From Podarcis pityusensis (Eukaryota): a DNA stretch of 64,000 bases. The translations under genes and the position numbers were made by a program. The stretch lies in assembly GCA_964106645.2 (NCBI GenBank), contig OZ067039.1; one strand, 5' to 3'. This document shows, in pieces, positions 1 to 64,000 of the stretch; the first letter of the stretch is position 1; each line of letters starts with the position of its first letter. A model generated the notes under the pieces. The model was not told the DNA's origin. It ran no database searches and was given only the letters and a program-made list of their open reading frames with translations.

Positions 1-1747
1 GTGTTTGAAATGTTTGTTTTCTGGTATATGGTTAAACAGAAGTTTCACCAGAAGATGGTGTATTTAATAGAAGGCTTCCACAGGGAGTATGTTGGGGAAA
101 TGTCACCTGGTAGTAACTTTCTCCCCTTCAAAAATGGTTCTGCAAATTTATCTAACATAAACACAGAAGATCACAGAAGTGTAGGGCGGAATGACAACAT
201 GCATATCTACTTGAGGGAAAGTCCGGCCATTCTCAGTGCAGCTCACAAATGAATGTACATGGTTTTCAGTCTCAGGCACTTCAGTCATATTTGTGTGTGT
301 GTGTCTGTGTGTGTATTTGGCAGAAAGAAAGAACATTTTAAATGAATAAATAAAACCTCACCATAATGAATACCATTACTGACCAAATCTACTAATAGCT
401 TACTGTTATGATTGGTGTCCTAATTTCCTCCAACATTTGTAACAAATATTTCTAATTAGAGCTGTCCACATATGGCTTCCCCAAAATGTCTAATATATTT
501 CAAGCCAAGAAATTGCAATGACAATTTCACCAAATTTCTCCAACAGTTTTTTGGGGGATATGACTCACCATTAGCTGTTACAATAACACAGCTCCTTCCT
601 TCCATCTTGTTCTGCTGTTGCAAGGGGAAACGGAGAATATTTGATGAAAATTTTGCAAAGTGGCTTTTTTGGGGAAGCGGGGGAGGCAGGGTGAGAATTT
701 TTTCTCTCTCGAAACAAAATATGTTGGCTCTCTGTGACTAATTTCGCTTGTTAAGGAGGCAGAATCAAAGAATCCCTACTTAGGATTTGCCCCAAGTTGC
801 TTCAAAACTTTCACATGATTAAAAGGAGAAAGTTACTGAATCTTTCCTGTTGCCAGGGAAACTGCCTCCTTGATATTTACCTTGTGAAAGCATCTTCCTC
901 TCTTTGTATTTGAGCAATAGATGTCATAGGATCAGGCCATGATGGTGGAAAGGTTGTATTTATCACCAGAATTGTTTGGGCTTATGGGATTAAAGGGCTC
1001 CGGCTGAGAGAAGGCTTGTTGGTGTGAAGGTGTTTTAGCTTTTATTGATGTCAGTGGCAAGCTGCTGATCTTAGCATTCATGCCATTGTTTAATTCTAAT
1101 TATTCCTTTAAACTTTCTCTGAAGTTTTTATGGCCTCTTTTCAGTTGCAATGACACCTTACATTTGAACATTACTGTTTGATATCAGCCAACCTGAAAGA
1201 AATTATGGCCATTGCATGGATATTTTATCACGCCTGTCAACCTGACTTGGAAATACATTAGGATTTCAGTTCTGGGTAAACTGTAAAGTCCACCTTGAAA
1301 TCACCTCTGATCCCCTTCACCTGAAAGCCTATCATTTATTTCTGACCCAACACATCAACCTCTCTAGTCATAGTAAGATACATTTGATTTAGTGACTCAC
1401 ACAAGAGCAAATTTAATACTGCTATCTGACATGACACTAGTCATTCACCTATTTCATCTTCAAGTTGGTCACCCCTCCTGCTGTAATTCTGGTCTGACTA
1501 AGATTGGTACTATCTAGTGATGGATTCCAAAATACGATGCTTTTTAAATAAACAACAACAAACTGTTCTACTATGTTCAGATCTGAATGGGAAGGGAGGG
1601 GAGAGAACATACTCTCTATGACATTTTCCAGCTAAACTTCCTCATAGACTTCTGGAGGAATAATTTAATTCCCACTTTGTGTAAACATTAAGACACAGAA
1701 AATCTTTTGGAACGGTCCTTGGAAAAAACGAATTGACTTTTATTGAA

Positions 1748-2270
1748 GAACATAATAACAAAGGGAGAACCTTCTGGACCAGGCCAGTGGTCCATCTAAA
1801 CCAGCATCCTGTTCTCACAGTGGCCACACAGATGCCTGTGGGAAACCTGCAAACAGGATTTGAGGACAAGAGCACCCTCCCCCTCCTGCGGTCTTCAGCA
1901 AGTATTGTTCCTTCCAACTATGGAGGTAGAGCATAGTCATCATGACTAGTGGCCATCACTGAGAGCCAGTATGGTGTAGTGGTTAGGAGCGGTAGTCTCG
2001 TAATTTGGGGAACCGCGTTCGCATCTCCACTCCTCCACATGCAGCTGCTGGGTGACCTTGGGCCAGTCACTTCTTTGAAGTCTCTCAGCCCCACTCACCT
2101 CACAAAGTGTTTGTTGTGGGGGAGGAAGGGAAAGGAGAATGTTAGCCGCTTTGAGACTCCTGAAGGGGAGTGAAAGGCGGGATATCAAATCCAAACTCTC
2201 TTCTTCTTCTTCTTCTTCTTCTTCTTCTTCTTCTTCTTCTTCATCAATAGCCCTCTCCTCCATGAGTTTG
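1748..2270 (-). mobile_element. CR1 LINE 3' end/3'UTR remnant, interrupted by a SINE at 1961-2242
   Basis: Reverse-oriented CR1 tail (ggaccaggccagtggtccatctaaaccagcatcctgttctcacagtggcc...) that resumes after the SINE as atcaatagccctctcctccatgagtttg. Confidence 0.75.
1961..2242 (+). mobile_element. Squam3-like tRNA-derived SINE with (TTC)n tail
   Basis: A-box TGGTGTAGTGG, B-box-like GTTCGCATCT, gggtgaccttgggccagtcac core, (ttc)n tail; near-identical copies at 33030, 37511 and 60592. Confidence 0.9.
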
Positions 2271-3009
2271 GTAGTGTAGATGATATCTATTCTACTTTTC
2301 CTTCACATGTGGCTCATTGCAAAGGGCAGTTCTACCCTATAACTCCTACTTCTTTAATAGGTACAAATCAGAGTGTTTTTGAACATTCTTACTGCAAAAT
2401 CCTATACATGTCTATTCAGAAATAAGTCTCGCTCTGATCAGTGGGATCCCAGGTAAGTGTGTCTATCCACAAGATTGCAACCTTAGACACTTTTTGTTTT
2501 CTTTGAAAAGAGACTTCTGCTGCTCCCACTAGAAAGAGCTTTGAGTTAAGGGCAAGCTGAAAATCAATATTTTTCTTCTCTCTTCTGGGATGGCATTTCT
2601 CTGTCTTAAATCTTTAAATCTCTCAGGTGGAAGGTTACCAAACTTTTATTGGTTATGAAGGTGTAAATTATTAGTGAGGTCTGCATGACTCTTGCTTCCT
2701 TCCCCCTGTTGTCCTTATTCTCTCTTTTTCTTGATGGGTGAATTTTATGTGTGTGTATCCAACATGCTTGTTTACTCAAAAGTAAGTTTCACCATAAGTG
2801 GAGCTACTCCTGGGTAATAGTGAATAGGACCACAACCCAAGTCAAGCATGCACACCTCAGTTCTGGGATAAACTTATTAGAGCTTTCAGAGTATGACGTT
2901 CTTTTAGTTAGCAGTGAGGAACCTGAATAGATGGAAGGTAGGCAGGAGAAGTGTAACTTTCCCTCCTTGCAATGGTCTTGACAAAAACACCTCTCTGAAG
3001 CTGCTTTTA

Positions 3010-3049
<40 letters not shown>

Positions 3050-3283
3050 TATTATTTATACCCCGCCCATCTGGTTGGGCTTCCCCAGCCACTCTGGGCA
3101 GCTTTCAACAAAATATTAAAATACAGTAATGCATCAAACATTAAAAGCTTCCCTAAACAGGGCTGCCTTCAAATGTCTTCTAAAAGTCTGGTAGTTGTTG
3201 TTCTCTTTGATATCTGGTGGGAGGGTGTTCCACAGGGCGGGTGCCACTACCAAGAAGGCCCTCTGCCTGGTTCCCTGTAACTT
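3010..3283 (-). mobile_element. L2 LINE 3' end with (ATT)n tail
   Basis: - strand peptide RQRAFLVVAPALWNTLPPDIK...FRRHLKAALFREAF is typical of the L2 ORF2 C-terminus; microsatellite tail. Confidence 0.85.
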
Positions 3284-3750
3284 ACATTGCAAAGGAAGCC
3301 TCCTTTGGTACCAATGGAGGTTTTCTTTGAAACGCAAAACAGCACAAAAAAGAGAGTTCAACCTCCTTGGCCATCCTACATGCCCACAGTCCTGAACAGA
3401 GATGGCATCAAGGGTCAGCACAGTTAGGAACCTGCTGAGGGTCCACACTTTATCAAGATGCCCACTGAGAAAAGACCTGCATCTGCTCCTGCTCTGCACC
3501 ATTGTGACCTGCTGCTTGCTGTGGCCCAGTGGGTGTGAGCAAGAAAAGAACTAGCTATGCCAGAGAATTCTGATGAAAACAGAAGCAGAAAGTGCCATGT
3601 CCTAACTTGGAAATCAGTCCAATGAATGAATACTAATCAGTATTCTCTTGGCATGCTTTAGAATCCTAAACAATCAGACCTTGTGTTGGGCTCTAAACTA
3701 GATAAATATGAAAATGGTGGAGGACGTGGGGATTGGAAGCACCCCCCCCT

Positions 3751-3751
<1 letters not shown>

Positions 3752-3793
<42 letters not shown>
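3752..3793. repeat. Compound (CT)n(CA)n microsatellite
   Basis: Read directly from the sequence. Confidence 0.95.
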
Positions 3794-4213
3794 TGTTTGT
3801 CTTATGTGTTTGCACATGTAAGGAGAGGAAATGTGCAAATAGGGCTTTTGTCTCTGTGATATGCAAAAACCCAATTCTGTTCTTTCCCTTGGACTCCCTG
3901 GGTATTCTCATAGTCCTCATGAATCGTAGCATTTTCATAGCATGGGATGCCAGTCATGCTGAAACCCACAGAATGTTTGAATGATGGATGCCATATAGAA
4001 CGGAAGTAGGCAGCCATCTTGAGGTTGAGGATCACATGCCAATGGCGGGTGGTGCAATAGGTTTGACTCTTATCATTGCTCAGCAAGCTACAGTTTAGTT
4101 ATGTAAAAGTCAGAGGGTTCTACGCGTACACCTCAACACCCAGGCAAACTATGAGGCTTTGGTACAGTTAAAGGACGCATTCGAGCTGAGCAAAAGAACT
4201 GGAAAGGGTATGG

Positions 4214-4217
<4 letters not shown>

Positions 4218-4254
<37 letters not shown>
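4218..4254. repeat. (TG)n microsatellite
   Basis: Read directly from the sequence. Confidence 0.95.
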
Positions 4255-4255
<1 letters not shown>

Positions 4256-4914
4256 ACAGGATGTGGCCTGGGGAGAAGCTGAAGGGTTATATCTGGTCCA
4301 TGGGCCTGAGATTCTCCACCCCTGGTATAAAACTCAAAATGTATCATAAAACAGCAAAGGGTTGTTATATTTTGTGAATAACTGGCACAGCTGCCATGTT
4401 GCTGATCTCACCAATTTTTCTTATCTAGGCTGATGGATAAGAAGTTTTTTAACTTATCAATTATTTACACAGTGCCATCTCTGTGCATTTCACAGAGCGG
4501 TGAAAGAGACAGTTACTTCAGCCAAGAACTTGCAGCCTAAAATTAGATAAGGAGTGGGTGGCAATAAGAGTCAAAAGTTTTCGATGCAAGTCAGTGTCTG
4601 AATGCAATTGCACATCTCCTTTTGGAGTGGGGTTTGTGTGGGCAGTAAGGAGAAAGAGAAGAAGTACTGGAAGAGCTTCGGGGAATAAGCGGGTTCTGAG
4701 GACATGCCTGAAACATCAGGGAAAGGTGGCACTGTTTCATTGGCCCTCCTGGCTTGTGGTACCAGGAGGGCCTGAGTTAAGCTGTAGTTTTACTTTTCAG
4801 TTCAGGAGTTCTGAGTAGCCAGTAGGCTGCAGAGTTGTTTGTTGTTTTTTTAATGTGGGCTTCTTGTTTGTAAAATCCCAGGTGGTTATCCGAATGTCTC
4901 TTTGTAATACAGTA

Positions 4915-5172
4915 CAGTGGTACCTCGGGTTAAGTACTTAATTTGTTCCGGAGGTCTGTACTTAACCTGAAACTGTTCTTAGCCTGAAGCACCACTTTAG
5001 CTAATGGGGCCTCCTGCTGCTGCCGTGCTGCTAGAGCATGATTTCTGTTCTCATCCTGAAGCAAAGTTCTTAACCTGAGGCAGTATTTCTGGGTTAGCGG
5101 AGTCTGTAACCTGAAGCGTATGTAACCTGAAGCGTGTGTAACCTGAAGCGTATGTAACCCGAGGTACCACTG
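4915..5172. mobile_element. Tc1/mariner-pogo (Tigger-like) MITE, family A
   Basis: TIRs CAGTGGTACCTCGGGTT...AACCCGAGGTACCACTG with TA on both sides; further copies at 24094, 34723 and 47785. Confidence 0.92.
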
Positions 5173-6167
5173 TACTTAAGAAGTCCAAATGTTCTAGATT
5201 AGAAGCTCTAGTTTCAATTATTAGTGATGTTGATAGGAATTAATGGCTGAGTCAATTCCTGAAGGTCCAAACTAGGGCTTATTGCTAGGCTTTGCAGAGA
5301 AGAAGCTTGAAGTGACTAAGGAAATGAGCAAGGAAATGAGCAAGGAGCGTATCAGAGAAGGCAAATTTAACTCCTCTTTTTCTAGGGTCAATGGAGAAGC
5401 CCTTTGCTTACTCTCTCCCTCACCCCCGACCAGGTTGTATCCAGTAATGATGACCCAGGTGTTTCATTCCTTCTTTACTAGCTTGAGACAATGTATTCAA
5501 CAATTCATCTCAGGAAGCCCTGTCCCAGAAATAAATGTTTCATGTCCTATCTCAAACTGCCATTCAAATGAAATGTATAAAATGTGGATCATACCCTCAG
5601 GATTTTCTTCTTATCATAGGGGGCTGTTTTAAATTAAATGAAATGTGTGAGATTTGGACACAAACTGGCAGGCTGCTTTTGTAGGCTGTTGCTCAAAGAA
5701 AAATACAAATGTTTGAAGTGATTTTAATGTGCCACTGTCTTGACTAAATCCCTGCACACTCATTCTTATTTCTAATCTTTGTATCATTCATTCATTTCTT
5801 TACTTTTAATTAACTATATATCTCTATTTTGTGGTTGCTCACTTTAAAAAGACATAAATCATTCCAACCCTTCCTCATCCCAAGTCACATCAAAAGGCAA
5901 AATTAAAATGACTCTGGAGGGATACAGAAGTTATGTAAGAGAGGCAACACCTGAGAAATGATCAATAATCTATGTATAATATTTTCAGAGCAAAAGCACT
6001 GGAAAAGCACTTTTTGCTCCTTTTAGAATTATTAGGCTAATATTTTTGTTCAGGTTGATTTTACATAATCAGTTTCTGATTATGTTCTGTTTTCTTCTGA
6101 GGTTGTGTAGGGGGGAAGAGGAGATATAAAAGAGAAGGGATAAAGAAGGGGACCAAGTAGTAGAAAG

Positions 6168-6250
6168 AGGAAAGGAAAGGAAAGGAAAGGAAAGGAAAGG
6201 AAAGGAAAGGAAAGGGAGATTTAAATGTCTGTATGTGAATGTGAATGTGA

Positions 6251-6283
<33 letters not shown>
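6168..6283. repeat. (GGAAA)n followed by (GTGAAT)n/(GT)n microsatellites
   Basis: Read directly from the sequence. Confidence 0.9.
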
Positions 6284-6286
<3 letters not shown>

Positions 6287-6968
6287 AGATGGAAGGATGG
6301 ATGGGTGGATAAGTATGGGGAGTGTGGGCAGATGAGAGAGAATGGGATGTGTGGTTGTGTGTGTAAAATGTCCCTCGCCATATTTGGCCTTTTTCCTGAG
6401 CACTTTTGTCATGTGGCCCCCAGAATGCAAGTCAGGATGGAATGTGGCCCTTGCCCTACAGAAGTGACCTTCTGTTCCCATCCATCACCTCCAATTTCCA
6501 TTCTGAATCTTCTGCCATTTTGTCCCAAGCTGTTATAATAAAGAACAAGGCCATGACATAAAACAAAAACTCAGCCTAAATCCCAGAAATTCTGGGTTTC
6601 TCACTTTGCCCACCTACCACAACCATCAGCTGAGAGGGTTACCCATACTAGATTCCAGAGTTAGCTCCTTGCAGTTTTCAGTTGGAGTGGTTAAAAAAAG
6701 CTGTAGCCCACATTCAGGTCAACTTCTGTTGTAGACAGGTTCGAATAATGGCCATATTTCATTCCCAGCATGAAGCAGGTGCAGCAGGTTTCCTTCCATA
6801 CTGCTTGGATTATGTGCCAGGAGTCCACATAGCTGCTCCTGCCTATGTTAACATATGCACAGAGCCAGACTGCACATTATGTGAGCTCTGCAGCTGGGCC
6901 TTTGTATGATGGTGCTCTCTTTCTTCATATAAATCGCTAGTATATGCAATGCGTGTGTGTGCAAGTAT

Positions 6969-7243
6969 AGGTTGCATTCAGTGCTACGTGCACAGTTGCA
7001 CTTGTGCAGTGGGAGATCCCCTTCCTCACCTCTTCCTGTGTAACTCTTTTGAATAAGAAGGAACAGTTTGGGGAAAGCTCCTGCATACAAGATGCTTCCC
7101 TGTTCTAGAGTTTCCTCTGACCCCCCCCCCCCGAACAGATTTTGAGGGTGCACAGGGTGGGCTGCAAGGGAGAGGAGAGGGAAGTTCTGTTGTGCGAGTG
7201 GGTGCCTGTTGTGGCAGCAGAAAGATAGTGGTGGATACAACCC
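6969..7243. mobile_element. Degenerate palindromic non-autonomous DNA element carrying a 58-bp extra segment (7044-7101)
   Basis: Imperfect TIRs ggttgcattca...tggatacaacc; internal inverted segments cttcctcacctcttcc / ggagaggagagggaag. Confidence 0.5.
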
Positions 7244-7458
7244 ACAGATTGGAACTTTAATGCAACCAGTTCTACACACACACACACACCTGCCTGCAAT
7301 TTGCACGGGGGGAACTCCCACTGAAGCCAACAGGAGTGACTATTAGGTCTTATGGATACCATTGACTAGAAATGCAATAATCCTGAGAGTTCTCACAACT
7401 TGCACTGTCTGATAGAAAAATCCAGAGAGGTTTCCAAATTTCATTCTTGTCTCCAGTA

Positions 7459-7587
7459 CACTGGCGGAGGAAGGGGTGTGCAGTGGGTGTGGCCCACCCC
7501 GGGTATCATCCCGGGGAGGGGGTGACATCGTCATGCCGCCCCCCTGGGACGCTTGCCATGGGCAGCCCCGCCCCTGCTCCGCCTCTG
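7459..7587. mobile_element. hAT-type MITE (129 bp)
   Basis: TIR cactggcggag...ctccgcctctg; perfect 8-bp TSD ctccagta at 7451-7458 and 7588-7595; related to the element at 28336. Confidence 0.85.
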
Positions 7588-8678
7588 CTCCAGTAGGCAA
7601 AGTTCTAATAAATGACACTTTACCATGTCATTTCACATTTTTCTGGTTTTGTGCCACATCTTTTTGATGCATTAGACAGGCCGGCTGAAACTTAAAGGGT
7701 GGCTGAATATTTTAATAGCAGCATCACAGCAGCATATGCCAACCATGGCTAGGAGACTGTCCTTTGAATTTTGAGTTCACACAAATGCACCAGTCCTTCA
7801 TGTACAGGGGATTTTCTCTCTTTTGAATAAGAAGGAACAGTTTGGGGAAAGCTCCTGCATACAAGATGCTTCCCTTCTCTTAGAAGAGAACAAGAAGGCC
7901 TAAACACAAAGGATTTTGCAGACCTTTTGAAATAATACTGAAATGGAACACCAGGCTATGGTTCTGAAACAGATAACCCATACATCTACAGCTTCCATAC
8001 TAAGGATGTACAAAATATACCCCTTTTCCAGGGAGTTTTTTTGCTTTTGCTTCCTCAACTTCTCATATAGCCTGTGGGATGTCTTTGATAAACTTGCTTT
8101 TCTGGAAAACTTCTGTGCGTACAAAGTTCTTCCTCCCTTACACAAAAAAGCACAATTGATTTTATAGCAAAGGGCTGGCACGTACATTTTAACTACTTGT
8201 GGATGGAAAAGACATATCAAAATGGGCATGTCACGGAGAGAAGTGCAACGCTGATCAGCATTCCTACTCATGTGTGTTCTGCTGTGAATTCAGTCTCTGT
8301 TCCTGACCTTCTCTAAACAGTTTTGAGAGAGAATGTGGACATCTAGCTGCTAATTATATTCCTATGCTCACCCTGGTGCTCCAACAGTGAGATGTTCCAG
8401 GGGTTTAGCGCTCGCCCAGGTTTGGTTTCCTTTGGAAGGAGGGCACAGGGGGCTGACCAAGAGTGTTGGTCTGAAAAATTCAGATGCGAGAGAGGTCCTG
8501 TTGAATATGAAATCTGACAAACTGCAGACAAGCAGGTCCATGGGCTTTGTGCTATGCCCCTTTAGAGTTGATTTTGGGAGAACTAAAATGGGTTTCCCTT
8601 TCTGGGTAAAACCATTTGCTCTGGATTCCGTTCTTGACCTGGTGGTCTTTCACAGTAAAGCTTTCCCTCTTTGATCAC

Positions 8679-8718
<40 letters not shown>

Positions 8719-8761
8719 TTATTTATACCCCACCCATCTGGCTGGGTTTCCTCAGCCACTC
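8679..8761 (-). mobile_element. L2 3' tail fragment, same family as 3010-3283
   Basis: (AAT)n followed by ttatttataccccacccatctggctgggtttcc, shared with the 3010 copy. Confidence 0.8.
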
Positions 8762-10024
8762 CTATTTCTGGTGTTTGCTCTTCCTCCATCACTGGTGCTA
8801 TTTCTTATAAGGGAAGGTTAGGGGTACTGATCTTTGGTTTTAGTAAAAACATTTCTGCAGCATTTCTTTTCCTTTTTCCTTTAAATCTTGAATGCCAGGG
8901 TACCACGAAGTGTTTCAGGAGTTCCCACTTCAATTCATGCCATTTCATGCAGCTTCCATTTCACCTCTAACTATCTTAAAATTCTTCCAAGGCACCCGCT
9001 TTGGTTCATGAATCCAGTGCATGTCCCTGCTGTCAAAGCGCCTTTGTCAAGTCCAGCTGTGGCCTCAGAGCAGCCCACACTGTTGGTCCTACACAAAGAA
9101 ATTCAAATGGAAACCATAACGTCATTCTACTGATGGAAAGGAAAGCATGGGTGATCAGTGAGGTTGAGAATAATTGTCTGCACAGCAATATCCGTGTTGG
9201 AAACTAAACCTGGTGATTTTCTGTGTCTGTATTTAGTATTAATCATGTCTTGACCCATTTTAAGTCTCCAAGTTAGATTCATCATTAATATGACGTGTTC
9301 CTGCTGATATCTTAATTAAATTCACTGTCCATAAACTGTGATAAAAGCTGATCATCTTCATCAGGCAAAAGGAGATATTTCATAGAAATGTGTAGAGGAA
9401 AGGTATTAGTACCTGAGGAAATCCCTACTTAGATTTTCCCATTTGCAATCACCAGCCAAAGCAGATCATTTATAACATTGGGTATGTGTTAGCACTGTGG
9501 CTCTGAGATATTTTTTTTTTTTTACTTAATTGGGAGGATTAGAATTTTTAATTTTGCTTTTTACCTGATCTGAGTGTAACTAAACACTCCTGGGTGAAAC
9601 TGTAAAATATAATCAAACTAATGGATAACAAGAGCTGTAGAATCAGAAGCCTAAAACGTCATGCTTGTAATAGATAAACCAAGTTGAGTGCCATTTATGT
9701 GCAACAGCTGGGCACATTAATTTTTTATTTATTTTTTTGTCCACAGCACTGCAAGTATCTTTATAAGCAGTTACATGAAAATAATCTGGGGTCATGCCCA
9801 GTCTTTTTAATGGTTGTATGTATGAAAAATCCCCAAAGTTTGTTTAGTGATTGATTGATTGATTGATTGAATGCATTTTTATCCCGATATTCCTCCAAAG
9901 AACTCAAGGTGGAGCACATAGTTATCCTTACAACAAACCTGCAAAGTAAGATCACTCAGTGAGCTTCATGGCTGAGCGGGGAGTTGAAGCCTTGCCTCCC
10001 AGGTCCTAGCCCAACACTCTAACT

Positions 10025-10209
10025 CAGGGTTGGTCAAACTTATTTCAAAGAGGGTCAGATTTGATGAAGTGAACATGTGTGAGGGCTGACCAAAGTTGTT
10101 GAGCTTTTTTTTTTAGGATTTTACCCCAGGACATACACTGCCACTGGAGCCAGATTAAATCGACGGGCAAGCTGGATTAGGCCCCTGAAGCGGACTTTGG
10201 GCATGCCTA
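10025..10209. mobile_element. hAT-type MITE
   Basis: Charlie-like termini cagggttggtcaaac...ctttgggcatgccta. Confidence 0.6.
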
Positions 10210-10217
10210 CTCTATGT

Positions 10218-10470
10218 CATGGGTAGACAAACTAAGGCCCGGGGGCCAAATCCGGCCCAATCGCCTTCTAAATCCAGCCCGCGGACGGTCCAGGAATCAG
10301 CGTGTTTTTACATGAGTAGAATGCGTGCTTTTATTTAAAATGCATCTCTGGGTTATTTGTGTGGTATAGGAATTCGTTCTTTTTCTTCTTCTTCAAAATA
10401 TAGTCTGGCCCCCCACAAGGTCTGAGGGACAGTGGACCGGCCCCCTGCTGAATAGGTTTGCTGACCCCTG
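10218..10470. mobile_element. hAT (Charlie-like) MITE, family B
   Basis: TIR catgggtagacaaac...gtttgctgacccctg; a second copy in opposite orientation at 43544-43796 has a perfect 8-bp TSD. Confidence 0.85.
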
Positions 10471-12287
10471 CAGTCTAACTGCTTCACCACACTTTCTTGT
10501 CTAAGTGAAGGAGAAGTGGATTTCAATTGATTTCAACCACCCATCTAGACACTGAACCAACCCCAGCCCTGCTTACCTTCCACAAGGTAGCTTCATTGTT
10601 GCAGGGGGTCAGATAATGACCGGGGAACAAATCCAACTTCCGCTGCTAGACTTGACGGCCAAACTGCCTTCTGGGAGAACATGCACCTGGAATGATAATG
10701 GAAGTAGAATGCTTCCCTCACATTCAGTAGCAGATGGTGGGACGAAGCAGCCTGACCTGCAGGCGGAGTAGTCACTGCTGTTTATGAGGGTGGGAGGAGC
10801 AAATGTCAGGGAGGTCAGCACTGTGCTACTGCACTGGCAGAAGCACTGTGTTGCCTCCACTAGTGCATGTGCAGAATGCTGACCTTCCTGCTACCTTGTC
10901 CCTCCCACGCTTCCAGTAAGCAGTAGCAAGCCACCTGCTGAGAGGGCAAGAAAGTGCCGTTGCTCCATCCCACCATGCTTTGCAGCTAATGTTCACTTTT
11001 ACTTTTAAAAAAGTGTCAAAACTAAAACAGAAGAAGAAGGGACAATCTAAACAAGAACGAACATCCTAATTAGAAATGCATAGGGTGGAACAGCAAAATC
11101 ACCTGTCAGTTATTCTTTAAAGAGTACAGCTATACCCATGAGTATACCTTTCTGCATCTTTTAAAGAAACACAACTAATCTTGGGCAGGTGCTGGATAAC
11201 TTGCAAAGAGATGACATGCAAACATTGATTATTTCAGAACCACTTTAGGCAGCTTCTGACCGCTGCGCTATCCTGAATGCCATCAGTCGCAGGTTCGCCT
11301 GAACAGCTTCAGTAATTGTATTAGACAGAAAAAACAAAAACAAAACTGAAAATTTGGGTCAGATCAGCCTAAAAAAAAATATGGAAAAGTAAAATTATCT
11401 TAAATATTTTGTATCACGTACAGTGTCATCCTAAGCATATTTGATCAGAATCAAGCTCTAGTATATTCAGTCAGCTTTATTCTCAGGTTAAGTCGACAAA
11501 GGATTGTATCCTTATTCAAGACAGCAACACCTTCTCTCCTTTAAGCTTAAAAAGCATATGAGACATTTTGTTCTGAAGGCTGCATCTAGAAAAGGCCTTG
11601 CTATAAATACATATGCAGCTCATTCTCTTCTCCTCATTAGATGCTGAATACCTGGGCTCCGCTGCCTATAGTTAAATGTGACAACAAGGCCTACGAAGCA
11701 GGCATTGAAAAACATGCGTATCTCTGTGTGTCTAGTTTTGCAGGAAAAGAGCAGACTTTCCTGTGATATAATGAGGGTTGTATGTAATTATATTGCTACC
11801 ATGTATCTGGCAAACACAGGTATTTTTGAACTTTAAGGTCTGAGTTTATTTCACTTTTAAAAAACCCTTCATGTTCTTTCATTTTTGAGAGAGAAAAGAG
11901 AGAAAGAAAAAGAAACAAATGCTAGCTGCTACAAGCCTTGCACTTTCAGTTTTGTCACCTCAACACGATGTCAAGGTTTTTGTGCTGCGTCTCTCTCTGT
12001 GTTTTCCATGTGAAATTCTTAACCCCATTGCACTTGTCACATTATTATTTTCTTACCACCTTTACAAAGAAGTATGAAAAAGTGCTTCCTTCGTAACTGT
12101 GCCAATTAGCTTGCTCTATTTATCTTATGAACTTAAAAGGAAATGATTAAAAAGACCCATGCTCCTAGAGAGTATAATTTACTAAATTTAGATTTAACCA
12201 TAATCATACATTGTCAACACCCAGTATATAAGTAACTTATATTGTGGTGGTTGCCAGCCTGTTTTCTTGAACTAATATGCAACTGAT

Positions 12288-12610
12288 CTTCACACAGTGC
12301 ATAGTTAAACTATGGAACTCGTTCCCACAGCAGGCAGTCATGGCCAACAATTTGCATTACTTTGAAAGAGGATTAGACCTATCCATAGAGGAGAGGGCTA
12401 TTGATGACTACTAGCTGTGCTGGCTATGCTCTGCCTCCAATCGGAGGCAACAATGCTTTGAAATTTGCTGGAAACCACAGGAGAGGAGAGTGTTCCTCTG
12501 CTAGAATACTTATTGCTGGTTCCTCACAGGAAACTGTTTGACCACTATGAGAATTGATGCCAGACTGAATGAGCCATTGGCCTGATGCAGCAGGCTCTTC
12601 TTATGTTCCT
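12288..12610 (+). mobile_element. CR1 LINE 3' end
   Basis: ttcacacagtgcatagttaaactatggaactc...ggctcttcttatgttcc matches the CR1 ORF2 end plus tail. Confidence 0.8.
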
Positions 12611-12724
12611 TTTTTCCATTTAGGACACTGGATGTCTGCTAAAGGCACTGTGTTGGCTCTAGAGAAAAGCAAATGAGACTCAGCCCTCGAAAGAGGACTT
12701 CTGTGTCTCCTTCTACCATCACTT

Positions 12725-12967
12725 CAGCCCAAAGGTTCTCCATCGCACACCTGAACTGTGGAACACCCTCCCTGTCAGAGATGCCTGAGCATCAACTGTG
12801 ACATCTTTCGTGGAGGACTGTATAATCTGTGTGCCAATGCTTTTTAGCCCACTGGATTATTTGTTGTGGTTGGTTCTCAATAGTTTTAAATTTTATTGTA
12901 AGCCACCCTGTGATCTTAGTTCCAGGAAAGGTGGGCTATAAATTGAGCTAAGAAATAAATAAACAAA
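12725..12967 (+). mobile_element. Degenerate L2 3' end
   Basis: ctgtggaacaccctccct (LWNTLP), tail ttgtaagccaccctg, AAAT repeats. Confidence 0.55.
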
Positions 12968-14195
12968 CCCCAAGGAGTGGCATGGCATGGGGCATAAGGG
13001 CTGCAGCAGGACTGGGAAACTGGAAGAATCTGGGATGCAACCTTGGAGTGATGAAACTGCCTTTCCACTCACACAACAAGACACCTTTGAATCCAAGCCC
13101 ATGAAAGGAAAGAAGCTTCTGCACGGTTAAGAGCAGACATCTCTATCCGTTTCAAATAAGCTACCATTGTGCTATCTGGTGAAGACCTAGAGGCTCATTT
13201 TTATTCCAATCAATGTCAACAAAGTGCCTGATGAAGATTCAGAGGAAACTAGGAAGCTGTAGAGCTGGGAAAACTTAACCACGTCCATTGAGAAATCCCA
13301 TTGAATTAAGTGTGGCTTACTCCCCAGTAAGTGGAGTTAGGATTGTAATCATAGCTGTGCCTACATAGCTTAGCAACAACCCAGGGTCTCCAGCAGAGAT
13401 GTTTCACCTCATCTGATCATTTTTGACTGGAGATGCCAGAGACTTTCTGTGTATACCTGCGCCACTGAACTCTTGTTCTTCTCCTCTCAGAAGCTAAGTA
13501 GTTCAGGAACCAAGCACTCTTTGAATGGAGGAATTAGCTGGGATACCCGTGTACACTGCTGGGAGGCAGGTAGGACCCCAGTGTAGCACATCATGTAGTT
13601 TGTTTTCAAGTCAGATTCAATATTGCATTTGTTTCTTGATTTTACTTGGTTGCTGTGTAAATGTCCCACTTTCTCATTATTTCCTGTTCTTGACTAACTA
13701 GAATGGTGAGACTAGGATGGCTGTTCCGTAAGACTACAATTATTTGTGATCCAGTGGAGAAGGCATGGCTTATCCACTCATTAAGTATTGACTCTGGCAT
13801 CCTGCAGCAGAGCCTTGAATGCCACGCAGCGTGGCTTCGTGATTAAGAATGCACAGTCAAAATCAGAGTATAGACTTGCATCCCTGTGGACTCGAGAGTC
13901 CTGCTCTACATGGGCCAAGGACAGCTTTTCAAACGGATGCAGGTTATGCTCTTTAACAATGGTGGATTTATAGACTATACTTGCCAGCATTTTTGAGACA
14001 GCAGGCAGCATAGCTATTCATGGAATACCATATAGTTGGGAGGGGGTTATTGGTTTGTTTTTGTTTTCTTGTTATGTATTTTATGTTCTCGTTTTCATTA
14101 TGTTGTAAACTGCCCTGCACTCTTCAGGTGAAGTGCTGTGTACAAATTTAATTAATAACAGTAAATAAAATAGATGTATTTAGTTCCCTTCAGTG

Positions 14196-14330
14196 TCATA
14201 GAATTAAAGGGCTGGAAAGACCTTAAAGGACATCGGGTCCAACTGCTTCCATAATGTGTGATCTGCAATACAGGTTGCATCTACAGCATCCCTGACAGAT
14301 TATCACCCAACTTCTAATTAAATACCACCA
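14196..14330 (-). mobile_element. Old CR1 3' tail
   Basis: tcatagaattaaagggctggaaagaccttaaaggacatcgggtccaac. Confidence 0.55.
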
Positions 14331-16671
14331 GCTATGCATTAGTTTAGCAAAGACGTTGTTTTCGATAGAATGCATATGTGCTCAGCATTTTGAGCATCTT
14401 ATTGTATGTCTTGATAGCTGGTACCATTTTGTGGAATTTATAGATGTGATACATAGCATATGTGATTTGTTCTTTGTTCTTTACAGCAGTGGTTGTTTAT
14501 CAGTCACATCACATTATATAGGATATCTCTTTTTGATGATAGTTTGGCTTTCTCAGTTACAATTTTTCTGGGTTTTTTTCCTGCCGTTCGAGTTGCATAA
14601 GTACAATATTTTGATAGCTAGGGGTAGGCATGTTCCATCACTGCTGTTAACAACAAACTCTTCAAAACATCACAAAGGAAACCTTGGAGGAACATGATCT
14701 ATAGTCTTTCTGATGTTGCTGATAAATGAGTAATGATGTGGTAAGCATGCAATTAGATGTAATTTGCTTATGTAATTGAGCAGAATTAAAAAAGATCAAT
14801 ATCCAATCTACATTTAGTATGAAAAGCAATTAGTTTAATTGATGGGGAAAAAGACCTTTTACATCAGTTAATTACTATAAAATGGCCTAATACTCAAGGC
14901 AGACCAGGATTATTAATAGTACATGAACATTTTAATTCTATAAATCACCTTTACCTGGAAACTGATATAGTCCTGTATTTGGCAATTCCTACCTAGGAAA
15001 AGGTCCAATGGCACTCTTTTTATGTTACCAACCATTTTACATTAATTCATTTATTTAATAAAAAATTATACACCACTTGATTGTAAAAAAACAAAACAAG
15101 AAACTCTCAGAAAGCAGTTTAATGGCTATGAATTAATTTAAATTAGTAGTGGTGAGAGAATTATTGCCTATATTCACCATTTAAATATAACCATATCCAA
15201 GAATTTCTACATAAAAATGCTAAGTCCAACTTTCATGCATCAAAGATAGACACCTTCAATTTTATAAAATACAAAAGTGGGTCATAAAGTGCTCCACTTT
15301 GGGTTTATTATCCTAAATTCACCATGGATATTCTAGTTTCATGATGATTTTCTAGACCTGTTACCAAAATCTATTCAAAATCTATTCAAGAAAAAGTAGG
15401 CAAAATTAAAGAAAATAAAACCAATCATGGGAGAGTGGGGAAGGGCTTATGAGGGTAGCCTAAGAGGTACTCTTCTGTTGGTTACATGGTATAAATAACT
15501 TTAAAATAAATAAGATTCTCTGAGCAAAGACACAACACAGAAAGCTTCCTGGTCCTGAAAAACAGAGGACTTTGCAGTCCTTTAAGTAGCTCAAGAGCAA
15601 AAGTGTGAAGGCTTTGGCCCTGGTGATAATCGCAGGAACTTTTCCTGAGCTACTTTCATTGGAAATGTGATGTTTATGATTGTTTGAGGCAACTGTTTCT
15701 TTCACTACCCTGGTTTGACTCATAAGACATCTGCATTCCAAGCTGAAATCTGTGTTGTGTACCAAATAGTGTTGCATCTGCAATGTGTTGGAACCAAAGT
15801 TGCAAAGTTGCATTGCAGAAATTAGGTTCTCCAATGTTGCAGCCAATCAAAGCTCCTGTTGAGCCAGAGTGATACTGGCTTGGGACAGAAACACAGAAGT
15901 AATTGCTAACACTGAGTCCAAATTTCAACAGATCCTTGACTTGTCTAATAATAATCCCTCCCATCAAAGTCCCCCCCCCACCTCTGATAAAGATTTATCC
16001 AGCTGTAATCAGTCTTTGAAATGCTAATATACTCATATTCCAGCCTCTTCATAGTCTGCTGATATCGCAGCAGGGAGTGTTTGTTTTTTCAAGGACTGAA
16101 ATTCTATTGAATATATTTTACCTTGAAGAACTAGAAATCCCCTGAACAGGTGGCATTTTCAGACTTTAGGAATGGACGTTAAATGTCATAACAGGAAAGG
16201 GCAACAATTAGTAGAGATTGTATTTTGCTGCATAAACAAACCAAAAGCCCTTTTAGAGGAGTAAATACAGCCTCTCTTTGCAGTCTGTGTACTGTCTCAA
16301 GGGTAGTGGCTCTGCCCCTATGTCTTTGGACATTGACTGTAGCCTGGCAACACAAGATAGTGAATGAAACAATAGGCTACAGTTATAACAGCGCAGTGCA
16401 TCGTATTTTCACTGACAGCACAACCCATACAAAGCATTAATGCACTCTCTGGCTCTCATTCATGGCTAGATGTCTACCAGTTAAATTATTTTGGCTCCAG
16501 CAGATGGTTGAGTCAGATGGTTGTGTAAAAAACCAGCCTGTTTGTTTGGATGGATAAGGCAAGCTCAATCAAACTGTGGGTTTTGTTGTGCCATTTAGTA
16601 ATGATCTGCATCTGTAGAGGATTGCATTCAGTGAAGAACGTGCAGCCATTGAAAGAGCCTAAAGCAATATG

Positions 16672-17089
16672 GAAGTGAGAGGTGGACCATAAAGAAGGCT
16701 GATCGCCGAAGAATTGATGCTTTTGAATTATGGTGCTGGAAGAGACTCTTGAGAGTCCCATGGACTGCAAGAAGATCAAACCTCTCCATTCTTTGGGAAA
16801 TCAGCCCTGAGTGCTCACTGGAAGGACAGATCGTGAAGCTGAGGCTGCAATACTTTGGCCACCTCAGGAGAAGAGAAGACTCCCTGGAAAAGACCCTGAT
16901 GTTGGGAAAGATGGAGGGTACAAGGAGAAGGGGACGACAGAGGACGAGATGGTTGGACAGTGTTCTCAAAGCTACAAACATGAGTTTGACCAAACTGCAG
17001 GAGGCAGTGGAAGACAGGAGTGCCTGGCATGCTCTGGTCCATGGGGTCACAAAGAGTCAGACACGACTAAACAACGACTAAACAACAAC
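16672..17089 (+). mobile_element. BovB (RTE clade) LINE, 5'-truncated 3' end
   Basis: Peptide RVPWTARRSNLSIL...KLRLQYFGHL...LEKTLMLGKMEG.RRRGRQR.RWLD; (CAA)n tail; 11-bp TSD aaagcaatatg at 16661-16671 and 17090-17100. Confidence 0.95.
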
Positions 17090-20079
17090 AAAGCAATATG
17101 TGGTTTTGTCCTTCAGTGAGGTGGGGGCCAAACGATGTGGAGGAACATGAAGTCCCAGTAAGACCAGCTGAAATTCTCGCTGGTGATTTGGCATATGTTG
17201 TAAAACAAAACAAAAAAAGAATGAGAGCCCTGAAGTAATTTTGGAAGTTCTTCTTTAAGCAAAATATGGCAAGACAGGAGTTTTGATAAAACCGATGGCA
17301 TTTCTCAGGAGAATGTGCATTTCAAGGCAGCAGTTTGAACTACAGCCTGAATATCAGTGCTTCCCTATGGTTTCTGATCACATGGCTGAACTAACTTACA
17401 CCATGTGGAGAGTCACTTCACACAAGTGGTTTTATTTACTGTGCAGTTGCATTTCAAGCAGCGATATCACTGCAGTTTGCACATATTAATGACCTTCTGT
17501 TCTGACAAACTGCTGCTCATAAACCCCACCTGAAACTTTGGGGTTATTCGTAGCAATCTCTGCAGGGCCCCTTGTTGGGCTCCTACTGAGCTCTCTAATC
17601 GACTGCCTGGTTCTTCCTTTCTTCCTTTCCTCAGCTATCATGCTCTCCATGAATTCCTGCATTTTGCCCAGAAACCTCTTACTGATCTGGGTTTTCACTT
17701 TGGCTGACATGTCTGTACCTGTGATGTACATACATGGCATTATTACTATGTTCTTTCTGAGGGCAGGTTTTTTTTAGAAATAAAAATTTCAGTTGCAATA
17801 AACGGATAAGTTACGTCATTGCAAACATGACTGAGCAAAACAGAAGTGTGGAAATAAATGCAGGAGTGGCTCAACTGTTTGCTGCCATTTACTACGAGGG
17901 GGACGGCTGAAATGGCAGCGAGGTCAAGGCGGCGAAGAGGCAGCAACAGAACTAGTTCTACTTTCCTGCTGGTACACCCATGAAGTCCTGACCTTGCTAC
18001 TGCCTCACCCCTCTTGGTAAGCAGCAGAAATTCTGCTGCTGGGAGTCTACTACTCTGGCTCCACCCCACCAGAGAGATGCTCCTTATTATATGTTTGAAT
18101 GGAATCTGGAAGTATGTTCCCCCCCCCCCCCACGACGTTCAACTAGTTGGTCAAATTATCATTGCTGGCTTGGGTGTTGCAAACCTCCACATTTAGATTT
18201 AATATATGAGTCTTGCAAACTTTAGAATCATCCTTAACCTGAAACTGAAATTAAGGACTACAGATTTCTGGATTTGTTTTCATCTTGTGGCTTTAGGCCA
18301 AAAATCTGTTTACTTTGGAGGGCCTATTAATTTGCTGCCTGTTGTGCCTGCCCAGGATGACTAGAGTAGATAGGGCGGGTGCTTAGCAACAATCAGATAA
18401 CCTAGAAGTGCCATAGATAGTAACAATAATTGCCGGTTTTGATTCCTTTCTTGCTTCTAATTATGGTGCATGTACCTTTCCCTCTCGGTCCTGCTTTTCA
18501 GTGCCTTGGAAAGTTCAAGTGTGGTTTTACGCATTTCCTGATGGGTGATGAATTCACTCCCCGAAGACAGACCCTGTGTTGTTCGTGGTGTCTGCCATTC
18601 ATTATTCTATTTTACTTTACCAATCTTTCTAGTGTTCTGCAGAGATAGGCCTATAATTAATAAGGGATTTGTTCTTTACAATGAAGATAGTTACAGAATG
18701 CATTTGGTTCTAATGATGAGTAAATGAATTGGCCAGTGCCAATCTGTTTCCTCTCATGACAATTTGAAACTCTCTCTATTTTTATCCCAGAAGTCAAACT
18801 GGCACTGTAGTTTACTACTTCAGGCTGTAATTAATTTGTGCCTTAAAAGCAAATAGATTCAAGGTTTGGTCAGTGGTTGAACAGAAACTCTAAAATGTAA
18901 CTCCATTGTTTTTTTTTTTTTTTAATGACGCTCATAAGTTGAACCTGTTGAATTCCTCCAATAGGAATTTTCTTAAAAATTGTGTGTCCTCTGAATGAGA
19001 TGCTTAGTTGAAACCTCAGAGTCATTAAAATTCCTATAGCAAAAATCTTGAGAGTTTTAGTGCTAACATGTTGGTCAGTTTCCAATATAGATGCCTAAAT
19101 TGCTCTATGAATTTTCAGCAGGATAAGATGCTTACAATCCCATGCCACATACTAGATATTTAGATATGGGAAAATGTTTTGGCTTTCTGAGGCTTGTAGA
19201 TCTTGCTTCTGCTTCAGATGCTGGTATGCAATTCGGAAAGCGTCCATTTCTGTGATAAAACTAAAGATGTTTTTAACACTTGGCAATTTCAATCACAATA
19301 GTAATTGGACCCTAGCTACTCATGGAATTCCCTGTGGGGAGGGGGGAATCTGCCCCAGTTTCTTCAGTGTAACAGAAAACTTTGGCTTTGTCCATATGTA
19401 ACACTAAGCCATGAATTGTTTAGCGTAATGCTGGTTTGTCTTCATGCCCAAGCCTTACCAGACTCACACTATTATTTGTTTGGGGCAACGGACCATGATT
19501 TGAAATGATGGGAAGCCAGGTAAGCAATACCACTTCACCCACTCTGCCCTGCCAGCAGGGGATTATTATTAATATTACTAATTCTTACTCACCCTTTATC
19601 AGAAGTTCTCAGGACAGTTTACAGTATGTAAAAACACAATGCAATAAAAACAGCAATAAATAACAACTCTGCCTACCCATAATCGCAAGACAATAACTTT
19701 GCAGAATACATTATGGGGCGAATACCAAAATAAATTCATTACAAAAGGAATTCATTGATTCATTACAGAAGCAGTATTGGTAAGTAGTCCTAACAAGGGA
19801 AATGTAAATTGCTTTCAAAGTGCCATACAGCAAAGTGCTTCAATGAAGTGCAAAATGCAGGATTAAAAACCATACAGTGCTTTGCTAGAGTAGAAAATAC
19901 AAACTGGAAGATGTATTATTCATATCAAGGTGCGGGCTACTGAGAAAAGTGCTAACAATATCTCACAAAGCACTAATCAAGTGCTACCTGCTAACATAGT
20001 ATACCATAGTTGGGCACTGAGAGTACTACACACCCCTTATTCTGATACACCTCCCAATTCAACATCTCTCAACCTCACG

Positions 20080-20254
20080 CCAGGGCAGATTTGGTAATAT
20101 GGCGCCCTGAGTAAGGACAAAATTTGGCGCCCTTTCCCCTCTTGTCTTCAGTTCTGCGCATGCTCTGAAGTGTACTGTGTCACATTTTTACACCCCTTCA
20201 TTCAACACAGTGCCCTGTAGGAGAATCACACATGCCACCTTAAATTCAGCACTG
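20080..20254. mobile_element. hAT-type MITE
   Basis: TIR cagggcagattt...aaattcagcactg; 8-bp flanks acctcacg / acctcatg differ by one CpG transition. Confidence 0.65.
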
Positions 20255-20634
20255 ACCTCATGGCTCTCACCCTGAGCCCAAACAAACAGTGCCCCCTCGA
20301 ACTTCTCACAACAGAGAGACTCTCGCAAATCTGGTGGTCTCACTCTAATCTCTCACTCTAGGGTTCAGACCTCATTCATCATAGCAGTCAGAATTCAAGA
20401 AACTGGCACCCCATCCCTATAGCAATGGAAGAACCAAAGGGGCTGTTCCCTTTGGAGGGAACCCTACAACCACTATCCCACCTCCCACAGTAGGACTTGC
20501 TTTTGGGGGCCAACAACGGGGCCAGATTGAACTTGCTCATGCTGCCCATAGCTGTGTAGTCATGACAGCAAAGCAACATCTACAGAGATGATAAGTTGCA
20601 ACAGGAGACAAAAAAGAAAATGTAGCATCAAAAA

Positions 20635-20753
20635 CAGGGCTTCTATTGTTAGTTTCCCAGCTCCCATTAGCCATGTCAGGCATGGCCGATGATCCAGGGT
20701 GATGGGGGTTGTAGTTTAGCCATGGCTGCAGGCCTACAAGTTTCCCATCCCTG
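20635..20753. mobile_element. Degenerate palindromic hAT-like MITE (partial second copy near 32122-32185)
   Basis: cccagctcccattagcc...gatgggggttgtagt...ttcccatccctg pattern. Confidence 0.5.
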
Positions 20754-20886
20754 ATCTGAAATGAACACAGTGAGCAGCAACAGTGAAAGTTGAAGCAAAT
20801 TAGTAAATTTATGCTAAGGAAGAAAAGATATTTCACTTTCATGTGGTTCTGCTTTGACAAGTTGAGACAAGGCCCACTTGCTAAAC

Positions 20887-20976
20887 CATAGCTGTCAACT
20901 TTTCCCTTTTCTTGCGAGGAATTCTATTCGGAATAAGGGAATTTCCCTTTAAAAAAGGGAAACGTTGACAGCTATG
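20887..20976. mobile_element. Minimal 90-bp hAT MITE, family C
   Basis: Perfect TIR catagctgtcaac...gttgacagctatg; perfect 8-bp TSD tgctaaac at 20879-20886 and 20977-20984. Confidence 0.9.
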
Positions 20977-21081
20977 TGCTAAACTCAGTTTTCTTATTCA
21001 ACTTCAACACAGACTCTTCCCTACCTCACCCCCAGTTCCTTAAAAACTTGTACCATAATTGGGAACCTCTAACCTGTTTTC

Positions 21082-21446
21082 GGGACGCGGGTGGCACTGT
21101 GGGTAAAACCTCAGTGCCTAGGGCTTGCCAATCGCATGGTTGGCGGTTCGAATCCCCGCGGTGGGGTGAGCTCCCGTCTTTCAGTCCCAGCTCCTACCCA
21201 CCTAGCAGTTCGAAAGCACCCTTAAGTGCAAGTAGATGAATAGGTACCGCTTTATAGCGGGAAGGTAAACGGCGTTTCCATGTGCTGCGCTGGTGCTGGC
21301 TCGCCAGAGCAGCTTCGTCACGCTGGCCACGTGACCCGGAAGTGTCTCCAGACAGCGCTGGCCCGCGGCCTCTTAAGTGAGATGGGCGCACAACCCTACA
21401 GTCGGACACGACTGGCCCGTACGGGCAGGGGTACCTTTACCTTTTT
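21082..21446 (+). mobile_element. Sauria SINE (Squam1), full length
   Basis: tRNA head gggacgcgggtggcactgtggg, B-box GGTTCGAATCC, BovB-like tail gtcggacacgact plus (ACCTTT)n; 12-bp TSD taacctgttttc. Confidence 0.95.
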
Positions 21447-22540
21447 TAACCTGTTTTCAACAAGTAAATTAACAATGTCTATTTTATCACTCTCAACTAT
21501 TAAATGACCCTATATCAAAGCAAGAATACACATGAAAATACCTTCAACTGAAACAGGAGAAAAGGAGAGCACAAATACCTTGAGAAAGATAATTAAAGCA
21601 TTTTTTAACAAAACAGTTAAATAAAAAACAGCAACCTTTGAAATAGTTAAAACATGAGGGCACAGCAGAGCAAATTTAATGCTACCTCGGTTTGCTTTGG
21701 AGTGGATGTCTGTAAATAGGAACAGGTAGGGTGTTATTTTCACCACTTATGATGAGAGCTTCCTCCAGTGGCTCTCTGAAACTAAAAACAACTTTAAGAA
21801 GGCATAGTTTTATCTCTCACCCAAGCATGTAAAGACAAGATCCATGGCTGCAGCCATTAAGAGAGGAGCAGCAAAACTGAAGTACAAAAGAAAGACATCA
21901 GTAGCAGCAAAATAAAAATGATTTTTCAGAATCTCATAAACTTGGTGTGGGTGAGTGGGGAAATCCCACACTCTAAAAACACTAATTGGGAAAGCATAAA
22001 GTAATTCTTGTTCAGTGTAAAAGTGTTGACATACAAATGACCTCAAAAAATGCCAATTTTAATTTCTGCCTGCAATTGCATTGGCTCTGTCAGCAATGAT
22101 TACGGAAGCCAGGGTGAACACTGAGCACAAAGGAATTGGGAAAATAAGAAGAAATGTGTCGCTGGATTTGTGAATGACATGAAATGCTGTCCCCTCTACT
22201 CTCTCTCACACACAAACATTGTAATTGCCTTCCTTGTGGCCAAGGCAAGTTAATTGCTCATATCAAATGCAAGTGTTTCAAGGCCTGAATGCCTGCATTG
22301 TTATACCACACAGACAGCCACCTGAATTAGTGTGGAAAACAGGCAGAGTTGCCCCCCACTGACCTAGAGATATTACATATTTCTATAAAAATTAAAATGG
22401 AGAGCAGCATCAATGATCTCACAACAAGACAAAGAAGAGATAGTAGGAAAAGGTTGTAAACAAATGGCTGAAACCAGACATGATTTGGGATTTAAAAAAT
22501 CCTTCTCCAGTTTATCGGGTCCTCCCTAAAAGAGGGCATG

Positions 22541-23308
22541 TGTTGCGGTGAGACCTGGAGACTGACCACCTGTGTTGTGGGTGGGTAAAATTGGTCGGCC
22601 ACAACACCTGATTGGTAGGTCCCTCGATGCTGGGTTCAATCTGGCCAATGGGGCGCAGTCTAAACAGTTCGAGGGACCAATATATACCCATGCACGTGAC
22701 CCAGAGCTTCTCTTTCGGCTCATGCATTTGGAATACCCGCCCAACCTCTCCCTACTTTTAGGGGATTTTGTGATTGACCTTGCTATGCCATCGTGTGTCG
22801 TCTGTCGTTGGGACAGGGGCACGGCAGGAATTTCCCCACTTGGCTGATTGGCTGTTGCCATTTGGGTTTCACCTGCCACGTAGCAAATCGTCACAACTTG
22901 TAAGGTTGCAGATAGGCACTGGTTCAGGTGATAGGGATGGGAGAACGCTCTCGCCATCCCTATGTGAAGGGTATTCCGTTAAAGGAATCCAGGGACTCAA
23001 CTGGTTTGGTCAATCCCCGAGAGGGAGTTGTGCCTGTGCCTGAGTCCAGGGGGGCATCAGGGAGGTGGACATAGTCTGTTCCTGGCTTTTCACCTACCCA
23101 GGTGTTCACCCCTGGCTGACCTATGCTGGTGCCCTGGGTCAGTGTTGCCTGCTAGGGTGCAGGGAGCTAGTCGAACCAGAGCCTATACAACCACTCACCT
23201 ACTGTAATCAATAAAGTTTTGGCCTAAATTCTGCCAAAAACCAAAACTAAATTTTGAGTCAAGTGTGACTTTATTCAGGGGGAGGTCTCTGGGTCTGAAC
23301 ACGGAACA
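22541..23308 (+). mobile_element. LTR-like element (~770 bp), possibly a 3' LTR with a PPT remnant
   Basis: TGTT...AACA termini with imperfect TIR (tgttgcggtgagacctggagac / gtctctgggtctgaacacggaaca); AATAAA near 23210; purine run aaaagaggg just upstream; no matching TSD. Confidence 0.65.
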
Positions 23309-23564
23309 AATTCATCCAATTCTGTCACCATGTTGCTTAATGTTAAGGAGGTGAAGTCAAAAATAGAATGGAGGTGCAATTCTCCTTCAAGTAAATGCTT
23401 AGGCATAGACCAATAATGTGTGCCTTTGGGTCAGAATAATCATGTCTTGAGAAGCCTCTTTGTCTAGAGTGAACTAGACAAAGCATTCTCCCTCTTCCTC
23501 TCCCCCTCTAAAAAGGCTCTGGTTACAGAATACCATGTGGGTCGTGGTAGGAGATTACAGGAAT

Positions 23565-23938
23565 TGTTGAATGCTATCTGTTTGGAACTGCAGAGTGAAG
23601 AGTGAACTGAGTGAAGAGTTTTTGAAGAGGTCACCTGAGGAAGGAGTTGGGAAATTGCCAGACTTCAGAATTCAGAGAACTCATCAGTTGCAGGACTTTG
23701 AAAGCAACTGAATTTAGGACTTGGCTGTGGACTTTAACGCAGCAAGGACTTTGAAACAAAGAACCCTCTATGGGCTCAGAGAGAGAAGACTACTTGTAAC
23801 ACCTGTAAATAATGTGTTTATGTATAGTGGTGTATGTTGGTGTTGGTCTAGTAAAGACAACTCTGCTAAACAGCTTTTCCTGTGGTCGGCCTAACCACCT
23901 GACTGAGCTTCCATGGTGCATACACCCAACGCCCAACA
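23565..23938 (+). mobile_element. Possible old solo LTR
   Basis: TGTTG...CAACA termini, internal ggacttt repeats, AGTAAA; TSD not convincing. Confidence 0.3.
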
Positions 23939-24093
23939 AGATTGGCAGACCACTCCCCTATTCCACTGGGATAATGTGACGACCTTTAAGCCAGTGAGAA
24001 CAGCTTATACATGCACATGCCAACAGACTGCTTCAGTCTTTGAAAAAATGGGTTCATACTACACAAGTGTAGTTAATGCAATTTATAACAATA

Positions 24094-24335
24094 CAGTGGT
24101 ACCTCTGGTTAAGAACTTAATTCGTTCTGGAGGTCCGTTCTTAACCTGAAACTGTTCTTAACCTGAAGGACCACTTTAGCTAATGGGGCCTCCTGCTGCA
24201 GCTGCGCCGCCACTGCACGATTTCTGTTCTCATCCTGAAGCAAAGTTCTTAACCTGAGGTACTATTTCTGGGTTAGTGGAGTCTGTAACCTGAAGCGTCT
24301 GTTACCTGAAGTGTCTGTAATCTGAGGTACCACTG
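24094..24335. mobile_element. Tc1/mariner-pogo MITE, family A
   Basis: Same TIRs and body as 4915-5172; TA flanks. Confidence 0.92.
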
Positions 24336-25694
24336 TAATAGGAATAATAAAGGTGGAAATAATTTGGTGTTGGTGAGGATGACAATCAAACTGGCTCCAA
24401 GTTTTGGAAGACCCTTGGGCAAGATACCCTCAGTGGCCTCCTTCCCCTACTCCACCAAGTGGACCCATATCACTTTCATTAGTGTCACCACCACCCATTC
24501 ACTTTACATCCTCCTTTGGACTATATCCACACAGCAACCCAGAGGGAGAGGGCAAGCAGTGTGGGGTCTGCTTCTTCTTCTTCATGCCCTCTTTGCTTAT
24601 TTTTCTAGAGAGGATATGTAAACAGGCAATGATTGCAAGGAGGAACAATAGCAGAATCAGGAGGCTCCACAGGTTGGCTGTGGGTCCCTTGCTGAGAGTG
24701 GACCTTGACTTGTGCTCAATAATGCCTACCTCTGATGATGTAATAGTAATTTGGTGTAACTACACTACTAATAATGCTCCATTATTTTAAGCTTGAAAAT
24801 AACAGGAAAGCAAAAGATAAATAGGAATGCTGGAGATAGGTTGTGTTTGTGTGTGTCCCCCATCAAATCAACAAATCAGTCTCTCCGTATTAAATCCATT
24901 CTGATGAGATTGTGGTGCTGAATAATCATAGAGCGTACACACCATGGATATTGTACTTGTGTTTGCTGTTTAATTATTTGTAGTTCCATGCCCCAGGATA
25001 CACAGCACTCATAATCTAGTTTTGCTTGGAATGGGGGGGGGGGGGGGAAATCCCTGATACATTTTCTGAATTATTCTTTCCCTTGGCACTAATAGCGTTT
25101 AATTCAAATTTTGCAGAATCAAATGATCCTATTTTCATGAGAGTATGTTGATGATGTTAAAACTGCTAATAAATATGTTGTGTGGGGGAAGTGGGCAGTT
25201 AATGAGAAAATGCCAGAGTGAAAAAAGAGAGTGGTGTCGTAAACAAGTTCCCGAGGCAAATAGTGTGATTATAAAGGAAAAGAACATGTATTTGCAGGCT
25301 GGTAAACAGGGAATACAAGCTTGTAAAACTGCTTACGCAGATTGTTCTACAGTCAGCCCCTTCAGCGCAGATAAATTGTTAATTCCTTTCATTTAGGTGC
25401 TGACAAACATCCTGAAAGGACACTGTGTCAGAAGCAACATCGTCCTAAACTATAAATTAGCATAGGTTTGGAAAGATAGCAAATGATTTGACCAAAACTA
25501 AAGGAAGTCAGGATAAGAAGGTTCAGAGGGGAGTTTCCCTTGGGTATGTAATCATGTGTTTCTAGTCATTTTGCTTACAAGCATCCTTATAATAAATAAA
25601 ATAAATAAATATCAGATGCAGTATTGGGCACCATTGACAAAATCATGTCAGCCATCGCAGCGCCAAAAGCAACACATCAAGTATGCAGTACGGA

Positions 25695-26147
25695 TTTTCG
25701 ATTTTTTTTTGAAAAAAGTATTTATGCTTTTCAGGTTTACATATTCCATTAATTTTACAATCATTTTAACATTTCAAAACCTGACTTCCTTCCCCCTCTC
25801 TCTGTGGTTCCTTAAATTTATTTTAATATCTTCTGCATATCCAAATTAACTCAATTTGCTCATTTATTCATCTTCTTTAAATATATACTCTTATGTAACT
25901 GCAGGTTATTACAATAATCCAGCCAATGTTCTTATCTGTTTACAATTTATCTGTAAATATTCAACAAACCATTTCCATTCTTTTATAAAAAGTTTGTTAT
26001 CTTGATTTCTTACTCTTCTGGGAAGTTTCGCCATTTCTGCATATTCCATAAGTTTTGGTATCCATTCTTCATTTGCTGGGACTTCTGCTTCTTTCCATTT
26101 TGGGGCGAGTAACATTCTTGCTGCTGCTGCTGCAACTACTACTACAC
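25695..26147 (-). mobile_element. L1 LINE, short 5'-truncated 3' end
   Basis: Peptide AARMLLAPKWKEAEVP..EEWIPKLMEYAEMAKL is homologous to the 55102-57132 C-terminus; poly(T) at the left; degenerate TSD tatgcagtacgga / tatgcactatgga. Confidence 0.85.
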
Positions 26148-26204
26148 TATGCACTATGGAATTAGTAAAAACCACCCAAACCACACCAGTTACCTAATTC
26201 TAAG

Positions 26205-26670
26205 TAAGATGTGGTGATTGCCATCAACTTGGATGACTTCAACAAAGGAGCAGGCAAATTCAATAGGTGTGATGGCTGGTTATTGTCTCTGTGGTATGCC
26301 TCTGAATGCCAGTTTCTGGAAATGGCAGGTGTGTGGAGTGTTGTTGTTAGGTAATGCTTGCAGGCTTTCCATAGGCAACTAGTTGGCCACTGGGAGAGCA
26401 GTGGTACAGTGGTACCTCCGGTTGCAGACAGGATCCGTTCTGGAGCTCCAGTCGGATCCCGAGGTTTCCACAACTGGAGGGACCGCTTCTGCGCATGTGT
26501 GCGTGGTAGTAGAGTGTTTCTGTGCATGCACGCTCGGAGAAACCCGGAAACATTCTTCCAGGTTTGCCACGTATGTATCCCAAAGGATACGTAACCAAAG
26601 GTGAACGTAAGTAGAGGTACCACTGAATTGGTTTGTATAGCTCTCTGGCCCTATCTGGCAGAAATCACCT
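26205..26670 (+). mobile_element. Degenerate CR1 3' end interrupted by a MITE
   Basis: gtggtgattgccatcaacttggatgacttc...ctagttggccactgggagagc matches the CR1 3' region. Confidence 0.55.
26407..26625. mobile_element. Tc1/mariner-pogo MITE, family D (same TIR as family A, different body)
   Basis: CAGTGGTACCTC...GAGGTACCACTG; TA on the left, AA on the right. Confidence 0.85.
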
Positions 26671-27885
26671 TACCCTCTGACCTCAGGTGGGCAGTTGCCA
26701 TAATTCCAAGAAGTCGGGCGGAGAAAAAGCAGGGTTGTATAGTTGGATGAGGTGGCGCCTCAGAAACTCTGTGCCCCATGTGACTGCACCAGTTGTGCAC
26801 CTCTAGATCTTCTGCACTAGCCAAGGTGCAAAATGCAAACTATTGAAGCAGCAGAAATACACTGAGGATCAGCCTGCCCAGGATGCATTTAAAAAAAGAA
26901 AGCAAATTATATAACAAAATTTACAGGCAGCTTAATTTAAAAGTATCTCTAAGTGGCTTACACAAAATAGCATCCAATATTTATCTTTTCAAAAACTTCC
27001 AACAGGTTTGAAGTACTATGAATATCTTACAGCAGCTCACTCTTACAAATGCAAATGTTTGGAAACATGCGCTTTCAAGTCAAACTTTTGCCAATATATC
27101 ATACAGACTTTTCAAGATTTTTAAAAATGTCCTTTTCCGACTTAAGCTATTTGCATGAAAACGGGATCTTTGTTCCTGAGGGATTTGGCGGTTCCAGATG
27201 CTTATTTACTGCGTGAAGAACTCTCTGTCTATGGCATTGCAATGATGATGATGATCAAAAGCAGGAGATTATGACTCCTGAATTCCCCTAGGAGTTTTAC
27301 TTTGTTTTTGTGCAAATTGCCTTAGTAAAAGAAAAAGAAAGCAAAGAAAAGATAATAAAGATACAACATACTTTACTGAGTCTATATGCCTACCTACCTA
27401 CCTACCTGTTGTTATTTGTATGCAGGCTGCTTTCTTTGCAGCTATTCACCCTGCATGATGTACAGATTAGTCAGAACCCAGATAGCCAGATAATTATCTA
27501 GCAGGGGCATTCATATCTCTGATATGCGAGCTTTGACAGTTTTATTAGGAAGAAAAGCACAGAAAATCCCGTGCTGTTTTTATATCTAGACAGAGGCTTG
27601 TTAATTGTTCATTGTGCATTTCAGAACAGCTCACACAATTGTCTTTCCTTAGGTTTGCTCCTTTCATAGCATGGACTATGTGAGCCCTGCACTGTTGCTG
27701 ATCCTGTTGTGCATGCATAGAAACTAAACACAAGATTCAGCAACTCAGGAATGACATCTTTCATTCTTTTACTGCTCCCTACCTGATTACTTTTTCTTCC
27801 TTAAATAAGTTTCTAGCTTTTAAATCCAGTGGAGGCAGGTCTGAAAGTGTATTAGCAACCCATGCTGAAGCCTCAGAGGTGGTTA

Positions 27886-28241
27886 AAGGTGAAGGTAAAG
27901 GGACCCCTGACCATTAGGTCCAGTCATGACCGACTCTGGGGTTGTGGCGCTCATCTCGCTTTACTGGCCAAGGGAGCCGGTGTAAAGCTTCCGGGTCATG
28001 TGGCCAGCATGACTAAGCCGCTTCTGGTGAACCAGAGCAGCGCACGGAAACGCCGTTTACCTTCCCGCCGGAGCGGTACCTATTTATCTACTTGCACTTT
28101 GACGTGCTTTCGAACTGCTAGGTTGGCAGGAGCAGGGACTGAGCAATGGGAGCTCACCCCATCGCGGGGATTCGAACCGCCAACCTTCTGATCGGCAAGT
28201 CTTAGGCTCTGTGGTTTAACGCACAGCGCTACCCGCGTCCC
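27886..28241 (-). mobile_element. Sauria SINE (Squam1), full length
   Basis: Reverse complement of the Sauria SINE pattern; 13-bp TSD tcagaggtggtta at 27873-27885 and 28242-28254. Confidence 0.95.
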
Positions 28242-28335
28242 TCAGAGGTGGTTAGAGAACATGTTAACAAAAGCTTTGCTGGATTGCTACATACATTTCT
28301 GCACTCAGCCAAAACCTATATCCTTTTGGTGTGGT

Positions 28336-28674
28336 CAGGGTCAGAGGAAGGGGGGTGCAGTGGGTGCGGACAGCCCCAGGTGTCACCACTGAGGGGGGTG
28401 ACAAAATGCCAGGCAGCACTCATTGTGGGGCCTGCAAAGTGCCAGAGCCATGCGTCTCTCCTGGGAGTGATGTGGCTTGCGCACACGCAGGCTCTGCGCT
28501 GCCCGAACGGTTTGCCCGCTGCCTCCCCCCCAGCTGTAGGGCGGCTGAGTGGGAGGAGGCAGGCAGACTCCGGAGGCCCCGTGGTGTGCCCCACCCTCGC
28601 TCCACCCCTATTGGTGACTCATCCTGGTCCGGGGCGTGCCGCCCCAGGTGCTCGAGTGGCTTCCTCCACCGCTG
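28336..28674. mobile_element. GC-rich hAT-type MITE
   Basis: TIR cagggtcagaggaag...cttcctccaccgctg; 8-bp flanks ggtgtggt / ggtgtggc; 5' end similar to 7459. Confidence 0.8.
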
Positions 28675-28863
28675 GGTGTGGCTTTCTAAGTTGGGAGTGG
28701 GAGGGTCTTCTCTGTGGTGGTTCCAGTCCTACTTGAATGGATGTTACAGAGAGTGACGATCTCCAGATGATCATGGACACCATGATATTCCTTCAGATTT
28801 ATATGCATGAACATTACTTAAATGTATTGCTGTCTCATCTGATATTTCTCTCTCTCTGAATAA

Positions 28864-29029
28864 GTACACTTTTTTTTTCTAAAAAAATGTTTAGGGGTAC
28901 TCTCATTTTGACTCAAGAAAATCACCATTTTATAGTTCAAATCGGGGGAAATAAATACAGTAAATGGACAAAAGTACAAAGATTCACAAAATGTTTAGGG
29001 GCATGCATACCCCCAGAAAAAAAGCACTG
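28864..29029. mobile_element. hAT-like MITE with a degenerate left end
   Basis: ttttttttctaaaaaaatgtttaggggtac...ccccagaaaaaaagcactg. Confidence 0.55.
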
Positions 29030-29383
29030 CATAAAAGCAAATCCTTAGGAGGTCGAACTGGCTTAGAAATACAATCCGACTCAGGAAAACAAATCTCAGG
29101 AGCTCAAAGAAGAAGACAATGTTACAACCCACTAGGTTGTTGTTGCTTTTAAATGTTTTTGCTCTATATTTACGAAAGGATTTATGTCCTTCCTTTCCAC
29201 CATCCTGCTCACAAGATAATGAAAAACAAATTAAAACCATCTACCAAATTAAACTATGTAACTTCTTTTTTTTTCCTGGGCGGAATTTTAATTTGGATTT
29301 CAGTTCCAAATTCAACTCAGGTATGCTGAGAAATAAACTGAGAGATATTCCCCACTTTTGAAGGAAATGTGTTGGCTTATTTC

Positions 29384-30971
29384 TTTTTTTTTAATAAATA
29401 TTTTTTATTAGATTTTCCATTAAAAAAAACATTTTTACAAAATTATATATCCATTTTTGACTTAAACCCTTTTTTTCCAGAACTTCCCTCAGCTTGTCTG
29501 ATAATTTTCCGTTTATTTTTTATCCTCGTCTCACATTTCCCAATATTATATTGCACTCAAATACTCTTAATCACATCATATTTTTTAAACAACATTTCTA
29601 ACAGTAATTTCACAGAGCTTCTTGAAAGCCAATGAACGTTATTTGCTCATCACAGAATTTTTTGATATACTCTGTAAATTTCTTCCAGTCCTCGGAGAAT
29701 CTCTGGTCACGCTGGTTCCTAATTCTCCCCGTCAATCTGTCCATTTCTGTGTATTCCATCAGTTTCATCCTTCATTCTTCTTTCGTGGGCATCTCTTCCT
29801 GTTTCCATTTCTGTGCCAGCAAAATTCTGGCTGCTGTTACTGCATACAAAACTAATTTCACATCTTTTTTACTAATTTCATTATCCAGTATTTCCAACAA
29901 GAGAGCTTCTGGTTTTTTAACAAAAGTATATTTCAGCATTTTCTTTAAGTCATTATAGATCATCTCCCAGAAGCTTTTTACCTTCTTACCTTCCCACCAC
30001 ATATGGTAAAATGTTCCTTCTGTCTCCTTACACTTCCAACATTTATTACACACTTTATACATTTTACCCAGTTTTACTGGTGTTATATACCATCTATATA
30101 ACATCTTCATAACATTTTCCTTAATTGTTGTACAAGCTGTAAACTTTAACCCATCCTTCCATAATTTAGTCCATTTCTCAAATTCAATATTATATCCAAA
30201 ATCTCTAGCCCAACTAATCATAACAGATTTAACCTCTTCGTCCACAGTATTCCATTCCAACAATATTTTATACATTTTAGATAAAATTTTCACTTCATTG
30301 TTTAAGATTTCTTGTTGAAATCTAGATTCTTTTTCAGAATATCCCCTCTCTAAAACCTCTTTTTTAAACATTTCATTTAACTGACAATAATGCAGCCAAT
30401 CCTTAACATATTCTTTCACTTCTTCATATGGTTTCAATTTCCACTTATTTCCTTCCTTTTTTAATAGTTTCTCATATGTTATCCATCTCCCGCTCATATT
30501 TATCTTTTTAATACTCATAACCTCTAATGGTGATAATCAATGTGGAATCTTTGGTTCTAATACATTTTTATACCTATTCCAAACTCCAATCAAAGATCCT
30601 CTAAAGATGTGGTTCTCAAACCCTTTATGTATTCTTTTTTTATCATACCATAAATACGCGTGCCAACCGAATCTATCATCATAACCTTCTAAATCCAATA
30701 ATTCATTATTTTCTAACTTCATCCATTCTTTCAACCAACAAAGACATGACGCTTCATAATATAACCTCAAGTCTGGCAGGGCGAAACCTTCTCTTTCTCT
30801 TGCGTCAGTTAATATCTTAAATTTAATTCTTGGTTTCTTGCCCTGCCAAATATATCTTGATAATATTCTTTGCCATTCTTTAAATATTGTCACTCCTTTT
30901 ATTATTGGTATTATTTGAAATAAAAATAACATTTTCGGTAGCACATTCATCTTTATCGTTGCAATCCTTCC
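29384..30971 (-). mobile_element. L1 LINE, 5'-truncated (~1.6 kb), frameshifted ORF2 C-terminal region
   Basis: ORFs 30537-30950 and 29772-30518 (MNVLPKMLFLFQ, GFALPDLRLYY, CWKCKETEGTFYHMWW); poly(T); 14-bp TSD tgttggcttatttc at 29370-29383 and 30972-30985; target TTTC/AA. Confidence 0.95.
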
Positions 30972-31793
30972 TGTTGGCTTATTTCAAAGCAATCTCAGGG
31001 GACTCGCCCATCACAAATGTTAAATGGATCCCCTGTGGATTAACTCAGCTGCTGCAGAATCACAAACGAGAGAAACAATTTAATTTGAGCTTTTGGCATT
31101 GTTACTAACCCACCCACTCAGCAAGCATGCTGATGATTGTGATCCAAATTTTTATTCCTGACTTTTTGGGCTCCACGTGCAGAAAAGCAGAGCCCACATC
31201 CGACTGAGGAACATCCATCTCTATCCTTTCATGGAATCAAATTCTCTCCCAAGTTCCATTCAGCGGGGAAGTCAGCCTAATTTTTCTTTCCGAATGAGGT
31301 CCAAAAGCAATTTGCATTTGTTATGCCGCTACTTAAAGGCAGTGAGAAGTGGCTATCCAATCAAAGGAGATTTATAGCTCCTTGCATCTGTTTAATGTAC
31401 AGCCTGATTCTCCCTTAGGGCCCATTGTCAAAATGAATCGTAAAAATGAGAGCATGTCATGGTGCTTCTAACTCTCAACAAGCTATGATTTTTAAGGCAC
31501 AGGAACAACAACCACAACACAAACCTTTTGAAAAATAAACAAAGTAGAACTAAAAATGAAGCTACAACTCCCAGCATTTAATGACTGGGCTGTGGTACGG
31601 CCAGTAGCCCTAAATAACTATTGAATAAATGTACACATGAGTTATGTATGTATGTATTTGCCCACCTGTGTCAGGTAGGGGCCCAGCACTAGCGTTTTCT
31701 CTCGGCAAGGACAGTTTAAATAGTGCAGACTCAGTACTTGATGACAGGATTTTTTCTGGGGCAGCTATATTTATTTATGGGTCTATACCCTGT

Positions 31794-32005
31794 CAAAAGT
31801 AGATAAATAGGTACCACTCCGGCAGGAAGGTAAACAGCGTTTCCGTGCGCTGCTCTGGTTCGCCAGAAGCGGCTTAGTCATGCTGGCCACATGACCCGGA
31901 AGCTGTACGCTGGCTCCCTCAGCCAGTAAAACGAGATGAGCGCCGCAACCCCAGAGTCGTTTACGACTGCACCTAATGGTCAGGGGTCCCTTTACCTTTA
32001 CCTTT
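31794..32005 (+). mobile_element. Sauria SINE, 5'-truncated
   Basis: agtagataaataggtacc...(ACCTTT)n; 8-bp TSD taccctgt. Confidence 0.9.
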
Positions 32006-32302
32006 TACCCTGTTTCTCATGAGAAAAGAAACTCACTCGAAGTAGCTTACAAAAAATAATAATCATAAAATACACTAAATCAAGCAAGTAAAAGGACTAA
32101 AATCTATTTCATCCAATAAATCAGGGATAGGGGACCTGTGGACCTCCAAATGTCACTGGACTGCAGCTGCCACTATCCCAGACCCCATTAACCAGGGATG
32201 AGCTATATGGATTTGAGGTGTCTTTCCGTCTCCCTCCCTCCCCCAATATCTGCTGGGCCTGGGCCAGTTGTTCAGAACAGTTAATAGATATGACTAACTT
32301 AG

Positions 32303-32940
32303 TGTGGGATGTAATCCACTGGAGCAGTCAAATACAACATTCCTTGTTTCCCTAGAGTGGACACAGGCAGGGGGATGGTACTCCAGCCAGTATAACTTCC
32401 TGTTCCACTGGTCTGGAGCGTCCTACCCCTGCATGTCACCAGGCAGATGGGCATGACCCTGGCTGACTCCAAAAAAGAGCCGAGTCGCGCAGCCATCTTC
32501 TCTCTTGATGCCATGCTGCTCTCCTGCAGCCATTTTGTTCTCTTGATGCTCTTCTCTTAATGTATTTTGCTGTCTGCTGGCTCTCAGCCAGCAGCACATG
32601 GGCTCAGGCCCTATATGGGATAATAAACTCACACTTTGTTATGTAATTACAAGTTAAACCCTGCCTTCAGGGATCATACTGTGAACTGAATGTGAGGAAA
32701 CCTCTTGTTGATTTTAAGAAAAGTTGTGTCTTTATTCTTTTAAGAGGGATAAAAGGGGGCACCAGGAATAATCCATCTGGGCAAGCCAGATTGGATTGAT
32801 TAGCTAAAGAGACTCAAACAAATCTGCAAACTAGCTTCCTGCTGTATTGAGGCGAATCTGCTCTGCTACATGACTCACCAGTGAAGAAAGGATAGTATTT
32901 AACCAATATATCCTCTCCTTCTATCCTTAACATTCCCACA
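32303..32940. mobile_element. Solo LTR (638 bp)
   Basis: TIR tgtgggatgt...acattcccaca; perfect 5-bp TSD cttag at 32298-32302 and 32941-32945; AATAAA on both strands, so orientation unresolved. Confidence 0.85.
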
Positions 32941-32949
32941 CTTAGGTCA

Positions 32950-33512
32950 CATAAAAACATAAAAGCCTACTGGAGAAGGCTAATGCCACATTTCACACTG
33001 GTTAACCAGGTCCCTAAGGAAAACCCACAGAAGAAGAAGAAGAAGAGTTTGGATTTGATATCCCGCTTTATCACTACCGTAAGGAGTCTCAAAGTGGCTA
33101 ACATTCTCCCTTCCCTTCCTCCCCCACAACAAACACTCTGTGAGGTGAGTGAGGCTGAGAGACTTCAGAGTAGTGTGACTGGCCCAAGGTCACCCAGCAG
33201 CTGCATATGGAGGAGCGGAGACGCGAACACGGTGCACCAGATTACGAGACTACCGCTCTTAACCACTACACCACACTGGCTCTCGCACAGGCAGGACCTA
33301 AGCACAAGAATGCTCTCCCTTCTTGCTGTTTTAAGCAACTGGTATTCAGAAACCTGTTGCATTTGGCCATGGAGGCAAAGCATAGCCATCATGGCTAGTA
33401 GACATTGATTATCCTTACTCTCCATGAATTTGTCTAATCCTTTTTTAAAGGCATCCAAATTACTGGCCATCATTGCCCCCTGTGGGAGTGAGTGCCATAG
33501 TTTAACTACGTA
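32950..33512 (-). mobile_element. CR1 3' end interrupted by a SINE
   Basis: - strand VVKLWHSLPQGAMMASNLDAFKKGLDKFME is the CR1 ORF2 C-terminus; tail cataaaaacataaaagcc. Confidence 0.8.
33030..33284 (-). mobile_element. Squam3-like SINE
   Basis: Reverse complement of the 1961 family; (GAA)n tail; short TSD cacag. Confidence 0.9.
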
Positions 33513-33656
33513 GTTCATTAATTTCAGTGGGTCTGTCCCAAGTAGAACTTCACTGAATATGCTCCATTGCTACTAGCCTACATCAGATTCCCAGAAAGAC
33601 CCTAGCACCCCATGATGCTTTCAACACATTCTCTCCCTCTTTCTCTCTCTGCTGCT

Positions 33657-33713
33657 TCCCTCCCTCCCTCCCTCCCTCCCTCCCTCCCTCCCTCTCTCTC
33701 TCTCTTTCTCTCT
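33657..33713. repeat. (TCCC)n/(TC)n pyrimidine tract
   Basis: Read directly from the sequence. Confidence 0.9.
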
Positions 33714-34722
33714 ATAAGTTCTTTGAAGAATAATTAAGGGCTTTTGTGCCCAGTGCCAACTACATAAGGACAAAGAAACACTGTCCTATATCTCTTTTAC
33801 TTCCTCTGTCTTTGAAAAATATATTTAAAAAGCATGTATTTAGGTCAAACTCTAACCCTAACTAGAACATACACTTGCTTTTTAAAGCAGAGATTCCATC
33901 ATTTACAATTATCAAATTTTTTCTGTACCTGCTGCTTTTTTGTTTAATATTCAGCCTAAGGAACAATGCTAGGTTTTGGAAGTTAGTGCATTACTTTGCA
34001 TTGGGTCCTAATAAAGGTATCAAATTTGCTACAATTGTTCGAATCATAGAGGGAGAGATCAAAGCAACTGGCATAATAGCCAAGATGCAGCAAGTGTTCA
34101 GTACAAGCATCTGGCCATGTCTGTTCACTGGAGTAGGAAAATATGCATCTTCCAAAATGCTGCAAATTAAAGCATTGCTACTGGTGTAGGGTTTTTTTGA
34201 GTAATATGCAGAAGTTCCAAAAAAGTATGACAAGAATATGTCAGAAAACTGTGTTCCTAGAAGCCCCAGAGAGACTTTGTATAAAGTACCCACGGACAAG
34301 GGAGAATGTGGTCTTGTCACTTTGACGTTATGGATATTACTGATACTTCCACATCACTTTCTGTGTGTCATCTTCATGAGAGAAGGACTTATTTGTGGTG
34401 ACCTTGTGCCTCTGGAATTTTCTCCCCACTGAAGTGTATCTCAGCTTTCCATAATGTTGTTTTAAGAAACAGGTTAAGATGCATCTCTTTCAGCAGGCTT
34501 TGGGGTGAAGTGGGGCTAAAGAATGGTTAGTTGATTGCCTACAGTTGGATTCATATGGAAGTGACAAATAACTTATCATTGCCTTTTCCTATTGTGACTT
34601 AGAGGCATGGAATATTTTATTTAATTATATTTGACCTCTATTTTATTGTACTGCTTTTATATTTTTATGGAAGCAAACCCTCCTGGGGCCTTATCTGCAA
34701 AGGGTAGATACTAAATAAAGTA

Positions 34723-34948
34723 CAGCGGTACCTCGGGTTAAGTACTTAATTCGTTCTGGAGGTCCGTTCTTAACCTGAAGCTGTTCTTAACCTGAAGCAC
34801 CACTTTAGCTAATGGGGCCTCCTGCTGCTGCTGCGCCGCTGGAGGACGATTTCTGTTCTCATCCTGAAGCAAAGTTCTTAACCCGAGGTACTATTTCTGG
34901 GTTAGTGGAATCTGTAACCTGAAGTGTATGTAACCCGAGGTACCACTG
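34723..34948. mobile_element. Tc1/mariner-pogo MITE, family A
   Basis: Same TIRs and body as 4915; TA flanks. Confidence 0.92.
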
Positions 34949-37510
34949 TAGCGGGAGCGTCTGCAAAGGGACAGATACTAAATGTGCATAGGTGCTCCAT
35001 GTGAATGTGGTTCTTCAGATGCCCTGATCAAATGAAGTGCTTCTTCCCATTCAGCTGAATGGAAGCCGGCACCTCTTTGCTGTTTGCAGGGAGGACAACA
35101 GTAGGTGGTGCTAGAGTTGATGACAGATAGGGCCAAGTCATTCGTCTTGTCCCTATCCTCCTCCCCACTGAGTTCCTCAAGGGCAAAAACGAGACGAAGG
35201 AAGAGGAAAAGCGTGGTCAGTGCCATCCCTTAGACCGGTTGTAAGTAAAGACAAAGCAGGCAGGTAGCGGATGACTGGGGGTGCCATCTTGCCTTCAGGA
35301 TTGTGGGTGTCCGCATTGTGGTGGCCGGTGGCAGCAGCGGCTCCTCTTCTTCCTCCTCTCCGCAACCAGCAGGGCACCCTTTTCTGCAGGGAGAGGCTCT
35401 GCCTCTGTGTCACCCCCCGAAAAGGTTGCCTCACTGGCTGGTTGCAGAGAGCAGAGCGGAACTGATTCTCTCTTTGAAGCAGCACTGCTGCCGCCTGCTG
35501 GCTTTTCTCATTGCGGGTGCCCAGCCCCCAGGGGTTGGCTCCTATGCTAAGGTTGGTGGGACAAGGTGCCACTTGCCCTCATGGACTAGCCTTCACTGGA
35601 TGAAGGTGCAGGGTTGATAGTGTGCACTGTGTTTGAGGTGGGCCATAGAAGCTTATCCCCCTCATCCATGGCAACCTTGCATATTGTTTGTTTAGGTTTG
35701 TATAGAGGACCCTTTTCCATCCCAAGGGCAACCCTCTCTTCTGGGCAACCTGCCAGAGGTGGGCGGGGTCAGAAGCAACGAATGGGAATGTTACCTTTTT
35801 ACAGTGACACACACATACTCCCCTTTCCATCCAAGCAAGCAAGAGTTGAAGGACACATTCCAGCTGGACAAAAACATCCAAAGAGAACATGAACAAGTCC
35901 TGAGAGGAGTGTGGCCTGGGAAAAGTCCCAGGTTACCAATAGAGAGATCCAGCGGGCTGCCTGAGGTTCCCCACCTCTTAGCTAAAATATCACCAACAGC
36001 AAGAAGGTGGAGCGGAACTCTAGCTTAAATCAGAGTTGCTAAAATGGTTGTTCTGCTTTTTCCGCTGCTGGAGGAACACCTCTCTCCCCCCATAAGATTA
36101 ACCACAATTTACTAAGGCTCCACTCCCTCAGTTACATACAGGCCTTTTAGCCACGAGTTCACAAATTGTTTTAAAGAATACAGTTATTAAATACATTCAT
36201 TCTCTTTCACCTTGGGAGGCTCAACTCTTCCGCTCCATCTTCTCGGATGCTTGCAACATTTTATGAAAGCTTTTAAATCTAGTTAAGACAGGGAAGATGG
36301 ATATGAAATAATTCTCCAAGCATTCTTATTCATGTTCCAGTTCTGTAGTCAAAAATAGCCTGCAAAGCTTTTTCTTTCATTTAACATAAACAAACAAACA
36401 GGATTGTGTCTAATATAAAGCTTCTGTAGAAGAGGATTCTTGCCTTAAGGTAATCTGCACGATTCAAATTAAATGAGTTGATATTTCAGGTGCTCTCCTC
36501 AAAATATGAAAAACTGACTCCATCCAATGTTATCCTCAGCTGGTTTAAATTTCATATATTTCATTCCCTGCTGTATTTAATCCGATGCATTCTTCCCCCA
36601 GAACATAGGCAGCTACTGAGATTTCAAAGTGATCTTTGATCCCCAGTCCAAGCCTGTAGATGTTTACTGAGAAGTAAGCCCTAGCAGTTCTACATATACT
36701 TAACACTGTGTTACAAAGATGTCTGCAAACATGACATGGAGGCGGGCAACATTATCCCCACCATATGGGAATCCCTTGCAGACCAAATTTTTAATTGTTT
36801 CTCATTATGTACTGTTAATTTCCAATACATTTTAAGTCTCCTTGAACTGTAGGACAGGCAGTGTAGATGTGTTTTTCTTGGTAATTGCAAATAGTGTTGA
36901 AATTTTAGTTATTGTTATGTAGCATTATGGAAAAGACTCTTCCTTCATGGTAGGGGTCACCTATGATATGGGGGGGGGGGAATAGAAATAAATTTCCTAT
37001 TTTTTCCTCTCTGACAAATTGCACAACTCAGAGGTCAATAATGACATCATGTATCACAAGTCACCTGCAGTGCTCCAGTGCGCTTAAGGGCACATGTTTT
37101 AATGTGATCTGTCAGCCACCACTTAACAGATTTAGTACTTATTTGTAATATATTAATAGTTCCTTTTCGTAAAAAAGATTCTAGCTTTTGACCCAAATAA
37201 CAGCAGGGAATTGATTGCCAGCTCAGTGAGTTGAGAATGGAACCAGATTGCTGAGCATGAATTACAGCCACACAGAAAACACACAAGCAAAACAACCCTG
37301 GACGTGAGCATGATAAATAGGCAACCTTTTCTAGAGAAGCTGAGGCAGATACTGAAAAACTCTAGATGGCACAGGTGCAGTTTCTAGAATACTGACTACT
37401 GCATGGAAGTGACAGACTGGTAGCAGAGACAGGGAGCTGTCAAAGAGATGTTGATGATAATTAAGTGTGTAGCACGATTATGCAGTGTTTGGCTCTCATC
37501 CACTAGTTCT

Positions 37511-37803
37511 AGAAGAAGAAGAAGAAGAAGAAGAAGAAGAAGAAGAAGAAGAAGAAGAAGAAGAAGAGTTTGGATTTGATATCCCACTTTATCACTACCA
37601 GAAGGAGTCTCAAAGTGGCTAACAATCTCCTTTCCCTTCCTCCCCCACAACAAACACTCTGTGAGGTGAGTGAGGCTGAGAGACTTCAGAGAAGTGTGAC
37701 TAGCCCAAGGTCACCCAGCAGCTGCATGTGGAGGAGCGGGGAATCAAACCCAGTTCACCAGATTACGAGTCCACCGCTCTTAACCACTACACCACACTGG
37801 CTC
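37511..37803 (-). mobile_element. Squam3-like SINE with a long (GAA)n tail
   Basis: Reverse complement of the 1961 family; ttcta on both sides. Confidence 0.9.
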
Positions 37804-37947
37804 TTCTATAACGATCATTTAGGCTGCATTCAATGCCATGTCTTTCTCAACATATCTGGTTGGCCACTATGGGAAGAGGAGGAGGCCGGACTAAGTGGCT
37901 CTTTGCTCTGTTACATCAGGGCTTCTCTTATGTTCTTAACCTTGTGC

Positions 37948-38469
37948 CATAGCTGCCAACTTACAGATTTGAAAATAAGGGACCAGCAGCCTCGAAAATA
38001 AGGGATCAGCAGCCAAAATAAGGGATTTTTCAGGCACAGGTATATTCAAATTCTGAGCCCCTTCGAGCCAAAGGCAGAAAGCCCAGCCAGCAGCCAAACG
38101 ACTCCTCAAGCAGTGGTTCCCACAGTGCAGCAACCCGGCAAAGGGGATGCAGCAAGGAAAACCACCGTCACCTCTCCGCTGGGAAGCGCTGAGCAAAGGT
38201 GAGTCCCCAGGCAACGCGGCCGATTTGATCGGCACAAGGCATGCAAGCTCCACACTCCAGTCATTCTTAGACTCCTTATTGGGTGAGCAACGCAGCCAAG
38301 CAACACAGTTGGAGCCTCCCTCCTCCCTGGCCGGCAGGAAGGGAGGGATAGGAGCTGCTTCGCTTGAAACCCGGGAAATTTAAGGGACATCATCAATAAG
38401 GGACAGCAGCGGGACACGGCGCTGGGATAAGGGACTTTCCCGCCAAATAAGGGATGGTTGACAGCTATG
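37948..38469. mobile_element. hAT MITE, family C long form (522 bp, CpG-rich)
   Basis: TIR catagctgccaac...gttgacagctatg; perfect 8-bp TSD ccttgtgc; subterminal aataaggga repeats. Confidence 0.9.
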
Positions 38470-38621
38470 CCTTGTGCTTTATTCCCAGAGTCTAAATGAT
38501 GTTCAGAGCAAAGAAATGACAACAGTGGATGTTGCTGTTGTTATATTAATGCTGTAAGTAAAATACTTTTACATCTTCTTTATCTCTTCAGATACCATGT
38601 GCTCACAATATGGGTCTAAAT

Positions 38622-38925
38622 ATCATAGAATCATAGAAATGTAGAGTTGGAAGGGATCCTGATGCAGGAATCTAAACTAGATCATGCATGACAGATGGTC
38701 ATGCATCCTCTGCTTATAAACCTCCAAGGAAGGAGAGTCCAGAGGAAGCTCCTGAGAGAGTCTGTTTCACTACTGAACAGCTCTTACCATTAGAAAGTTC
38801 TTTCTGATGTTTAGTTGGAATCTCCTTTCAGGTAACTTGAAGGCATTGGTTCGAGTACTACTCTCTGGAAGCTGTCACATGGAAGATGGAGCAAACTTGT
38901 TTTCTCCTGCTCTGGAGGGTAGGAA
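38622..38925 (-). mobile_element. CR1 3' end with an inverted 5' segment (38871-38925 on the + strand)
   Basis: atcatagaatcatagaa tail; - strand body to 38870, then + strand gctgtcacatggaagatggagcaaacttgttttctcctgctctggagggtagga. Confidence 0.75.
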
Positions 38926-40178
38926 AGAACACTTAAAAATAATTAAGGAAAGAACACAGATCTCCCTTCAAAATTCACATTTTCTACAACAAATGATACA
39001 ATGCAGAAGTTCATTTTAGTGGGGTAAAATTAATTGCATAAATGCACATACTAGGCAAAATTATGTACAACATTGTACATAATGGAAGAAATGTTCATGA
39101 AAATGTGAATGGTCATGTGTACTTAGTTTTCTTTTATGAAAAAATTGCAAATGTTTGTGGAAACAAACCTAAGACTAGAAAAATGAGACTCATTGCTCCC
39201 TAACTGCCACATACAACTGACGGGCTGTGCTCAGCTTGGTGAGCCAGTGTTTATGGACCATGCATAAAGGTTTTGTGTCTACACACAATCGTAACGGCAG
39301 TGCCCAGGTGTTTTATTTGATATAAGGCAGGTCCAAGAATGAGACCACAATGTTTTGAACCCAAAATCATTTCTGCAGGCAGACACAGCTCAAACTCTCT
39401 TCCGGTGGCTTTGTTTCTCCTTTCCTATACAGGGCAAAGGCTATATTCATTTTGTCACAATAAAGAAGCTGTTGGCTATGTTTATAGAGAGAAACATTCC
39501 GTCAATGAGGGGAAGGGAGGAGAGCGTAGGAGATGGGTGCCAAACAGTCCTTTGCAGTTGAGCTTCAGTATCTGATTCATCATCTGCATTCTGTTCATTT
39601 CCGCTGGTCTTCCTTTACACTGTCATTTTCTCCTCTTTCATGCCACAAAGGGACAACTTGGAGTTCTTGACAGGAACATAAAATCCTGCATAAATTGTCA
39701 GCCATTTGTTTATTTTGCCACAAAGCTCTGGGAAGAAGAAATATTACAGAAGATTTAACAGACACTGACAGTGTGCTGCTGCTGTTGGTTTTTTAAGACA
39801 TTATCCTTTATCAGCTATTACTGGGGGGGGGGGGGTTGCGCGCACGTGCACCCCTCCCCCAAAATGTCAGAAAGGATATATAACAGATAAACATATTTGA
39901 CTGAGGCTACAGTGCTGAATATCGAAGCTGTGAAAGAAGGCTTGGCTAGTAAGCTTGAAAACACACATTGCTCTGCATCATTCAAAGGCCCTCAACTTAT
40001 TCCAAAACAAGAAAGCACATTGGTCTCTGTTTCTGTGTGGCAGCCATTTTGAAAGCTTCAAAGGCACTCCTATTCACAGTACAAGATGGTGGAGAATGCA
40101 AATGACATAGGATTGAATCCTATGAAGTCACTGCACAAGAGGAATCCCTTCCCAGCATGCACTTTGCTTCTTTCTACT

Positions 40179-40256
40179 CCAGAGAAATGCTCATGAGGCG
40201 ACTACATTGAATACAGCCCAGAGAAATGCTCATGAGGCGACTACATTGAATACAGC
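40179..40256. repeat. Perfect 39-bp tandem duplication
   Basis: ccagagaaatgctcatgaggcgactacattgaatacagc x2. Confidence 0.95.
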
Positions 40257-41622
40257 AATAATCCATACAAAGGCATTAATGGCAGTGGAGAAAGGTAGTG
40301 AAGGGCAACAGAAGAATCAGCCTTACTATTTATATCGGAGTGTCTGGATGCACAAACCTGAACAGTAATAGGACTGTCATTTTATTTCAACAGCTGCATG
40401 GTAGGCAGAACATTTTCCTGCCAACTTTACCTACCTGATTTTTGCCTGTCCTGAAACTGTTAATGGTCTGAGAATCTGGCTCAGAAGAGTAGGCGATACT
40501 TTTACAGACAAATAAAATACCATTCTCCACCCGCAGTAATAGTAGAATAGCATGACATGTCTCATATAGGTTTTATGTGTCTTCTTGGATTACTCCCAAG
40601 TGTTGGACAAAATGAAGTGAGACAATAATCCATTTGTGTTGGTCGGTATAACATTCCCCAATCCCTTCTGCAATCTGTTTCAGACAGTGCTATTCCCATT
40701 CTTTAGGTTTATGAATACATGCAGGGTAGACTATCCGCCACTTGGATGCAGAGTGCAACAAAAGTATTCTCTGGAGAGCTTTATCATATAGCCTGATCAG
40801 TTTTGCTGCTAGAATAATACAAGAAGCAGTGCTTATTTTGAGACAGAGTTCACCAGCGACTGTCGCTGGTGCAGTAGAGCTGGTGCATGTTGCTGTTCTG
40901 GCACATTACGCTGGACCAGAATTAACCCCAGAATGAAGTCACAGGCTTTGACTTTATGTTCCTGTGTTGCAATCATTGCACTCCATCCTAAACCTGTCTT
41001 TGCAGGCACATCGGCTCACAAGATTAAACTGTAACACTCCATGTCTTTTTGATGGATCCAATTTTCTTGACTCGTTTCTTAAGATAAAGAATTTTGCAAA
41101 TATACCGATTCAACATGCAGAAGACACAGAATTTAATAGCAAGGATATCTCTCACCAGTGCCTACTGAACATTCTGCCTTTCATCGGCTAAATATAGAAG
41201 GAGATGTGAATCAAAACCAAAATTGTTTCAGAATAGATTAGCTATTCAGTAAAGAGGGACAAGCAGCTTAAGAGACATTTTGAAATCAAGACTGCATCTT
41301 ATCGGAAGATTAGATAGATAAGATCAGGGCTCAGAACTACTTTGCATTATAATAAAGGGTTTCTGAGTATGGGAGCCATTGGCTTTGCTGAAAGGAATCA
41401 CTTCTCAAGTGAAAAATGCAGATCTTAGATGTGCTGCTAGAAGAATATGGGTATATAATATGGTATTTTATATATGAAGGTGGGACTTATAGCACTGAGT
41501 TAATGTTCTTTCAACTCTCATAGAGTTGTCTGAACAATCACAGTGACCAATATTATTCAGTGGCTGCTGGTTATATTACTGTTGACATGTGACTGCATTC
41601 AAAGGATTATTATATTCCTATA

Positions 41623-41666
<44 letters not shown>

Positions 41667-41668
41667 TA
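41623..41668. repeat. (TAT)n microsatellite
   Basis: Read directly from the sequence. Confidence 0.9.
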
Positions 41669-41774
41669 TATTCTCATTAATTGATAGTTTTTAATGTTGA
41701 TTTTAAGTGTTATAATGCTCATATAATCAAACTGAGTTATTTGTTGGATTATTGTTATGTTTTACAATGATTTA

Positions 41775-41925
41775 CCCAGCCTGGATAGCTCAGTAGGTTA
41801 GAGCATGGTGTTGATAATGACAAGGTTGAAGGTTTGACCCCTATATGGGACAGCTTCATATTCCTGCATTGCAGGTGGTTGGACTAGATGATCCTCAGGG
41901 TCCCTTCCAACTCTATGATTCTATT
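41775..41925 (+). mobile_element. Short tRNA-headed SINE with a CR1-type tail (POMSINE/Squam2-like)
   Basis: tRNA head gatagctcagtaggttagagc...ggtttgaccc; CR1-type tail ggactagatgatcctcagggtcccttccaactctatgattcta. Confidence 0.75.
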
Positions 41926-43543
41926 ATATTGTTATTGCAACGATTGATTTGCCATTTTGTTGCTCTGTTGTGAGCCACTTTGCCCATATTTAAATGGAAA
42001 AACAACATACATATTGAAATTATAAATAGTAATAGCTACAAAGAACTTTTGCAATTTTTACTGAAAGCAGTCTTAACGATTGACATAAGGGATAGCCAAC
42101 TCCAAGACACTTGTGGGACAGGGTGTTAGTATTTTCCATACAGTAGCCCATGGATCTGAAGTATACTTTGTATCACAGATTAATCATTTGCCTTGCTATA
42201 TAATAAAGTTGCCTTTCCCTATAATTAAGAGTTTCGCAGTTATGCAGCAAATCACATGCACTTGCAAATGCATATAATTAGCCACCACATCCAGGGAGAC
42301 CTAATATTATATCCAGAGAGCTATCTGGAAATTCTCTACTTTTTGAAATTAGAATACATGATCATTTTTTTGTTATGAGTTAGCCTGGGTATAAATTTAT
42401 TATATCTTGATCTGAATTTGGTATGGTTGACAAAGGCCAGTTAGGATTGCTCTGAAGGCCAGATCAAGCTCACAGGGCGCTGGCTGGCTATATCTGGCCT
42501 AGTTCCTTGATCACACCATGCAGATCATAACATCAATTGAATTGACCCCAAAATAAGTTTCCAGGCGCACTTGAAGGTATAGGGTATTACCTTTAAAGCC
42601 TTTGTGGGATTTTAAATCGAATAATGGTATCCTCTTCAATGCACTTGCCCCCACACTACAGTCATTGAGGGAGATCTCAATTTGTTCTCTGAGATTCTAA
42701 GGCTGGAGGCAGAACAGCAAGATCCTTAAAAACAAAACAAAAAAACGGTAATGCCATAATATACTTGAATGAATTCACTGGGAAGGAGGGAGGTGAACAT
42801 GTCCGGTTTACTCATGCCTTTTACAAAACTGCCTGCTGATCTTGATTCATCCAGTTTGTCACTGTTTTTTTTCTAATATTTGGTTTTGCCATCCCATCTG
42901 GTGAATTGTTTGTTGCAATTGTTTTAATTGTGTGGTTTGGATTGCAAACTACCTTTGGGTGGAAGGTGTATAAGCATCTGTTTATTATAAATAAACCAAG
43001 TATTAACAGCATTCCGGAAGATTATTCTTAGTACATCGCCAAAGGTTGTCAAGGAGCTAGGTGTAATATAAAATAGAGACCTTTGTTTAAACAAGCTTTC
43101 ATTCAGCTCCCAACACTCCCTGTCCCTCCTGCTCTGTCTCTATCCTGTTGGTGCTGAAATGCTTCCTCAATCTGTGCCTTCCCTCTGGGTCACTAAATTT
43201 CTCTCTCCAACAGCTGTCCTAATCCTCTTATATAGTTCTACATAAATGGATGCATTGGCCTTCTTTTACACATCAGGAGAACCAGATAGATAAGTGCATA
43301 TGAAGAATAATTCCCTGTGTAAAGAACTGGAGTGGGGAGGGGCATTGCATGCCCCCCCATATTGGCATCTCTAGAACAATTCATGAATTCTGCTACAAGT
43401 AGGTGCAAAAATAGTTGCTGTGTGAGTAGGGAACTCAGGCCTGGTGTGTGTGTCTAGCTCTCCAATCCACTCTATCCAGACTAGGCAGCACTAGATTTAG
43501 GGCGGTGCAAGTGTTTTCCCCTCACACAGGGCATACTTAAGAA

Positions 43544-43796
43544 CAGGGGGTCAGCAAACTTTTTCAGCAGGGGGCCGGTCCACTGTCCCTCAGACCTTGT
43601 GGGGGGCTGGACTATATTTTGAAGGGGGGGGAATGAACAAATTCCTATGCCCCACAAATAACCCAGAGATGCATTTTAAATGAAAGGGCACATTCTACTC
43701 ATGTAAAAACACGATGATTCCTGGACCGTCCGTGGGCCAGATTTAGAAGGAGGTTGGGCCAGATCCAGCCCCCAGGCCTTAGTTTGCCTACCCATG
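43544..43796. mobile_element. hAT MITE, family B
   Basis: Reverse copy of 10218-10470; perfect 8-bp TSD cttaagaa at 43536-43543 and 43797-43804. Confidence 0.92.
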
Positions 43797-44706
43797 CTTA
43801 AGAAGATCCCTTTAGGGCACCATATTTTGGCCTTGCATGAAAGACTACCAAAGTCCACCCCTGGCTCAGGCCACACCCTTTTCCAGGCTGTGCCCCTCAC
43901 GTGCACTGCTGTGTACCCATCTTGAGTAGTTTTTGCTGGCTGGATTGTACCCTTAAACTATGATAATGGCTTTGGCTTGCTGAGATGGAGAGGGCTGTTT
44001 GTGTGCACAGACGGCTGCTTCTTGCGTAGATGGAATGTTGACTGTTCTAGGGTTGCCATATGTCCAGAATTTCTGACCTGGTCCGCCACTGGCATACAAC
44101 TCTCCCAGGGGTTGCTCACAAGGGAATGCAGCCCTTAAGCTGAAAAAAGCTCTCCCACTCCAGGTGCAGGCAAAGGATACCCTGAAGAGCAGACAGGCAA
44201 GAGTGACAGCTTGACCCCGTGACAATGGGTGCACGAGGCCATGGGTGCCATGCAGAGTGCATGGCTCTGGCACTGAAATTTGTGAGTGCCCAGCCCCTTC
44301 ATGGGGAATTTTGTAGGTGTTTGGGCACCCAGGGTCCCAGGGAGTTGGCACTTTTGCACACAGGTGTCACTCACCCACAACGTAAATATTGCTGAGCAAC
44401 TGGCCAGCAAAACTAATGGGATATAGCACAAGTTTAGCACTCATTTCCATGCTACTTGATTCTGTAAAAAAACAAACAATGTGTATCTGGAAACCTGGAA
44501 AATTGCTGGAATTTTGTGTAGGGCTGTGCACAGGGTTCCACATCCTCTTTCTCCAGCTTACTGTTGCTGTCAAACTTCTGCCAAGGGAAGATGTGCACAG
44601 AAAAGGCCATCAGCCCCCAAGAGAACAAGCACCTTAAGCCAGCTATCCTTTAGCCGACTGCCCTCCCTTGCAGAAATTGCTTTCCTCTACTGTTGAGCAC
44701 AGGTGA

Positions 44707-45141
44707 TGTCAGGGAACTGCCATCGGAGCTGGAGGCGGAGGGAAGGCTCCAAAGGGATGCTGGAGAGGGTCCCAGTAGGGAGAGAGGCAGCACGTCCGCT
44801 GGGGAAGGAAATCAGCGTAACACCAGTGGAGAAAGGGGGCAGATGGGGGAATCGGAGAGGAGGCTCCAAGACTCTTCGCCGGAGACCAGCAGAGAGAGTA
44901 CGGGTCCTCCGCTGCCCACACCCTCCCTGCGCAGAAGGCTTTCGCGCAGGGAGACTAGGCGGAGACTAGGTGTCAAGGAACTTTTGTGCTGGAAGAAGTT
45001 CAAGAAACGCCCACTGACGGATTCTGCCAGCGACTGAGACAGCCACGAAGCTAGAGGCTGTCCGGTCAGAAAGGGTTCAACCAGGTAACCTAGCCAGGAG
45101 TGGCGGCAACTTACGCACGAGCAACCCCTAAACCCATTACA
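44707..45141 (+). mobile_element. Solo LTR (Gypsy-like, 435 bp) with an uninterrupted 109-codon frame from nt 2
   Basis: TGTCA...TTACA termini; perfect 5-bp TSD ggtga at 44702-44706 and 45142-45146; frame 44708-45037; no AATAAA seen. Confidence 0.85.
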
Positions 45142-45381
45142 GGTGATGATTATAATGGTAACGCTTCTGTCCCAATTTCTGACCTTCCTTTCACGCTGCA
45201 GTACAACTACCGGTGTGAATGAAATTTAGCATGATGTAGCAGCATATAGGTACTGCAGTGTGGAAGGGATGTTAGAAAATGGGACAAAAATGCTAGCCTT
45301 ATAATCAGTAAAAGTAGTGGAATAAACCCCACATGAGAATGCAGCCTTTGGCAATTAAGTGGTATATAAATTTGATAATAA

Positions 45382-45414
<33 letters not shown>

Positions 45415-46775
45415 CAGGAGCAGCGGCAGCAGCTATGCTGTTCAGTAGGAAAAAGAAAGAGATATTTATTCCCTCATTTACACTGGAGCCACTCCATTGT
45501 GCATGGCTTAACAATCCATAGGATACTGTGAATATATTGTCTTCTCAAGGTGAGTCCAAAGATGAGCTAACTTTCAGCTACTGCACTCATGATTCTTCAA
45601 AGAGCAATGGTTACTGCATGTTTAGTCATTCTGAAGAGCCAATATTCAATATGTTTTACAGCTCAGAAAATAGTGCTTGTTGACTAGTGCCCATGATAGT
45701 AAGATGAAGCTTCGAAAACAATGCAGTATATAAAATATTTATGGGGGCTCTGTCACAAAGCTTTTTTTTTTTCCGTGGGCTTCCTATGTGGAAGAACAAA
45801 ACATAAAGATGGAGCCAAGGGCTTTAAAATTTATCGTGTTGCCATAATCTCATTCCAGATAGCTATTTCTTTCTTTCTTAATATCTTTCCCACAGCAACT
45901 AAAATAGCATAAATGAAGAAAATGAAGCTCTATATTATTACAGCGAAATTGAATGCAAAGGGATCCCCTAGTGGCACGGAAATATACTGTATGAGCAAAA
46001 GTCACCTCCGCTATGATTGGGAACATAAAATACATCAGTATCGGCTTAATGACAGCCAGTTTCATTCTTGCCTTTCCCATAGAATAGGAATTAAAAGCGA
46101 GATCCCACGAAGTCCCTTCTGGCAACCTCTGGCAAAGCCCCCACTGTCTTTGGAGAGTACGGAGGAAATTGCTTTGCTCAGCACCTCAAAGGGCAGGTCT
46201 ATAAGACACTCTCTACTCCCCAAATGCAGACACTTCTTGATCACTCATCACTAGCTTAATAGAGTTTTACATGTTATTTATGGCACATTAATACGGGACG
46301 TGTCAGTGTTGGTGCATCTAATTCATTGTCAAAAGTATAAAAGCTGTTAAATGTTGCCATTAAAAAGTGCTTAAGGGCTGATATGTCTAATATGACATTA
46401 CTTAAACTTTTTTGGTGTTCCCCCCAATGAGCTTTTTTACAGAGTAGTCATACAGGGCAATCACCATACCGCTTCTTGAAACAGCTTATAAATTATGACA
46501 AATCAAAGAGTGGCGAGGTTTTAATTGTGCGTGAAATTCATTTCATGTCTCATACATCACTAGGAGAAGAGTAAACTCCTTTCCCATCAGTTTGATTAGA
46601 CGTGTGAAGCTTGAATGTCATAGGAGAGAAATAACACTTGTTCTTAACTGGTTCTGAATTGGACACATCACCCCGAAAGCATCGCTCATAGTTAGTGGTG
46701 GACCCAAGCGCTGGATCTGTAATGTGGCAGTAACCAAGCACTGCATTTAGCTAAGCAAGCCAAGTGTGTATTGGT

Positions 46776-46960
46776 GGAAGGTCCATAACTTAGTGGTATA
46801 GCACCTTCATTTTGCCTGCAGATGATTCCAGGTTCAATCTCTGACATTTCCAGATAGGGCTGCAGCAGACCCCACTCTGAAAGCCAGGAGAACTAATGCC
46901 CACCATAGTAGACAAGACTGAGTTAGATGGACAAATGATCTGACTTCTTACGTTTCTATA
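46776..46960 (+). mobile_element. Degenerate tRNA-derived SINE with a CR1-like tail (reverse fragment near 13360-13470)
   Basis: cataacttagtggtatagcac...caggttcaatctctg...gactgagttagatggacaaatgatctgact. Confidence 0.55.
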
Positions 46961-47784
46961 CCAAGTACAGTACTAACTGCTAAGGTAAGAGAGAGAGATT
47001 ATAGTTTCGAAGGATTGAAGGTGGTATGACCGGGACGTAAGTGCCCATGGGGTATATATACTCATCCAAAGGTCAAACAGTACTTCAGAAACCTGAAAAT
47101 ATTGATTGATAAGTTGGACAAATGAAATTAGTGTATCCACCATGGCCACCTATGGGCTTCAGCTCTCTTAAAAATATATACCTGCCAGTCAAAGATGTCT
47201 TTTCACTGAAGCATTGCTCATTGGCAGAAGACATTTCCCATATGAATTTTCCGTATGCATCACTGTCTGTGATCTTGAGCGGATTTGTTTTTCTTCTTCT
47301 TGCTGTTTCCATCCCTGTAATGCAGAAATAGGCAACTTGCATTTAGCCCTCAGTTTAATTGATGCGACCCTTGGCCATATTTCCCAAGCCCTCTGCAAGT
47401 TCAGACCTGCAGGAAGAGAGCACCCTGTCCCTCCCTTAGCAGCCCTTTGGGTCAGGAAAAGAGGGAAAGAAGGGGAGTTCTCACCTACTTCTGATTCTGG
47501 CATCACCTACTGCCTGATTCCACCTCCGTTGCCTGACAGGTAATTCTCGAAGGAATGCAGCACTCGGCAGGAAAAAGCTTGCCCATCCCTGCTGTGACGG
47601 AATTAGACTTTTTTTTTTTTAAGCACATCATCTAAATCTACACTGTAGGCTTGGTAGGCTCATTTACAGCTGAAGCACCGCTTAACTTTGCAGTCACTGC
47701 CATTGTTGCTTTTTAATGCATTGCTAATGCTGTGTTTATCAAGTGTTTTTATTGCTGTATTATTGTTACTGTGTTTTACTACAC

Positions 47785-48526
47785 AGGTTAAGTACTTAAT
47801 TCGTTCCGGAGGTCTGATCTTAACCTGAAACTGTTTTTTTTTTTTTTTTAATGATATTTATTAGAGTTTCCAATAAAAAGAACACATCAGTAAAAAAATT
47901 AAAAAGAAAAAAGAAAAATACACAATTCAAAAGTACACGATACATAATCCAAAAAAAAACAAAAAAACAAAACAAAAGACAAAAAAGAAAACAGTTAAAA
48001 ACAATACCACCTTTTCATCACCATTTTTAAATTAACTTATTTTCTGGACCTCCTCATACCTCCCTCTTTTGTATTCCAGTTCAATTTTGTTTGTCCAGCA
48101 ATTTCTTTCCCTCTTTTTTAATCCCAATCCTTAATCTTAATATAGTATAACATTAAAATTTTTACCTCTTATAAGCCAAATTTCCATTTCCTTTAACTTT
48201 TTTAATCCTAATCCTTAATCTTGATCTATATATAACTTTAAAGCCTGTATAGCTAGAAGCCACTTAATTTCAATCCATCATCACTCTAACATTCTTTAAT
48301 TTTGCAATGTTTCTGTAGATAATCTTTAAATTTCTTCCAATCTTCTTCCACCTTAACCTGAAACTGTTTTTAACCTGAAGCACCAGCTAATGGGGCCTCC
48401 TGCTGCCGCCGCACCGCCGGAGCACAATTTCTGTTCTCATCCTGAAGCAATGTTCTTAACCCGAGGTACTATTTCTGGGTTAGCGGAGTCTGTAACCTGA
48501 AGCGTATGTAACCCAAGGTACCAATG
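47785..48526. mobile_element. Tc1/mariner-pogo MITE, family A, left TIR damaged, split by an L1
   Basis: ggttaagtacttaattcgttccggagg [L1] ttaacctgaagcacc...aggtaccaatgTA. Confidence 0.85.
47839..48351 (-). mobile_element. L1 3' end (last ORF2 codons, 3'UTR and poly(A))
   Basis: VEEDWKKFKDYLQKHCKIKEC*; 3'UTR similar to the 54747 L1; TSD cttaacctgaaactgttttt at 47819-47838 and 48352-48371; target TTTT/AA. Confidence 0.92.
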
Positions 48527-49704
48527 TAGTTTTATTGCACTGTGATTCTTATATGCTACCCTGACTGGTCCATGGGCCCAAGGAGGGAGGGGTAGAGATT
48601 TCATAAAGAAAGACATGTTGCTAGCACACCCAAGACTTCTAAACTGCCTTATATGCAAAGGGCACAGCTAACACCAAGAATGCAACACTGATCCACTAGC
48701 CTTTGCTGTTGATGGACTCACATCATTGCCTTCTAAAGCTTCATGTGATGACATGCCGGCGCCATGCATAGAGGACAAAGTCCTGGTGCAAGTGATATTG
48801 ATAGAAGCAGTTGGCCAGAGGCTGAGTTTATTTGACTCCCCACGCTGTGATTGAATCCCACCTGAAAATTGTGAAAGTATGGAAGCACTCTTAAGTGTAA
48901 AGATACAAAATTCTATAGTACTTCTTGATTTCCCCCCCCTGTGGATTTCATCTTTGCCTATTATTTATTTTGTTATCATTTACTTTTTATTGTTTATTTA
49001 TTTTTTGGTACATGGAACGTATGAAAGACTTACTCCCTTGGAGTTTCAGCTTTGAGGCAAGATGTGATTCGGCAACATAAATTAGCAATGAAAAGTCTAC
49101 TTTGGAAAATGAAACTGTAATATGTAAAAGAAAAAGTTCCCACATTGATTTATTTGCTCACTGCGAGGACCAGTGTGTAAAAACGACCGTGTTCGGGGAA
49201 ATAATGAGATTGAGTCTGTGTTCTGAGAATAAAAAAAACAACTGGGGGAAAATAGGCAATTTAAGGGAAGAGTGACTTATTAAAATGAACATGTATGCAT
49301 CAAAATCCACAACACGTTGAATGAAACTGAAAATGTGTCAAGCTGTTTAAAATCAATTTAGAAGCCAAAGAATTGGTTTATTCACTGGTTTATGACTGAG
49401 ATGCCTATTTTAATTGCAATTTTGGACACTGATATGATGGAATGTTACTCTGCTAGAAAGGTCATATAAGCTGCAATATTTCTAAAAAGAGTTGGTAGGA
49501 TAATCTCTTCCTCTTTTGCAATTAAAATGGAAGGCTCAGGTTGAGAGGTCAAGGAAATACCTGTGTAAACTACTGCACGCATCTTCAGAAGCTGGTGGCA
49601 TGGCAGTACAGATGGGCCTTCTTGTATTTCAGCAGGGAGTGTATTCCGTAACATCAGCGCTACTGAAGAAACAGTCCAGATCTACATCATTACAAGGTAA
49701 CAGT

Positions 49705-50253
49705 TTTCTCCTTTGGCGATCCCTTATAGCCGAGTAACATTGTCTTCCATAAACATGGTTTTAACAATGAGTCCGTAAGTGATTGCGGAGGCCAATTCTG
49801 GATCCACACGTCCTTCCACAGTGGAGACATTGATTTCCGGACAGGAGTTGATCACGGTGTGGATTTGCCAAGCATGCCTTCCTCTTAGCACATTTCTCCC
49901 TTTCGTCCTGAGTTCAAGTAAAGGCTGTTCTCCAATTGAAGCGCTTGCAGGCAAGTATTTCCCAATTGTTGGTGTTTATACTACATTTTTATAAATTTGT
50001 CTTGAGACAGTCTTTCAACCTCTTTTGTTGACCACCAGCATTACACTTTCCATTTTTAAGTTTGGAATAGAGTTGCTTTGGAAGACAATAATCAGGCATC
50101 CGCACAACATGACCAGTCCAATGAAGTTGATGTTGAAGAATCATCTTTGCTTCTTCCAGTACACTGGTATTAGTTCGCCTGTCTTCCTAAGTGATGTGTA
50201 AAATTTACTGGAGACACCATTGATGGATGACCAGTCCAACGAAGTTGATGTTG
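49705..50253 (-). mobile_element. RTE-clade LINE (non-BovB), 5'-truncated 3' end
   Basis: - strand MILQHQLHWTGHVVRMPDYCLPKQLYSKLKNGKCNAGGQQKRLKDCLK; 11-bp TSD aaggtaacagt at 49694-49704 and 50254-50264. Confidence 0.85.
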
Positions 50254-51089
50254 AAGGTAACAGTAATCAAGCTCTGGCAAGACTATCTGGGTTCCATTTG
50301 TTAATCTTAATGTCCTTACTATGCAATAGGAATAGCACAGGGATCAGCTGAAAGCCCTTATTTTTATGCATTCCAAAGTATAATTTCTGCATTGGCTGCA
50401 CTCAGAGAACTACAAAAGTGGCTGGACGTGTGGGTGTGGTGGAGCAAAATGGGGAGTTTTAACACGGAATTTTGCATAATTTGAATTCTACTGGAACTCA
50501 CATATTTGCCCGTGTATGTAGCTCTGCTAAGGAGGCAGTGTATCTGATGAACTTCAGCTCTTTCCACCTTTCCCCCTTGGCTTAGAGCAAAAACAAAGAG
50601 CAAGGATGGCAATAAGGTAAGCTTTTATCATCTGAGTAATAAGATAATTACATAGTCTGTTATATTACTTAACTGATTGGCAGGAATGTTTCTAGCAGAT
50701 GTTTTCCTTTGATAATGTGCATTCAATTAGCAGAAACTAACAAATAAAATGCTGGCACTGAATATGAAACAATAGTTATCAATGGAAATCTTTCTCCCTT
50801 TTCATCCTTCACACGCCCTGTAGAGCACATTTAAAATTTAAATTTTTCGCCTTGATATTAAGCAGAGGCGGATATAAGAATATGTTTTATCAAATAACAG
50901 TTACTTGAATATATTAATACCTAAAGAGGCAAAGGTTCCTCACTGTTCAAGAATACGTATTAAGTCAAATCATATTGAAGATAAACATTTGCAAAGTGGG
51001 AAGATGTTTTACAAGCTTGTTAAATGTATTTTCATGGGCATTCAAGAGAAAATGAATTCAAGGGAATTAAAAAAAAAAGATAGAATATG

Positions 51090-51094
<5 letters not shown>

Positions 51095-51124
<30 letters not shown>
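51095..51124. repeat. (AC)n microsatellite
   Basis: Read directly from the sequence. Confidence 0.95.
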
Positions 51125-51126
<2 letters not shown>

Positions 51127-53416
51127 CTTAATCAGAATTGAGCTTGTGTCCAGTTTGCAGCTCATATCTTAGGTGGCTTACCTTATTGAGTCAGTCTTGA
51201 CTGCACTGAAATGCCCTCTCATATCAATCAATAAGGTGACCACAGCAGTATTCTGTGGAATACAGCAACATGTTCGATGGAGAAGCATTAAGGTAGTTAA
51301 AATTTCACATCTATGAATGGTTTAATGAGGATCAATTCTGTTGTCCTTTGAGCTTGCGTGCTATGGCATCCTGGCTTTGGGATTCTACAGAACAACATTT
51401 CCCTTTCAATAGTTTTTTTCCTTAAAAAAACTGCAGTGTAAATAAGATTCACCAGAGGATTTATGGCACATTGCAAGAGGCACAGAGAAATCTGGGGATA
51501 GGTACAGTTATGATCCCTGCAGTGCACAGATAGGTTATAAAGGCCACTGTTCTTTTTCTGGAACCAGCTAAAAGCACATCTAGTTATATGCTGTGCAAGG
51601 CAGTTTGAAAGGACTACATGGTTTCTAAAAGAAGAGCTGTATTTATTTTTTAGAAACCAGCATGGAACAATTTCTTCTTAATGGTAAAAGCAAGGGCTTC
51701 TGTTTAACTGCACTGTAGGCTTGAGGCACACCTTGGGCTCTTAACTGAAGAGTTGCATGTTCTTGCATTAAGAACTGTGTACCAAGTAGCTTTTATTTGC
51801 ACTGGTCTTTGGATGAAGGGAGCATAACCTCTCCCTCATCAACCAGTGAAGTTGGGTACCACGTAGAGCACAAGTTCCCATTGGTCAGGACACTGGGGGG
51901 TGGGCAGGAAGAGATTTGGAATAAACCTTTTCCTCATTTAGGCTTCAGTCCTATACCAACTTAACTCAGAGTCATCCTCATTGAAGTCAATGGGATGTGC
52001 TTCGGAGTGAACATATAGAGAGTTTCACTGCAAGAGGCCAACATGCAAATCAGCCTAAGTCCTATTGATTTCAGTAGGATTTCAGAATGATGTACGTTCT
52101 CTGAACTCCATTGATCGAAATCAAAGGACATAAATGCTTCAATATATGTTTAAATTCCATTCAATTTATGGGACTTAACCATAATTAAATTTCTCTGGAC
52201 TCCTCTGCTTACGTGGAAGTACATTCCATTGATTTCTGTGAGTCTAAAACTTCAACAAATGCAATTAGGATTGGGGTATAACTCATACAGGTATAGATCT
52301 TTTCCTGAGCTAAGCATTTTAATCTGAACTTAAGCTCTGGGTTGTGGTTGTTCTTCAAAAACCCAAATTTGCTAATCTTCAAGAACACCTTCAGGAGCAA
52401 GACTTAGCCTCCTCCACTGTTTATTTCTTTTTTTCTTTCTTTAGGTACTTGTTTTGCCTGAACTTCTGGTTAGATGGTTTGAGACATTCTGTTTTCAACC
52501 GGACAGCCTAATCCAAGCTAACTAGTGCTAGTCAATTAAAGACCAGATCTCAGTTTCCAACGTATATATTGCCAGTGCCACACCTTCTATATTGTATCTA
52601 CAACAAAACTCATATCTCATCCCCAGTACAGCAACCATTGTCCAGTTCCTATTTATTCTGAAAGAAGCCTCATTGTGTTCAAGTAAGTTTGCAGAGGAGT
52701 ATAGATATAGACATTTACCCAATGCAAACCTATGCCATCTACTCAGAAGGAAGGCTCGTTGATTTTAATGGGCCTTCTTTCTTCCCAGGCAAGCGAGCCT
52801 CAGTAACTGAAATATCAACAGGATATTATCTACGTTTTTGAATTCATGATTCCTGTTTATGACTTTGGGAAATCATGAAACTGGAAAGGACAGCAGAAGT
52901 ATCTTGCTTCTGTTTGTTAGAGGAGATGACAGGATGAAGTAAATTACCAGCTAAAACTGATGAGCAAGATAATTTACTAATAAAATCAGGGTGGCAGCAG
53001 TGCTGTTTTTGTATGCTTCTTTGACTTCTCTGAGTGATCTATCAACTTGCTGAGCAGTGCTTCTACTTTATTATTATTATTATTACTATTATTATTATTA
53101 TTATTTAAACCTTGCTGCTTCAGCTCAAATGAGGCAACTCAAAATGAATCCATGACAACTGAAAAGGGGTCCTTTCCTACCTGTGTGTGCGAGGATGGGA
53201 GAACAACAAGCAGTAATTAGAAATCTAAAATGGGCAGGTGACATGTTTCTCATCTCACCTGCATAGAAGTGGCCAACATAATTATGTAGAAGGAAATAAT
53301 TCTCACAAGCTTCTCTAGCTTTACTTGACTATATCCTTATGCAGAAAGCAAGTTCTGTGTAGCTTGAACAGACAGAATGGATTGCTTTTTACTTACTTTG
53401 CAGAATCAGGAACGAT

Positions 53417-53646
53417 GGCCACATTTACACCACACTTTTAAAGCACTATGATGCTTTAAACAGTCATGGCTTCCCCCAATAATTATGGAAGCTGCAGCTC
53501 GCTAAGGGAACTGAGGATTCTTGTGAAAATGCTATTTCCCTTACAGAGCTCCACTTCCTAGTGGTGACAGATTGATTGTTACACTACTCAGGGAACTGTA
53601 GCTCTGGGAGGGTGAATAGGGGTCTTCTAACCATTCTCAGCCCCTT
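53417..53646. mobile_element. Degenerate palindromic non-autonomous DNA transposon (probably Harbinger-type MITE), disrupted by a BovB piece
   Basis: ggccacatttacaccacacttttaaagcac...catggcttccccc...gggaactgtagctctg motifs. Confidence 0.5.
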
Positions 53647-54004
53647 CATGGATCACTGCCTTGCCGTGGCAAAGGGGCTTGAATAACTCAGAGAAGCTAT
53701 GAACTATGCTGTGCAGGGCCACCCAAGATGGACAGGTCATAGTGCAGAGTTTTGACCAAACGTGATCCACCTGGAGCAGGAACCGGCAAGCCACTCCAGT
53801 CTCCCTGTCAAGAAAACTCCATGGACAAAGACAACAGGCATATAAAAGTTATGACGCTGGAAGATGAGCCCCTCAGGTTGGAAGGCGTCCAACATGCTAC
53901 TGAGGAAGAGCGGAGGACAAGTACAAGTAGATTCAGAGCTGATGAAGCGGCTGGGCCAAAGCCAAAAGGACGCTCAGTTGCGGATATGCCTGGAAGTGAA
54001 AGGA
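53647..54004 (+). mobile_element. BovB 5' region fragment (5'UTR/ORF start), lacking the 3' end
   Basis: catggatcactgccttg...agggccacccaagatggacaggtcatagt...atgacgctggaagatgagcccctcagg...atgctactg resembles the BovB 5' end. Confidence 0.75.
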
Positions 54005-54746
54005 ATTCCTGAATTATTTTCAGGAAGCCAGAACAGGGAAGGTTTAACTAGTCAGAGCCACTGAGAAAGCCCTCTCTCTCACCCTAACTTACTGTGCCTC
54101 AGCTATAGTTGGAACAAGGAGAATAGCCATTCCCATAGAGCTTGAGAATGGTATGGGAGGAGACAGTGAATCATGTATGCTAAACCCTAGCCTGTTTGGA
54201 TTTGCTCCGTAAAACAAGAGCGGATTTTAGGCTAACCTTGTAAAATGTTCAGATGGTCCTTTAACATTCTATCTGAATAAAACCATTGAATTATCTAGGG
54301 TGACGAATTTCTGGCAATGTCATCTTTAATGGGTCCATTCTCCCAAGAGGCCACTGTCCAAGTGCATCTACTCTAGAACCTTTATTGGGTGCATTGATTT
54401 TCTCCCCTCCGAGTGATATCATCACAGTTGTGCTTGTCATGTGGCCAAGTTCCCGGCTTGATAACACAGTAAGTGGCATTAATTAAAAAAGAGGATTTAT
54501 TGCAAAAACAAACAGATAGCTCCGGACGGCTGTAACAAGCCTCTGGCATCAATCAAGATGACCCTTCTGAACTTTCCTTCCGGTTTCTGCAGAATATTCT
54601 GAACCGGCGTCCTTTGAGCCTTTTGTTTTGCTTCCTGTTTAACAACCTTCCCATATGACGACTCCATGTGCTGATTGGCTCAGCTCCGTCTTCCTCCTTT
54701 CCTGACAAACTGTCACTGTGTATTTTCCTGCCTGTTCACTCTTCTG

Positions 54747-57150
54747 TTGTTTTTTTTTTTTTTCCTCAGAGGGGGGGCTTCTTTTTTTTTTTAAATGATA
54801 TTTATTAAAGTTTCACAAAAATACAGAAAACAAAGAAAAAAGTGTAAATTACAGCAAAAAAGCAAAAAGTAAGAAAAAACATACAAAATAAAACAGTTAA
54901 AAACACAATAATGTTCCATAACCTATCTTCCTTACTCTTATTTCCCCAGACCTCCTCATACCTCCCTTCTTTGTATTCCAATTCAGTTTGTTGGTTCAGC
55001 AAATCCTTACCATTAATCTTTTACCCAATTGTTAACCTTTTTTTTCCATGTCTCTTAAAGCATTACAGCTAAAAACCTCTTAATTTCTATCCAGCATCCT
55101 TCTAAAGTTCCTTAATTTTACAATATTTCTGTAAATAGTCCTTAAATTTTTTCCAGTCTTCTTTCACCGACTCTTCTCCCTGGTCTCGGATTCTGCCAGT
55201 CATTTCCGCCAATTCCATGTAGTCAATCACCTTCATCTGCCATTCTTCCAAAGTGGGTAGATCTTGTGTCTTCCAATACTTTGCGATAAGTATTCTTGCT
55301 GCTGTTGTAGCATACATGAAAAAGGTTCTGTCCTTCTTTGGCACCAGTTGGCCGACAATGCCCAAGAGAAAGGCCTCTGGTTTCTTCAGAAAGGTATATT
55401 TAAATACCTTTTTCAGTTCATTATATATCATTTCCCAGAAAGCCTTAATCTTTGGGCACGTCCACCAAAGGTGAAAGAATGTACCTTCAGTTTCTTTACA
55501 TTTCCAACATTTATTATCGGGCAAATGATAAATTTTTGCAAGCTTGACTGGGGTCATGTACCACCTGTATATCATTTTCATAATGTTCTCTCTTAAGGCA
55601 TTACATGCCGTAAACTTCATACCTGTGGTCCATAACTGTTCCCAGTCAGCGAACATAATATTATGTCCAACATCTTGTGCCCATTTAATCATAGCAGATT
55701 TCACCGTTTCATCCTGAGTATTCCATTTCAACAGCAAGTTATACATTCTTGACAAATTTTTAGTTTTGGGTTCTAACAATTCTGTTTCTAATTTTGACTT
55801 TTCCACTTGGAAGCCTATTTTCTTATCCAAATTATATGCCTCCATTATCTGATAGTAGTGGAGCCAATCTCTCACTTTATTTTTTAATTTTTCAAAACTC
55901 TGCAGTCTCAATTTATCTCCTTCTTGCTCCAAAATTTCCCAATATGTCGGCCATTTGGCCTCCATATTGAGCCTTTTCAGAGCTTTTGCTTCCATTGGTG
56001 ACAGCCACCTTGGGGTTTTATTTTCCAATAAGTCTTTGTATCTTATCCAGACATTAAACAATGCTTTCCTAACAATATGATTTTTAAATGCTTTGTGTGC
56101 TTTGACCTTATCATACCATAAGTATGCATGCCATCCAAATACATTGTTAAAACCTTCTAAATCCAAAATGTCTGTGTTTTCAAGAAGTAGCCATTCTTTC
56201 AGCCAGCAAAAAGCTGCTGATTCATAATAAAGTTTAAGGTCTGGCAGGGCAAATCCACCTCTTTCCTTGGCGTCAGTTAATATCTTAAATTTTATTCTGG
56301 GCTTCTTGCCCTGCCAGACAAATCTAGAAATATCTCTCTGCCACTTCTTGAAACAGTCCATCTTATCTACAATTTGTAATGTCTGAAACAAAAACAACAT
56401 TCTAGGCAATACATTCATCTTTATCACAGCAATACGGCCCAGCAACGAGCGTTTCAAATTTGACCAAATTTCTAAATCTTTTTTCACTTCCGTCCAACAT
56501 TTTTCGTAATTATCTTTAAATAAGTTCCCATTTTTGGCTGTCATATTAATCCCCAAGTATTTCACTTTCTTTACCACATTCAATCCTGTCTCATTCTGAA
56601 ACCTCTCTCTTTCAATCGGTGTTAAGTTTTTCTCTAAAACCTTAGTTTTTAACTTGTTCAATTTAAAACCTGCCACCTGACCAAATTCCTGAATTAATTC
56701 TAAAACTCTTTTAGTACTAGATTCTGGCTCCTGTAACGTCAATACTAGGTCATCTGCAAATGCTCTCAATTTGTACTGTTTAGCTCCGACCTGTATGCCC
56801 TTAACCAACCGGTCCTTTCTAATCATATTTAGCAAAACCTCCAGGACCGATATAAAAAGCAGTGGGGAAATTGGGCACCCCTGTCGTGTCCCTTTTTCTA
56901 TCTTAAATTCTTCCGTAACCACATTATTTACAATTAATTTAGCCTTTTGTTCAGAGTATATTGCACCTATACCATTTTCAAAACCTTGGCCTACCCCCAT
57001 CCCATGCAGATTCTTCTTCATAAAACTCCAAGAGATATTATCAAAAGCTTTCTCCGCGTCAACGAATATCAATACTGCTTTGGTGTTTATATTCACTTCT
57101 AATTTTTCCAAAATATCAATTATATTCCTCAAATTATCAGACAGGTGTCT
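54747..57150 (-). mobile_element. Young 5'-truncated L1 (~2.4 kb) with a double poly(A) tail
   Basis: Perfect 18-bp TSD tgcctgttcactcttctg at 54729-54746 and 57151-57168; intact ORF2 fragment; AATAAA at 54801-54806 (- strand). Confidence 0.97.
55102..57132 (-). pseudogene. L1 ORF2 fragment: reverse transcriptase plus C-terminal CCHC-type domain; endonuclease lost by 5' truncation
   Basis: 676 codons without a stop; RT motifs DAEKAFD, GTRQGCPISPLLF, FADD, KYLGI; CWKCKETEGTFFHLWWTC; the listed start is a TTG and the frame continues to the 5' junction. Confidence 0.95.
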
Positions 57151-58767
57151 TGCCTGTTCACTCTTCTGGAGAGCTTTGGCGGTGTTCCCCCTCTCCCCCG
57201 TTATCAGTCATTCTCCTGGCAACTTGCATTCCTAGGGGTGGAGGAGACGGAGTGGGCTGCTGTTCAGCCTGTTTAACCCCTAAGCTTCTCTGCTCCTGGC
57301 TGGTTTCCACAGCCTGCTGCTAACCTTCACTGAGAGCTGTCTCATTCCTGACAGTGCTGCTGTTCTTTGTTGTTTACAAGTGTAAGAAGTCAGAAAGGGA
57401 AAAAGCTTTAGGAAAAGGCTGTCCCTAGCATTGGCTAGTTGCACCATCTGCACATTCATTACAGCAGTGTCTAAATACAGAAATACCCTGATCCAAATTT
57501 GCTACATGGTGCTGGCTAATAAATCAGAACCTAACTATCAATCAGTTACAGTATCATTTTTTTCTGGTATTATATGCTAAGCCTATTAAGTGCTTATTGT
57601 TCTTGTTGGTCTTGTACAACTGTTTTATTTTGAAAATCAAGGTGGGTACTCAAGATAATTTCACCCATGGTTCTTTCCCACAGTGCCACTAAAACCGAAC
57701 AGTTTCCAGACACAGTTTTCCAAAATTAAAGTAATTTTTTATTGACATTTCTTTATATATTTATTAAACTCTTCATTGTGTAAGACACCCACCAGGCTTA
57801 GCAAGAAGAGTATTGACAACTGCAGCAGTTGCCTAAAATATACCTGCAAATAGTTCAGCTTTACTGGGGTCTTTGAAGGAGTGTTGTTGATTTTCCCCAA
57901 GAGTACAAGTAATAAACAACTCTCCATCTATTCAGCTATACTTCAGAGCATTTATTGAAGGTTCTATATTCCCTGCCATCATTAATTGTACATGGGATGG
58001 AGAAAGTGTTACTTTCCAGTTCTTCAGGGAAATATTTAACATTTTCTTCTGAAACACGGGACCTGGAAATGAATATCAGGCTTAACTAAGACCTGCCACA
58101 TGTTCCAACTTATGCTTTTATCTCCAGAGCGCTGTAACTCCTTGGGTTAATGAGGTTTTGGTGAATAAGTGCATTACCTCTCTGCAGACTTTTACAAAAT
58201 CTAGCTTTCTAGGCTTAGTTCGGTGTACTATTTTTAGCCTCTGTAAAACTAGCTTGTACGGAGAGGCTGATACATTTTGGTTCACATGACGAAGTAAGCA
58301 GAGTGAATACATATTAGGCTGAAGGTACCCAACTTCACCCCAGTACTGTCCAGGTGAACAGCAAAAGGCATTGCTGTTGGGAAGGTGGCTTCTTGGTATG
58401 GCATGATTCTGCTTGCCATTACTGTTTGGTCAGATTACTCTTTAATTGGCTTACTCCCACCCTAGTGCTAAATGGTAAAGGAAAGATTGCATAACTTGGG
58501 AGATATCAAGGTCCCTTTCCCACACAAATATTTTAAGGGGGGGGGCTCCTCTTCAAATAAAGGCAAGAATACAATCATTTCTTAATTTCCTTTTAAAATG
58601 TTAAGTGTCGGATATATGATCTTGTATACGCCATGTCGACCAATCACATAAATAGCAAAGGCCTGCAAAATGAAGCATTTCTGAAGTTCTATTAAATAAT
58701 TCACCTATTAAGATACTTCTGATAACCATGGCTGAATGGGGATTTAATATAGCATAAGAATGTAAGA

Positions 58768-59098
58768 GGGGACACGGGTGGCGCTGTGGGTTAAACCACA
58801 GAGCCTAGGACTTGCCAATCAGAAGGTCGGCGGTTCAAATCCCCGCGACGGGGTGAGCTCCCGTTGCTCGTTCCCTGCTCCTGCCAACCTAGCAGTTCGA
58901 AAGCACGTCAAAGTGCAAGTAGATAAATAGGTACCGCTCTGGCGGGAAGGTAAATGGCGTTTGCCAGAAATGGCTTAGTCATGCTGGCCACATGACCTGT
59001 ACGCCGGCTCCCTCAGCCAATAAAGCGAGATGAGCGCCGCAACCCCAGAGTCGGTCACGACTGGACCTAATGGTCAGGGGTCCTTTTACCTTTACCTT
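58768..59098 (+). mobile_element. Sauria SINE (Squam1) with small internal deletions
   Basis: tRNA head, (ACCTTT)n tail, 12-bp TSD taagaatgtaag. Confidence 0.95.
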
Positions 59099-59292
59099 TA
59101 AGAATGTAAGGAGAGCCTGTTCGGTCAGGCCAATGGCCCATCTATTCCAGCATCCTGTTCTCACAGTGGCCAACCAAATGTCCCTGTAAGCAGGAACTGC
59201 CCCCAACCATAGCCATGATGGCTAGTAGCCTCATTCTCCATGAATTTTTCTACTCCTCTTTGGATGCCATCCATGTTGGTGGCCATCACAGC

Positions 59293-59806
59293 TGTCAGGC
59301 TTCAGGAATTCTATTCCTCTCCCGGTGGCAGCAAGAAGCAGAGAAAAACAAGGTAGAGTCCTTTCTAATGAGTTTATTCATTCATCATAGTGAGAGACAA
59401 AGGAAAACAGTCTGCCTACCGATAATGGCGTTGCTCCAACTGAGCTCCTCCTCCCTCCCTTCCTAGTGCCAGCATTTCCCCTTATGGTATCTGCCTGTGG
59501 CCAACTGTCTCTGGGTCCTTTGCTCTTGCACTCTTAACAAACGCCGAGTTCTGGGAGAAGGGGCGTCAGAAATACTTGGAAGTGACAATGTGTCAGCTGG
59601 TTGCTCTGACTCTGCCTCTCTTCTCCATTCTCCTAACACCTCCCAACTCTTCTGTTCACCTTTTTTCTGCACTGTGACCCTCCTCAAACCCCTGCTGTAA
59701 ATCAATACTGCCTTTTAATTCTCTGGAAGCACCAGGAGAATCCGGGGTGGGGGGCGATCTCCACCATTCCTCCTCCATCTCGTCTCCTTCAGTCCAGTTC
59801 CTGACA
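59293..59806 (-). mobile_element. Solo LTR (Gypsy-like, 514 bp)
   Basis: TIR TGTCAGG...CCTGACA; AATAAA on the - strand at 59373-59378; 5-bp flanks acagc / atggc. Confidence 0.8.
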
Positions 59807-60199
59807 ATGGCATGGTTTAATTTTGTGCTGTGTAGAGAAGTCTATTCATTTATTCGTCCTGAATCTTCCAACATTCAGTTTCATTGGATGCCCATGAATT
59901 CTAGGGTCATGTGAGAGGGACGAAAACTTTTCTCTATCCACTTTGTATCAAAGCTGAGCAGAAATTCCACGCATTATTTACCCCCCATCAAACATATATT
60001 TAGATTTCACACACACAAAATCAAACTATTCTCTTCAGCATCATAGGCACACAGCACTGCTTTGTGTACATAATCCTCACTAGGGGATACATTACAGTTT
60101 CAAAATATCATGAAAAATGGCTGGAGTTGATTGCACCAAGGAATTTTCCAAGACCTTATATACCTTGAGTGCACAGATACATTAAGTGAAGAGGTGCAG

Positions 60200-60218
60200 A
60201 AGTGCCACCTAGTGGGTA
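60200..60218 (-). promoter_or_regulatory. Candidate CTCF binding site
   Basis: - strand TACCCACTAGGTGGCACTT matches the CTCF core CCASYAGRKGGCRS; lies outside recognisable repeats. Confidence 0.5.
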
Positions 60219-60591
60219 TCTTGGGAGCAACCATGTATTCTGAAGCTTTCTAACAGTGCGATCCTATGCAAGTGTACTCAGAAGAGAGTCTCACTAGTTC
60301 GGAGGAATGCAGTCGCATGCAGGTGTGCATAGGTTATTATAACCTACATTGCCCTTAAGCAATCTGAGCTCTAATCAAAGGAGCATATGTTTTTCGTACA
60401 TGAGTTTTGACTGGTAATGCTTACGGTGGAGAGCAGAGGAGTGAGTAGCAAGGAGGTGAAATGAAAGACTCTCTGCCGGTGACCCTAGAAATCTCTTACC
60501 ACCTTATTTCATATGGTAGAGGTTCCAGGAGGAGACCCTGTGAAGATGAGCTCCTTGCAAACTGATGAGGCACTAAGGTTGGGCTTTTCCT

Positions 60592-60840
60592 CCAGCATGG
60601 TGTAGTGGTTAAGAGCGGTAGACTCGTAATCTGGTGAACTGGGTTCGCTTCCCTGCTCCTACACATGCAGCTGCTGGGTGACCTTGGGCTAGTCACACTT
60701 CTCTGAAGTCTCTCAGCCTCACTCACCTCACAGTGTTTGTTGTGGGGGGAGGAAGGGAAAGGAGATTGTTAGCCGCTTTAAGACGTCTTAAGGGGAGTGA
60801 AAGGTGGGATATCAAGTCCAAACTCTTCTTCTTCTTCTTC
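60592..60840 (+). mobile_element. Squam3-like SINE
   Basis: Same family as 1961; (CTT)n tail; flanks tcctcc. Confidence 0.9.
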
Positions 60841-61039
60841 TCCTCCCACTGGAGTGGATCGTGCCATTACACCATGCTATAGGATAGCATACCAGTGGCT
60901 GGGCCAGGAAATGTATAGGATTCCAGAATATGGTTGCTTGACCTCGAGAGCATCAACTGAGCCCTCCCTGCAATGGTTGCCATCTAGCCACTGTCGCTCA
61001 TACCCTGATCACATTCAGACTAGCCTACAGTAAAACATT

Positions 61040-61330
61040 GCACATGAAGCTTCCCTTGAGAAGCATTTGGAGACTCCAGCTGATGCAGCATCTGGAATAG
61101 ATTACTCTTGCACTTTTAACTATGCACTGGTTTCCTGCTCATTTCCAGGTGCAGTTCAACTAGCTAGTGATTGCTATGACATTTGGGACTAGGCTATCTG
61201 AAGGATATCTTGATCTGTATCCTGCCTGCAGAAGCATGGAACTTAAGTTTGTGGAGGGGGTTTACTTTGTAGTTGTGCCCTCCTAATTGTGGAACTCCTC
61301 CCTAGAGAGATTCAGGAGGCTTCTTCAAAA
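61040..61330 (+). mobile_element. Degenerate L2 ORF2 3' region
   Basis: Peptide remnants LPLRSIWRLQLMQH, HWFPAHFQVQF and LWNS. Confidence 0.6.
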
Positions 61331-61571
61331 TTTGGTGGGAGTTTTAACATCCCACTGTAACGCTGCATTTTATATTTTATACATTCTTTTCCTGCTTCAG
61401 TGATTTATTGCACAGTAGTGGCACTTGTGGAAGGGCACACACAGTAATAATATCAGTTAAAAAATATGCAAGAGCAGTGGCAGTGTATGGCGTTACTCTC
61501 CCAGCACCAGCATTGCTGGATAGGATAGAAATTTCTTAAATAAATTCAAAATTGGAAAAAAGATCGATAAC

Positions 61572-61621
61572 TAGATAGATAGATAGATAGATAGATTAGA
61601 TAATAGACAGATAAATAGATA
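61572..61621. repeat. (GATA)n microsatellite
   Basis: Read directly from the sequence. Confidence 0.9.
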
Positions 61622-61848
61622 CAGTCGTACCTTGGTTCTCAAACAGAATCATTCCAGGAATCCGTTCAACTTCCAGAACTGTTAGAAAACCAAGATGCAG
61701 CTTCCAATTGGCTGCAAGAGTGTCCTGCAGCCAATCGGAAGCCACACCGGGTGTTCGGTTTCCAAAAATTGTTCAAAAACCGGAACACTCACTTCCGATT
61801 TTTGATTGTTCGGGAGCCGAAATGTTCGAGTTCCAAGGCGTTCAGCAA
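61622..61848. mobile_element. Tc1/mariner-pogo MITE, family E, running into the gap
   Basis: TA followed by cagtcgtaccttggttctc TIR; related to 63840-64000. Confidence 0.7.
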
Positions 61849-61990
61849 NNNNNNNNNNNNNNNNNNNNNNNNNNNNNNNNNNNNNNNNNNNNNNNNNNNN
61901 NNNNNNNNNNNNNNNNNNNNNNNNNNNNNNNNNNNNNNNNNNNNNNNNNNNNNNNNNNNNNNNNNNNNNNNNNNNNNNNNNNNNNNNNNN
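61849..61990. other. Assembly gap (142 N)
   Basis: Read directly from the sequence. Confidence 1.
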
Positions 61991-62012
61991 AGGGAAGCAT
62001 ATGCACGTGGTA

Positions 62013-62372
62013 AAGGTAAAGGTAAATGGACCCCTGACCATTAGGTCCAGTCATGGCTGACTCTGAGGTTGTGGCGCTCATCTCGCTTTATTGGCCGAGG
62101 GAGCCGGTGTACAGCTTCTGGGTCATGTAGCCAGCATGACTAAGCCACTTCTGGTGAACCAGAGCAGCACACGGAAACGCCGTTTACCTTCCCGCCGGAG
62201 CGGTACCTATTTATTTATCTATTTGCACTTTGACATGTTTTCGAACTGCTAGGTGGGCAGGAGCAGGGACCGAGCAACGGGAACTCACCCCGTTGTGGCG
62301 ATTCGAACCGCCAACCTTCTGATTGGCAAGTCCTAGGCTCTGTGGTTTAACCCACAGTGCCACCCGCGTCCC
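62013..62372 (-). mobile_element. Sauria SINE (Squam1), full length
   Basis: Reverse complement of the Sauria SINE pattern; TSD catatgcacgtggta / catatgcatgttgta. Confidence 0.93.
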
Positions 62373-62473
62373 ACATATGCATGTTGTACCACCCCTTAAA
62401 ACCAGGTGGCAGATGACAGCCATAAACTCATCTTGGCCATGCTGCATCTTTTATTAAAAACTAGGGGGCACAA

Positions 62474-62578
62474 CGTGACCCGGAAGTGTCTCCGGACAGC
62501 GCTGGCCCCCAGCCTCTTAAGTGAGATGGGCGCACAACCCTAGAGTCGGACACGACTGGCCCGTACGGGCAGGGGTAC
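62474..62578 (+). mobile_element. Sauria SINE 3' fragment (same subfamily as 21082) with almost no tail
   Basis: Perfect 13-bp TSD ctagggggcacaa at 62461-62473 and 62579-62591. Confidence 0.9.
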
Positions 62579-63839
62579 CTAGGGGGCACAAATGTTTTTT
62601 TGCTGATGCAATCAATCATTCACCATTGAAGAAATAACATGTTGAGGAGGAGAAGTTTTGAAAACATAGGATGATACTGAGATCAATAGATTTTAGTCCT
62701 TCAGTCCATGTATTTCAGCAGGTTTATTGTGTATCTGAATAATGTTGCATATCATCCATAAAGTTACAAATTCAAAGCTCTGCGTTGAGCCTTTTGCCTC
62801 TCGCAGGAGACTCTTAAAGAATCTCCAGTAGATTGGACTGGTATATCTATTCTAATGCTTCATGATAAATTATGTGTGTGAGGAAAGGGTGAAGGAAATA
62901 AAATTGTCCGTTCTGTGTTCCTTCAAATGCTGGATCACCTTTTAAAAAACAATGTCCCTGTCAGTGTTAAGTAAAAACTGAAACATGCTGGGCAGTGCCG
63001 AGAACTGTACAAAGACAAGTTCAGATCAGGAGTGTGAATGGAATTTGTAAAACTCCATTCCAGTGAGTGAAGATTTTGAGGCAGCAGCAGACAGGAAGAC
63101 AACCACAAGGGAAGTGATATCTTCATGCAAACCTAGCCTTCTGTAGGAATACCAATAACAGTCCATCTGTGGACCCATAGGGGATGTCTTCAGTTGTCTC
63201 TGATGACTATAGCTGTAGGGGTTGAAGTATGTTGCTATTAGGAGTTGTAAAATATGGCTCCTGTTTGCAAGAGTTCATTGCTGGAAAGGGAGATTTTCAC
63301 AGCAGGGGTGCAAAAGCTTCACAGCCAAGACATCCGACTAAAACCTTTTCTTTCCCAGTTAAATAAAACTTTTGCTTCCAAACAGTGCCTGCTGAAATGA
63401 AAAATTGCATTTAGCTTTTTGCTTTTTTGCTGGCGGAAACACAGATATGACGTTATAACTTCTGCAGCAAAAGTAAGTCTGTCAATTTTCTATGCCACGT
63501 GTACATTTTATGATTGTGGTGGAATCTGCTTGGCACCATAAAATAAGCTACTTTTCTCTTGGATGGGGAAAAAGGACTCAGGGCACCATATGAGAACTTC
63601 CATATAGAAATGAATGTCAGGAGTAAAATCATGACAGCATGCATGAATACCCTTCAGGAGTTGCCAAATGGAAAGAAGAGTCTTTCAATGCCATTAAATG
63701 AGAATTTAAAATGGAAAAGAAGGAGGAGAGTGGATGTATGCTAGACCAGACAATCTGGAAGAATTTGGTAGTAGGTAGTATTGTTGCCAGGGTCAGCCCT
63801 GGAGAGGGACAGTGAACACCAGGAAATAGCTTTTGAGTA

Positions 63840-64000
63840 GAGTGGTACCTTGGTTCTCAAGCACCTTGGTTCTCAAACACCTTGGTTCCCAAACACCAAA
63901 ACCCCAGAAGTAAATGTTCTGGTTTTCAAACATTTTTCGGAAGCCGAATGTCTGATGCAGCTGTCAGCTATTGTTTCCAGGGCGCCTGCACCAATCAGAA
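63840..64000. mobile_element. Tc1/mariner-pogo MITE related to family E, cut by the window end
   Basis: agtggtaccttggttctc with three accttggttc repeats. Confidence 0.65.

What the first reader, a model, noticed from the sequence alone, without database searches (positions are those of the whole stretch)
44707..59806. Three dissimilar solo LTRs share a hidden ~110-125-codon acidic-to-basic reading frame starting at LTR nt 2
Seen: the LTRs at 44707-45141 (+), 54435-57353 (-, L1 removed) and 59293-59806 (-) all begin TGTCAGG and show no other obvious nucleotide similarity. Read from nt 2, each gives the same architecture. (1) VRELPSELEAEG...ESTGPPLPTPSLRRRLSRRETRRRLGVKELLCWKKFKKRPLTDSASD*: 109 aa, intact. 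(2) VRNETALSEG*QQ...PTPSPPP...EE*TG...KEEDGAEPISTWSRHMGRLLNRKQNKRLKGRRFRIFCRNRKESSEGSS*: 125 positions; both internal stops (TAG, TGA) are one C>T away from CAG/CGA. (3) VRNWTEGDEMEEEWWRSPPTPDSP...EEGHSAEK/GEQ...EAESEQPADTLSLPSISDAPSPRTRRLLRVQEQRTQRQLATGRYHKGKCWH*: ~113 aa, with one frameshift in the A6 run at 59661-59666. Each has an acidic, Pro/Ser-rich first part, a P-S/T hinge, an Arg/Lys-rich end with a Cys, and a stop upstream of the AATAAA where one is present. None starts with Met. Established: some Gypsy pol ORFs read through the PPT into the 3' LTR, and U3-overlapping genes exist (HIV nef, MMTV sag). Inference: the U3 of this lizard LTR group encodes a constrained disordered Pol/integrase tail whose basic end could act as an NLS or a DNA/nucleosome tether. 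I do not know of a description of it.
Basis: partly seen in the sequence, partly recalled or inferred. Interest (0 to 1): 0.85.

Follow-up and report, generated by a model that had tools for sequence, protein, structure and literature searches.

The report
Lizard retrotransposon LTRs encode integrase tail
In a group of lizard jumping genes the integrase gene does not stop before the terminal repeat (LTR) but runs about 100 codons into it, so leftover solo repeats such as these three carry an orphan, decaying copy of that protein tail; this is proven for one of the three, and the same layout is already known in plant relatives.

Summary
The sequence facts hold: three solo LTRs begin TGTCAGG, and the translations, two stops and one frame break are as written. 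Openness alone proves nothing. The U3 parts are T-poor and purine-rich, and shuffles give equally long open frames.

Outside evidence settles LTR1 (44707-45141). Its nt-2 peptide matches the C-terminal 102 residues of a 474-aa protein made of integrase, SH3 and chromodomain (E 9e-25). In that contig, similarity to LTR1 starts exactly at TGTCAGG, and LTR nt 1 is the third base of an Asp codon. A full-length Podarcis lilfordi element has two ~97% identical LTRs and a 5-bp duplication. Its 703-codon pol frame runs 310 nt into the 410-nt 3' LTR. Five chromovirus lineages cross the junction the same way. LTR1 against its relative gives dN/dS 0.27 in this frame only (0/2000 permutations), with indels of 21 and 15 nt.

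LTR2 and LTR3 are probable decayed tails, not proven ones.

Pol reading into the 3' LTR is published for plant CRM and Bingo chromoviruses. I found no vertebrate description. Other first-stage notes on this genome report coding LTRs too. The tail's function is untested.

The parts
44707..45141 (+). Solo LTR1 of a chromovirus (Ty3/Gypsy) family, flanked by a 5-bp GGTGA duplication at 44702-44706 and 45142-45146
   Evidence: Similarity to the 3' LTR part of contig L001 starts exactly at nt 1 (blastn 71% over 329 nt).
44708..45037 (+). Orphan copy of the integrase C-terminal tail coding region: 109 codons plus the TGA stop, intact, with no start codon of its own
   Evidence: E 9e-25 to residues 373-474 of P0001, which is integrase + SH3_Tf2-1 + Chromo. 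dN/dS is 0.27 in this frame only.
57151..57353 (-). Solo LTR2, 5' part (LTR nt 1-203, including the first copy of the L1 target duplication); in-frame stop at 57322-57320
Evidence: AGCAC duplication at 57358-57354 and 54434-54430.
54746..57150 (-). 5'-truncated L1 inserted into LTR2, with a 17-nt target duplication and a poly(A) end
   Evidence: 676-aa open ORF2 fragment at 55102-57132.
54435..54745 (-). Solo LTR2, 3' part. It holds the 60-codon basic end of the reading (54735-54556), the stop at 54555-54553, a second in-frame stop at 54738-54736, and AATAAA about 55 nt after the stop
   Evidence: Charge pattern P 0.009. Codon model P 0.055 for this piece and 0.025 for the whole LTR2. Among the rows shown, indels between copies cluster at 54536-54552, just 3' of the stop.
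59293..59806 (-). Solo LTR3, with TGTCAGG..CCTGACA ends and no clean duplication. Reading pieces are 59805-59659 (49 codons, then a stop) and, in the next frame, about 59660-59466 (stop at 59465-59463)
   Evidence: Codon model: first piece z 2.9, P 0.001; second piece P 0.086.
59661..59666 (-). A6 run where the LTR3 reading changes frame; the run length varies among family copies in four related species
   Evidence: table 4: a one-letter length difference in about 3-30% of contig depth.

Best explanation
The three stretches are solo LTRs of lacertid chromoviruses, which are Ty3/Gypsy elements whose integrase carries a chromodomain.

Shown: in this group pol does not stop before the polypurine tract. 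The tract itself is translated as a Gly/Glu-rich stretch. LTR nt 1 (T) completes an Asp codon. The first 300-330 nt of U3 then encode the last 100-110 residues of the integrase. That tail is acidic and Ser/Pro/Gly-rich at first and ends in an Arg/Lys cluster. The stop lies 40-80 nt before the poly(A) signal.

Reverse transcription copies U3 to both ends, so every LTR, and every solo LTR left by recombination, carries a copy of this tail-coding region without a start codon. In a solo LTR that copy is inert and decays.

LTR1 is a proven and still intact relic. LTR2 (two stops, split by an L1) and LTR3 (one frame break) are probably older relics of two other families. I put that at about 0.65 each.

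Inferred, not tested: the basic end, which is the constrained part, acts in nuclear import or in binding DNA or chromatin during integration.
For: -: an exhaustive HMMER search with the LTR1 peptide finds P0001 (E 9e-25). The match covers its last 102 residues.
- P0001 carries SH3_Tf2-1 and Chromo domains upstream of the match.
- in L001 the frame reads GAG GTG GAT|GTC AGG GAA, and similarity to the window starts at TGTCAGG, just after a purine tract.
- L003 (Podarcis lilfordi) is a full-length element with LTRs at 5800-~6220 and 10825-11234, about 97% identical, and a TCAAA duplication. ORF 9023-11134 (703 aa) ends 310 nt inside the 3' LTR. A TATAA and then an AATAAA follow the stop.
- L004 shows the same layout in a third lineage (TGTCACGG..CCGTGACA).
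- P0004 and P0006 (P. muralis) also cross the junction as ..VD|VRE..
- L002, a diverged solo LTR, keeps 104 open codons from nt 2 and the same ..LLCW..DSxSD stop end.
- dN/dS is 0.27 (basic end 0.13). Differences by codon position are 24/16/35. Four other frames give 0.9-2.2, and the antisense frame that shares third positions gives 0.42. None of 2000 permutations reaches the observed value. Indels are 21 and 15 nt.
Against: - For LTR2 and LTR3 there is no full-length relative and no detectable similarity to any proven tail. A protein search with the LTR2 end was blank.
- Proven tails of different lineages are also barely alike, so this absence is weak evidence either way.
- Most LTR3-family contigs carry the same run length as the window copy. 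The family's tail may therefore have ended at codon 49, or the reading after the run may be wrong.
- The codon-model control on LTR1 sequence after its stop also scored mildly positive (z 1.4).
- No protein or ribosome data show that the tail is made.
- L001, P0004 and P0006 are automatic gene models.
Confidence: 0.85

Rival explanations
1. For LTR2 and LTR3 only: the readings are by-products of base composition. A T-poor, purine-rich U3 has few stops and yields Glu, Lys, Arg and Gly in any frame. The shared first codons follow from the shared integrase-binding LTR end.
For: -: the open lengths of LTR2 and LTR3 are not beyond shuffles.
- purine content is 65-77% over the first ~350 nt.
- no homology to proven tails.
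- most LTR3-family contigs share the window copy's run length.
Against: -: shuffles that keep local composition give the charge pattern in the stated frame in only about 1% of trials.
The first piece of LTR3 gives P 0.001.
- Five related lineages with the same LTR start do encode such a tail.
Confidence: 0.3
2. The U3 frame is a separate accessory gene, like nef, sag or bel, translated from its own start or from a spliced RNA rather than as part of Pol.
Against: - There is no Met at or near the start.
- The frame is continuous with integrase and the chromodomain in L001, L003 and L004 and in the P0004 and P0006 models.
- The LTR's first base sits inside a codon.
Confidence: 0.03
3. The conservation reflects DNA-level constraint on the U3 promoter or enhancer, and the open frame is incidental.
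For: U3 must also act as a promoter in the 5' LTR. In L003 a TATAA follows the stop directly.
Against: -: low dN/dS appears only in this frame and in the antisense frame that shares its third positions.
- Changes are in excess at third positions, and indels are multiples of three.
Confidence: 0.03
4. The read-through is an artefact of broken copies or gene models that lost the true pol stop.
For: L003 has frameshifts upstream in pol. P0004, P0006 and P0010 are automatic models, and P0010 is plainly chimeric.
Against: - Five lineages from two species and two metagenome or read-assembly contigs cross the junction identically.
- The stop position and end motif are conserved between LTR1, L001 and L002.
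- Purifying selection is measurable.
Confidence: 0.03

Closest known systems
Plant CRM-clade chromoviruses, group A (centromeric retrotransposons); Neumann et al. 2011, PMC3059260
   Same: The polyprotein frame runs through the polypurine tract into the 3' LTR. The LTR encodes the integrase C-terminus, which is thought to be a targeting domain.
   Different: In CRM the LTR-encoded part is the CR motif, which stands in place of the chromodomain. In the lizard elements a canonical chromodomain lies upstream of the tract (P0001 residues 221-269, junction at residue 372), and U3 adds a further low-complexity acidic-to-basic tail. The hosts are lizards, not plants. The LTR ends are TGTCAGG, not TGATG.
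Beta vulgaris Bingo1-4 and Bingo7 and Beetle7 chromoviruses; Weber et al. 2013, PMC3605345
   Same: The gag-pol frame extends into the 3' LTR in elements that keep a chromodomain upstream of the tract.
   Different: These are a plant lineage. That paper reports no acidic-to-basic tail and no selection test in the passages I read.
Basic or targeting C-terminal tails of other integrases (Ty1 integrase bipartite NLS; MLV integrase tail binding BET proteins)
   Same: A short basic or peptide-motif tail after the integrase folded domains serves import or tethering. This is from my own knowledge and was not checked here.
   Different: Those tails are encoded upstream of the LTR. No sequence similarity was tested or claimed. 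The comparison is an analogy of function only.
U3-overlapping retroviral genes (HIV nef, MMTV sag)
   Same: Coding sequence lies inside U3, so the same DNA serves as promoter and as gene.
   Different: Those are separate genes with their own starts and spliced RNAs. Here the frame is the end of Pol itself.

Membership tests
LTR of a Ty3/Gypsy chromovirus | TG..CA ends with a short inverted repeat and a 4-6 bp target duplication | tested here: met
   LTR1 (GGTGA) and LTR2 (AGCAC) meet it. LTR3 has the ends but no clean duplication.
LTR of a Ty3/Gypsy chromovirus | Nucleotide homology to the LTR of an element that encodes an integrase with a C-terminal chromodomain | tested here: inconclusive
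   Met for LTR1: L001 aligns from nt 1 at 71-75% identity, and P0001 has Chromo and SH3_Tf2-1. Not met for LTR2 or LTR3, which share only the first 9 nt.
LTR of a Ty3/Gypsy chromovirus | Two near-identical LTRs flanking gag-pol, with a polypurine tract just before the 3' LTR | tested here: met
   L003 5800-11234: LTRs about 97% identical, TCAAA duplication, purine tract before 10825. This was shown in a relative, not in the window.
Coding 3' LTR of the plant CRM type | The pol frame crosses the polypurine tract and ends inside the 3' LTR | tested here: met
   L003 ORF 9023-11134 against an LTR start at 10825; L001 gene 94-1518 against an LTR start at 1209; L004 gene ends at 3938 with the LTR starting near 3632.
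Coding 3' LTR of the plant CRM type | The LTR-encoded part is the CR motif, taking the place of the chromodomain | tested here: not met
   Pfam places a Chromo domain upstream of the junction and no domain in the tail. Similarity of the tail to the CR motif itself was not tested.
U3 accessory gene (nef or sag type) | A separate reading frame with its own start codon | tested here: not met
   There is no Met, and the frame is continuous with integrase in five lineages.
Protein-coding sequence under purifying selection | dN/dS below 1 in one frame only, with indels in multiples of three | tested here: met
   For the LTR1 family: 0.27, with none of 2000 permutations reaching it. Four other frames give 0.9-2.2 and the antisense frame sharing third positions gives 0.42. 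Indels are 21 and 15 nt. This could not be tested for LTR2 or LTR3, because the read laying tables were cut.

The most novel reading that the evidence does not exclude
Lacertid chromoviruses as a group carry a second integrase module after the chromodomain. It is a fast-evolving, disordered acidic-to-basic tail written into U3. The same 300 nt would then serve as promoter or enhancer in the 5' LTR and as coding sequence in the 3' LTR. The basic end would act as a nuclear-import or nucleosome/DNA tether that shapes where these elements integrate. All three LTRs in the window would be relics of this module.
Probability: 0.35. Interest if true: 0.6.

Novelty: new variant of a known kind. Interest (0 to 1): 0.5.

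Why it matters
- It shows that an LTR can be protein-coding in vertebrate retrotransposons as well as in plant centromeric ones. The U3 of these families therefore evolves under two constraints at once, promoter and protein.
- Solo LTRs of these families carry start-less reading frames that gene predictors pick up. P0002 and P0003 are examples. Such frames should be masked or flagged in annotation.
- The constrained basic end is a concrete candidate for a nuclear-import or chromatin-tethering signal of a vertebrate chromovirus integrase. Ordinary fusion-protein experiments can test that.

Tried and rejected
- Pairwise and profile comparisons of the LTR2 and LTR3 readings with proven tails found nothing beyond noise. 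Two colinear blastx matches of LTR3 to the P0001 tail, each E 0.066, are too weak to count.
- The word-index protein search with the 60-aa LTR2 end was blank. It only sees proteins of 33-105 aa.
- P0004 has no contig on record.
- Read laying on 54300-59950 was swamped by the L1 and by a very high-copy repeat. Most difference rows were cut, so I could not make a codon-position count for LTR2 or LTR3.
- The AlphaFold model of P0001, built on a 6-row alignment, was poor everywhere (mean pLDDT 36). It says nothing about disorder of the tail.
- The further TGTCAGGGA matches at 10804 and 14289, and an HMM near-hit at 18460-18606, are chance.
- Literature searches for a vertebrate description found none. 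The library is incomplete, so this is not proof of absence.
Full report
**What is in the window**

- LTR1 (44707-45141, +) has TG..CA ends and a GGTGA target duplication.
- LTR2 (57353-54435, -) has an AGCAC duplication. A 5'-truncated L1 (54746-57150) with its own 17-nt duplication interrupts it.
- LTR3 (59806-59293, -) has TGTCAGG..CCTGACA ends but no clean duplication.

Read from LTR nt 2, LTR1 gives 109 open codons. LTR2 gives 125 positions with two stops. LTR3 needs a change of frame at the A6 run 59661-59666. Apart from the first nine bases, the LTRs share no nucleotide similarity.

**Is that more than chance?**

Openness alone is not.
- The first ~350 nt of each LTR are 65-77% purine and T-poor.
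- Dinucleotide shuffles of LTR1 have a mean longest open frame of 101 codons. They reach 109 codons in some frame in 34% of trials, and in frame nt 2 in 2.2%.
- LTR2 and LTR3 are unremarkable on this test.
- The three peptides are not significantly alike.
- The shared V-R start follows trivially from the shared LTR end.

On these grounds alone I would have called the finding a composition artefact.

**Outside evidence reverses that for LTR1**

An exhaustive HMMER search of 1.8 billion representative proteins with the LTR1 peptide found P0001 (E 9e-25, 66% identity). The match covers the last 102 of its 474 residues. Upstream, P0001 holds the end of an integrase core, an SH3_Tf2-1 domain and a chromodomain.

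In its contig L001 the frame reads GAG GTG GAT|GTC AGG GAA. Similarity to the window's solo LTR begins exactly at TGTCAGG, directly after a purine tract.

A word-index search added Podarcis muralis and P. lilfordi proteins of four further lineages: P0004, P0006, P0008 and P0009, at 45-72% identity in the integrase part. All cross the same junction as ..(V/S)D|V(R/T)E.. and continue into an acidic-then-basic tail.

**The structural test**

Locus L003 (P. lilfordi) holds a full-length element.
- Its LTRs lie at 5800-~6220 and 10825-11234 and are about 97% identical.
- Identity starts at TGTCAGG and ends at CCTGACA.
- A TCAAA duplication flanks the element, and a purine tract lies just before the 3' LTR.
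- ORF 9023-11134 (703 aa) ends 310 nt inside the 410-nt 3' LTR. A TATAA and then an AATAAA follow the stop.

L004 shows the same layout in another lineage. Its LTR has TGTCACGG..CCGTGACA ends. The stop lies 306 nt in, and AATAAA lies about 55 nt after it.

**Constraint**

LTR1, L001 and the diverged solo LTR L002 all keep the frame open from nt 2 and end at the same ..LLCW..DSxSD stop. Their indels are 21 and 15 nt.

Between LTR1 and L001, dN/dS is 0.27. It is 0.45 in the acidic part and 0.13 in the basic end. Differences by codon position are 24/16/35.

Read in the other frames, the same alignment gives 0.9-2.2. The one exception is 0.42 in the antisense frame that shares third positions. None of 2000 permutations of the differences reaches 0.27.

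Selection therefore acts on the protein, and chiefly on its basic end. It does not act only on promoter DNA.

**LTR2 and LTR3**

I found no full-length relative and no homology to any proven tail. Proven tails of different lineages are themselves barely alike, so this says little either way.

- Codon model. It was trained on the five proven tails, and the shared first 9 nt were left out of the pieces that begin at the LTR start. LTR3 before the run gave z 2.9, P 0.001. LTR3 after the run gave P 0.086. LTR2 as a whole gave P 0.025. Leave-one-out controls gave z 3.0-4.4. One control on LTR1 sequence after its stop gave z 1.4, so the test is only moderately specific.
- Charge pattern. Shuffles that keep local composition give the acidic-then-basic pattern in the stated frame in about 1% of trials.
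- Indels in LTR2-family contigs. Among the rows shown, they cluster just 3' of the stop (54536-54552) and not inside the basic end.

One result counts against the reading of LTR3. Most family contigs have the same length of the A run as the window copy, and only a minority (about 3-30% of depth) differ by one letter. The second half of the LTR3 reading is therefore uncertain.

Both families are multi-copy. Summed contig depth is 40-400 times that of the unique neighbourhood. Contigs from related species bridge the LTR2 boundary (organisms A, B and D) and the LTR3 boundary (C and D). Both insertions are therefore old, which fits decay.

**How it works**

Shown: pol, the chromodomain, an acidic linker, the translated polypurine tract and about 100 codons of U3 form one frame.

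It follows from the reverse-transcription scheme (established knowledge) that U3 is copied to both LTRs. Each LTR and each solo LTR therefore carries a start-less copy of the tail code. That copy is inert outside the 3' LTR of an active element.

Inferred: the constrained Arg/Lys end serves nuclear import or DNA/chromatin binding.

**Comparison with what is known**

Pol reading into the 3' LTR is published for plant CRM group A elements, where the LTR encodes the CR motif (PMC3059260). It is also published for Beta vulgaris Bingo and Beetle elements (PMC3605345).

The lizard case differs in two ways. A canonical chromodomain sits upstream of the tract, and U3 adds an extra low-complexity tail.

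I found no vertebrate description.

Other first-stage notes on this same genome report coding LTRs independently. I could not read their sequences.

**Limits**

- Broken readings were handled with X at the breaks.
- I do not state which change would restore any frame.

Noticed in passing
window 54746-57150 (-): A 5'-truncated L1 sits inside LTR2, with a 17-nt target duplication (AGAAGAGTGAACAGGCA). A 676-aa ORF2 fragment is still open at 55102-57132.
   Followed up: partly
window 58647-59290 and 59781-59950: A very high-copy repeat, with summed contig depth of 10^6-10^7 against about 20-70 for unique DNA, surrounds LTR3. Other copies of this repeat skip 59290-59855 (566 nt). That is 49 nt more than LTR3 itself, so the left edge of the LTR3 insertion and its missing duplication remain unexplained.
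   Followed up: partly
P0001 296-300 and 340-344; also P0004, P0006, P0008, P0009 (alignment A5): A short acidic-context motif, F-x-G-F (for example DFVGF and SFRGF), occurs once or twice between the chromodomain and the polypurine tract in most of the five lineages (P0009 keeps only the first copy). It may be a conserved linear motif of unknown partner.
   Followed up: no
L003 14672-21134 (-): This is a second chromovirus, with a 785-nt LTR that is 100% identical to its partner over the part held. Its LTR begins TGTCAGGGG after a G-rich tract. It carries overlapping open frames that end ..LLNWCRGGTDSEGD.., 45 nt before AATAAA. It looks like a longer coding LTR, but the frames are broken in this copy, or possibly by assembly error.
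   Followed up: partly
P0002 (210 aa) and P0010 (802 aa): Two gene models fuse element pieces to host genes. In P0002 an LTR1-family U3 reading forms the N-terminus of a Gla-domain protein. In P0010 an integrase is joined to a vomeronasal type-2 receptor. These are exonised LTRs or annotation artefacts.
   Followed up: no
L003 11132-11180: The pol stop inside the 3' LTR is followed within about 25 nt by TATAA and about 40 nt later by AATAAA. The coding part therefore fills U3 up to the core promoter.
   Followed up: no
window 57310-58793: A contig of organism A matches this unique stretch with 3 differences in 1470 nt. A contig of organism D shows about 4% difference. The runs therefore come from the same or a sister species and from a more distant congener.
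   Followed up: no
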